The notes under the pieces were generated by a model. It worked only from the letters and a program-made list of their open reading frames with translations, was not told where the DNA came from and searched no databases. This document shows positions 1 through 64,000 of a stretch of 64,000 bases of DNA, piece after piece (position 1 is the stretch's first letter; every line of letters starts with the position of its first letter). The translations under genes and the position numbers were made by a program. Source of the DNA: Hypanus sabinus (lineage: Eukaryota); NCBI RefSeq assembly GCF_030144855.1, contig NC_082727.1, positions 29,512,001 through 29,576,000 on the forward strand, read 5' to 3'.

Positions 1-432
1 AGGAATGTACCAGATTATGGACCACTACCTGTCGGTTCCATCCAGACACCTTGTGTCTCATCTGAGGAAGTGTTTACAGTCCTCACATTGGTTCCAGAAC
101 CACAGAACTGGAGATGAAGGCATTCATCTTCAGTCATGAGGGATTGTATAATGACCACCTGTCATTATGGCTGGTAATGACCGCCAGTTGTTGCTTGACA
201 AGTTCTCAAATCCCTAGACACCTACAGAAAGAGTTTGCACCGTGGACTCAGCTGGAGACAACTTTGCTTTATCCAAGCTCCATTTTTACCTCGTTTTGAA
301 ATCAGTTTGATTCTTACTTCATGTAGTTTTCCAGAGCAGATGTGATGGAACTGAACAGTTGCTCAGTTCTTGTACATCTGATTTACAGTTTCCTTCATGG
401 ACAGCCATTGGTAAACCAGATGGACTTCTCTG

Positions 433-975
433 ACAACACATAAAATGCAGGAGGGACTTAGAAGGTCAGGCAGCCTCTGTAGAGGAGAAAATACAGTTGA
501 CATTTCGGACTGAGACCCTTCATCAGGACTGCAAAGGAAAGGGCAGGAAGCCAGGAAAATAACATGGGGGGGGGGGAGTGCAAGCTGGCAGGTGATAGGT
601 GAGACCAGGTGAGGGGGGATGAGATGAGAAGCTGGAAGGTGATGGGTAGAAAAGGTAAAGGGCTGAAGAAGGAATCTGGCGGGAGAGGAGAGTGGACCAT
701 GGGAGAAATGAAAGGAGGAGGCATCCGAGAGGGGAGGTAGTCAGCAAGTGAAGATAAGGGAAAAGATAATAGGGGAGCCAGTATGGGGATAGAGAAAGGG
801 TGGGGGGGGGGGAAGAAATTACCCAAAGTTAGTGAAATCGATGTTCATGCTGTCATGTTGAAGGCTACCGAGACAATATGAGGTGTTGCTCCTCCAACCT
901 GAGGGTAGTCTTGTCGAGGCAATGGACGTGGCCATGAACTCGCACGTTGCTATAGAAATAGGAAGTAGAATTAAA
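433..975 (-). mobile_element. Penelope-derived repeat (3' end / pseudo-LTR). Related copies at ~16245-16380, 33950-34100, 50380-50580, 54425-54900, 58480-59020
   Basis: Shared block tctgcagatgctggaaatcc...gcaggccaggcagcatc, a purine-rich tract, and sequence continuing the GIY-YIG C-terminus (LRLEEQHL). Confidence 0.75.
494..531 (-). ncRNA. Degenerate minimal hammerhead ribozyme motif in a Penelope-derived repeat
   Basis: Minus strand reads cagtc-CTGATGA-aggg tctcag tcc-GAAA-t-GTC-aactg: helix I arms, core boxes, stem II, GUC site. Confidence 0.6.
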
Positions 976-3109
976 ATAAACTTTTCTGACAGCCTGATAA
1001 TATCATGGTCACTGTAAATGAGTTCAGTTCTTTTTAAATTCCAGAATATTTAAATGAATCAGTTCCTTCCCGGGTAGAATTTGACCTCATGTCATTGTAC
1101 TGCTAATTAGGTCTGTGGATTTACTAGTTCTATAATGTAACTACTGCATTCCTATTGTGCCAGAAGGCACAGTAATATTTCTACCATTCACAGATTGTTG
1201 TGAAATGGCAAAGGTTTAATATCAGTGGAAGCTGACTGTGTGTCTGCCCTTTCATTTCTGTCATAACCCCTGGTTTTCTGTATTCCTAATTCCAGAAGAA
1301 ATGCACAGAAATACTTAACAGTATTTGGATTTCACAGTGCAATTACTATCTTTCTTTAAAGTGTTACTGAGCCCATTACTTTTACGATGATGCAATTTTG
1401 GTGCAATTGCTTGCAAATCCACGAGGACCCTTTCTGATAATGAGTTCATCATTCTGACAATTCCAGCTATGCACAGCTGTTACTGATGATTAGGCCATCT
1501 ATCCTTGGGATTGCAACTTCTGGAGTGATGCACTGTTCTTCATCACTCGAATCTTGTGTAACTAGATGTTTAATTGGTCGTAAAGTGCAAAGCTCAAGAC
1601 TTCCCAGTGATCTAGTACTGCTTGCTAGCTTACCCTGTAGTTTATTCAGTTGCGATGTATCTCACACCTCGTCCCCGTCTGTGTCACAAAATACATTTCA
1701 CTGATCTCACGCCCCCAGAGGAAAGCTTTTCTTAGAGAAGGCCAAGTTAGAAATCAGCACACAGTTTGGCTCACTCATCAGCCATTCAAGAGACCCCCCC
1801 CCCCCCCCATCCCGATGGAAGTAGAAGATCCATAAATTAACACTTTCAAATTACTTTCTGTAGGTTATTTGTACAAATTGTTTGTGAAGTTGCTGGTGCT
1901 GACAGGATTCCTGATTGAATGTGGTTGCTTTCTTAAGACATGAGAAGCATTAGACCATTTGGCCCATCAAGTCTGCTCTGCCATTCCATTGTGGCTGATT
2001 TATTACCCCTCTTGACCCCATTCTCCCTCCTTCACCCCATAACCTTTGATGCCCTTACTAATTAAGAACTCACCAACCTCTACTTTAAATATACCTAATG
2101 ACTCGGCCTCCACAGCGATCCATGCAGTGACTTCCACAAATTCACCACCCTCTTGCTCCTTCTCTTCTCTTTACCTGCCCATCACTTCCCTCTGGTACCT
2201 CTCCACTTTCCTTTCTCCTGTGCTCCACTCTCTAATCAGATTATTCTTCTTTAGCCCTTTACAGTACTGTGCAAAAGTCTTAAACATAGAAAGCCATGGT
2301 GCTTGTGACCTTTGCACAGTAGTTTTATGTATTGCACTGTAGTGCTGCCACAAAAATTCCATGACGGATGTGAGTGGTCGTAAACCTGATTCTGATAGGG
2401 CCTCCGTTGTGGACTGAGAGTGGGAAGGGGCCAGCAGGAGGGGAATCTTCGTTGGGAAAGAGGGGAGGGAGTGGGAAGCACCAGAGAGACATTCTGTAAT
2501 GATCAGTAAACCTATTCTGTGGAATCTACTGATCTTGCCTGGTGTCTCAGGGCTGGGTGTGTCTGCACCTGCACCAACCGCTGCCCCTGGCACTCCTCTT
2601 CTGCCACCTGTTCCACACCCCTCCCGTGGCCCTCCATCCTCGCCATTCCCAACATCCTTTGCTCTCACCAGATTTACAAACTCGCTCTCTGCTCCATGTT
2701 GACAAGTAAGTAATGTGCAGAAGTCTAAGGCACTCTAGCTATCTCTATTTGCCCAAGACTTTCTTCCCCCTTTCCTTCCCTTTGATCCCAAACTGGTTCC
2801 CAGTTTATTCAGTTGTGAAGTATTTTACATCTCATCTCTGTCCATGCCACAGGATAAATTCACCAATCACACACCCCCAGAGGAAGGCCCAGTTAGGAAT
2901 CAGCGCAACAGTTCACAGCACAAAACGCTGGCTGTTTATTCCTCCCCATACCTGACCTGCTGAGCTCCTAAAGTATTTTGTGTGTGTGTTGCTGAAACTG
3001 TCCTGGGGTGCTTGAGGTGACAGTAACGTTGAATCTTCAGCCTTAAAAATCAGCATTCCTTTGATGACATTTTTTTTTGCTGATGCATTAGATTACTCAT
3101 CTGGACTAA

Positions 3110-3558
3110 TGTGAAGGACCAGGGTACGCATAAAACTGGGAGAGCTGGTAAAGGTGAAAAAATAGGGGTTTTATTACCCAAAATATTTACAACCTCAACA
3201 GAACTGTTCTAGAGTCCAAACTTGAATCAGCTAAACAGAACAGAACTAGGTTACAACAACATAATAAATACTCCCCAAACGAAGAGACACCACTCATCTC
3301 CTGACTGCGGGTTTATATTCAATACTGGCCAGTCCATAGTAAATTGCAGGGGAAAGGAAACATTCCTCTCCTTAAAAAGATACGGCATAAATGAAGCAGC
3401 TGTAATGGCTGTAGCAGAATGGCACAATCTAGCCCCATCTACTTAGGCTGGTGTAATGCAACAGCTCAGGTGTTCACCAAATTATCAGGAGGATGGTCGG
3501 CTACAGGACACTTTAATATGCCCGGTTGATGGTGCGGCTGGTATTTGTAGCTACCACA
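3110..3558 (-). mobile_element. Possible older solo LTR
   Basis: tgtg...caca ends, imperfect TSD actaa/actag, minus-strand AATAAA and TATA-like motifs. Confidence 0.35.
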
Positions 3559-3928
3559 ACTAGCCAGCCTGAGTCTTTCTCCTTTTGACCAAATTATGAT
3601 TAGTATACAGTTATGTGACAGGTTTTTGGCAAAAGTGGTGGAACGAGAAGCTTTCAGAAGAAACTAGACATGTTGTCAACAAATGGGATTTAACATTATC
3701 ATTGTGAGAATAGTATGGATAGGTGGATCTATTAAAGCCACAGTAAATTTATTATCGAAGTACATATATCTCATCATTTGAGATTCATTTTCTTGCGGGC
3801 ATTTACAGGAAAATAATGATATACAATACAATTTATGAAAAATGCCAGGTAACCAAAGACTGACAAACCGCCAATGTGGAAAAGAAGACAAATTGCAAAT
3901 AAAAAGAATAAATTATAACAGAGAACGT

Positions 3929-4245
3929 TGTCAGGAAATGTAAAGGAGGCTTGACCCAAAAGCAAGAGCAATGGAGATGAATTGGCAGAAAATTATATTT
4001 TACAAATAAACAGCAAAATAGAAAGCCAAGAGGAGCCACAAAACAAGAGAATCGATACTTAACGTAACAAAGTAACCGAAGGCTAGGAGTAACCAGTGGA
4101 GTCTGGCTGGTTTGATGGGTGAACAAAGGACTGGGTGAGAAGCTGGGTTTAAGTCGGTTGCACATGATGAGCTGGAAACAAGTGACAGGTGAATCCTGTT
4201 GGCAGTGTGGCGACTGGGAGGTATCTGCTTTTTCCAGTTTTGACA
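3929..4245 (-). mobile_element. Solo LTR (317 bp)
   Basis: TGTCA...TGACA termini and exact 5-bp TSD aacgt (3924-3928, 4246-4250). It interrupts a Rex/Babar remnant. Orientation is tentative. Confidence 0.8.
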
Positions 4246-4660
4246 AACGTGAAAATGAGACCATAGGTTGTGGAATAAATTCGGAGTTGAGGTGAGTGAA
4301 GTTACCCATGATGGTTGAAGGGTGATAACTGTTCCTGAACATGGTGGTGTGGGACCTAAGACTCCTGTACTTCCTGCCCGATGGTAGTAGTGAGAAGAGA
4401 ATGTATTTATAATGTTTTGAAAACACTGTCGATAAATTGACATTCTCGTATTCCTGGCCATTGTATTTATTGGTCTAACAAAGAAAATGTACTTCTAGTT
4501 TTCTTTGATTTACAATGCCTGCACAGTTGACTGAAGCTGAGGCTTGAAGTGCCTTGACTTTCAAATTTTGAATCCCTCTCTTCCTCGCTTCCAATTGATT
4601 GTGATAGCACACACAGTGTTTATTATCTGGTGTTAAATATGCTTTGTGCTTGTTCCGCAG

Positions 4661-4859
4661 GCACAGCCAATCCCAGATGAACTTGTCAAAAAGATTCTCG
4701 GGAACAGAGCCACGTTTAGTCCTATTGTAACTGTGGAGCCAAGAAGAAGGAAATTCCACAAGCCTATTACCATGACTATTCCAGTACCATCTGCATCAGG
4801 AGATGCATCGAATGGAAACAGAGATGCTCCAAGCCTCCGACTGCTATGCAGTATAACAG
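4661..4859 (+). CDS. ANK3: ANK3 exon, ZU5-B domain ([41 protein letters not shown]...LRLLCSITG)
   Basis: Acceptor ccgcag|GCA, donor ACAG|gttggt; 199 nt, phase 0 to 1. The peptide contains the ankyrin ZU5-B motif [18 protein letters not shown]. Confidence 0.96.
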
Positions 4860-6758
4860 GTTGGTTAGACCTCCTTGACAGATTCATAGAACATTACAGA
4901 AGAGTATAGGCCCTTGGGCCCATGATATTGTGCTAACCTTTTAACCTTGAGATCAATCTAACCGTTCCTTCCTACATTACCCTTCAATTTTTATCATCCA
5001 TGTGCCTATCTAAGAGTTTCTTAAGTGTTCATAATGTATCTCCCTCTGTCACCATTCCTGTGATTTCCTAAGCAAGATGATAGAAAAATGGAGGGCTACG
5101 TAAAAGGGAAGGGTTAGATTGATCATGGAGTATGTTAAAAGGTCAGCATTGTGGGCCAATGGCCTATACAGTGCTGCAGTGTAGCATGTTCGATGAAATG
5201 GTTGCTCAATCAGCTATGTATAATTTTGCATTATCTTTCTTGGATATCACCAGCAAGATCATCCCAGCATTTGTGTCCACCCTCAACTGTGCTATGGAGT
5301 GTGGAAATAAGGCACCAACAGCCGTCATTAGTGGTGAATGTGTTCCTACAGGGTTGTTAAGTATAGAGCTTGACGATTTAGAGCCAGGGATAATGAAGAA
5401 ATAGCAATGTTTTCTTTTTTCAAGATATAATTGGGGCTGGGAATAAGGTGGTGGTGCTCTGATGCACATTCTTCCTTTGTTTTTTTGTGGAAGCGAAGGT
5501 TGCGTGTTAAGGAGATGCTCTTGGTCAAGTTGTTGCATTGGATTCTGTAAGTGTTACTTACTGTAGCCACAGTCTCTTTGTGGTGCTGGGAAAATGCACT
5601 CATGAAAGAAATTTCCTCTTGGGTTCAGACCTTTGCTCACTGGCTGTTTTCCAAATGGAACATGTACTCATTGATGTCCTTGAGATGATGTTGCAGCTTC
5701 ATAAAACCCTGGTTAGACCACACTTAGAATATTGTGTTCTGTTCTGGTCACCTTATTATGGGAAGGATGTGGAAGCTTTTGAGCGGTGCAGAGGAGATTT
5801 ACCAGGACGGGCATATCTTATGAGGATAGGTTGAATGGGCTTTTTTCTTTGGAGCGAAGGTCCATGATGAACATTGTTGTTGATCCGTGGTGTAGCAACC
5901 AATTCATGCAAAATGTAACTGAGGACAATTCCAAGCATAAGCAGTTAGCACGACACTATTACAGCTCGGGCCACTCTGGAGTTCAGAGTTCAATTCTGGT
6001 GCTGAGTGCCAGGCCCCTTTTGGATGTTCTGCCCGTGACAGTGTGGAATTCCTCTGGATGCTCCAGTTTCGTCCCACAGCCTGATGATGGACTGGCTTGT
6101 AGATTAATCGATCATTGTAAGTTGTCCTGTGTTTAGACTAGTTGCCAGGTGGTGAGGCTTGTTGGGCTGGAAGGGCCTGGTTCACACTGTTTCTCCAAAT
6201 AAAGTCAACGAGCTGCCAGTGGTGGATACAGGTTCAGTCCCAACGTCTTTGGAAAGGTACATGGATGGAAGGGCTATAGGAGGTGAGGGGTGCTGTGGTC
6301 CAGGTGCAGGCTGATGGGAATAGGCAGGATAATAGTTCAGTATGGACTAGATGGGATGAAGGGCTTGTTTCTGTGCAATGGCTATGATATAATTGCAGTA
6401 GAAATGGGCCCTTCACCCACCACATCCATGATGATCGGCAGTTGCCCATCTGTACAAATTGTATACAGCAAATCTGTCTTTAAAGAATTTTGAGACTTCC
6501 AAAGGTTTCATTCACTTTCTATTCCTCTTACATATGGAAATGTATTCTGTTAATTATTATTGATGACTCTTGATGAAGGTGATGCTGGACTTTATGTATT
6601 TCTATATCAATGCACCAATTACAGAAATACTAGCTGGGGAAAACATTAGGATTTAATGTCTGCTGATTAACATTATTATTCCTGTATAGCCACTCACATG
6701 TCCTAATTTTTCCCTGTTGGCGAGAATTGATTCTGCCATTTTCTTTCTCATTGATTAG

Positions 6759-6855
6759 GAGGTACATCGCCTGCACAGTGGGAAGACATAACTGGAACGA
6801 CACCATTAACCTTTGTCAGTGAAGGGGTTTCTTTCACAACAAATGTCTCCGCCAG
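6759..6855 (+). CDS. ANK3: ANK3 exon, end of ZU5-B ([32 protein letters not shown])
   Basis: attag|GA...GCCAG|gtacag; 97 nt, phase 1 to 2. Translated by hand; not in the ORF track. Confidence 0.96.
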
Positions 6856-7083
6856 GTACAGTTTATCCAAAATTTTTCATCCTGTCTCCCACACAGCTCC
6901 ACACCTAGCATCCATAGTTGGTACTGTCTGCTTCTTCAGTCTAGTCAGTGCTGAAAATGGTCAAACCACCTCATCAAGCCAATCATCTTCAGTAGTGCAA
7001 AATGCATGAGAAAGTGCTTCTGATACTGGAATATGGGCAATTCAGGAGGAGGTTTTGCTTTTAATCATTTTACACATGTTATA

Positions 7084-9814
7084 CACTCAGTGGCTACTTT
7101 ATTAAGTATACCTGTACACCTAAATGTTAATGCAAATATCTAATCAGCCAATCATGGGACAGCAACTCATAAAAATGTAAGAACATAAGAAATAGGAGCA
7201 GGGGTCGGCCATCTGACCCATCAAGCCTGCTCTGCCATTCAATAAGATCATGACTGATCTGACCATGGAATCGTCTCCACCTACCTGCCTTCTCCACATA
7301 ACCCTTAATTTCTCTACTATGCAAAAACTTATCCAACCTTGTCTTAATATATTTACTGAGGAAGCCTCCACTGCTTCACTGGCAGACAATTCCACAGATT
7401 CACCACTCTGTGGGAAAAGCAGTTCCTCCTCATCTCCGTCCTAAATCTACTCCCCCAAATCTTGAGGCTATATCTCTACTTCACATCTCACCTACCAGTG
7501 GAAACAACCTTCCTGACTCGATCTTATCTATCCCTTTCATAATTTTATATGTTTCTATAAGATGTCCTCTCATTCTTCTGAATTTCATTGTACAGTCCCA
7601 GGTGACTCAATCTCTCCTCATAGTCTAACCCCCTCATCTCTGGAATCAACCTGGTGAACCTCCTCTGCACCACCTCCAAAGCCAGTATATCCTTCCTCAA
7701 AGAAGGAGACTAAGACTGTACTCTAGCTGCAGCCTCACCGGTACCCTGTACAGTTGCAGCACAACCTCCCTGCTCTTAAATTCAATCCCTCTAGCAATGA
7801 AGGCCAACATTCCATTTGCCTTCTTGATGGCCTGCTGCACCTGCAAACCAACCTTTTGTGATTCACGCACCAGCACTCCCAAGTCCCTCTGCACAGCAGC
7901 ATGCTGCAATTTTTTACCATTTAAATAATATTCTGCTCTTTCATTTTTCCTTCCAAAGTGGATGACCTTGCATTTACCAACATTGTACTCCATCTGCCAG
8001 ACCCTTGCCCACTCACTTAACCTATCTATATCTCTCTGCAGACTCTTTGTATCTTCTGCACAATTTGCTTTTCCACTCAACTTAGTATCATCAGCAAACT
8101 TAGATGCACTACACTTGGTCCCCTCTTGCAGATTGTTAATGTACATCGTGAACAGCTGCATGCCCAGCACCGAACCCTGCAGCACACCGCTCACCACTGA
8201 CTGCCAACCAGAAAAACACCCATGTGTCCAATTCTCTGCTTTCTGTTAGTTAACCAATCCTCTATCCATGCTAATACATCACCCCCAACTCTATGCATCC
8301 TTATCTTATGGATAAGTCTTTTATGTGGTACGTAATCGAACAACTTCTGGAAATCCAAGTAAATAATTTCCAACTGTTTTCCTCTACCCACTGAGCCTGT
8401 TATGTCCTCAAAGAACTTCAGTAAGTTTGTCAAACAGGACCTGCCTTTGCTGAATCCATGCTCCGTCTGCCTGATGGACCCATTTCTTTCCAGGTGCCTC
8501 GCTATTTCTTCTTTAATGAGAGCTTCAAGCATTTTCCCAATTATAGGTGTTAAACTAACTGGCCTATAGTTACCTGCCTATAGCCTTCATCCTTTTTTGA
8601 ATAGTGGCGTGGCATTCACCATCTTCCAATCTGCCAGGACTTGCCCACAGTCCAGAGAATTTTGGTAAATCATCACCAAAGCCTCTACTATAGCTTTTGC
8701 CATTTTATTAGTACCCTGGGATGCATTCCATCAGGACCAGGAGACTTGTCTGTCTTTAGGCCCACAAGCTTGCTCAGCCCTACCACTTTAGTGATAGCTA
8801 TTGTAACAAGGTCCTTGCCTCCCAATGCATCCATAAATCTCTCTTTCTCATCCATAAATCTCTCATGTGCCCTTCACCGTGAAGACCAACACAAAAAAGT
8901 CCTTCAAAGCCTCGGCCATTTCCTCATTACTCTACCTCAAATCCCCCTTCTTGTCCTTACATTCACTTTAGCCACCCATTTCTGTTTTATATTATTATAA
9001 AAACTTTTACTATCTGTTTTTATATTTTGTGCTAGTTTATTTTCATAAACTAGCTTCCCATTCTTTATTGCTCACTTAGTGGTAGTTTGATGCTTTTTAA
9101 AGTTTTCCAAATTTTCCAGTTTCCCACTACTCTTGATGACTTTGTATACACAAGCTTTTAGTTTGATGCCTTCTTTTATTTCCTTAGTTATCGAAGGCTG
9201 GCTCTCTCCATACTTACTGGCCTTGCTTTAAAGGAATACGCTTTCGTTGAGTACCATGAAAAATCTCTTTGAAAGTCTTCCGCTGTTCCTCAATTGTCCC
9301 ATTACATAGCCTGTGTTTCCAGTCGACACTAGCCAAATACTCCCTCATCCCATTGTAGTCTCCATACGTAAAAGCATGCAGACATGGTCAAGAGGTTCAG
9401 TTGCTTTTCAGACCAAACATCTGAAAGGGGAAGAAGTGTGATGTAAGTGATTTTGACCATGGAATGATTGTTGGTGCCGGATGTGGTAGTTTGTGTGTCG
9501 CAGAAACTGCTGATATTTTCATACAGAACTGCTCTAGAGTTTACAGAAAATGGGACGACAAACGAAAAACATCCAGTGAGTGGCAGTTCAATGGACAAAA
9601 AGGACTTCTCAATGAGAGAGTTCAGGCTGGTTCAGTCTAACAGGAAGGCAAGAATAACTCAATTAACCAGGTGTTATAACAGGGGTGTACAGAAAAGCAT
9701 CTCTCAATGCATAGCATGCCAAACCTTGAAGTGGATAGGCCACAGGCGCAGAAGGCCACAGGCATACACTCTGCGACCACTTTATTAGGTACCTAATAAA
9801 ACAGCCACAGAGTG
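7084..9814 (+). mobile_element. Tc1-like non-autonomous element split by the CR1 insertion. Related copies at ~10690-10930 and 31256-31770
   Basis: TIR cactcagtggc(t/c)actttatt at both ends, TA at the left end, remnant of the transposase N-terminal HTH region at 9440-9770. Confidence 0.75.
7176..9366 (-). mobile_element. CR1 LINE, 5'-truncated and degenerate
   Basis: HGFSKGRSCLTNL, SGVLQGSVLG, KFADDTKL, QMEYNVGKCKVIHFG; 3' tail (ttcttatg)n. Confidence 0.9.
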
Positions 9815-11529
9815 TGTACCCGTCAGTGCATACTCAGTACTAAGTAAAAAGGAGTTGCAGATTTCTGCACAATGATGGTTTTTGTCAAGAGCAAAGTATA
9901 CTTGGCCATTCAGGTATGACCTAGAGGATCAGTGAATACAAAATTGTATTCTATCATCATTCAGCTACCACCATAAGAGAAGGGTTGTCAGTAAATGTTT
10001 CTCAGTATTTTAGCTTGCATACTCCTTTCACCCCAAGACCCAGCTGTTTTAATGATGACTTATTAAAAGATTAAGTGAAGAACACAGGCAACTTTGTTTA
10101 CAGGTTTACTTTTCAGTGAATACAATGGCTATATGGATACCTTGTAGTCATATTAGGTTCAGACTTCACATGTAGTAGCTAATGATATAAATGATTGTTA
10201 ATGATACAGACCATGGAAATCTGATGTAAAAATAGAATACCTGCAAAATGATGCTCCCTGGCCTGCTGAATCTCCTCAGGTTTTTCTGTTTCTCCTGAGG
10301 AGAAGCAAGCTACATTCCTTGAACTGATGTCCCTCACCTGAGTTCTGTAGAAATGGGTTCAGATTATTGATCTTTACTTTCACAAATCCAATTAAAGGAC
10401 CGGTTTTGAATTTTTAAAGTATTACCAACTAAGAATGCAGCAACTCTGAAATATCTAACGCAGTACAATGATTTAATTGTCAAAATAGGGACACCAAAAT
10501 AAAGCAACATAAAAGGAATTAAGTTAATCTGAGTTCTGTGCCTGAATTCTGAGAATCATCTTCAGAGTTTAACTGGCATTGTGATGCCTTGCTGATATGT
10601 CAGGACTGTTACAGATCGGTATCCAGTTGGTCAATAGAAATTCTTTAACGTTACAAACACAAAAATACAGTCCAATATGTGAATGGATTTACACTACATT
10701 AGGTGCAGGAGTGGAACCCGTGTGGTCATCTTCTACTGGAGCCCATCCACTTCAAGATTTGATGTGTCGTGCATTCTGCACATCACTGTTGTAACCCATG
10801 GGTACTGTCGCCTTCCTGTCAGCTTGAACCAGTCTGGCTATTCTCCTCTGACCTCTCTCATTAACAACGTGTTTTTGCCCACAGAATTGCCCCTCACTGG
10901 TGTACCTGTAAAGTGGCCTCTGAGTGTGTGTGTACAGTCAAAACTTCATTCAAGTCCTTGATACAACAGTTTCACTTGAATGACCAAATCCTTCAATTAA
11001 TTCTCTCCTCTGCTGCCTGCAAGGATTTTCAGAATGGTTTGGGGCATTAGTGGGTCTCATGTTTGTCAGTCCTCAATTGCTCCTATAGATTTTTATGATT
11101 TAATTACAAAATCTTAATCCTGGAATGCCCTCTTTACAATGTGCCCTTCAGAATCTACCACTGTAAATCCTCTGCTTTATACCATGCAGTTATTAGTTGT
11201 GGATCTCTAAGGTTTCTCTCTCTCCCCCGTTTTCTGGTAATAGTAGTTGCTTAGTAGTCACACTGTTTACAAGCTCCTACATCAAGTGTACCGGAATGTC
11301 ATTGAACTGTGAAATTCAATACCTAAAACGTTTAGAGATGCAGACTTGCTTGATACTTTTAAATCCAGCTATTTATTTAATCTTGCTTTTAACATCTTTT
11401 TGTCTTTTACTTTCATGCTTATTCTTTTCATGTTTACACTTATAAAGGACTTTGAACTACATTATCTGTATGAAAATTGCTCTATAAATGAAGTTATTAT
11501 ATTTGCTTCTTTTTACTCTGTTATTATAC

Positions 11530-11955
11530 AGGGCTTATACTCGCTGGAATTTAGAAGATTGAGGGGGGATCTTATTGAAACGTATAAAATTCTAAAGGGA
11601 TTGGACAGGTTAGATGCAGGAAGATTGTTCCCGATGTTGGGGAAGTCCAGAACGAGGGGTCACAGTTTAAGGATAAAGGGGAAGCCTTTTAGGACCAAGA
11701 TGAGGAGAAACTTCTTCACACAGAGAGTGGTGAATCTGTGGAATTCTCTGCCACAGGAAACAGTTGAGACCAGTTCATTGGCTATATTTAAGAGGGGGGT
11801 TAGATATTGCCCTTGTGGCTAAAGGGATCAGGGGGTATGGAGAGAAAGCAGGTACAGGGTTCTGAGTTGGATGATCAACCATGATCATACTGAATGGTGG
11901 TGCAGGCTCGAAGGGCCGAATGGCCTACTCCAGCACCTTTTTTCTATGTTTCTAT
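11530..11955 (+). mobile_element. CR1 3' fragment
   Basis: GLYSLEFRRLRGDLIETYKILKG...FFTQRVVNLWNSLP, with a (tttctatg) tail. Confidence 0.88.
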
Positions 11956-12494
11956 TGCTTCTACCAGAGATGGGTGCTTCAGAGTTGCGCAGAGCTGAAG
12001 CAAGCCCCTTAGCCCACTTAGCCATCCATAATACTGATACTTCTTTCGATCTTCCCACATACCAAGCAATTCACCCTGGATTCTGCCACTCATCTACACA
12101 CTACTTTAATGCTGGACTAACCTGCAAATCTTTGGGATGTGGGAGGAAACCCAGGGAGAGTGCACATTCCACACGGACAGCAGCCGAGGTCGGGATGGAA
12201 CTGTGGGGCAGCAATTCTACTAGCCATTGCCACCCTGGCATCCACAAGCATTAAAAAGTTTAGCAACAGTTTTCTTCTGCAGAATGACAAGATGTAGTGC
12301 TCCACAACCCTTCACTCACTCAGAGTTCTACAGGGTGGTTAGACAAAGTTGATTTATTTCACAGAACTTTTATTGGCAAGGAATTGAAGAAAATTCCTCT
12401 AGTGCAGATAATACAATTGCTTACTATTGATAGGAAGCTTATGAAAAAAATGTATATGCTAACAATAATATTTGTAATTTTTTCATTAATGTAT

Positions 12495-12872
12495 CTGAGT
12501 GGCCTGGAGTGAATGTCCGTACAAACGTGGCTGGTGGGATGGAGATACATCTCTACCAAAGGAGATGTAAGGCGCTCCTTCCCTCCGTAAGCCTGCAGGT
12601 CACCCTTGGGCAAGGTGACCCGATCAGGGTCATATGAAGCCAAGGAAGCAGGTGGTGGATGATCGGATGATCGGATGATCGGCAATACCACAAGACCTGG
12701 TTATGCGACCACTGATGCCAAGCAGACAGACGCTGGGGTCATCCGTCTTGTAAAGACACTGCCCAGAAGAGGGCAATAGCAAACCACTTCTGCAGAAAAA
12801 TTTGCCAAGAACAATCACGGTCATGAGACCATAATCTCCCTCGTCGTATGACACAGCACATAATGATGATGC
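12495..12872 (+). mobile_element. RTE-related SINE-like element
   Basis: gaagagggcaatagcaaaccacttctg resembles the RTE/BovB-type 5' motif; (gat)n tail. Confidence 0.5.
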
Positions 12873-13236
12873 AAATAGGCAGAAAAGACTGTAAACTGTT
12901 TATGCAACTCCCCCCCCCCCCCCCAACCCACCGTATTTGTACATCTGTCATACAAAAGTCACGGCAGTTTTCATGAACTGAATCAAGTACTGGGGAGAAA
13001 GTCCCAAATATTGCAACTTCCATTAGTTATTTAACCGGATTGATTGTTCTGTCGATCCTGTGTGTTGATATTCACCAGCTGTCAGGAAATAAAATAACAA
13101 CCAATGGGCAATAAAATATTCATAAAGGTGGTTTTATAAGTGATTTGTGATCTCCAATTCTAATGGTCTAGTGTGTCAATATTAACACAGGCAAAACTTG
13201 AGATGTCTTTGAACATGTTTGTAATTCTTTGCACAG

Positions 13237-13465
13237 GTTTTGGCTTGTCGACTGTCATCAGGTGCCAGAAACTGTTAGTTTAGCCACGCAGCTGTACAGA
13301 GAATTGATCTGTGTCCCCTACATGGCTAAATTTGTTGTATTTGCCAAAATGCATGACCCAGTGGAGGCCCGTCTGCGTTGTTTCTGTATGACGGACGATA
13401 AAGTTGACAAGACGTTAGAGCAGCAGGAAAACTTCACAGAAGTGGCACGGAGCAAAGACATTGAG
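13237..13465 (+). CDS. ANK3: ANK3 exon, UPA domain (FWLVDCHQ...[12 protein letters not shown]...[31 protein letters not shown])
   Basis: gcacag|G...GAG|gtacac; 229 nt, phase 2 to 0. Conserved ankyrin UPA sequence. Confidence 0.97.
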
Positions 13466-14858
13466 GTACACATTCGTGCGGATTCTCAGTGCTGTGGTGG
13501 CTTTCTGGTTGTCAGCTCGTAACTGATTGCTGAATGTCAGCTTTGAGATAGAATCATGGAGTTATGCAGCCCAGAAACAGCCTGACATGTCCCCACAATC
13601 AAGGTGTCTGTCTACACTAATCCCATTTTCCTGAATTTCGCCCTATTCTTTTCCTATCCATGTACAAATCCAAATGTCTTTTGACATGGTTATATGGAAC
13701 AAACTGCCAGAGAAGGTGACAGAAGTTGTGATTATTACTTGTCTATAACCTCTTCTGGTAGTGTATTCCATATAATCTCCACCCTCTGTGTGAAAAAATT
13801 TGCCTCTCAGATCTCCACTAAATTTTTCCCTTCTCACCTTAAGTCTATGTTGTAGACTCCCATACACCTGGAAAAAGACGGTTTCTATCAGTCTACAGTA
13901 TGTATGCCTCTCATAATTTTATGAACCTCTAAGTCACCCCTCAGTATCCTGTACTCCAGGGATTCTGATCGCACCCTTTCCGAACAAAGGCCATCAGTAC
14001 CAGGCAACATCCCTTCTACTTTCTATCTAGTGCTACCACTTCCATCCTGTCGTGTGAATTTTCTGTAGTGTGTATAATTAGTTCAGTTCAATGGCTTTGA
14101 TTTTATTTCGTATCAGTTTGCAAACCTTTCTGACAATGGGAAAACAAAAAAAAAAGGGATTTTCCTTTGAAGTGGACACCAGTGAGGAGGGAAATAGAGA
14201 AAGCCATTTTCACACAAAGGGTAGAGGCAATTTGGATTCATCTCCACTGCCGTTGGGCAGGGAGTAAGGTTTGGAGCTGTCAAGGCCAAGATTGATATTT
14301 TGTCAAGAGAGAATATTGAGAGGGATAAAAAGTGCCAAGGTCAGGATGAGATATCAACTATGATCTAATGAACGAGTGAATGACTTGTGCTGCTTATAAT
14401 TCCTGAACTGTAGCCTCACTCTCTATAACACTGCATCCCCCAGCACCCCCACCCCCCCGAGAACTCTGGAAAGAATGTGCTTAGTCAGGCCACAGATTAG
14501 TGGTATCTCAGCATGTTGACCGAAAGCGGAAAAAAGAAAATCCTTTCTCACTTTCTATTCATTCTGCTGGCCCTTTCCATAACCCCACACATCTAGTGCT
14601 GCACCTCAGCCTTGATCAGCTCACAACCTACAGATACCCTCACACTGCTGGAACCTTCACTGGGGAGCATTCCAGTGTATGAGCAAGGACCTAATTAAAA
14701 GTAAGCTTTGTTTTCTCTGGAACACGGATTTAAACGGATTTTAACTATGTTCATCTTCATAAATCCTTTTTATTTGATAACTATCCAGAAATAAATGTAT
14801 TGGAATGCATGACAATTCTTAGTCAATGGTTGTGTAACTTTGCAATGGTAACCAACAG

Positions 14859-14984
14859 GTGCTAGAAGGTAAACCCATCTTTGTGGATTGCTATGGAAAC
14901 CTGGTTCCTCTAGCCAAAGCGGGCCAGCAGCTTGTATTCAACTTCTACGCTTTTAAAGAAAATAGATTGCCCTTTGGTGTGAAG
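14859..14984 (+). CDS. ANK3: ANK3 exon, UPA domain ([42 protein letters not shown])
   Basis: caacag|GTG...AAG|gtaaga; 126 nt, phase 0 to 0. Confidence 0.96.
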
Positions 14985-15754
14985 GTAAGAGAACTTTGCA
15001 TTGATTGTACATTCGATAGCACTTCATAATCCAGTTAGGAAACAGAAAGTACACATCGAAGGAGACAAATGATTGGTCACAAAGTTGTGTCATTTTGGCT
15101 CACTTGGGAGTACTCTTGTCTCTCAGTCTCTAGTCACGGATTCAAGTCTCAGTATAGAACTCAGCACCAGGTTCAGATGGACATGATATTCCATATGGAG
15201 AGGGTGTAGGATTGCCTCATATTTTTTGGATAGAATCATAAGCCAAGGCTTCATTTCCCAGCTCAAAAGGACATTACAGATCTCATGGCAATTTCCAAAA
15301 AAAGAGCAAGATCTCTCAATTTCTTGCAAACATCTGTCCCTCAATGGGCAACCTCTGCTTACAGAGACATTGGGCCAGTTATACTGTTACTGAAGATCAG
15401 TCAAGCTGATTTTCAGTTCTGGAAGGCTCTCACATGAAGCAGAGCGGACTCTGAACAGGTGTTGGATAACATCCGCTAAAACTTTGCCTTGAAATGTGCT
15501 TAAGCTGTTTCAACAAATCTGTGCAGTCAAAACCTTGCAGTTTAGGGGAAATTGTGCAAACTTCACACCATCAACACTAGAGGCTAGGGCTGAGCTAGAA
15601 CTGCTTGAGTTTTGAGCCTTGGCTTTAATAACTGCACCACAGTGCCACCTCTGACATTGACATAGATCTGAACAAATATCTTAATGGAGGTAAGAAAACA
15701 GGAGAGGTTTCAGGAGGGACAAAGTGAGGAGAGAAAGAGAGGATAAAGAAAAAT

Positions 15755-16085
15755 TAAAGGTTAGCTTTATTTGGCATATGTACATCAAAACATCGATACA
15801 TACAGTGAAATGTATTGTTTGCATCAAATCACATCAGTCAGGATTGTGCTAGGGAAACCCGCAAATGTCGCCACATTTCTGACGCCAGTATAACATGCCC
15901 ACAACCCACTAACCTAACTATATGTCTTTGGAATGTGGGAGGAACCCAGAGCATCTGGAGGTAACCCATGCAGTCACAGGGAGAACGTACAAACTCCTTA
16001 CAGACAGCAGTGGGAATTGAACCCTGATCAATGATTACTGGCACTGTAGTAGTGTTACGCTAACTGCGACACTCTCGTGCTGCCC
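15755..16085 (-). mobile_element. V-SINE (HE1-like). Related copies at ~5935-6200, 12090-12240, 47190-47470, 60065-60365
   Basis: V-domain core gttctcccc(g/t)gtgactgcatgggtt(t/a)cctc...ttcctcccaca. Confidence 0.7.
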
Positions 16086-17089
16086 CAATATAAACTGATA
16101 GTCAATCAGTCATCGATTTGTTAGCTCATTTGTTTAGAGGTGAATTTGATTCATGGAAGGTTTGGTGGTGAACACATTCTAGCACTGTATCCAAAGTGAA
16201 ACAGAACAAAAGTGTTTTATAAAAGAGCAGAAAATGACCTTCACAAACAAGGGGAAGTCTGCAGATGCTGGAAATCCAAGCAACACACACAAAATGCTGG
16301 AGGAACTCAGCAGGCCAGGCAGCATCTATGGAAAAGAGTACAGTTGACATTTTTGTCCGAGACCCTTCAGCAGGACTAGAGAATGAATTTGTATGTTTTG
16401 CCTAAATATAAACCACTTTTCCAAACCTTTTTTTTAGCTGATGGGTCAATGATCTTAATTATAAACTTCACTTATCTAAGTTTAGCAACCAGTCCAATGT
16501 AGTTCCTATTTATCATCCTAAGAATATTCAGATTGAAAATCATATAAGAAACCTGTAGTGAATTTGTGCAGATCAGAGTAGATGGGTCATTTGCTCAGTT
16601 GTGTATCAGTCTCCCTCACTTAGCTTCAAATGAGCTCTCATTTCCTTAAAACTACTAGGTATTAGTAATGTTGCTAGTTACTGATAATTTTCTAATCCCC
16701 ACCAGAACTGAATTGAGACCATCGGCATGGAAATGTGAGCAAATTCTGTTGCACAAATGCTGTTTCTTGTAGAATACCTGCAGCCTACAACATGGCCATA
16801 ATTGGAAACCAGACCCCTGAGGTGAAAGGTTAGATGCCAACCTGCTGTCCACCCCAATACCAAATATACTTGCTGAATGAATTCTTGAAGATGCCTCTAA
16901 ATATTTTTAAGCAGTCTGAACATGCTGCTGTATCCAGTTTCGTAGACGAGTACTTAGCAGGCGGCATCTGCAGAATCTTTTGTGTTTCTGAGCAAATGAG
17001 AAAGATTGTCAACGGTTGGTGTGTGGTCATCCGGGTCAGAGAGTTCAGCAAAGTGACCTCATATAAATCCGAATGGTTCTTGTTTCTAG

Positions 17090-17212
17090 GTTCGAGACAA
17101 CGGCCAGGAGCCCTGTGGTCGTCTGTCATTCCTTAAGGAGCCAAAGACTTCCAAAGGATTGCCACAAGCAGCTATCTGTAATCTGAACATTACACTGCCG
17201 GCTCACAAAAAA
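17090..17212 (+). CDS. ANK3: ANK3 exon, end of UPA ([41 protein letters not shown])
   Basis: ttctag|GTT...AAA|gtatgt; 123 nt, phase 0 to 0. The NITLPAHKK ending is ANK3-type. Confidence 0.96.
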
Positions 17213-17646
17213 GTATGTGAAAAGACTCATAAGCTGGTCTTCTGTTGAAAGAAGCTAGATAAATGACATCATTTTCTAAGAACCTGTTTTTTTTTTGAAG
17301 CTATAAACACTTATTTTATAAAACATACTGCGTTCTTTTACAAGTCGTCATTAAAACCAGTTTCCTAGATTATAGTGTGGTTTGTTTACCAGCTCTGGCT
17401 GGTAACTTAGAGGCCAAAGGTCCTGCAATATTTTCCATCATTTGTTGTGATTTTCTTTTTGTTTGGTAAATGTGAAATCAAGTTTGATTTTTTTTTTGGT
17501 TTTGCTGGCTTTGGACTTGTTTTGATCTTGTGCTAATTAGCTTCCTTCTTGTACTCCCACTGGGTCCTTTTCATATCCTGATGTTTCTTTTCCCTGCTGT
17601 CCATTATAATACTCCTTGTCTCTGCAATGCTTCTTGGGACCATAAG

Positions 17647-17673
17647 GAAGCCGAATCAGATCCAGACGAAGAG
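17647..17673 (+). CDS. ANK3: ANK3 27-nt microexon (EAESDPDEE)
   Basis: cataag|GAA...GAG|gtaaag; phase 0 to 0. Matches the mammalian ANK3 ETESDQDDE segment at the same position (recalled). Confidence 0.88.
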
Positions 17674-18978
17674 GTAAAGGAAAATCTGATAATCTATCTA
17701 AACTTAGTGATGACTATTAAGTTATTGCAGTGGACATTTTTGCAATTGGATTTGGTCTTTAAAGATGAAAATCACCTGATGATTTTTAGGTTCAATTAAC
17801 CACCAACCTCCCTTTGCCAAATTCAATAGAACTAAATTATTTCTCTATTTAAATTAATTTTGGATGTAACCAGGAAATAGTGTAATTTATGATCCTACTT
17901 AATTAATCTTTTCAGGCTAAAAATAGTATATAGGATCTCTGAAATTGTTCAATGGAGTCTTTATGTCTACATGTGTTTTTTTGGGTGTTTGGTACAGCGT
18001 GATATAATGTAATTTGAGTTGTTAGCAGAGAAAGAAAACATTAATTTTATTCCCGACAACTGTGTCAACTGCCATAGCTCAATAGCTGCATCACAATGTG
18101 TCTGCTTGTGGTCACAATAAACATTCCTTTGTATCTTATGCTGGATTAGAGCAGTCTATGAGTCAGCTGAAGTACCTATTGCCCCATGAAATTTAATTAG
18201 TTCCGTGCCCCCTTTACCAGCATTATACACCAGAATATTTATTGTAACCGTTTACTAAAAGCCACTAACTAGAGTGCAACAATTCAAAATTATAACATAC
18301 ACCTTTAATGTGTTTTAATCACTTAGGAAGCTGATTCTTATGTACTTGTGGTGAGATGTTTTACGTGAGTCTGTGTATTGTGTGCTTGCATTTACAAATT
18401 CCATTCTTGCTACGTTTGTCCATGGTTGTGTCCACGCTGACTTGTGAATCTCATCAATGTGGCAGGAGTCCCTGACCATTTGAGGATAGGTTCACTTTCT
18501 AGAGTGTGACTAGCATTTCAGCTCGATTGCCTTCGTTCATTGGACTGTTAGATGCAGTCGGGCAGTCCCAGATGCAGGAGCAGCCTCATCCCGCTAGTCT
18601 TTTAGCTGGAGGTGGCATCATGAGTTTCGTGGCCTGTTCTGTATGTTCCTCCCACCAGGAGGAGGAAAGTCTGGCAGAGGAATTAATGGTGAAATTACTA
18701 AAGCAGAAAATAATAATTGGAAGCAACATGTAGCTACCTTTGTAAAACATCCTAGATGGTGAGTGTAGTGTTTTTTCTGAATTTCAATTTTTATAATGTG
18801 TGCAATGAAAAATAAGGGAGGGGCAATTGACTTCTCGGTCAAGATATGAAAGAACATTGCATTAGTTTGGTTGGGTTTGTATATATGTTAGAATATTATA
18901 ATAAAAACTTAAAATTCAAATAAAAATATATCACATAGGGAAAAAATAACAAAATATCAACACATCTTTTTCTTCAAG

Positions 18979-19063
18979 GTCGAGAGAGCTTCTGACCGCC
19001 GTCAAACTTTTGCATCTATGGCATTACGTAAGCGCTACAGCTACCTTGCTGAGCCTGGAATGA
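18979..19063 (+). CDS. ANK3: ANK3 exon (VERASDRRQTFASMALRKRYSYLAEPGM)
   Basis: ttcaag|GTC...ATGA|gtgagt; 85 nt, phase 0 to 1. ALRKRYSYL is ANK3-specific. Confidence 0.96.
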
Positions 19064-21003
19064 GTGAGTCTATTCTTCATTAATCTCTCCAAGCAATATC
19101 AATCTTGCTTGATATTCATTAATGATTTTTTTAAAAAATTTAAATGAAATGCTCTGCAACAAATAAACCTGTACAACATTTTACCAGTGTTAACTGATTA
19201 AACATGCAGCTGGAAAGCAAGAACTAGCTTTGATTTGCAAACCCACTCATTCTTTCATTTTCATTTTCATTTCTTTCTGATGCATATATAATTTTTTTGC
19301 TGAGATTTATTTTTCATGTTGATTGTAATCCATTCCTTAATATAGCTCCATTAAAAATGAAAGGCAACACTTGTCCAGGATCGGCTGCTGTTTTGTTCAG
19401 GGATATTAAAGTTACTCTAGATTCAGTCATGTTTCAAAGGACTTTTAATTTTAAAATTCCATCTATCCTAGAGCTGTACAAGTAGAGAAAAGGCGTAAGT
19501 CATGTGGATGGCCAGAGATTTTTTTTCTAAGGTAGAAATGTGTACTAGAAGAGGGCTTAATTGGAGGAAAATGTACAGGGGGATGTCAGAGGGAAGTTTT
19601 TTTTGCACAGAGGGTGGTGGGTGCATGGAACATGGGTGCCTGGGGTGGTGGTTGAGACAGATACATTAGGGGTATTTAAGAAACTCTTAGATAGGCACAT
19701 GGATAATAGAAAAACGGAGGACTATGTATGGGGGTGGGGGGAAGGGTTATATTGATCACAGAGTAGAATAAAAGGTCTGCATAACATTGTGGGGTCAAAG
19801 GTCCTGTACTATGCTGTAATGTTCTATAGGGTTAGAGCACTCATTAGGGATGTTGAAACAAAAGGAAAATTACTTGTATTTTTGAAGCATCTTTCATGAA
19901 CGTGGGATCTCCCAGAGTATTTTAGAACTACATAATTATCAACTAAGTCTTTCATTATAGGAATTCAACAGGCTATTAGGTCCTTACAGTTAAGGACAGC
20001 GTTGCCCGTACACAGTGATGTAATGTTGAGATCAGATAATTACTTATATTGACTTTGAGGTGTACTCTGGTAATCTCATTTGCTCTGTTTCAAACTAATC
20101 ATCAATATTATTTAACCAGACAGCAAGATATTTGTTTAATATCTTAGATAGTAGGCAACATCCTTGTAAATGCAGTGTTCTCCTGTCACTACCTTGGGCC
20201 ATTCATCTGTACTTTGTTTCAAGTCTCTGAAATGAAACTTGAATGCACAACTTTCTAACTCGCAGAGAGGGGGAGCTCGGCTGATAACATAATTAGGTCG
20301 ATTTTCAAACGGGTCTTGAGAGTACATTTTAAATTGTGCTGGTGTGGAAGGAAGTCTTGACAACATTGTTGGCAGTGTGTCATGTTGACTCAGAATGGAT
20401 GAATTTGTTGGCTTCACTTCTGTTGCAGCATAGTTTCCACATCAAATGACATCTGTTAGATATTATTGTGTGTCATAAGACTAATCGATTTTACTTTTAC
20501 TACAAACTTCAATTTGCATCAGAGAAATGAGTTTCTATAGTAATAATGCTGGATAAAATATATATTCTCCCTCATTACTCTCCTGGTGGCATGTATAGAA
20601 CTGCTAGATCTAGCCATAACTACTGATACGTAGTGAAGTATGTAGTTCAGAAACTCCTTTGTATTTTTTACTATTTGTTTCCTGTTTGTGTTTCATTTGT
20701 CTTTTCTACCCTATTTCCGTTCTTTCATTTTACTTTTTGTGTTTCTTCATTTTCTGCTTTGATTGCTTTCTAGTTTCGTAACTATTGTACAGTTGAAAAG
20801 AAGCAAATTAAAATATTCTTTTCAAATCAAGCAGGTCAATCACTATTCTCATTGAGTTTATTGTTGTATGTTTTGAACTTTCTTCTAACTGTTTAACCAT
20901 ATTTACTGACTAATTTCTCTTTTCTCTGGTCTCTCCATTTCTTTAATTTTATCTTGTTGATTTTTATTTAAAATTTGGATTTTATTTCTCAATTTTTTAA
21001 AAG

Positions 21004-24000
21004 AAATCATTGAACGAAGTACAGGAACCACCAGGTCTTACCCTGCACCATACTCGTACAAGCCACTCTTTTCAACAAGGCCTTTTCAATCATGGGCAAC
21101 AACACCGATTTCGGTAGCTGGACAAGCCAAGTCTGGAATTACCTCTCTTTCAAGTTCAACGTCCAACACGCCTACAGCCTCCCCACTAAAATCAATTTGG
21201 TCTGTCTCTTCTGCTTCACCTATCAGATCAACCATAGGAGCTTCCACAACTTCCTCAGTAAGATCTATGAGTGATTTAGCATCTCCACTTAGATCATTTA
21301 AGTCCACATCTTCACCTATAAAAACTGTAGTGACACAGACTCCGTATTCTGTTAAATCTTCCTCTGCTTTGGTTTCTTCACCAGTGAAAGCATCAGTAAT
21401 GCCTGAATCATCTTCTGTAAAAGGACTAACTTCGTCATTGCTTTCTTCACGGCTTTCTCCGGCATCAACAGCAGGATCGCTTCTGGAGAGATCCTCCATT
21501 ACCATGACGCCGCCAGCTTCCCCTAAAGCTACTGTTAATATGTACTCATCCACCTTGCCATTCAAGTCCATAATTACAACAGCACCCACAGTCCTGTCCT
21601 CGCCTTTGAAATCCATATCATCTTCGGGGTCTTCTCCTATTAAATCTGTCATTGAAGCAGCTCAAGGACTTCCCGCTGCCTCGTTTCCTCCTTCTCAGTT
21701 GGCTACTTCATCGAACGGCCAGATATCTGCTAATGGAGTGGTATCTCCAGTCAAGTATCCCTCAGCTGCAGCTTTCTTCAGCAGTCAGACATCCGGTTCG
21801 TCTCCTGAGAAAGCATCAGCCACTATGCTGGCAAACAAGTGCATCACAACTGTACAAAATGCAATGGAGAAAGCCTACACCACCAGTAATAGTGTCACGT
21901 TTGCCCCACTTAAATCCTTTGCATCAGCAGCCCCTTCTACTTTTCAGACAATAAGATTACCTTCTGCTGGCTCCTTGTATTCTTCATTGAGGTCTTCGTC
22001 TGTGACCACCACATCCGTGACATCATCAACAATAACTGTACCTGTGTACTCTGTCGTAAATGTGTTATCAGAGCCACAACTGAAAAGACTTTCAGAGACT
22101 ACACCATTAACCAAGTCAGCTGCTGCCTTGTTATCACCAGTAAAATCCTTGACTACAGAGTCTCGCATGCAAGTACAGTCTCAGTTTACCAAGACGTTGT
22201 CCCCGCTGAAGAACTCCCTGAGCCTAGCTCCTTCCACACTGAAACTTTCTTCTGCCGCCTCTCTGTCCTCAAGTCAGGAAATTCTGAAAGACGTGGCTGA
22301 GATGAAGGAAGACTTAATGAAGATGACAGCCATCCTGCAGACGGATTCTGCTAGTGACAAGGCATTCCCGTCAGAAATGACTGCAAAAGGAGTAAAGAGC
22401 GAGGACGAAAGTGAGGAACCTTTTAAGCTTGTGGAGAAAGTTAAGGAAGACTTGGTGAAAGTTAGTGAGATCCTTCAGAAGGATGGGCTGACGGAGAATA
22501 AGACTGGTGTAAAAGGAGCTCAGACAAATGGGGAGCTTTCAGGTGAGGGTGAATGGGTCATGTTCGACTACGATGATATTGAGGAGGCAAAGCAAAAGGC
22601 TAATGAGCACTTTGGCACGTATGTACCAATAAAAGTAAAAAATGGAGGAGAAAAGGACTTCAGTTTGGCAAGAGTCGTTGACTATTTAACAAACGATCTT
22701 GGAATTGATACGCTGGGAAAAATGGGTGACAATAAATATCGCCAAACCGATATCAAAAAGGAAGGTGAAGATAAAATGTTCTCTAAAAGAACTCATAAGC
22801 CAACCATGCCTTTGCCAGAACATAAACTTAAGATGCCTCCACCTCCCATGCGGCCATCGGTGTCGGAGAAGGAACTCAGCAAGCTTGCAGATGCATTGAT
22901 GGCGACCGAAGCTATTCTGGAGTCGCCTGATGATTTTTCTCAGCATGATCAGGATAAGAGTCCTCTGTCAGACAGTGGGTTTGAGACCAGGAGTGAAAAG
23001 ACGCCTTCTGCCCCTCAAAGTGCAGAGAGCACTGGGCCTAAGCCTCTCTTTCACGATGTTCCCATACCTCCAGTCATCACAGAAACACGTACAGAAGTAG
23101 TCCGCGTCATTAGAAGCTACGAACCTTCATTAGGTGAAATGCAGGAGCCCAAAGCCGAGGGGTCAGCTGCATTGCAAAATGCAGATATGTTCTCGGAAGT
23201 GGAAGAGAAGCCAATTGGGTCAATAAAAGACAAGATGAAAGCTTTTCAAATTAAAATGAAATCAGAGGACGAAGAAAGTAAGTGCTTGAAGAGCAAAGAA
23301 GTGCGTGTGAAAGAAGAAACTCAAATTACGACAACTACCAGGATGGTTTATCACACACCTCCCTGTACCGAAAGCAACACGAGTGAGAGAATAGAAGAAA
23401 CCATGTCAGTTCGTGATATAATGAAGGCTTTTCAGTCAGGCCGTGATCCTTCCAAAGAGCTAGCTGGCCTGTTTGAGCATAAGTCGACAGTTCCTTCAGA
23501 AAGCAGCAAGGCTGCAGAATCAATGTCAATTTACCTTGATAAAGACTCTAACTTGAAACCAAAAGTTGAAAGAACTTTTGAGTTTCATATTGAAAAGGGA
23601 AATAAAATAGAGCCGACAGAAGTCATTATAAGGGAGACGAAAAAACACCCCGAAAGAGAATTATTCGTTTATCAGAAAGATTTTTTGGGGGACAGTGAAG
23701 TAAGAGAAGCCAAAGTTCTCCCTGAGAGGTTTGATGCTGGTCAGAATGAGCAGGCACAGCGGGAAGAGGAGGAGCTCACAGCTGAGGAATCCCTTCCCTC
23801 CTACATGGAATCCTCAAGAGTGAACACTCCTGTCTCCCAGGAGGACGAGAGCCGTCCCAGTTCAGCACAGCTCATCTCCGATGACTCGTACAAGACGCTG
23901 AAGCTTCTGACTCAGCAGTCAGTCGAGTACCATGATGATGAATATTCCGAGCTGAGGGGAGAGTCCTACAGGTTTGCAGAGAAGATGCTTCTTTCTGAAA

Positions 24001-27000
24001 AAATGGATATTCCTCATTCTGATACTGAAGATTCTGCCACTGAACAGACCTCGGCCTTCTGCCTGGGCTCACAGGCCATTGGTCATTACAAGAGACTGAG
24101 TGACCCCTCACAGGAGAGGGAACTTGCTAAGCTGCACAAAATGCTACCTGATAACATTGACAAATCAACTGGTCAGGGGAGTCGCTACGAAAAGGTTGCA
24201 GTACTACATTATCCGCCAGAGTCTGGCAGTCCAAAGCATGCTCTGTGGATGCGTTTTAGTGAAGACAGACTGGACGGTGGCAGAGAGAAGCTCATTTATG
24301 AAGACAGGGTTGACAGAACGGTGAAGGAGGCAGAAGAGAAGCTGACTGAAGTATCTCAGTTTTTTCGAGACAAAACAGAGAAGTTAAATGATGAACTGCA
24401 GTCGCCAGAAAAAAAGCCACACAAGAGGGAAGGAGTGCAAAACCATTCGGGGTTCAGTTCTGCTAGCAGCAGTCCAGAGAAGTTGCGGCTGTCTGACATA
24501 GCCAGTGACGAATGGGGCCAGGAGAGGCTGAATGAGCAGTGTCTCCGTAAATATTCGGTCCGTGCCGAGGAGAAGAGAGTGGCCAATGCACTGCTGGATT
24601 CTACTCAAAGGACTTGCTTGCCCCTCTCAGATGACATGAAACATAAAATGAAGCAGTGTGAAGATCTCTCACAAACATCATTTCATTTAAAACAAACCGT
24701 AAACAATATTCCGTATTCAGAGTCCGAGCCGGCTGTAACGCAGAAAGGCAGCAAATCCTCTCGATGCGCCCCCTTGCAAGACGGTGTTCAGGACAGTCAG
24801 CCTGACACCAAGCTGAGAAAAATGATTGTTCCTTGCTCTAGCACTCAAATTGTTGAGGAGGTGAAAGCAAACTTTGCAGAAAGGAACTTGCGAGATGATC
24901 CACTAAGTGTGTCTGTTAAAAGACTGCACGAAAGCAAGCTGCCAATCTACCAGTTCTCTTTAAAGGAGATCAATCAGAAGAAGTTGGAGCACGCAGCGGA
25001 AGGGGCCATTTCAACGGTGAAGGAAGTGCACTCCAGTAAGTTCAAGGACTTAAGCAATCTCGGAGGTTTTAACATGGGAACCGACACTGTATCGCCAGTA
25101 CTTCAGAAGGTGGTGGAGATTACGTCGCATGTGGCCACGACTCCAAAGCAGCTGGTGTTTAGCACAAAAGTTCAGCCTTCTGAAACGGCAGCACCATTGA
25201 GAAAAGATCCTGAACCTCAAGTAAAATTGGATAAAGAGAAAAAGGTGTACAGAACCTGGGAGAACTGTGGAAATTCCAATCGCAAATCACTTACGCATGT
25301 TCTTGTGCACGACAACCTGGTGGAACATGATGTGGCTCAGGCGGAGCTTAGATCCGACGGGCTGACGAGAGAAAAGTTCGGCCCTGTTATGGATAAGGAG
25401 CACCTGTCAAATAACAGGCACTTGATAAAGGAGACGGGGTCTCCGTCCAAGAAAGTGGGTTGCACAGAGCGAATTGTCAGAGACGGTGAGAGTTCTGGAG
25501 CTAAGCCTGCGAGAAAGGAGAATTCAGGTCCATCACAGATCCCAGTCAGAGTTCCTGAAGAAAAACCAAAAGTGATGTCAAAGATCCAGCCATGTAACGG
25601 TGGCCAGGTGAAACTCCACGAGACTGATGCCGTCATCAACATGTCTCGTGGTAGAGCCAGAAAGGGTCAACAGTTCAATGAAGCACCAGCAGCGAACATC
25701 CAGACCAGGGAATCCAAGGATAGTCAGTCCAGAGTTAGGGAAAGCACAGACAGTTGGCGGGAAGAACCGGAAACCTCCCCTGTCAAATCTCCTGACTCTC
25801 TGGAGCTTAGTCCTGTTAAAGATTCTTCGCTGAGCGAGTTCTTCGATCAGAGTCCAATTGAGTGTTTGGACAAAGCAGCACCTCTAGCAAGCATTGAAGG
25901 TTTTAAAGAAATAAAGGCTTTGCCTGTCTACATCAGTGTTGTTCAGATGGGGAAACACTATGAGAAAGAAGCAACAGGCCCTCAACAAGGAAGTCTTAAG
26001 CGAATAGTCAGCCAAGAGAGTAGGACAGTGCAGGAGACGAGGGGCACTTTTTATACCGTTCGCCAACATAAGCCGTCCCCCTCTCCTCAGGGTAGTCCAG
26101 AAGATGACACCTTGGAACAAGTATCACTTATAGAGAGTTCTGGTAAAAGTCCTCTTACGCCAGAAACACCCAGTTCCGAGGAAGTCAGCTATGAACTTAC
26201 TTGCCAGGTGCCATCCATACATGGAAAGCCTTGTCCAATTCCTGAAGTACCTGGAGAATCTGAGGAAGAAGAGGTGGTCAGAATCCCCTCCGTTAAGGAT
26301 GTGAGTGGATTTACAAGATCCCCAAAGCAGAGTGATTTAGACGGAAGTGACAAACGCCCAAAGGAAAATCGCGTAGCCTACATCGAATTCCCTCCGCCCC
26401 CTCCTATCAACACCTTGGATGCAGAGGTGCCCGAAATCAGGAAAAAAGACCGCTGTGCATCCATGGAGGATGAGCTGGACGTAATTGAGCTGAACTTGCA
26501 GGAAGAGCATGATAAACACTTCATGGCTGAGCCTGTCATCAGAGTGCAACCACCCTCCCCTATCCCGCCTGGGGCCAATGACAGTGATTCAAGCAGCGAC
26601 GAATCCATCTTCCAGCCAGCCCCCTTGAAAAAGTACACCTTCAAACTTCAGGACGACACTCCTCCCGGCTCATCAAAGCCGAAACCAAATGAGAAGCATG
26701 GCAAAGACGACGATCCCCAAGATGGCGATGAAAAGTTTGCTTTGGATGTTACTTCTGAGGCGGATGCAGTCCCGAATGGCAACAATGATCAGTCAGTCAC
26801 TGAGTGCTCCATAGCGACGACTGCAGAGTTCTCCCATGACACCGACGCTACAGAAGTTGACTCTCTCGATGGATATGACCTGCAGGATGAAGATGATGGC
26901 CTAACAGAAACAGACTCTAAGTCCTTGAATCAGGGAATAGAAAGCAAAATGGATGTTTGGGTCACTGAAGGGATATTGAAGCAGGGGGATCGTTCCTATA

Positions 27001-28752
27001 GCCAGGGTAAACTTGCAGTAATTGAGGAAGAAGGAAAGGTAGGCGCTGAAGAAGAAACACCCTTGCAGTCTAAAGCTCAGACTTCTGAAAAGAAAGGCGA
27101 AGGGAAACCTGATGGTAAACAAGGACCTGAGATCTTCACTTTGGAAGGCAGGCATCCTGACAGAACCGGGTTTAATGATACATATTTTAGTTACAATCTA
27201 GATGAAGAATTTGCAACCCCGTTTAAAACTGTTGCTACCAAAGGCCTTGACTTTGATCCATGGTCTAACGGCCGAGGAAACGATGAAGTCTTTGAAGCTA
27301 GGTTGAGAGAGGATGAGCAAAAAGCCTTTGGCTTAGCAGTAGAGGACAGGTCCCAAGCAACAACACCAGATACAACCCCAGCCAGAACCCCAACAGATGA
27401 GAGCACTCCAACTAGTGAGCCTAATCCCTTCCCATTTCATGAAGGGAAGATGTTTGAGATGACTCGCAGTGGTGCAATTGACATGAGCAAGAGGGATTTT
27501 GTTGAAGAAAGGCTCCAATTTTTCCAAATTGGTGAGCATACTGCTGAAGGGAAGTCAGGGGACAAGGGGGAAAGGGTTAAAAATACACTTGTAGTCACAA
27601 CATTGCCTCAGTCAGGGGAAAACACAACTGAGGCATCAACAGATGCACCACAAGTTGAGCACGAGAAAACCCAGACTAGCGGAAATGGTCTGGAATCGGT
27701 ATCCGGTGGCAACGCAGCGGACAAATCTTCATCAGCCACGGCTGCAAAAGTTGATCCCAAGTTACGCACGCCAATTAAAATGGGAATTTCTGCTTCTACA
27801 ATGACGATGAAGAAAGATACGGGTGCAACTGAGCTGGTTGAAGTTAAAGCTGATACTGTGCTGTTAGATTATCAGATTTCAGAACGTGCAGTGCTAGAAA
27901 TAGCTACAGTTGAGACTAGAGCTATGAGTCAGGAATATATTATAGAAAATGACAGCACTGATTTGCCTTTAAGTTATAATATAGACAAGTTTGATGCCCC
28001 AGTCCCAGAAACTGACTGCGCTATGGATATTAGTCAGTCTGAAGCCAAACCAACAATTGAACCAGTTGTCCACACAGAAGAGAAAAATCTAGGTTCCTTG
28101 ACAGCCCCAACAGCTGATGTAGCAAAACTTGTTAAGCACGTTGCTGAACAAGTAAAAAAGCCCAAATCGAGACTTCCAGTAAAAGCAACCATGGCCCCAC
28201 TGTCAATTCCTCATACAGATCAGAAAATGGCAGCATGCAAGATGAAACAGCCTAGGAAGAATGAGTTAAAGGCAAAAACAGATCCTCCTAAATGTTGTGA
28301 GACAAAATCTAGAATTCCTATTAAAAATAATGACAAAACTAATATGCCTCCACTGACAGTATCCCAGTCCAGTATAGAGCAAGGGCAGATAGCAAAAGTA
28401 AAGTCTAAGCAATCTTATTCCAGATTGCCAGTTAAGGTAAGATCTAGCAGTACCACAGCTAAATCAAGTAGAACAAGCAAAGGGCAGGCAAGTGAGGTTT
28501 GTAAACATTCATTTGGATATTTTAAAGGGATTAGCAGTGAGGCAATGAAACTTGTGGATCGACATGCCAATGAAGAGAAAAAAGGGCAGCCAGAGATCTC
28601 TGATGAAGACAGCACTCCGAGAAATGGATCTTTATCGGAAGCCGGCCTGCCCTCCATTGCATCGAGGTCTAGAGATATGAGACCAGAGGCAGCATCTTTA
28701 AAATCAAAGGTTGAAAAGGTCTACAGTGAGACAAGGAACAGTAAAAGGACTG
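21004..28752 (+). CDS. ANK3: ANK3 giant neuronal exon (480-kDa ankyrin-G insert: Ser-rich domain plus tail)
   Basis: aaaag|AAATCATTGAACGA is in frame with the 2518-aa ORF. Donor ACTG|gtgggg gives 7749 nt, phase 1 to 1; an alternative donor lies at 28815. Conserved blocks: SQEILKDVAEMKEDL, DKSPLSDSGFETRSEKTPSAPQS, YEDRVDRTVKEAEEKL, EGKMFEMTRSGAIDM. Confidence 0.97.
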
Positions 28753-29370
28753 GTGGGGAGGAGAACAGTCAGGTTTCTGGGCCTCGCGTGGCTCGCACCG
28801 CGGAGATCAAGCCTAGTTTGTAAAACTTTCGACTTGTTGATCTTTAGTGCATGACTCTTTGTGATTGCCTGTGGTGTGATTTACCCTTAGCTGCCATGCT
28901 GTCATTGTCGTCTGTGTTGTCTCGTATCCCCCACCCCCCCCGTTTTCTCCAGTGTAATCCCAGTAGTTATAGTAAAGCATGCCAACCAACATCTAGCAAA
29001 AGGCATTAAGCCACATCCTTGCTGCCGTCCAACAATTCTTCTTAAGTCAGACGAGCAAGTGCAACACTTTTATAAGTACTTTTATTAACTGCATATACAG
29101 TTTATTCATTACCTCCAGTTACACAACATTTAGCAAAGTTCTTGGGTGTTTTCAGCATGTTCAAGTTCATTATCTATGTTACACATACATTTTTTTTTAC
29201 ATTAATTTGAAGTTGGACCTTGTCACTGATTGCAGTAGAATTTACAATTGTGTAGGTCACGAGGGTGTGTTTATTTGTTTAACATGGGCACGAGTAGATT
29301 CTTGACCTAAGTTTGGATGTTTTATGTATTACTTGGAATGTTGCTCTAATTCCATGTTTAAAAACTGCAG

Positions 29371-29445
29371 GCCCTCAGAGTCCATGTGAAAGGACAGATA
29401 TAAGGACAGCCATAGTAGCAGATCATCTGGGACTGAGCTGGACAG
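29371..29445 (+). CDS. ANK3: ANK3 exon, death domain part 1 (PQSPCERTDIRTAIVADHLGLSWT)
   Basis: ctgcag|GC...ACAG|gtaaga; 75 nt, phase 1 to 1. Skipping the giant exon gives EPGMSPQSP in frame. Confidence 0.97.
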
Positions 29446-30169
29446 GTAAGATGAGCTTGTTACCTTCTTATGCCCTCAAGAACAAAGGAAATCCTGACTG
29501 ACGTTTTACATCCTGATGCATGCTTGAAACAATTAAGACAGATCTGTTCAAGTCCAGCTGCTATTTGAAAATACTGCAAGTGCTGAAACAAATGGATGAG
29601 ACATTTTTCTAACCTGGGCCTTATAGCTGAAGCTAAGAGTAAACCAGTAAGTAAGTTATGCTAAACAAATCTGAAGTACTTGTTAGATGTCATTCAGTAC
29701 ACGGTGTCCAGGATTAGGTGCCGTGCTTTTGGAAGAATGGCAAGACCATGGAGATGATGCGGAGAAAATTCACTAGATTGGTACCAGGGATGAAGTATTG
29801 ACTCACATAGGAGATTAATGAAGCAGGAATTGTGAACATTTTAAAGAAAGAAGATTAAAGGGGAGGTACAACAGAAGTGTTTAAAAATCAAAGTATTTTC
29901 ATATTGGTTCCATTGGTAAAGGGTAATCAAATGCAGATACAAGATGATTGGCAAGAGACCTGTGGGTTATTAGGTAGCATTTCATATCTGGGAATGCATT
30001 AACCCCGGTAGATCTGACAAGACCCTAAGTAGACCCTAGATCTGATAACTTTTCCAAAGAATATTAGAAATTGTGCAAGCTTAGGGGGATAATTTTGAAA
30101 AGCTGGATCAGGCATAGTGGACTAAGTGAGCTTTGTGTATGCTGTGATCACTTAGCACTATTCCAGACA

Positions 30170-30755
30170 AAATATCTGCCTTAAATACACCCAACAACTT
30201 GGCCTCCACAGCTGCATGTGGCAACAAATTCCACAAATTCACCACCCTTTGGCTAAAGAAATTTCTCCCCATCTCTGTTTTGAAAGGGTGCCCCTCCATC
30301 CTGAGGCTGTGCCCTCTTGTCCTAGACTCTCCCACCATGGGAAATATCTTTTCCACATTTACTCTGTCTAGTTGTTTCAACATTCGAAAGGTTTCAATGA
30401 GATCCTCCCTCATCCTTCTGAATTCCAGCAAGTACAGACCCAGAACTATCAAATGTTCCTCGTATGATAACCCTTTCATTCCCGGAATCATCCTTGTCAG
30501 CCTCCTCTGGACCCTCTCCAATGCCAGCACATCTTTTCAAAGATGAGGGGCCCAAAACTGTTCACAATACTCAAGATGAGACTTCAGTGCGTTATAAAGC
30601 CTCAGCATCACATCCCTGCTTTTGTATTCTAGGCCTCTTGAAATGAATGCTAACATTGAATTTGCTTTCCTCACCACCAACTCAACCTGCATGTTAACCT
30701 TCAGGGTGTTCTCTGCAAGGATCCCAAGTCCCTCTGCATTTCAGATTCCTGGATT
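30170..30755 (-). mobile_element. CR1 ORF2 C-terminal fragment
   Basis: LERVQRRLTRMIPG...RTRGHSL...FFSQRVVNLWN. Confidence 0.85.
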
Positions 30756-32279
30756 TACCATCTGGCCTCCTACAGCATTCCAATAACACCTACCGTAAGA
30801 TTGAGATACAGCGCTTCATCTTCCAAATAGGCCCAACAGAATCCCCAGGATTCCATGTCAATTACATTCAGATCACCAATCTTCCCTGGCTCTAATGTAA
30901 GACCATCTCTGACTAATCTTCAGGGTATTTCTAGCATGTTCTTTTTTTTTAGATTTCCAGTAACTCTTCAATTTACATCTCAGTGTTCCAGAATCTTTTT
31001 TTTTAGTTTTAGTTCTCTCTTCAACTGCCCTCATTCACAGCACAAGCATTGCATCGGCTGGGCAATCTTAGTCCACAACCTATCTCAGACATTTCTTCTG
31101 TTCAGTCTGCCCTTCCGCTCTTAAACCACAGTTGTTTTCTCACTTTTTCCGATGTTCATTTTTAAATTCTGTGACTCATTCACCGGGGCTTCTGGGGTCT
31201 TGTGAGTGTATCTCTCTCCATTTCTTATCAGGAATCAGAAGACCAAAATCCAGATACACACAGTAGCCACTTTATTAGGTAACTCCTGTAGCCCACCCAC
31301 TTCAAGGTTTAATGTGTTGTGCGTTCAGAAATGCTTTTCTGCACATCACCGTTGTAGCACGTAGTTATTTGTGTTACTGTCATGTTCCTGTCAGCTTGAG
31401 GTAGTCTGGCCATTCTTATCTGACTGTTCATTAAGAAAGTATTTTCACCCACAGAACTGCTGCTCATTGGATTTTTTTTTGTTTTTTACACCATTCTCTG
31501 CAACACACTGAAGACTGTTGTGCGTGAAAATCCCAGGAGATCAGCAGTTTTGGAGATGCTCAATCCACACCCTCTAGCACCAACAATAATTTCACAGTCA
31601 AAGTCACTTAGATCACATTTCATCCCCATTCTGATGTTTGGTCTGAACAACAACTGAACCTCCTGACCATGTCTGCATGCTTTTCTGCACTGAGTTGCTC
31701 CCACATGATTGGCTAATTAGATATTTGCATTAATGAGCAAGTGTACCTAATAAAGTGGCCACGAGGTGTACAGTATTACATTTCACAACTAAAATGAAAC
31801 ATGGTCACAATAGCATTAACAAGGATGCCTGCCGCCCTGAATTCCTTTCTCTTGTCTTCCACCCTCTGGGAAAAGATACAGGAGCTTAAGAAACCCAGAT
31901 GTCCTGAGTCAAGAACATCTTCTTTTCCACCGCTATCAGACTTCTGAAACACTCACGTCTTTCACATCCCATCGCTGACGGTGCTGCCATGTTCTCAGAC
32001 TCTTTCTTCCACATCTCTTGGACATTCCAATCTGTTACAATCTTCGTGCCGTTATGTTGCTTTGAACTCATTGCTGTATTTGTCAATGACATGTGTCATT
32101 GTTTACTCTGCGGGTTTCCACAAGCAACGAATTTCATTGCACTCTGGTGCGGATGACAATAAACTAACCTTTTCTTGTTTTGACGAAGGGTCGTGAACGT
32201 GACATATTAACGCTCCTGCTCCCTCCACAGATTCTGCCTGACCTGCTGAATGTTCTGTGCATTTAACAAAAAAGAACTA

Positions 32280-33790
32280 CCGTAGATTCCGGACTACAGA
32301 GCGCACCTGATTAAAAGCCGCACGCTCTAATTTTAGAGAGAAAATCAATTTTGTTCTTGTACAGGCCGCACCGGATTTTAAGCCGCAGGTGTCCCACGTT
32401 GTAATATGAGATATTTACACAGAAAGATATTACACGTGAGGATTTTTTAACTTTTAATTAAATCCGTATGGTAACATAAACAAATACATATTGCAAATGC
32501 TTTTTTTTGAACAGTGCCTGTAACACAGCTACTTTTAAATATACATACGTATCGGTAACACACAAATTACGTTGCATATACTTTTATACTGAACAGTGCA
32601 CGAACAACATTCCAATATCTCCTAACAACTGGTAAAAAATATATATATACTGCAGCCTACCAGGAAAAGTTATTGATCGCCTTTAACTTAAAAGCTGCAT
32701 CATATGCTTTTCTTCGAGTGTTTTCCATGTTGATTAGGGTGAGTACAAATGACTGATTTACAATAATTTAATTGTGGAAGTGCGTTTGATTTATCGTACA
32801 ATTTCATTGGACCTCTGTGAACTACTCATCAATTTTATTGGTCTTGCTATGATCCCAGCCCCCTCCTTTGTGAGAATCGCAAGAGCACCCGTCGAGGGGA
32901 GGGGGGGGTCAGTAGACCCAGGAAGTGAGAGAGAGAGAGAAATGTGCCAAATTGCACATCCCACCCGGGATACAGAATAAGACGACAGCGACTATTGTCT
33001 CATGGAGACCACGTGAAAAGCCCTCGGGCAAGGTGGGCTGGTTGAGAGAGAGATTGCATCATCCCAACCTGATTGACACCTGCGACCCCATGAGGAAGTA
33101 TAAAGGAGAGTCTCGGGGACAGCCCCTCAGACGCACCAAGAAGACACTAGAGTATTCCCGCAGCAGCGGGAAGCCATTCTGAAGGAAGCCACGTGCGTTA
33201 GATTCCGGGATTGGAATTTGTGGCTGGAATCACAGAAAACCGCTTTTAACTAACATCGGGGCGAGGAAACCAACGTTCCCCCGATTTCACGGAAGATTCA
33301 TCAAGACTCGGCAAGTTCTTTCTCTTCTCCCCCAATCTCTCTCTCTCGGTCGCCCCACGTGAAACCCAGCGATTTTCAAAGGGCTGAGGCCTGCAGACTT
33401 TCTGAGTGACTTTTATATTTCCAACGGACAATCTATTAACCCCTAGACAACAGCAGAGCTCACTTCTTAATGATGATTATTACTATACCCGCGCTTTAGA
33501 TTGAGTGTTGACAATGTGCACTATCTGAATGTATGTATTAACCCTACTTTTGTGTCCCTTTATAAATAAAACGTTTGAAAATAGTGACATCAGACTTCAA
33601 CGGACCTCTCTATCTTTACTGGTAAGTTCTCCAGTTACGGGATTCATAACAGTCTACTGTTACGAGGCAAAATGTTTTTGGCGGCATGAAAAAAAAACAT
33701 GCATTAGCCGCACCGTAGTATAGGCCACAGTGTTGCTGCAGTGTTCAAAGCGTGGGAAAAAAGTAGCGGCTTATAGTCCGGAATTTATGG
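32280..33790. mobile_element. Non-autonomous pogo/Tigger-type (Tc1/mariner) DNA transposon
   Basis: TIRs: ccgtagattccggacta at the left, reverse complement ccataaattccggacta at the right. TA on both sides (32278-79, 33791-92). Confidence 0.82.
32845..33651 (+). mobile_element. Solo LTR (807 bp) nested in the pogo/Tigger element
   Basis: TG...CA ends with inverted termini (tgctatgatccc / gggattcataaca), 4-bp TSD gtct, TATA-like gtataaag near 33098, AATAAA near 33565. Confidence 0.85.
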
Positions 33791-34361
33791 TAGTTAAATG
33801 CGAGAGTGAAGTTTCTCTTCATTTAGTTGCAGGTTGTTAATAAGTGATTCCATGTCTGCAGTATTATAGCGTACATCAGTGAAATAAGCATTTCAGATTG
33901 ATGATTTTTCATCAGAATTGTGCCCTGATGAAAGGACCTCAGTCTGAAATAGATTTTGCAGATGCTGGAAATCCAGAGCCACACATTCCTCCCCCTTTCC
34001 TTTCCAGTCCTGATGGAGCATCTTGGCCTGAAACACCATCTGTCTTTTCCCCTGCGTAGATGTTCCCTGACTTGCTGTTTTCTTCCAGAATTTGTGTATT
34101 AGTCTGTATTAGTAGCTCCTTCTCCCTCCACAGTTGGTTTCTGAACCCTCAAGTACATGCAACTTTTTCTGTTTTTATTGCGATTTTCATCATTAGTATT
34201 ACTTAATGTTTAACAAAGAGTATTCCCAGTCTGTCATAGGAAAAGCCCTCCTCACCACTGAACACGCTTACATGAAGTGCTGTCACAAGAAAGAAGCATC
34301 TCTCATCAAAGAACCCCTTCAGCCGGGCCATGGTCTCCTCTCAGTACTACCATCTTACCAT

Positions 34362-34469
34362 TCCACACCACCAGGAGTGTCAAGTCCCACGCCACCAGGA
34401 GCGTCAAAGTCCCACGCCACCAGGAGCGTCAAGTCCCACACCACCAGGAGCTTCAAGTCCCACACCACC
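34362..34469 (+). repeat. 24/25-bp minisatellite, left arm (about 4.5 units)
   Basis: Unit aagtcccac(a/g)ccaccaggagcgtc read directly. Confidence 0.9.
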
Positions 34470-34615
34470 GGGGGGACGTCACGTGATGACGTAGGATCGA
34501 GACGCTGGAATCCAGCCCTCCCGTAAAAAAGTTAATAAATCAATGTCAAAGTGAAGAAAAGTTAATTAATACTTTTTTAAGGTTACTTATAAACTAGTCC
34601 GGATTGTTTTAAGCT

Positions 34616-35719
34616 ATGCCTCATAAACAGAGGACGAAGAAAACTGCTACCGCGAAGACCGCTCAAGTTGGAACAGAATCAAGGCCTACTTCTACCGAAG
34701 AACCGCGGACTCAGGTACAACACACCACCGGTGAAACAGAAAAGGAGACTGCGGCAGCATCGGCCATTTCTAAAGGGAAAGATCAACGAGAACTGCGCAA
34801 GCGTAAAGGAACGAGCATGCGCAAAAGAGAACAACCAGAACTACAAATCCCAGCAACGACTGAAACCGACAGTGAAAGTGAGTCTGAGAGAGAGACGGAC
34901 TCTCTGGAAAAATCAGATGAAGATGGAGAAGACGAAAGTTCCTCTGAAAGTACAAAAAAGACTTTGAGGCAAATAATGCATAAATTAAAGGCATTAAAAG
35001 TAATTAAAAGTAACCAAAAAGTAATGACACAAAAAATAGCAAACATGGAGGCTATGTTTGATAAAATGACAAAGAAACAGGAAAAAATGGAAAAGAAAAT
35101 TATAGATTTGGACGTCAGAATGGAAGATATGGAGGGAAGAATGAAGAAGATGGAAGATGATAATGACGCCTGGACATCAGAAAGAAAACAACTCGTGGGA
35201 AAAATTGATAAACTTGAAAATTTTAGTAGACGCAATAATATTAAAATTGTTGGACTTAAAGAAGGTACCGAAGGAGAAGACCCAATAAATTTTTTTCAAA
35301 AATGGATTCCTGAAAAATTGGAAATGGGAGAAGAACCTTTAATTGAGATTGAAAGGGTGCACAGAGTTTTAAGACCAAGATCTCAAGATGATCAAAATCC
35401 GCGATCAATTTTGATAAGATGTTTAAGATACCAGGATAAAGAAAAGATTTTGAGGGCGGCTGCCCAGGGTGCTAAAAGAAGAAAAGGTCCGTTGATGATA
35501 GCTGAGAAACCAGTTCTTTTTTATCCTGATATAAGTTATAACCTTTTGAAGAGAAAGAAAGAATTTAACCCAGCTAAAAAGGTTTTGTGGGAAAAAGGTT
35601 ATAAGTTTTCAATGCGTCACCCAGCAACACTGATAATTTTTTTGGAGGAAGGAAAAAGATTTTTTTCTGACTATCAAGATGCGGAGGTGTTTGCACAAAG
35701 ACTTCCATCTATTCGTTGA
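34616..35719 (+). CDS. L1 ORF1p (coiled coil, RRM, CTD), 367 aa
   Basis: LENFSRRNNIKIVGL, IEIERVHR, PRSILIR, FYPDIS motifs of L1 ORF1 (Transposase_22-type). Confidence 0.93.
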   Translation: MPHKQRTKKTATAKTAQVGTESRPTSTEEPRTQVQHTTGETEKETAAASAISKGKDQRELRKRKGTSMRKREQPELQIPATTETDSESESERETDSLEKSDEDGEDESSSESTKKTLRQIMHKLKALKVIKSNQKVMTQKIANMEAMFDKMTKKQEKMEKKIIDLDVRMEDMEGRMKKMEDDNDAWTSERKQLVGKIDKLENFSRRNNIKIVGLKEGTEGEDPINFFQKWIPEKLEMGEEPLIEIERVHRVLRPRSQDDQNPRSILIRCLRYQDKEKILRAAAQGAKRRKGPLMIAEKPVLFYPDISYNLLKRKKEFNPAKKVLWEKGYKFSMRHPATLIIFLEEGKRFFSDYQDAEVFAQRLPSIR

Positions 35720-36176
35720 TTAAAAGCGGAGATTTCTAAATGTAATGGTTAAAGACGAAGACAGAGAAAGTAAATGGAACTGATGGACATTTAAGGACGA
35801 TATAAGGGAGAAAAGTAATATTTTAGAAATATTAATTGAGAATGGTATGTTTTTTTTTTATATATATATATCTTTCATGTTGCGGGGGGGCTGGGGAGCT
35901 TTGAATCGGTTACTACGGGATTCACGTGTGTAATCATGGCGATTGCCATGACCCGTACAATAGAGGGGGGTAATGTTGTGTTTCTTTTTTTTCACAACAT
36001 TAGTAGGGGGGTATTTTGTTTTTTTCTTTATTTTCTATTTTTCTTCTATTCTTTTGCCTGGATGATTGGTGGGGACACACATAGCAACATGGAGACTTCT
36101 AAAAAGATTTCCCAGGATATAATGAGAGTTGAAAGATTAGGTATTATTATAGATTGGAGTAACATAAATAAAAATA

Positions 36177-39100
36177 ATGACTAATTTATTGAATTTTTTA
36201 AGTTTTAATGTTAATGGGCTTAATGGACCAATAAAAAGAAAAAGAATTTTAACATACATTAAAAAAATGAAAATAGATATAGCTTTCTTACAAGAAACTC
36301 ATTTAACGGATATAGAACATCAGAAATTAAAAAGAGACTGGGTTGGAAATGTTATTGCAGCTTCATTTAACTCAAAGGCAAGAGGAGTTGCAATTTTGGT
36401 TAATAAAAATTTACCAATTAAAATACAAAATGTATTAATTGATTCGGCAGGAAGATATTTAATTATACATTGTCAAATTTTTTCAGAACTATGGACTCTT
36501 ATGAATATTTATGCACCAAATGAAAATGATGTAAAATTTATACAGGAGGTTTTTTTGAATTTGGCTAATGCACATGATAAAATATTAATAGGTGGAGATT
36601 TTAATTTTTGTTTAGATCCAGTTTTAGATAGATCAACAAAGGCTATTACAAAATCAAAAGTAGCAAAATTAACTCTATCATTGATGAAAGATCTAAATTT
36701 GATTGATATATGGAGAAGAATCAATCCAAAAGAAAGGGATTATTCATTTTATTCAAATAGACATAAAACATATTCTAGGATAGATTTTTTCCTGTTATCA
36801 ACAAATATTCAAGATAGAGTGAAAAACATGGAATATAAAGCAAGAATATTGTCTGATCACTCTCCTTTAATAATGACAATGATAATGACAGATAAAGAGG
36901 AATCAATTTATAGATGGAGATTTAATTCAATTTTACTAAAACGTCAAGATTTTTGTGATTTTATGAAAAAACAGATTCAGTTCTTTTTAGATACAAATTT
37001 ACATTCAGTTGATGATAAATTTATATTGTGGGAAGCAATGAAAGCATATTTGAGAGGTCAGATAATAAGTTATACTTCTAAAATTAAGAAGGAATATATG
37101 ATAGAAATAGATCAATTGGAAAAGGAGATTATAAAATTAGAAAAAGAATCTCAAAGAAATATGACAGAAGAAAAACGAAGACAACTTATTAATAAGAAGT
37201 TAAAATATAATACACTCCAGACATATCGAACAGAAAAAGCAATTATGAGAACTAAACAGAGATATTATGAATTAGGTGAAAGATCACATAAAGTTCTTGC
37301 ATGGCAGTTAAAAACAGACCAGATTTCTAAAACAATAAATGCAATTCGAACAAAAGTGAATGAAATTACTTATAAACCTCTAGAAATTAATGAGGCTTTT
37401 AAGAATTTTTATTCTGAGTTGTATAAATCAGAATCAAAGAATGACGATGTTAAGATAGAAGAATTTTTATCACAAATAACTCTTCCAAAATTAAATACAG
37501 AAGAACAGAAGGGATTAGGTATGTCTTTTACAGTGAAAGAAGTTGAAGAAGCTTTGGGATCACTTCAAAGTAATAAATCTCCAGGAGAAGATGGTTTTCC
37601 ACCTGAATTTTATAAAAAGTTTAAAGATTTATTAATTCCTCCTTTTATGGAATTAATATATCAGGCGGAAAGAACGCATAAACTTCCAGAATCTTTTTCA
37701 ACAGCTATTTTAATAGTATTGCCAAAAAAAGACAGAGACCTTTTAAAACCAGCATCATATAGACCTATTTCTTTATTAAACACTGATTATAAAATAATAG
37801 CAAAAATCTTATCTAATAGATTATCTAAATGCTTACCAAAATTAGTGCATATGGATCAAACAGGATTTATCAAAAATAGACAATCGGCAGATAATGTAAC
37901 TCGGTTATTTAGTATAATCCATTTAGCACAAAAGAGGGAGGAAATGAGTGTGGCGGTTGCTTTAGATGCAGAGAAAGCATTTGATAGATTGGAATGGGAT
38001 TTTTTATTTAAGGTATTGGAAAAATATGGATTAGGAACATCATTTATAAAATGGATTAAAACCTTAAATACTAATCCCAAAGCTAAAGTAGTGACAAATG
38101 GTCAAATTTCAACATCATTTCAGTTAACAAGATCAACTCGGCAAGGTTGCCCACTATTACCTGCTTTGTTTGTGTTGGCAATAGAACCATTAGCTGAATT
38201 AATTAGAATGGACCCAGATATTAAGGGTTTCAGAGTTAATCAGGAAGAATACAAGATTAACTTATTTGCTGATGATGTTTTAATTTATTTAACAGATCCA
38301 TTACATTCACTACGCAAATTATCTTATAGACTAGAAGAATATGGGAAAATATCGGGTTATAAAATAAATTGGGATAAAAGTGAAATTTTGCCTCTTACTA
38401 AAGGAGATTATAATCAATGTCGATTAATAACTCAATTTAGATGGCCAGCAAATGGTATAAAATATTTAGGTATAAGAGTTGATAATGATATAAAAAACTT
38501 ATACAAATTAAATTACTTACCGCTTTTGAAAAAAATTCAGGAAGATCTTGAAAAATGGATGGCACTACCAATAACATTAGTAGGTAGAGTAAATACTATA
38601 AAAATGAATATATTCCCTAGATTACAATATTTATTTCAATCATTACCAATACAATTACCCCAGAAGTTTTTTCAAGAGTTAAATAAATATCTGAGGAAAT
38701 TCCTCTGGAAAGGTAAGATGTCCAGAATATCGTTGGAAAAATTGACATGGAAATTTGATCTAGGAGGATTACAACTTCCAAATTTTAAGAATTATTATAA
38801 AGCAAATCAACTTAGATTTATTGCATCTTTTTTCGAGAAAGATAAACCGGCATGGATTAGAATAGAATTAGATAAAATAGGAGAAAATGTACCAGAAGAT
38901 TTTATATACAAATGGGAATCTAAATGGATACGGGAAAAGAAAGAATCTCCTATATTAAAACATTTGATTGATTTATGGAATAAGATAAATGTTGATGATG
39001 AGATAAAAAAATCTTTATTAGCAAAGAGATCTTTAATTCAAAATAGACTTATTCCTTTTACAATGGACAATCAACTTTTATATAATTGGATTCAAAATGG

Positions 39101-39968
39101 GATTAGATATATAGGGAATTGTTTTGAAGGAGGTATATTAATGTCATTTGAACAATTAAAGAATAAATATAAAATATCAAACAACACTTTATTTTGTTAC
39201 TTTCAATTAAGGGCTTATTTAAGAGAAAAATTAGGTCAAACAATGTTATTGCCGAAATCTAATGAAATAGAAATTTTAATTCAAAAAGGAAACATCAAAA
39301 AATTTGTATCTTGCATGTATAATTTGATTCAAAGACAGGTAATTAAGCAAGGAGTCCACAAGTCAAGACAAAAATGGGAAAGTGATTTGAATATTAAAAT
39401 TGAAGAAACAAATTGGTCAAGACTATGCCTTGACAGTATGACAAATACAATAAATGTTCGGTTAAGATTAGTGCAGTATAATTTTCTACATCAATTATAT
39501 ATTACACCACAAAAAATAAAAAAATTTAATCCAAATTTATCGGATCAGTGTTTCCGATGTAACCAGGAAACTGGTACTTTTTTACATTCGACATGGTCTT
39601 GCTCTAAAATTCAACCTTTTTGGACAAATTTAAGACTTTTACTGGAACAAATTACAGGAACACAATTTCCTCATAATCCAATATTATTTTTACTAGGTGA
39701 TATTGAAGGGATAAAACCGAAACTCAAACTAAATAAGTATCAGAAAGAATTTATAAAAATTGCACTGGCAGTAGCCAAAAAAGCTATTGCAGTTACTTGG
39801 AAATCGGATTCACATTTAAGTATAGATTCTTGGAAGAAAGAAATCTATGGTTGTATTCCATTAGAAAAAATTACTTATAATTTAAGAGATAAATATGAAA
39901 CATTTTTGAAAATTTGGAGCCCTTATTTACAAAAGACAGGATTAAATATACAGATGCTTTTAAGATGA
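36177..39968 (+). CDS. L1 ORF2p (APE endonuclease, reverse transcriptase, C-terminal Cys motif), 1263 aa
   Basis: Endonuclease: NVNGL, LQETH, GGDFN, SRIDF, SDH. RT: KSPGEDG, YRPISLLN, LDAEKAFD, RQGCPL, FADD, KYLG. C-terminal CFRC...H...C. No stops or frameshifts. Confidence 0.96.
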   Translation: MTNLLNFLSFNVNGLNGPIKRKRILTYIKKMKIDIAFLQETHLTDIEHQKLKRDWVGNVIAASFNSKARGVAILVNKNLPIKIQNVLIDSAGRYLIIHCQIFSELWTLMNIYAPNENDVKFIQEVFLNLANAHDKILIGGDFNFCLDPVLDRSTKAITKSKVAKLTLSLMKDLNLIDIWRRINPKERDYSFYSNRHKTYSRIDFFLLSTNIQDRVKNMEYKARILSDHSPLIMTMIMTDKEESIYRWRFNSILLKRQDFCDFMKKQIQFFLDTNLHSVDDKFILWEAMKAYLRGQIISYTSKIKKEYMIEIDQLEKEIIKLEKESQRNMTEEKRRQLINKKLKYNTLQTYRTEKAIMRTKQRYYELGERSHKVLAWQLKTDQISKTINAIRTKVNEITYKPLEINEAFKNFYSELYKSESKNDDVKIEEFLSQITLPKLNTEEQKGLGMSFTVKEVEEALGSLQSNKSPGEDGFPPEFYKKFKDLLIPPFMELIYQAERTHKLPESFSTAILIVLPKKDRDLLKPASYRPISLLNTDYKIIAKILSNRLSKCLPKLVHMDQTGFIKNRQSADNVTRLFSIIHLAQKREEMSVAVALDAEKAFDRLEWDFLFKVLEKYGLGTSFIKWIKTLNTNPKAKVVTNGQISTSFQLTRSTRQGCPLLPALFVLAIEPLAELIRMDPDIKGFRVNQEEYKINLFADDVLIYLTDPLHSLRKLSYRLEEYGKISGYKINWDKSEILPLTKGDYNQCRLITQFRWPANGIKYLGIRVDNDIKNLYKLNYLPLLKKIQEDLEKWMALPITLVGRVNTIKMNIFPRLQYLFQSLPIQLPQKFFQELNKYLRKFLWKGKMSRISLEKLTWKFDLGGLQLPNFKNYYKANQLRFIASFFEKDKPAWIRIELDKIGENVPEDFIYKWESKWIREKKESPILKHLIDLWNKINVDDEIKKSLLAKRSLIQNRLIPFTMDNQLLYNWIQNGIRYIGNCFEGGILMSFEQLKNKYKISNNTLFCYFQLRAYLREKLGQTMLLPKSNEIEILIQKGNIKKFVSCMYNLIQRQVIKQGVHKSRQKWESDLNIKIEETNWSRLCLDSMTNTINVRLRLVQYNFLHQLYITPQKIKKFNPNLSDQCFRCNQETGTFLHSTWSCSKIQPFWTNLRLLLEQITGTQFPHNPILFLLGDIEGIKPKLKLNKYQKEFIKIALAVAKKAIAVTWKSDSHLSIDSWKKEIYGCIPLEKITYNLRDKYETFLKIWSPYLQKTGLNIQMLLR

Positions 39969-40059
39969 AACAATTGGTTACTAGGGGAAAGAAATAAATA
40001 TACATATTAAAATTATTACGAACTCCATGGAGCATGTGGAGATCTTCCAACCACCAGGC

Positions 40060-40096
40060 ATTCTTTCTTTCTTTCTTTCTTTCTTTCTTTTTTTTC
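40060..40096 (+). repeat. (TTCT)n microsatellite in the L1 3'UTR
   Basis: Read directly. Confidence 0.9.
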
Positions 40097-40216
40097 TAAG
40101 GGGTAGTTAGGGGGGAGGGGTTAAGGGGAGGGGGTATGGGTTATATACATTGTTTTTTTTCATACTTTGTAATCATTTAAAAATGCAATAAAAAATTATT
40201 TAAAAAAAAAAAAAAA

Positions 40217-40700
40217 AAGTCCCACACCACCAGGAGCGTCGAAGTCCTACGCCACCAGAAGCGTCAAAGTCCCACGCCACCAGGAGCGTCAAGTCCCACA
40301 CCACCAGGAGCGTCAAGTCCCACACCACCAGGAGCTTCAAGTCCCACACCACCAGGAGCGTTAAGTCCCACGCCACCAGGAGCGTCAAGTCCCACACCAC
40401 CAGGAGCCTTTAAGTCCCACGCCACCAGAAGCGTCGAAGTCCCACGCCACCAGGAGCCTTTAAGTCCCACGCCACCAGGAGCCTTTAAGTCCCACACCAC
40501 TAGGAACGTCAAGTCCCACGCCACCAGGAGCCTTTAAGTCCCACACCACCAGGAGCGTCAAGTCCCACGCCACCAGGAGCCTTTAAGTCCCACGCCACCA
40601 GGAGCCTTTAAGTCCCATGCCACCAGGAGCGTCGAGTCCCACACCACCAGGAGCCTTTAAGTCCCACACCACCAGGAGCGTTAAGTCGCACACCACCAGG
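40217..40700 (+). repeat. 24/25-bp minisatellite, right arm (about 20 units)
   Basis: Same unit with gagcgtc / gagccttt / gagcttc variants. Confidence 0.93.
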
Positions 40701-42524
40701 TTCAGGAAGCGTTCTCACCCTGCAACCATTAGACTCCTGAACCCATGGATAACTTCACTCACCTCAATACTGAACTGATTCCACAAACAACTTTCAAGGA
40801 CTCTACAAATCAGTATTTTTTAAATTATTTGCACGATTTGTCTTTTTTGCACATTGGTCGGTTGATAGTCTTTGTGATTTATACCTTTTTCACAAATTCT
40901 ATTATATTTCTTTATTTTCCTGTAAATGCCTGTAAGCAAATATATCTCAGGGTGGTATATAGTGACATAAAAATAGTTTGATAATAAACACTTTGAATGA
41001 GCTCAAAAATCACACTTGTGTTCATGACCTAATCTGAGATGACAATTGATGGAAAATACAGTTATAAATAACTAATCTCAAGTTCATTTAATATAGTGGT
41101 ATTTATTCCAGGTCTTAAAATACTATAGAGAGTCTTTAATTAACAACAGGAAGTTAGTGAAGTCTTCTGGCTATTGCTCCCCTTACCTTAAGTGACTGTT
41201 TTTCATCTTACTGTGAGATGTCATGGCACAGTTGTGCAGCAGATGGGGTCACAGATTCGCATGTTCTTCCTGCGACTGTCAGGATTCCCGCTGAGTGCTG
41301 AGATTTCTGTCATGTCTCAAATACGTACTGGCTGATAGTGACTGTAAATTGCCACTAGTGCAGGTGGATAATAGGAGAATCAGGTGGTAGGATTTAGAGT
41401 ATAGAACAGAGAACACGACAACACAATACAGGTCCTTGGACCTGTGAAATTGTGGCAATCTTTTAACCTACTCTAAAAGCAATCTTAACACTTCCTTCTG
41501 GCTTAGCCCTCTGGTTTTCTATCATCAATACTGTATGCCTATCTAAGAGGTTTTTTTAAATGTCTCTAATATATCTGCTCCCGGCTAAGCATTTCATGCA
41601 CCCACCACTCTCTGTTTCACAAAAGCTTACCTCTGATAACCTTTCTTCCAATCACTTTATAATTATCCCCCCCCCCCCTTGTATTAGCTGTTTCCACCCC
41701 AGGATAAGATCTCTGGCTGTCCACACAATCATCTTGTACAACTCTATCAAGTCACCTCCATCCTCTTTTATTCCAAAGACAAAACTGCTCAATCTATCCT
41801 TTTAAGACGTGTTCTTTAATCTGGGCAGCATCCTGGTAAATCTTGATGAGCCCAAGATAGAATAAGTTACTGGGTGATAATTGGAGTTACAGGATTAATG
41901 GAATTATTTCAGAATAGGCTCTGAAGTTATACTGCACAAACACAGACCATTCAGCTTATCGGTACCGATCAGGATGTCTATATACACTAGTCTCATATTT
42001 CTGCTTTGGACTTGCGCCCCTCTATTCCTCTCCTACCTATGTACCTTTCCAAAAACAGTACTTTTTAAATGCTGTAATTTTACCTGCCTCTCTCAGCTCA
42101 TTCCATATCCACATTCCCTCTGTGTAAAATAAACCTCACTTCTCAGATCCACTTTAAATCTTTCCTCTCTCACCTTTAGCCAATACCCTCTAGTCTTAAA
42201 CTCTCATACACAAAGCAATGATGATCTATCTTATCTGAACTTCTCCCAAAACATAAGGAAAATGAGAACTGTTGTGATCACATGTGAAGCAACATCTTTT
42301 GAATTTTAAATGAAATTAGTGTGGAATGTTTTAAGTTAGTTGAATGCTTTTGTAGCTATGTTTCTAAAGCTGGCAAACATGAAGTGTTTTAGAGCATTGG
42401 AATTTATCGGCTGTGTTTACAAGGCAGTAGGCTGACCGTAAATTTGCGCCACTCCATGAGAACCAATGAGGAAGGCTACAATCCAGGCAAGATGGTGCCA
42501 AGGTGCAGTTTCTGTTTCCTGAAT

Positions 42525-42892
42525 CCTGGTTTTATCTCTCCATCGAATACTTTTATTTTGGCCTTCCATTCATCCTGCTGAGCTTTGGTCTTTGCATCTA
42601 CTTTTACAGACAGCTTTTTGTCTCCCACTTGAAGTTCATGTAGTAATCTTAAAGCATAAAGAGTAGATTCTGGTTCTTTATGCTCAAAAAAGCAAGGCCC
42701 TTGCAACCTCACTGAAGCTCCATGAACTCTCTTCCAGCTTAAAACCAAGCCACATTTTGCAAGTAACTGCCTGACTAATACATCAGAAATTCTCTCAGAA
42801 ATTCATCACTTTCACGATTTCCCTCAGCAGCATGCTCCTTCCTTGGTCCAATATGCTTCCAACCAAAGGCCCAGAGGTTGGCACCAACACCA
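42525..42892 (-). pseudogene. RBM25: RBM25 processed fragment (N-terminal RRM region), frameshifted and with deletions
   Basis: VLVPT..VG/KHIGPRKEH..ESDE/ISERISDVLVRQLLAKCGLVLSWKRVHGAS..HKEPESTLYALRLLHELQVGDKKLSVKVDAKTKAQQDEWKAK matches the RBM25 RRM (recalled). No introns. Confidence 0.88.
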
Positions 42893-42934
42893 ATTTTCCC
42901 TCCATCGGGGAGTGGTTCATGGTGTGCAGCATAA

Positions 42935-44543
42935 AGGCAGGTGTGGCATGTGACTGGTGGATGGATCTCCAATTAAGTTGTAGTTCTGTCAGCCGCTCAT
43001 GTCCAGCCCTCCTGTTTTTACCACATACAAGCCCAATGTGGCTTGTTGGTTGTTGGATTTTACTGTTATGAGTGTCTTTCCCACAGGAGTTGTCTTTTCC
43101 CTAGTATAGGTTCTTTGATATCTGCAGGCTTCAATTTAGTGTCTTTGAAATGCCATTCAAATTCATTTTGTGGAATAGTTGAACAACTGAGCCAGTGTCA
43201 AATTCTGTACTAATTAATTTTCTGTTCACTTCTGATATAAGCCATATTGCTGGTCTATTGCTAGTTTTCACATTGTAAATCTCAAGGCTAGGAAGTCCTG
43301 TGTCACTCATCATTATCGAATTTTTCATCAACAGCATACAGATTAGTATGCTTAAGCACATCTTTCCCTCCTCCCCACCCTTTCCGCTTTCCACAGGAAT
43401 CGCTCCCTACGTGACTCCCTGGTCCATTTGTCCCACCACATCCCTTCCCACCGATCTCCCTCCTGGCACTTATCCTTGTAAGTGGAACAAGTGCTACACC
43501 TGCCCTTACACTTCCTCCCTCACCACCATTCAGGGCCCCAGACAGTCCTTCCAGGTGAGGCAACACTTCACCTGTGAGTCGGCTGGTGTGATATACTGCG
43601 TCCGGTGCTCCCAGTGCAGCCTTTTATATATTGGTGAGACTCGACGCAGACTGGGAGACCATTTCACTGAACACCTACGCTCTGTCCGCCAGAGAAAGCA
43701 GGATCTCCCAGTGGCCACACATTTTAATTCCACGTCCCATTCCCATTCTGATATGTCTATCCATGGCCTCCTCTACTATCAAGATGAAGCCACACTCAGG
43801 TTGGAGGGCTCCCCCTTTTCGATTCCCTTTTTGTTTATGAAACCAAGAGCGTTCTGCAATCAACGTTAGTTTCAGTTCTGAATGTTCCTGCATTATTTTC
43901 ATGATATCAACCAAGCTCATTTCGGATGGGTTGGTTGGAATAGTGAAATTTCTAAGCAAAGTGTAAGCCTTTAAACCCAAAGCGCACAGCAAAATTGGTA
44001 CTTGATTCCCATTGGCTATTTTATTTGTTTAAGTTGAGCGCATCAATCTTTCCAATGTGGCCGGCTATTTCTGATTGTTTGTTTTAGGATTATTGTCACC
44101 CAGTACTCATTGTTTATGAATCTGTGAATTTTCTGCTTTTTTTAAAACTCGACCCTATCTGTCTCCTTTTCTGAAGAGCACATGCTGTGTTGTTTTTTTC
44201 CCTCGACCATTTCTTGCTGCATATTTTTTTTTACTCGAACGTCTCGCTGTGCTTCAATGGGCAGATAGTCATCTTGGGTTTGTTTTAAATTTCCTCGTTG
44301 CCTCTGCTATGCTTTGTAACCTCAAGAGATTAAATTAATTAAAAGCAAAAGAGCTCGAGCTGGGAATGTGAGTCTAACTTTGTATTGACTTTGAGGCACT
44401 TGCTTGGTGGTGTGATGACATATGCCATTTATGCACTTTTGCCTATAATCAGCGATGCATTCTGCATTCTGTGAACAACAAAGTAGTCAAACAATACATT
44501 TACATTATTACTCAAATATTACATTAATATTAAATACACAGCA
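42935..44543 (-). mobile_element. Decayed Gypsy/Ty3 LTR retrotransposon: 5' LTR (~44305-44543), PBS, gag, protease
   Basis: PBS-like aggcaacgagg next to the LTR. Gag-like AGHIGKIDA...LGLKAYTLLRN...LIAERSWFHKQ. Protease EFDTGS. No RT/integrase or 3' LTR seen. Confidence 0.75.
43354..43808 (+). mobile_element. Penelope-like element fragment (GIY-YIG endonuclease) inside Gypsy gag
   Basis: CxxxxCxxC linker, then VIYCVRC...LYIGETRRRLGDHFTEH...PVATHFN. Confidence 0.88.
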
Positions 44544-45654
44544 ATTCCGATCCGCAAGTCACTTCAAGTCCACTGGGGAAATCAAAGGTCCATTATCTGC
44601 AAAACCACGAGTTGGTTGGAGGCCGAAGATTGCTTGCGCTGTTGTTGGAGGACTGAGTATGTGGGTGGGAGGGTGAAATGAGGTCTCTTTTGCTGTTGTT
44701 GGTTTGTTCTGTTTTGTTGTGTTTTATGTTGTTCTTTTGAGCACGGTTGGTGCCAGAATGTGTGGTAATACTTGGGGGATCACCACAGAGGTCTTGGGTG
44801 CATTGGTTGTTACCACAAGCAGTACATTTCACAGTAGATGTGTTTCAATGTACATGTGATAAGTAAATCAGAATTTGAAATATTTCCTCCAGGCCTCTCT
44901 TCACTCAGAAAACTGTAGCATGTATGCCATCTGCTGGATTCTGATCTATATTATAGGGAAAGCATTGCCAACAACATATTTCAGTCCCATTTTGAGCAAT
45001 ATTAGTCAAGTTCCAGTAAAAAAATATACATCATTGTGTTGCTTTGGATTTCCAGCATCTGCAGACATTCTTGTGTTTATGAAATATATCAGTTTATTAA
45101 TTTGAATGTCCCCATCACCTCTCCCCACACTGAAAAAGCATTTGGTCCATCAAATTCATGCCAGCTCCCAGCAGCCCAGCTCCCCTTCTTTATTTGCTGT
45201 ATCTCTTCTCGTGCCCTCACACCCCTTTGAATTTTTTTTGAAGTTTAGTTACACAAAGGGGTAATTTGCAATTGCCCATTCAGCTCCCAGCACATTGAAA
45301 CATCAGCCTGAAATGCATATGGTAATTGAAAGAATATGCAAATTCAAGGAAGAACCTTCTCAACCTCCCAAGGTTTGGGAGTTGTGGGTTAGCATTCTGA
45401 CTGTCATGCCACTGTACTTGCCTTTGCTAATAGCCATGTTTTCAGCTTTATTCGTCAGACCATATTAAATTAATTACTTACTGATCCAGCAGTCCAATGT
45501 CATGGATTCCTACATTAATTTATTGCGGTAATCGTCTGTAGTACAAGATCATAGAGAGGAACCAGTGATAATGCCTTCACTCCAAAATAATCATCTGTAC
45601 CTGCATGTTCTTTGAAAAGAGTAGGTGAACTGCAAGAGTAGTGTCATACATTGA

Positions 45655-46200
45655 TTACAGCTTAGTATTCAATACCATCATTCCCTCAGTACCAATCAAG
45701 TAAGTCTCAAGACATGAAGCTTATTCAAAGCCTGGGCCTCTGTACCTCCCTCTGCAACTGGATCCTTGACTTTCTCATTGGAGACCACAGTCAGTGCAGA
45801 TCTGAAATAACACCACCTCCTCGTTGACAATCAACAGTGCCGCACCTCAAGGGTGTGTGCTTCACACTCTGCGTGGCTAGGCACAGCACAAATGCCATCT
45901 ATAAATTTGACGATGACGCAACTTTTGTCAGCAGAATCTCAGATGGTTGTAAGGTGGCACACAGGAGTGAGAAAGATCAGCTAAATGAGTGGTGTCACAA
46001 TAACAATGTGGCAATCAACGCCAGTAAGGTCAAAGAATTGATTGGACATTTCAGGAAGGGGAAGTCGAGGGGTAGGCACACCAGTCCTCATTGAGGGGTC
46101 AACAGTGGAAAGGGAGAGCGGTTTCAAGTTCCTGGATGTCAATATCTCTGACGATCTATCCTGGGTTCAACATGCTGATGGAATTATGAAGCAAGCGTGC
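45655..46200 (+). mobile_element. Rex1/Babar-type LINE RT remnant. Other remnants at ~3740-4400(-), 34210-40990 (host of the minisatellite), 49380-49560(-), 49975-50305
   Basis: FNTIIP, LCNWILDFL, APQG, KFDDD, FKFL. The C-terminal motif LLPSGRKYRSLRSHTTMFRNS is present in the 4300-4400 copy. Confidence 0.7.
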
Positions 46201-48924
46201 CAGCATTAATGGTGAGGGACAGATAAGTAAATAGAACCTATCAATAGCCTTTTGGCCCATTACGTCTGTGCTGACCAGGATGCCAATTTTAACTGCCCGT
46301 CTGTCTGCATGTGGCCTATATCCCTCCATTCTAATCCTTTTGTACATTGGAGAGAAAGAAGTACAGTGTATGCAGAGGGTATTAGTTAGGTTGACCATTT
46401 GATGAATAATTTAATTGGTTTGGCACAACATTGTGGGATGAAGGGCCTGTTTTGGTGCTGCACTGTTCTACGTTAACTTGAATTATTGAGATGCCCTACA
46501 AGGTACTTTCAAAGTGGAGATACCATTCTGTAGCTAATGAATTAGCAGCAGCCAATTTAGAGCAAATTACTGCAAACAGTTATGTAATGATCAGCTAATG
46601 TCTCTTTGTTCTAGTGTTTGAGGAATACAGATTGACCAGTGCATGGAGATAAATCTCTTGCTCTTCTTGTTACATCATGGGAATTTTTTATAGCTGTATG
46701 AAAGCAGACTCATTACAAAAAGGCACAATAGCCAACTCAAAATTCTTAACGATATAGGGACAGCTGCAAGTTAATCCACTTCTTACCATTCAGTCCTGGC
46801 TGATACGTACCTTAACTATACCTCTACTTCTTATTTCAATATCCTTTAATATACAAAGATTTCGCAATATCAGTTTTGAAATTTTGTAATGACACCCAGA
46901 TGCAACATCATTTTTCTTGAATGAAGGGAGCTCAGATTTCTAAAAGATTTCCTATGAAGATTTCCAGCATCTGCAGATTTCCTCATGTTTCCTATGAAGA
47001 AATGTTTTTTGATGCCAACTCTGAATACCCTTCTCTAAATTGGAGTTGATGATCATGTGTTCTCTTCCTTCACTAAATCAAATGCTTTTTCTCTGTCAAA
47101 TCCTTTTTGGTACCTTGTATAAGCACATTAGATCATTCTCTTTACCTTGTGTGCTCAAGGAAATAATCTCAATCTCTACAACCTGTCATGGGCGGCACAG
47201 TTAGCGCAACACTTTACAGCTGTTAGATCAGGGCTTGATTCCTGCTGCTGTCTATATGTTCTCCCCGTGACTGCATGGGTTTCCTCTGGGTGCTCCAGCT
47301 TCCTCCCACATTCTGAAGACATACAGTAGGGTTAGTGAGACGTGGGCACGCTATGTTGGCATTGGAAGCGCGGCGATACTTATGGGCTGCCTGATATAAT
47401 CTTTGCTGATTTGATACAATGCAAAACTTAACACATTTCATAGTGTGTTTCAATATGCGCGTGTCAAATAAAGCTTATCTTTCTTTATTATTACCTTAGC
47501 TGCAGCACTGATCCATTCAGTCTCTGCTATCCCGATCTACTCTTTTTGAAAGTCATATCCTCATCTGAATGCTGTTGTCCTGATGGGATTAGTCAGAGCT
47601 CTGTGCAGAGTCCTGTGCAGGACTAAAACTTTGTCCTTTGTTATTTCAACCTTTTTGAGATAAAGCCATCTTTTCATTTGTCATTTTTCTTTCTACTGTA
47701 TATTGGATCCCTGATTCTCTTTGATCATTCACAACTCTGAGTTGCTTACATTTAGAACAAAGTCTAATGTTATGTTTCAGTGTGGATCATCTCGCACGTT
47801 TCCATATTGAACTCCGACAGCCACGTCGCATATTAATTTATACTTACAACTTTTTCCTGCCATCTGCACTGTTTATTGTGGACTGTCATTTGGTGTCATC
47901 AGAAAGTGAGAATATATGTCATTATGCTGTCACCATGTAACTGAAGTTTAACCCTTCGCCCTCCCACCCTCTCTCACATCCTCTTCCACTCTCAAGATGT
48001 CTGCTGAGGTCTCTAAAGCAAACTTGTATCTATGTTTAACTCAGATATGAACATGCTTCATAAACCATTTTCCACTTAAATATCTGATATCTGATCTTTT
48101 TATCTTTCTAAATACTGTGATTCCAAGCTGCTTCTCACTTTGTAGATTCACTTCCCAGCTGAATAACTTCCTCAGTTTTATTTTTGATTGTGTTCACAGA
48201 GTTATTTATAAATTCCAGAGATTCCATACCTGATTCTGCCACCAGCAGAGTTTATTGCTAAAATATAAAATAATGGAGAAGTCTTATGAGTTCTGCTAAT
48301 TTGTGTGTTAAATGGCAGTGTGTTTTTCCTCCTCCACTTGTAAATAAAACTCATTTATAAACCTATTCCTGCTGTGTCAGGAGTAACATTTTACAATCTT
48401 TCACCATGTTCTCTATCACAATCCCATGCATTCTCAATCAATTTCCTGCCACCATGCAGCACAGGGCTCGTTTAAGATACTTTGCTTCAATAATAATGCC
48501 ATTAACTTGCCCAGTTTATTTTTTCAGTGGCTTCATCTCATTTAATGCTGAATGATTATAAATGTTCACTGTTGTCAGTGGGTGAAGTTGTAATAGTTTC
48601 TCCCCCTCCCCCCAGGCAGTTAGTCTGAGCAATCATTCTAGTTGCCCTCCCCTCATTTCCGCCCACCCCATCTATACCTTAGCCACTGCAGTGCAGTGTA
48701 AACCAGTTTTTAGAATGCTGTTTACATCGTAAATAAATGCTGATATTTATGCATGTTGTATTCCATATACAAACTCTTAACATTTGTATATAATTCTTTA
48801 TCTTTCAGAATTGTTGAATTTTGTTGTTTTTGTTGCACACTGCGCCAACTCTACAGTAAATTCCTAATACGTGTAAATGTATATGGGGAATAAAGCTGAT
48901 CCTTGATCTGCAGGAAAGGCCATA

Positions 48925-49380
48925 TAGAAACATAGAAAACCTACAGCACAATACAGGCCCTTTGGCCCACAATGCTGTGCCGAACACGTACTTACTTTAG
49001 AAATTAACTCGGGTTACCCATGGCCCTCTATTTTTCTAAGCTCCATGTACCTATCCAGGAGTCTCTTAAAAGACCCTATCGTATCTGCCTCCACCACCAT
49101 TGCCGGCAGCCCATTCCACGTGCTCACCACTCTGTGTAAAAAAAAAACTTACCCACGATATCTCCTCTGTACTTACTTGCAAGCACCTTAAAACTGCCCT
49201 CTCGTGTGAGCCATTTCAGCCCTGGGAAAAAGCCTCTGACTATCCACATGATCAATGCTTCTCATCATACCTCTATCAGGTCACCTCTCATCCTCAGCTG
49301 CTCCAAGGAGAAAGACCAAGTTCACTCACCCTATCCTCATAAGGCATGCTCCCCCATCCAGGCAACATGATGTAGAAATC
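48925..49380 (-). mobile_element. CR1 3' fragment
   Basis: catagaaacatagaaa tail and CR1 C-terminal coding remnant (YEDRVSELGL). Confidence 0.75.
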
Positions 49381-50987
49381 TGCTAGAGTCTTGAGTAACA
49401 TACCAAATCTCCTCAAACTTCTCATGAAGTAGAGCCACTGGCATGTTTTCATGATTGCATTGCTGGGCTTGGGACAGATCCCCTGAAACGTGGACACCCA
49501 GGAATTTGAAGCTGCTCACTCTTTCTACCAGTGACCACATCAATAAGGCTGGTGCACATTGCTGATGTTTAGTAAGAGTCCTGTTAGTGTCAGATGCTGG
49601 TGCTTGATGTGCGATGATATTGCACTGCTTACTGTCTGGAATGAAGGTACTCAAAGACACAGTTGCACAGTTCACACAGTTAAAAGGTCACAGAATAGCT
49701 GGTCCTTACTGAAGTATTAGAGCAGAATAAATCATTTTGCTGTTATACAAGGCAATAACAAATGAACTATATCAAGCCGTGTCTGTTTATCACGGTACCA
49801 TCTCTTTTCTGAGAAAGGATGAAGGGGCTCTTTCTTAGATGCCACACAGGTTTTTCCCTCACGATGGGCTTTGTTCATGAGTCACAGAAGTATAATAAAT
49901 GAAGGTACTGCCTGTCTGCTTTGCAATAATCTTTAAACTCCTTGTATTCTGTTTTTGGGTCTTCCCGTAACAAATCCCACACCAGCAGGTTCAGGAACAA
50001 TCATTCTCCTTCAACCATCAGGCTCCTGAACCGGCATGAATAACCTCAACCATGACTCTGATTCCACAACCTTTGAACTCACTTTGAAGGACTCTTTCAA
50101 ATTCTCAGTACTATTAATTAACTTAATTACGTATTATTATTTTTTTGGTATTTGCACTTATTTTGCACATTGGTTGTCAGTCTTTGTGTGTAGTTTTTCA
50201 TTGATTCGAGTGTGTTTCTTTGTTGTACTGTGAATGCTTGCGTGAAAATGAATCTCAGGATAATATATAGTGAAATATAGGTACTTTGATAATAAATTTA
50301 CTTTGAACGTTAAGCTTTGAAATCCACAGTATTGAGTGGAGGTTTGTTTCAGATTCTGAGTAACTCGTGCAGGTTGGAGACACAAGAAACTGCGGTTGCT
50401 GGAATCTGGAGCAAAAGTAACAAGTTGCTGGAGAAGCTCAGAGAGTCAGACAGCATCTTTGGAGGATGCAGACAGTAGGTGTCTTGGGTCAAGACCCAAT
50501 CCACTTGAATAGTCTCAACTGCAAAGTCAACTCTCTGCTTCCCTTCACAAATGCTTCCTAAACTGCTGTGTTCCCACATTAGCTTGATATTTAACTTACC
50601 TAATATGACCGAACAAAAACTATAAAAATCCCGGTATATTTCTATAGTGATGGGGTCAAAAATATTCAAGTCAGTACTTTTATGTGGAGGGTTAAGCTTT
50701 CGAAGATGTGGGAAGGAGGCGACAAGGTATAGTGGCTATGCAAGGGAATCTCAGACAGGAGAGGAGTAATGAGTTAAGCAGATTGGCCAACCTAATCAGA
50801 AGAAAACTAGAGTGAGGGAATTTAAACTTGCAATATACAGTAAACGTTTTTTTTTCTTTTTGCTGTGTCTGTATTTTATAAATCTTGTATTGCCTTCTTC
50901 CACAAACTCAATATTTGGCTTGCAGACAACAATAGCTGTGTTGCAATAAATGAGAAAGTAACATTTTGCATTCCATTTTTCTTCCAG

Positions 50988-51119
50988 AACTGGCAAGAGA
51001 ATTGAACTTTTCTGTTGATGATATAAATCAGATTCGGGTTGAAAATCCAAACTCTTTAACCACTCAGAGCTTTATACTGTTGAAGAAATGGATTGTTCGA
51101 GATGGAAAAAATGCTACAA
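50988..51119 (+). CDS. ANK3: ANK3 exon, death domain part 2 ([44 protein letters not shown])
   Basis: ttccag|AA...ACAA|gtgagt; 132 nt, phase 1 to 1. Translated by hand. Confidence 0.97.
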
Positions 51120-54100
51120 GTGAGTTAAGTGGATAAGGGGATGACACATTTTGGGTTAGAACTTATTGGAAAATGCTCGTGTTTTTCCCTTCATGGCACT
51201 TGGGAATCCTATACAAATTCCACAATCTTAAACTTATTTCCTATTCTGCATTGGCAAATTCCCAACTATACTCTGAAGTTAAACATGAGGAATTCATGGG
51301 CAGAGCCCTGACTTGCAGTATTTCCCAGTACTTACACTGGTTAGACCTAGTGCAGGAACAGCAAGTCCATTCATTTCAAAGGTGAGGAATGACAGTCAGT
51401 CTCCTAGTCTTCAATAATTTACCACTTTTTAAAAACTTAATTGTGTCCTATTTACTTTCCAAAAGGTGTTTTAATTAAACAATTTAGAATGTTAATATAT
51501 ATTAAACATTTTAATTTGTCAAAATACAATTAGCTAATATTTTAAAATGCTGAAAACAATTGGTTTGTAATATATTTTATGAATGCTTTGAAATGGACAT
51601 TCAGAAAATTTCAAGGATTTGGACGGGTTTCGCAAGAAGATGAAACTTGGGACATTGCTTAGCTGGCTGTCAGCTTGTTTTGTGGGTGGAGCACTTCCAT
51701 GTGTCTGCAACTATATTATGATAAACTTGGCTGAAGGGCAGTACTGTAGAAGCAGTTCAACAATAGGGAATCTGTAAAAGATGGTAACATAGATTGTGTA
51801 TTCTGTCCCATTTCTTGTACAGAGGATTAACAACTGATGTGCACAATTTGTAACATACACAGTCTGTGTAATCTTTTTACAGTTATGCCTTGAGCTGTTA
51901 ATAGACATCATGAATGTCAACTTCACAAAGTCAATTTTTAAAATCATGAAGCTATAGGGTTTTAGAGCAATACAACCATAACACAGTAGGAGACTATGTG
52001 GCCCATTGTTTGTCCACCTGGTTTTCTGAAAGATCTTCCAATTAATCTGATACTTGACCGTTTCTTCTTTAGGTAATTTCAAGACCCTTTTAAGAAGTTA
52101 ATACTGAATGTACTTCTGCCCCCTTCTCAGACAGTGTCTTTCTAAAAGAAATTGTTATGTTTTATGGATTCTTATTTTAGCTTTCTGAGATTTTCTTTTT
52201 TGGTCCTCTGGGGTTTGAGTGTCATCATGCACTTCACTGTATTGTGATAAATAAATCTGAATAATTCTGTGAAAGTTTTAAGATACAACGGCAAAAAGCA
52301 CTGTCTGGATCTAAATAAGTGACTTGATTCAGGAAAAAGTTTGGAGTTTATCTGCATTGGGAATTAAGCTTCTGATCTGATAGCACTAATGAATATGGAA
52401 TAGTCCTGGGATTTGCTGGTGTAGGAGGTTTATCTGATTGACATCGAATGGAAACAAAAAGGTTTTGGTAGAAATGTGGAAAACAGAGCTGAACTATTTT
52501 GGAACATAAGGCTTGCTTGTTGGATTCCAGTGTGTTAGAAGTGAAAGGGGTCTCAGGCAATGTCTGGATTTGGAGAAGATTCCCATTGTGCATTGCATAG
52601 TGTTCACAGTTTGATGTTTCATCTATAACAATGATGTTTAGTGGATAGTTCAGGATATTTTCTCTAACCCCAAATGCCCTTGAGGTAGCATTGGCAGGCT
52701 GCCACTGTCCAAATGATAAAAGTGTCTGAGGGCATTTTTCTGTAGAGATTTTCTGCATTCTGACCCAGCAATGATTCAGGAATGACAATACATTTTTTAT
52801 CATGTATCCTTGGAAAAGAACATTCAAATGCAGAAGGCTTGAGATTATTCCTTCCCCTTTCTGTCTAAACGGGTAGAGATCATGGGTCAAGGAGGCCATG
52901 GTGACTTGTTTCTGTGCATCTTTCCGATGGTATGTGCTACAGCTTGTGATGAAGAGTGTTAATATTTATGGCAATGCATGAAGTGCTATTAATAAGAGCT
53001 GTTTTGTTCTGGATATTATTGAGCTGTACCTGTCCAAGCAAGTGAAAAGCAAAAAGCAATAAGCAATCCATTGCATTCCTGGCTGGTAGCTGATAGAAGG
53101 AATTCAGAAAATTAGCTAAGTCATTTGCCTCAGGCATGGTTTTGTGATTAGTTGTCTTAAATCGTGGTCAGTGGCAACCCAACCAAAGGAAGTTGTTGGG
53201 TGAAGAGAAGCATGGGGACATGACAATGGCAATGCTGTTGAATGTCACGGTGAGGTGATTTCAGGGACATCAAAGGATGGCCATTACTGGTGTAAATGCA
53301 ATTCACAGATTATCAACCTAAGCTTAAATGTTATTTAAGTGTTGCATCCAGGCACAGAATGAATTGTTATCTGCAGAGTTGAATTATGAACATTGTTTAG
53401 ACGACTCCTCTTCTGGCACATTGGAGGAAAGCTGTTTGTCCAACTTCACTGCCTTAATGAGCTTCTGCAGAGATCCCTGGGACTGAGCTGCATTACTGAA
53501 CAACCACAAAGTATTCCTTTGTGCTAGCTATGTCTCTGTTTTGGAGAGGTTCCCAGACATCTCAGAGGGTACAGTGTGAATATTGGGTTTGGAACCTTCC
53601 CATCTTCACAGGGCAGTAGTTTTGCTGGTCTCCCCACGTGTGTTAGATTTGAATTGGATAAACTTTCCTTTCAACATCTTAAACTTTAAGAAAGTTTAGT
53701 TCACTATTTAATTATGGGATGGGAGCTAGACAATGACGTTGGGAAATCCATTTCAACTCAGTCAGTTTCCTGCAAAGATACTATTGTTATTGGTCATTTG
53801 AGAGAAGCAGGGAGGCGGTCTACCTCAAACTTCACTTTTTTTTGTAAATAAACCCCATTAAAATGTCGCTGTGCCTCATTCACTTAAGGCTGAGTTTATG
53901 TTATAGCACAACAGAAGAATAATTAATGAAGTTCGCTTTCTCTGCCAGCATCTTTCTGACACGCTCTCACATTCTTCATATACAGAATCATAGCACTCTT
54001 TGCAATACCTTAGACTTCTGGGAGGCTGGGGACTTGAAATAAAACCTTAAAGTTTGAAAAACAATTCGAGATAAAACTGTAATCATTTTCCTGTGATTTT

Positions 54101-55260
54101 TAAAAAATGATCTTTCTTTTGTAATATAGTAAATGTGTTACTGAAGAAGAATTTCAGATAGTGATTTCTGCATCTTTTGCCCCTTTGGTGGGCAGATTAA
54201 ACAGGATGATGAACTCCCATTATTAGATGTTAACAGTGTTGAGAATGAGTGAGTACAGACATTGACCATTCTCTCCTTCAGATAGGTTTATTCATAAGTG
54301 ACCTGCATCTTCAATCCATTTTGCCCCCCTCCCCTCTATATTCTTAGATGCTCTACCCTATCAGAAGTCTATAGATCTTCATTCTGAAAACCTTAACTAA
54401 GCTTTTGGAGGGCAGGGTGGCAGGAACAAGAGAAAATCTACAGATGCTGGAAATCCGAGCAACACACTCAAAACTCAGCAGGCCAGGCAGGCAGATTCCA
54501 GGCAGAGAGTACAGTCGCAGTTTCGGGCTGAAACCCTTCGGCAGGACCGGAGGAAAGAAAAGCTGAGGAGTAGATTTAAAAGGTGGAGGGAGGGAAGAGA
54601 GAAACACAAAGTGATAGGTGAAGCCCGAAGGGGAAGGGGATGAAGTAAAGACCTGAGAAGTAAATTGGTGAAAGAGTCAGAAGGCCATGAAAGAAAGAAA
54701 AGTGGGGAGGAACACCAGAGGGAGGCAATGGGTGGGCAAGGAGCAAAGGTGAGAGAGGGGAAAGGGAATAGGGAATAGTGAGGGAAAAGGGAGATGGGGG
54801 GCATTACCAGAAGTTCAAGAAATCGATGTTCATGCCATCAGGTTGGCGGCTACCCAAACAGAATATATAAGGTGTTGTTCCTCCAACCAGAGTGCAGCCT
54901 CATCACAACAGTGGTGCTGGAAAATGCTTCTCGGCTTCTTTGTTTTGGACTCACTCACCTTCGGCATTTCCAAGCAGATGTAAAACTGATCCACTTCTTG
55001 ACCATACTTTAGCAGATCAGCATGCCTACTTCAAATTCAGAACTAGTCATCAATGACCTTTTAAAAGATTAGTTTTCAGATAAGAAAGGCTACTTTATCT
55101 GAGGAGAATATTAATAGTGTGTCCTGTGAAAAGTTGCATTTTCTGATAGGATGGATGACAACTTTTGGAACGGATTAGCTAATAACAAAAACACTGCTGG
55201 TTCTGTTGGAGTATTTTGGATCATGATGTTCAGTCAGCATATTTTTTGCTCTCTCTGCAG

Positions 55261-55404
55261 CTGATACCTTAAGCGGAGTCCTCAAAAAGATCAATCGAAT
55301 GGACATCGTGACCTTACTAGAAGGCCCAATATTTGACTATGGTAATGTTTCTGGCACAAGAAGTTTTGCTGACGACAGCAGTGTATTCCTGGATCAGTCT
55401 GATG
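55261..55404 (+). CDS. ANK3: ANK3 exon, death domain part 3 (TDTLSGVLKKINRMDIVTLLEGPIFDYGNVSGTRSFADDSSVFLDQSD)
   Basis: ctgcag|CT...GATG|gtaact; 144 nt, phase 1 to 1. Confidence 0.97.
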
Positions 55405-58400
55405 GTAACTTCTCGTTTTTACACTTCTGTTTGGGGGAAGTTGGTAGTTCACTGAATTAATGCAAAGGACAAGGCACTGTATTTAATTTGTTTCAGTAAA
55501 TTATTGTCTTTGACAATAACCAGACCAAGTTAATTTCTTGAAGTATAAATTGATACAGAATGTTAATAGATTAAAGCCGGAGTAATGCTTTGAAGCTAAG
55601 AAGGTTATTCGCTAATATTTGTGCCGCAGAATATATTATTCTGATGATGCAGTTCACTGATAGATGTGTGAGAATTCAATCGCAGAGAACACTTTGTTCA
55701 GCTGAAGTTTCCAACCTATACATTAATGAAGAGTGTAGAATTACAGCCAGGTAAAATGAGTGTCCTTGCATTGTAGGTTATTTTTTCCTGCTATTTCACT
55801 TTTCTTACAATTGTTTTGTACAGATGCTTCTTTACAGTTGTAACTACTTCTTTGTCACTCGTCCTCTCTGAACCTGCCGGCACTCCTCCTCTGCCAAGAT
55901 CAAACTGTCTCTGTTCTCCTCTCGGCTGACTTTGGGAAACTCCGCTGGTTGCGCTCTGCTCACTGATTAGCAAACTGGAACTCCTTTTACTGCACCTATC
56001 CCAGTCTCACTCCAGGCCTTTCCCATTGCCAGGGTCACATGTTAAAGCAGCTTCGGTCACATGAATATTTCTGTTGTTTATGTGCTGTCACAATGTTGAT
56101 CACTTGAAATCAATTTTTATCTTTTTTAATCAGTGTGCTTATCTGTACATTTGACCTTGTGTTCACATGAATCTTTCCTCTCTTTGCCTTCATCCTGGTC
56201 AATAAAATCCATTAGATCTGAAATCATCTTGTAAAAGCTTTCTTCTGTATTTTCCACCTTCTCTCGTTATCATTGTTTTCAGTCATTGTCGAAATTCTGT
56301 GGGAATAAATGCTGCATTTGCAAGCCTAAGAATTAATCCAAAGAGTCAGTAAAAAAAATATAGGAATGTGGAGCCTTGTAATTTGATAATAGTTTAAATG
56401 GGGCAATAGTGCATTCAATATAACAAGAATTCCAATCAATGTGTACCATAATACAGCGTGTCAACATTGGAAAACAAGATGTTCACCTTTATGCAAGGAA
56501 AGCACTGGGACAAATTGTGCTCAACTCAACCCTTGTATTCAGTCTGAACTCCAACCTCAAGAACATCCCAATGTCTTCAAAAGTTATCAAAGACATGTGT
56601 CATTGCTTTTAATTGAAATTGGTGTTTAGGGACATTCACCATTTGTATGAATAGATTCGAATGTGGTTAGGTTTAAGTTCAGTTGCGTTCAACATTCAGT
56701 TAATTATGAGCCTGATGTGAAATAATAAATAAATATAAACTGAGGTTCTTCATGACATTGAGGGGCTGGATGCCTAGTGCATCTGAGTCCAATGCCAGAT
56801 TGGGAGTTCAAGCATGCTTACTATTGTGAGCAGGCACAGAAGTCAACGATGAACTAAGCATCAATGGCTGACTGGTTGGGCGGGCTGGCTGGCTAGTTCT
56901 CTATAGCTCAGTAGCTCTACTCATCTTCACCTGGACTTTGTGTGGCATTTGATTTAAACAGTGGCAGTAATTTACCAGCAAAATAACCAACAACAGCACA
57001 CTTTAAGGAATAAAAACAAAACAAAGCTGTAACAGTCACTGATCCAGAGATGGTATAGGGGAGATGGTTAAAGCCCAGATGGAAGGTTTTAAAAGAAAGT
57101 CTTCACAGAGAAGGGAGATGGGGTATGTTACATATGTGCGGAGCAAGAACAACAGATGAGCAGTATGATCAAACTCTTTTACTGAGTCATGTTAGTTCCG
57201 GTACACATTGGGAAGCCTACAGTTCAGACGCTACGAACTGGGTCCACCAAAATGAAAACGTGGGCACTTGAAAGCCTGAGTGCCTCCCACACATTGGAGC
57301 ACCATTCGATTGACTACATGATTAACTGGCCAAACGTGCACCCGCCACAATCTCATAATCAATCTGATACGGTACAGACCTCTTGCCCAAATGTCTGAAG
57401 GAATGGCAGTCAGCACTTGGATGAAAGGAGTAGATTATTGTACAGCTAAGTGCTGAGAGCCACACCCCGCACCCCCCCCCCCCCACCCTTCAGAATATAT
57501 TACCAAGAGACAACAAGTGTAAGTGGATTAGGAGAGAGAACCAAAGGTCATACTTCCAAACATTGGATGAAAGATCCACAAACCTTCCCTTCAGCAAGTG
57601 GTGCTGCTTTAGACATGAAATAATAACCTTGAATGTATTATTTCACACAGCCAATTAAAAAAGCTGAAACAGTTATCATTGGTCAGATGGGGTTGATAAG
57701 AAAAGACAGATGCATATTGAGCAGAATTTAGCTAACACAGGACGAGGAAAAACAGCATTCTGGAGAGCAAGGATTCATGATGCTACGTTACACAATGTGT
57801 CTCATTGTTGTACTCTCAAAAGCAAAGGAAACCAAGAATTCAGGGTCACCTGAAGTTAGTATCTACCTCAAGGAACTTGGGTTTTGTGTACTACTGGCTC
57901 ATCTGTAAGGCCTATAACGTTCATGGTCCTGAGGTGAACCATGCCAGTGTTAAAAGGCTGGATTTGGAGAGTAGATGTAAAGATTTGGTGTTAATTGTAG
58001 AAAAATAAATCACTGCTGTGCCACAGTGAAACCACCAGGTCCCCAGCCACTCATTTATCTCACTGCCAGGGATTTGTGATGGGATTTTATATTGACCTGA
58101 TGTTGCAATTTTGCCTTTCCCATCCATTGCCATTCAGTGAAAATCACTGCCAGCTTTCTTTTTAAAGAATGCCCTGTTTATTGTCCCTTTTTAAAAATCT
58201 AAATAAGAGTGCCAAATGAAACAAAGTTTTAGTAATAGAGTGTGTGAACATTTCTGAGCTGCGTAGTCATAAGCAGTAAAAATTCAAAGGGCAGCATTTT
58301 TTAAAAACATTTATTAGGCAAGTGGGGGCTGGGCATATCAGTGGCAGTTTATTTGTGAAACTTTGTTATTGACATCTTCCATGGAGGTGGTTTTAGGTAA

Positions 58401-59189
58401 TTACACAGTCAGTTTTGATTAATTAATTTGATAAAATTAAGTTAATGGTGTCTTTCACAAAAAAAAACTACTTTAGGGCATTCCATTTCCCATTCTCATT
58501 TTAACTTGATGGTCCATGGCCTTTGCTGCCACAATGAGGCCACTCTCGAGTTGGAGGAACACCGCCTCCAACTTGACAGTATTAACATTGATTTCTTTTT
58601 CCAGTACCAATTCTGGCTCTCCTTTTACCCCTTCCTTTCTTATTTGCCCATCACCTCCCTCTGGTGCACCACCTCTTCCTTCCCTTTCTCCCATAGTTTA
58701 CTCTCCTCTCCTATCAGATTCCTTCTTCCTCAGACCTTTATCTCCTCCATCTATAGCATCTCAGCTTCTCACTTCATTCCCCCTCCAGCACCCACCTACC
58801 TTCTCACCTATCACCTGCCAGCGTGCACTCCTTCCCCCTCCACCCACTTCTCGTTCTGGCTTCCTCCCCCTTCTTTTCCAGTCGGGATGAAAGGTCTTGG
58901 CCTGAAACATCAACTGTTCATTCCCCTCCGTAGATGCTGCCTGACCTGCTGAGTACCTCCAGCATTGTGGATGTATGTGTTCCTCTGGGATTTCCAGCAT
59001 CTGCAGAATCTCCTTTGTTTATGTAGGGTAGTTGATTGCAATGTAACTATACGATAGTTATTTCCGCACAGTTACATTTCACCATCAGTGTTGAGTAAGT
59101 TCATGTTGTGTTACCATTACTTGTTGTGTTTCTGTATGCGATCCTGCATGTTGTCTGTAGTTTGTTCCATTGTGTTTTTGCTCACTCAG

Positions 59190-59883
59190 GCTACTCTTCC
59201 ATCCATGCGGAGCTGCTGACACCTGCTGCGTTAAGCTACTTGCCACCCACCCCTCTTCACTGTGATGATTATTTTAGTAATTACCCCAGTGTACAATCAG
59301 CTTCCCCAACTCCCCATCAAGTTAGTCTGGCAACAAAAGAATTATCACCTTTCAGCGATGCTGAGGAAATTTCAGCAGATTTTGCTCATGCTGATTTGCC
59401 TGGGCCCTCTCTGGTGACAGATGAGGCGGTCGCTTCCTTACCTGGGAAAGTGGATGAGCCAGAAAGTACCAAATGTGACTCTGACTTCCAGCCCGAGAGT
59501 GGTACCATTTGTGTTGCTCATCTGTCCACTAATATAGAGCAGGTGGATCATGTCCAGCCACAGAAGGATGACTACGTGGCCGAACAAAAGGTGTCTCCCA
59601 ATCAGGCGCAGCAAGAAGGAAGACCTGATACACCCAGTACTGAGGATCTTGAAGGGTCCATAAGAGACATGGAGGTGGTGCAGCCAAGGCGAAGTTCCAG
59701 AGGTTCAGAGGATGAGGAGGTGACAAAGGAAGAAGTCCACATGCTTCACCCTGCCCAGATTTCCCAGAAAGAATTTTTTACAGTTCCAGGTTGGCGCAGC
59801 GACGCATCCAGTGTAGACGTGGAGCCACCAACTCCGAAGAGCTGTCACCTGAGTACTGATGATCTGGATGAAGGCAGCGCCAA
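59190..59883 (+). CDS. ANK3: ANK3 C-terminal regulatory-domain exon (long form; short form starts at 59790)
   Basis: actcag|GC TAC...GCC AA|gtaagt. GYSSIHAELLTP...PPTPLHCDDYFS resembles the rodent acidic C-terminal insert; the internal ccag|GT TGG gives GWRSD. Confidence 0.88.
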
Positions 59884-60802
59884 GTAAGTGGGATGTTCTC
59901 ATACCGCTGTCGCGATGAAACTTACGTGTTGCAGCAGGTGGTCACACCACTCTCCTACCCTAAAACCCATTTGCTGCAGTGCCATTTGTATCTCCAAGGT
60001 GCTTTCAGTTGAAGTACTCCAGTAATATGGCAATTGTGCTTTGCAATGCACATGCATTTAGTGGCTAAAGATCAGCTTTATTTGTTACATGGGAACATAC
60101 AGTGAAATGCATCAGACCAAACCAGTGAGTATCGTGCTGGGCAGCCTGCAAGTATCACCATGCTTCTGGCGCCAACACAGCATGCCCACAACTCGCTGAC
60201 CCTAACTGTACAACTTTGTACTGTGGGAGGAAACCGGTGCACCCAGAGGAAACCCAGCTAGTCACGTGGAGATTGTACAGACGCCTTACAGACAGAGGTG
60301 GGAGTTGAACTCCGCTCGTACAGCTAGTGCTGTAACCATCTTATGCTAACCACTACGCTACCGTACATGCCATTTAGCAGAATCCCATAACCAGTAGTGC
60401 AGTCACGATCTAATTATCTGGCTTATTGATATTGGTCAAGGGATAAATGTTGGTCAGCACTCTGGGGATGGAATAATGCTCTTCAGAATATTGCATTGGA
60501 TTGCTTTGCGTTCACTTTATAGAGCAGGTTTGACCTTGGTTTAATGTTTCAAGCAAAAGACAACAACTCCAGTCATGCAGTTCTTTTTTAGTACTGCACT
60601 CATTTTGACGTATTAGACTTTATGCTCAAGTCTCTGACATTGGACCTGGATGCATAACTTTCTGGGTCAGGAAAGGAGAACATTACCAGGTGATGGGATT
60701 TTCTTCTTTTGTCTGTTGGTTGTGAAACAACTGTGAACAGTCCATCTAGTTTTTACTGCCATAACTGAAATGGAAAGTTTTGACTAGTTAGTTCTCCTAA
60801 AG

Positions 60803-60883
60803 CAGAAGTTTCCTAACCTTCTTTATGCCATAGACTCCTTCCGTTAACCGAGGGGTCTGTAGACCCCAGGTTGGGAACTCCTG
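60803..60883. mobile_element. 81-bp hAT (Charlie-type) MITE
   Basis: TIRs cagaagtttcctaacc / ggttgggaactcctg and exact 8-bp TSD tcctaaag (60795-60802, 60884-60891). Confidence 0.85.
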
Positions 60884-62094
60884 TCCTAAAGGATGATTAC
60901 TATGAGTACTTTGCATTAATACAACAGTGTGTGAGGTCACATTATTCAAATGTTTTTTGAGGGATACATTTTTTTATTCAGCATCTTCACTCCCTTGTCA
61001 GCATTTGCTCCTGATTCTTTTCCCCTGAGACCCCCGCAGTAGTGTCCTGTTGACTTTCAATCTGTGCCAACCCTATGCTTAAGGGTGTGAATGCAAGGAC
61101 TTAATGGAACAGGAACTTTATGATTTTCTAGCAGCAACATTAGACACTTACAAAGCAAGTTTTGTGTCACACTATCTGCACTGTGCAATTGAGTGGTGGG
61201 AAGTGTCACATACATCTAATCCCACCCCTATATCATAAGCTATACTCTTTCCATATTTGTATTTTTAACAATAGTTTGAGAAGTAAGAAACTAGTTGTCT
61301 TCTGTGTCGATTTTTTTTTCGCAATGCAGGTCAGTGAGCTGGGAGCCTTCACAATGAAGTGTGTTAGGGTCCTTGCAAGGATGAGGTGTCCATGATATAT
61401 ATGCAGGCAGCTTCTTTTATAAATGCAGGCTTTAAAACAAAACAACAGAGACAGTTGGCAAAAAAGTGTGACAGAATCACAAGAGGAATGATTATTTTAT
61501 AGGTTGGAAGTGAGGAAGGTATGGTTTATATTCAATTTATTTAATTTACTTGTGAACCCTGAGCACATTGAGCCGCCTGAATCAGACTGTGGGCCAGTTG
61601 ACCCATCTGGACAGGATCCAACAATGTCAGTGTTTGTGATTCTGCATCGTGCAGAAAGAGATAATAGAAATAACAAGCAAAATTCTAGAGAGTTTAATCT
61701 GTTTTTGTGGTGGCCATGGTAATGAGAAAGAAATAAAGCCTTCAGCAGTAACAACAATCTATAGAATTTGTGTTTAAACCGGTCCCAATAACAAGGTAGG
61801 CTGATTTCTGCACCAAAGTGTGCTTCTCTTGTGTAAACTTCAGCAATGCTGATGTGTTCAATTCCCCAGATATCCCCAGAAGGAAAATGAGCTGATTGAC
61901 CCCATGATAACAGAATACAAGGACTAGAGAATTTTATATTTGACATGCATTGGAAACTGTAATGATGGTGATCGTGCAGTGCTATAAACACTGCACCAGT
62001 AGTTCAGAGGTTTGGGTGTGTGATCCAAAAAATGGGATTCGGTGTCATGATTTAGGAATTTATTTTAAAACTTGTGAAAATGGAAATCGGATAT

Positions 62095-64000
62095 CAAATA
62101 AGTATCCATGAATCAGATGTGTCCATGGGTTTCAGATTTCAGGATCATTGGGACCTCTTTTGGGGCAGGTGGGACCTGTACAAGAGAGATGGGTTACACC
62201 TGAACTACAGGGGGACCAATATCCTTACTGGGAGGTTTGTTAGTGCTATTGGGGAGGGTTTAAACTAGACTTGCAGGGAGATGGGAACCAGAGTGACAGA
62301 GCAGATAGTGGAGCAGGGGTGAAAAAAATGTCAGGATTAAATGCAAAGTGAATAAGAGTAAGGAACCTTGGTTCTCTGGGGATATTGGAACTCTGATAAA
62401 GAAGAAGAGAGAGATGAATGACATGTATAGGAAATGGAGCAAATAAGATACTTGAGAATAAAAAAGTGCAAAAAAAAGCTTAAAGAAATCAGGACGGCTA
62501 AAAGAAGACATGAGGTAGCTTTGGCAGTCAAGGTGAAGGATAATCCAAAGAGCTTCTACAGGTATATTAAGACCAAAAGGATTGTAAGGGATAAAATTGA
62601 TCCTCTTGAAGATCAGAGTGGTCAGCTATGTATTGAATCAAAAGAAATGGGGGAGATCTTAAATGGGTTTTTTGCATCTGTATTTACTAAGGGAACTGGC
62701 ATGGAGTATATGGAAATAAAGCAAACAAGTAGTGAGGTCATGGAACCTACACAGATTGAAGAGGAGGAGGTGCTTGCTGTCTTGAAGCAAATCAGAGTAG
62801 ATAAATCCCCAGGAGTTGACAGAGTATTCCCTCAGACCTTGAAGGAGACTAGTGTTGAAATTGCAGGGGCCCTGGCGGATATATTTAAAATGTCGGTATC
62901 TACAGGTGAGGTGCCTGAGGATTGGAGGATAGCTCATGTTGTTCCGTTGTTTAAAAAAAGCTCTAAAAGTAATCCGAGAAATTATAGGCCGGTAAGTTTG
63001 ACGTCAGTAGTAGTTAACTAATTGGAAGGAGTACTAAGAGATAGGATCTACAAGTATTTGGATAGACAGGGACTTATTGGAGAGAGTCAACATGGCTTTG
63101 TGCGTGATAGGTCATGTTTAACCAATCTGTTAGAGTTTTTCGAGGAGGTTACCAGGAAAGTGGATGAAGGGAAGGCAGTGGATGTTGTCTGCGTGGACTT
63201 CAGTAAGGCCTAGGACAAGGTCCAGCATGGGAGGTTAGTTAGGAAGATTCAGTCGTTAGGTATATACGGAGAGGTAGTAAATTGGATTAGATATTGGCTC
63301 AATGGGAGAAGCCAGAGAGTGGTAGTGGAGGATTGCTTCTCTGAGTGGAGGCCTGTGACTGGTGGTGTGCCACAGGGATCAGTGCTAAATCCATTGTTAT
63401 TAGTCATCTATATCAATGATCTGGATGATAATGTGGTAAATTGGATCAGCAGAATTTGCTGATGATACAAAGATTGAAGGTGTAGTGTTCAGTGAGGAAG
63501 GTTTTCAAAGCTTGCAGAGGGATTTGGATCAGCTGGAAAAATGAGCAGACAAGTGTGGGGTATTGCACTTTGGAAGGACAAACCAAGGTAGAACATACAA
63601 GGTAAATGATAGGAGACTGAGGAGTGCAGTAGGACAGATAAAAAATTCCCTGAAGTGGCATCACAGGTAGATAGGGTCATAAAGAGAGCTTTTGGTACAT
63701 TGGCCTTTATAAATCAAGGTATTGAGTATAAGAGTTGGAATGTTATGGTGAGGTTGTATAAGACATTGACGAGGCTGAATTTGGAGTATTGTGAGCAGTT
63801 TTGGTCACCTAATTACAGTAAGGATATTAATAAGGTTGAAAGAGTGCAGAGAGGGTTTCCAAGGATGTTGCCAAGACTTGAGAAACCAAGATGCAGAGAA
63901 AGGTTGAATAGGTTAGGACTTTATTCCCTGGAGTGTAGAAGAATGAGGGGAAATTATGATGGGTATAGCTAGAGTTAATGCAAGCAGGCTTTTTCCACTG
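62095..64000 (+). mobile_element. CR1 LINE, degenerate (ORF1 esterase end plus ORF2 RT), runs off the window end
   Basis: YKRDGLHLN; KSPGVD; VPEDWRIAHVVPLFKK; YRPVSLTS; QHGFVRDRSCLTNL; FADDTK. Contains stops and frameshifts. Confidence 0.9.

What the first reader, a model, noticed from the sequence alone, without database searches (positions are those of the whole stretch)
42525..44543. Gypsy element fused directly to a spliced RBM25 fragment: candidate host-gene capture
Seen: on the minus strand, LTR, PBS, gag and protease run without a spacer (junction ~42895-42940) into an intronless RBM25 RRM fragment in the same orientation, where RT would be expected. The fragment is internal to the CDS, has no poly(A) or TSD, and has internal deletions (the GPTTTVFVGN/RNP2 stretch is missing). 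These features are unlike an ordinary L1-made retrocopy. Inference: template switching onto co-packaged RBM25 mRNA during LTR-element reverse transcription. This route is known from retroviruses and from plant and insect LTR elements, and I know of no description in cartilaginous fish. No 3' LTR is visible, so the case is incomplete.
Basis: partly seen in the sequence, partly recalled or inferred. Interest (0 to 1): 0.72.

Follow-up and report, generated by a model that had tools for sequence, protein, structure and literature searches.

The report
Jumping-gene family carrying captured RBM25 mRNA
This is one old, broken copy of a jumping-gene family in a likely cartilaginous fish that carries an intron-free piece of the host splicing gene RBM25 where its own copying enzymes should be; the hybrid likely arose once by a copying slip and then spread to about a thousand or more places, a known kind of gene capture on an unusually large scale.

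Summary
Observation confirmed, but it is not a one-off. The window holds a decayed Gypsy-type element (5' LTR, PBS, gag broken by a Penelope-like insert, protease) joined to 426 aligned nt of spliced RBM25, 84.5% identical to the host gene and crossing five exon junctions. The same junction occurs at 943 places in this genome, control 0, against 2,320 for the RT-bearing parent. Sibling copies have two LTRs, a PPT and 5-bp TSDs. RBM25 (exon 3 tail to exon 10) replaces RT-RNaseH-integrase, with 7-nt and 9-nt microhomologies at the joints, in frame with gag-pro. Best reading: one double template switch onto co-packaged mRNA, then amplification in trans; copies have since decayed neutrally. The missing RNP2, the missing 3' LTR and a 57-nt junction deletion are later damage to this copy. 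Three other coded organisms share this insertion. The mechanism is published (Tan et al. 2016); I found no paper on this family or this scale. The scan already noted this family in other genomes and once elsewhere in this one.

The parts
44305..44543 (-). 5' LTR, about 240 bp
   Evidence: Matches both LTRs of sibling and RT-bearing copies at 70-88%; end placed
44293..44304 (-). Degenerate primer-binding site; siblings read (G)TGGCGACGAGG-like, complementary to the 3' end of tRNA-Ser(GCT)
   Evidence: PBS list; matching genomic tRNA ends (36 places, control 0) are tRNA-Ser(gct) in 2 of 2 loci scanned
43835..44150 (-). 5' part of gag, decayed (limits approximate)
   Evidence: blastn to RT-bearing copies L100 and L103; the matching L100 frame has only weak PNMA and Retrotrans_gag hits under cut-off
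43347..43835 (+). Penelope-like GIY-YIG fragment nested in gag, standing where about 470 nt of gag are missing; a later insertion
   Evidence: ORF 43279-43869, GIY-YIG E 0.006 under cut-off; gap against siblings; very high repeat depth. The name Penelope is recalled
42949..43347 (-). End of gag and aspartic-protease region, frameshifted
   Evidence: About 80% identical to RT-bearing copies; DTG motif visible (motif recalled); Pfam gave no protease hit
42942..42948 (-). 5' junction: 7-nt microhomology TGCCACA shared by Gypsy pol and RBM25 exon 3. This copy has lost 57 nt between two such repeats, so its joint is secondarily shortened
   Evidence: Alignment; the shortened form matches at only 4 places genome-wide
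42521..42948 (-). Spliced RBM25: last 10 nt of exon 3, 48-nt cassette exon, exon 4 (37-nt deletion at 42803/42802), exons 5 and 6, first about 19 nt of exon 7; RRM region
   Evidence: exon limits are good to about 1 nt
42300..42520 (.). Single-copy flank after the 3' break; the rest of RBM25, the integrase tail, PPT and 3' LTR are gone from this copy
   Evidence: All sibling matches stop at 42520-42526; single-contig depth here and contigs bridging the break in runs X1, X4, X7

Best explanation
The locus is a decayed, 3'-truncated copy of a non-autonomous Gypsy-type LTR family in which spliced RBM25 mRNA replaces RT-RNaseH-integrase; it likely arose when reverse transcriptase switched twice onto and off a co-packaged RBM25 mRNA at short shared sequences, and was likely then multiplied by the enzymes of its intact parent family. 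Shown: family structure LTR-PBS-gag-pro-[RBM25 exon 3 tail to exon 10 start]-integrase tail-PPT-LTR, about 2.2-3.3 kb when free of later inserts; one shared 5' joint and one shared 3' joint; at least 943 junction copies; 5-bp TSDs; nested deletion subfamilies; neutral decay after insertion. Inferred: co-packaging, the two switches (during minus-strand synthesis RT would leave the integrase tail at the 9-nt match, copy the mRNA, and return at the 7-nt match just after protease), trans-mobilisation, and a copy number of roughly 1,500-2,500. The chimera likely spread because it kept every cis signal, was about half the parent's length and could still make Gag; the RBM25 cargo was most likely a passenger.
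For: Junction counts 943 chimeric vs 2,320 parent, controls 0. Unbiased census, counted by eye on the first 100 listed: 5' site 36 RBM25-type, 59 RT-type, 5 other (of 550 matches); 3' site 43 purine-rich RBM25-type, 56 integrase-type, 1 unclear (of 170). RBM25 starts at mRNA nt 161-170 in 25 of 30 loci not chosen by the junction pattern. Microhomology 7 nt and 9 nt; random-joint null P 8e-4 and 7e-5. The 5' joint keeps three exon-3-specific bases, so it is not a splice from a Gypsy donor. Parent copies carry RVT_1, RT_RNaseH_2 and rve (rve under cut-off) in Gypsy order. TSD: of 76 loci, 11 had both outer LTR ends placed; 5 of 11 match at 4 of 5 nt, mean 2.9 of 5 against 1.2 of 4 in the 4-nt register. 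LTR-LTR divergence 14-24% in 7 elements equals copy-to-copy divergence, median 20%. The protease-region tree is a star and does not separate 55 chimeric from 9 parent rows. Decay is neutral: 11.9% at replacement-only sites vs 12.2% at four-fold sites per copy, while the host gene departs at 6 of 360 replacement sites. Host silent departures 23 vs 18 per copy, P 0.14, fit amplification soon after capture. Subfamilies: 45 of 76 loci with both anchors fall into 7-25, 86-109, 127-135 and 176+ nt classes, and 34 of 53 typed copies share a derived exon-7 variant.
Against: The capture step itself is ancient and cannot be observed; microhomology also marks DNA-level deletion and repair. The 5' joint lies only 10 nt from a splice donor, which also suits a provirus-in-gene route. 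No TSD matched perfectly and only 11 elements could be scored. The tree has almost no support (2 of 61 inner branches starred, bootstrap unsettled), so a single origin rests on shared joints, not on phylogeny. Some copies multiplied by segmental duplication (5 of 40 sampled are one locus), so 943 slightly overstates insertions. No expression data were obtained.
Confidence: 0.78

Rival explanations
1. Provirus-in-gene transduction, as classically proposed for retroviral oncogenes (recalled): a family copy inserted upstream in RBM25, a DNA deletion fused pol to exon 3 at the 7-nt match, the read-through transcript was spliced and packaged, and one template switch supplied the 3' end. Amplification afterwards as in the best explanation.
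For: In-frame, same-sense fusion; 5' joint inside an exon followed by correctly spliced exons; needs only one RT switch.
Against: No LTR, gag or pol relic of this family in 160 kb spanning the host gene (C16:113.59-113.75 Mb; the only hits are to an unrelated insert inside L100). Such an allele would disrupt a conserved gene and could have been lost, so absence is weak evidence; exon 1 was not located.
Confidence: 0.13
2. A LINE-made RBM25 retrocopy or a cDNA repair patch entered a Gypsy copy at the DNA level, and microhomology deletions trimmed both ends before the element was remobilised.
For: An intact L1-like LINE lies in this window; microhomology deletions do occur in this family (57-nt case).
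Against: Needs an insertion plus two precise deletions before any spread; no copy with poly(A), TSD, 3' RBM25 exons or flanking RT/integrase was seen among 76 independent chimeric loci.
Confidence: 0.06
3. The window copy is a unique event or an assembly chimera.
For: Its joint differs from the family joint by 57 nt and it has no 3' LTR.
Against: 943 junction matches; contigs from runs X1, X4 and X7 bridge the 3' break and X1, X4 the 5' LTR edge at about 2-6% divergence.
Confidence: 0.01

Closest known systems
LTR-mediated retrocopies of metazoans (Tan et al. 2016, Genome Res 26:1663, PMC5131818; read parts 1-3 of 8 of the text plus passages; supplements not read)
   Same: Partial mRNA replaces internal ORFs; microsimilarity at joints (their median 6 bp, 25 of 29 junctions); no poly(A) or TSD on the cargo; both LTRs kept; re-mobilisation as a non-autonomous element proposed; seen in fly, mosquito, zebrafish, chicken, mouse, human.
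   Different: Their cases are young and few per genome (18 insertion sites for nine fly retrocopies; two with more than one site). Here one capture became 36-43% of the scored copies of its family, at least 943 places, with subfamilies. No cartilaginous fish was in their sample.
Maize Bs1 (passages in review PMC13317346)
   Same: LTR element carrying host gene fragments; cargo without full-length ORFs.
   Different: Three donor genes and a transcribed, translated chimeric gene; here one donor and neutral decay.
hAT-captured histone H3 in Pseudocercospora (PMC6710886; abstract and outline only)
   Same: A housekeeping gene amplified to hundreds of dead copies by a transposon while the original stays conserved; shared by related species.
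   Different: DNA transposon and DNA-level capture, with RIP inactivation; fungi.
Mag lineage of Ty3/Gypsy (passages and Table 1 of PMC3286476)
   Same: Short LTRs (their 119-304 bp; here about 240), 5-bp TSD, tRNA-Ser PBS.
   Different: No RT tree with reference Mag elements was built, so lineage membership is not established.
Acutely transforming retroviruses with gag-onc fusions (recalled)
   Same: In-frame gag-(pro)-host fusion, loss of pol, helper dependence.
   Different: No env; germ-line retrotransposon; no sign the cargo was selected.

Membership tests
LTR-mediated retrocopy (Tan et al. 2016) | Intronless partial mRNA | tested here: met
   Five exon junctions in the window copy; up to exon 10 in siblings
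LTR-mediated retrocopy (Tan et al. 2016) | Cargo replaces part of the internal ORFs rather than interrupting them | tested here: met
   5' side ends just after protease, 3' side resumes in the integrase tail
LTR-mediated retrocopy (Tan et al. 2016) | Microsimilarity at the switch points | tested here: met
   7 nt and 9 nt; null P 8e-4 and 7e-5
LTR-mediated retrocopy (Tan et al. 2016) | Both LTRs present | tested here: met
   Met for the family (both within the fetched 5 kb in 15 of 36, 3' LTR in 27 of 36); not met by the window copy, which is secondarily truncated
LTR-mediated retrocopy (Tan et al. 2016) | No L1 hallmarks (poly(A), own TSD) | tested here: met
   None seen at either joint
LTR-mediated retrocopy (Tan et al. 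2016) | Co-transcription from the LTR | not tested
   No RNA run was laid; copies are old
Non-autonomous LTR retrotransposon family | Dispersed copies with independent flanks, TSDs, PBS and PPT, lacking RT and integrase, with an autonomous partner | tested here: met
   TSD evidence statistical (5 of 11 at 4 of 5 nt)
Ty3/Gypsy | Domain order protease-RT-RNaseH-integrase, no env | tested here: met
   Parent copies L100 and L103: RVT_1, RT_RNaseH_2, then rve (under cut-off); protease by recalled motif only
Mag lineage | RT phylogeny within Mag | not tested
   No reference sequences on hand; only LTR length, 5-bp TSD and tRNA-Ser PBS agree
L1 processed pseudogene | 3' end of mRNA with poly(A) and TSD | tested here: not met
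   Cargo is internal to the CDS and ends in exon 10
Functional retrogene | Purifying selection on the cargo ORF | tested here: not met
   Replacement and four-fold sites decay equally; 73 of 76 copies have at least one frameshifting indel in the aligned part

The most novel reading that the evidence does not exclude
The cargo helped the element win: the in-frame Gag-Pro-RBM25 RRM fusion put a host RNA-binding domain into particles and favoured its own RNA, or carrying an essential splicing-factor mRNA shielded the element from small-RNA silencing. That would be a retrotransposon version of a gag-onc transducing virus that reached about 40% of its family. Hints: the 5' joint is in frame, and no stop or frameshift shared by most copies lies in exons 3-7 before about mRNA nt 750, while exons 8-10 were repeatedly deleted. 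But amplification began soon after capture, the deleted part is low-complexity, and my sampling required RBM25, so these hints have little power.
Probability: 0.15. Interest if true: 0.8.

Novelty: new variant of a known kind. Interest (0 to 1): 0.5.

Why it matters
It shows that one LTR-mediated capture of a host mRNA can become a high-copy vertebrate transposon family rather than a handful of retrocopies, confirming at scale what Tan et al. proposed from two fly cases. It offers a thousand or more dated replicates of a neutral copy of an ancestral RBM25 mRNA (useful for substitution rates and as presence/absence markers in cartilaginous fishes), preserves an old splice isoform, warns that retrocopy counts in these genomes are inflated by LTR families, and makes the question of silencing conflict between a TE and an essential donor gene testable in a vertebrate.

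Tried and rejected
Splice-junction origin of the 5' joint: suggested by blast hits starting at the cassette exon, rejected by the alignment. RNP2 deletion hotspot: ascertainment artefact. Second independent switch at the upstream repeat: only 4 genome-wide matches, so read as recurrent deletion. Faster host synonymous change or long pre-burst evolution of the master: not significant, P 0.14. Linked diagnostic sites for subfamilies in exons 4-7: none beyond the exon-7 variant; two weak pairs of 6,441 tested. Pfam PWI search missed RBM25; a protein search found it. Fused pro-RBM25 proteins in the protein collection: none among 37 hits, coverage at most 59%, lengths 121-385 aa only, weak evidence. 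Protease-region tree uninformative; the window's long branch comes from the Penelope-like insert in the flank. Only 4 of 22 listed runs were laid; more distant organisms were not examined, and organism names are coded, so the taxonomic range is open. Literature searches for this family gave nothing relevant in the listings: RBM25+retrotransposon, RBM25+processed pseudogene (78), chondrichthyan+retrocopy+LTR, 0 papers (79); a 2026 preprint on 244 vertebrate genomes has no RBM25 or Gypsy mention in its main text (10.64898/2026.06.26.734816, passages; its supplements are closed and could list RBM25). Repbase and Dfam could not be searched and may already hold the family unrecognised. PMC13477047 passages gave only general context.

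Full report
What is in the window. On the minus strand there is an LTR at 44543-44305, a degenerate PBS, a gag remnant, a Penelope-like GIY-YIG piece on the other strand at about 43347-43835 that stands where about 470 nt of gag are missing, a frameshifted protease region, and then RBM25 from 42948 to 42521. The RRM frame hits RBM25 proteins, best a shark protein at E 1.6e-33. The host gene lies on G000:C16 at 113.70-113.75 Mb. Its exons, spliced in a script, give an open RBM25 frame (limits good to about 1 nt). The window piece matches this at 360 of 426 nt and crosses five junctions: exon 3, a 48-nt cassette exon, exons 4, 5, 6 and the start of 7 (exon numbers are mine, exon 1 was not located). 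That the host is a cartilaginous fish is inferred from the cassette exon shared with shark proteins; 'ray' was not tested.

It is a family. The window's junction region found six other places covering protease plus RBM25 among 40 scored candidates, and many more covering protease alone. The RBM25 piece alone gave 40 of 40 scored matches from 2,545 candidates. A 27-nt pattern across the family's 5' joint matches 943 places with up to 3 mismatches, 61 exactly, control 0; the same site in RT-bearing copies matches 2,320. Open-ended patterns, counted by eye on the first 100 listed, gave 36 RBM25-type, 59 RT-type and 5 other at the 5' site (550 matches in all) and 43, 56 and 1 at the 3' site (170 in all). 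By hand, 61 of 943 implies about 11% divergence and about 65% detection, hence roughly 1,500-2,500 copies. Five of 40 sampled loci were one segmentally duplicated locus; four were dropped, leaving 76 independent chimeric loci for statistics.

Anatomy. Siblings read LTR-PBS-gag-pro-RBM25-integrase tail-PPT-LTR. In 36 independent junction-sampled loci, 27 show a 3' LTR, 18 a 5' LTR and 15 both within the 5 kb fetched. Of 76 loci (9 of them parent-type) 11 had both outer ends placed; five match at 4 of 5 nt as a target duplication, mean 2.9 of 5, against 1.2 of 4 one register off (chance about 2% per element by hand). LTR pairs differ by 14-24% (7 elements), like copies from each other (median 20%). 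The PBS is complementary to tRNA-Ser(GCT). Parent copies carry RT, RNaseH and a sub-threshold integrase hit in Gypsy order. LTR length, TSD and primer fit the Mag lineage as tabulated in PMC3286476, but no RT tree tested that.

The joints. At the 5' side, Gypsy pol just after protease and the end of RBM25 exon 3 share TGCCACA; chimeric copies then follow RBM25, keeping three exon-3-specific bases, so this is not a splice. The fusion is in frame with gag-pro. At the 3' side RBM25 exon 10 and the integrase tail share GAGAAGAAA, not in the integrase frame. Random joints reach these lengths with P 8e-4 and 7e-5. RBM25 starts at the same place in 25 of 30 loci not selected by the junction pattern. 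The purine-rich 3' part of the cargo was deleted in nested steps shared among copies: of 45 loci with both anchors, 19 keep 7-25 nt, 6 keep 86-109, 6 keep 127-135 and 14 keep 176 or more, and 34 of 53 typed copies share a derived exon-7 variant. This points to successive rounds of copying, though recurrent deletion in low-complexity sequence contributes.

Damage specific to this copy. A 57-nt loss between two TGCCACA repeats removed the original joint; this form is rare (4 matches). The RNP2 loss is a private 37-nt deletion. The 3' half is gone. These events are old: contigs from coded organisms A, C and E bridge the 3' break and A and C the 5' LTR edge at about 2-6% divergence; organism D's contig stops short of the break. 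The RBM25 part has hundreds- to thousands-fold the flank's summed depth in all four runs, which shows many copies there too but is no copy number (4 of 22 listed runs laid).

Function of the cargo. Copies differ from the host by a median 14.8%. Differences shared by most copies are 23 silent and 5 replacement, and several replacements match shark proteins, so they look like host-side changes. Per copy, replacement-only sites (42.7 of 360) and four-fold sites (10.0 of 82) decayed equally; the host departs at 23 silent sites against 18 per copy, P 0.14. So the family spread soon after capture and then decayed neutrally. The protease tree is a star that mixes chimeric and parent rows, with little support: same family, same burst. 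No stop or frameshift shared by most copies lies in the RRM region, so the active masters could have made a Gag-Pro-RRM protein; whether that mattered cannot be told from these data.

Mechanism and rivals. Best: two microhomology-guided template switches onto co-packaged mRNA, then trans-mobilisation (0.78 for the whole; the amplified-family part is near certain). Rival: provirus inside RBM25, DNA deletion, splicing and one switch (0.13); no family relic was found in 160 kb around the gene. Rival: DNA-level insertion of a LINE-made retrocopy with two trims (0.06); no intermediate among 76 loci.

Known and new. Tan et al. 2016 (PMC5131818; parts 1-3 of 8 and passages read) describe this structure and mechanism in six animals and propose non-autonomous re-mobilisation from two fly cases. 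Amplification of a captured housekeeping gene to hundreds of copies is known for a fungal DNA transposon (PMC6710886, abstract); Bs1 and the camouflage idea come from plants (PMC13317346, passages). My searches found no paper on an RBM25-carrying element or on LTR retrocopies in chondrichthyans; subscription papers, preprint supplements and repeat libraries were out of reach. The scan's own notes record the same family five times in other genomes and once in this one, and a similar Myc capture in a shark; I read them after forming and testing my reading, and they are not independent support. Verdict: real, mechanism known, scale unusual; a new variant of a known kind, interest 0.5.

Noticed in passing
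window 20961-28820 +: A 2,620-codon open frame; its first 1,000 aa match Ankyrin-2 in PDB (6kzj, E 3.5e-13). Likely the giant exon of an ankyrin gene (ANK3 by recall), so the element probably lies antisense in an ankyrin intron.
   Followed up: partly
window 34613-39968 +: Apparently intact L1-like LINE: 368-aa ORF1 (weak Transposase_22) and 1,266-aa ORF2 with endonuclease and RT; likely young.
   Followed up: partly
window 40192-40731: Tandem array of 24-25 bp units, related to a stretch at 34308-34479.
   Followed up: no
G000:C16:113706119-113706166: 48-nt in-frame cassette exon of RBM25 before the RRM, present in shark proteins P0001, P0121, P0122 but absent from the gar, deer and frog proteins printed. 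The element captured the exon-including isoform and keeps a Met codon where this host now has Leu and the sharks have Met.
   Followed up: partly
G000:C1:50.2-56.0 Mb (L111, L112, L133, L134, L135): One chimeric copy with its flanks multiplied by segmental duplication, 89-98% identical over 4-5 kb.
   Followed up: partly
G000:C17:70981604: A family copy in which the 5' microhomology site appears joined directly to the integrase tail with no cargo.
   Followed up: no
G000:C16:113871786 and 113872518: A parent-type 3' end lies about 700 bp from a tRNA-Ser(GCT) gene, the likely primer type, about 125 kb downstream of RBM25; probably coincidence.
   Followed up: no
window 59099-59884 +: 262-codon open frame with no Pfam hit; possibly another exon of the host gene.
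   Followed up: no
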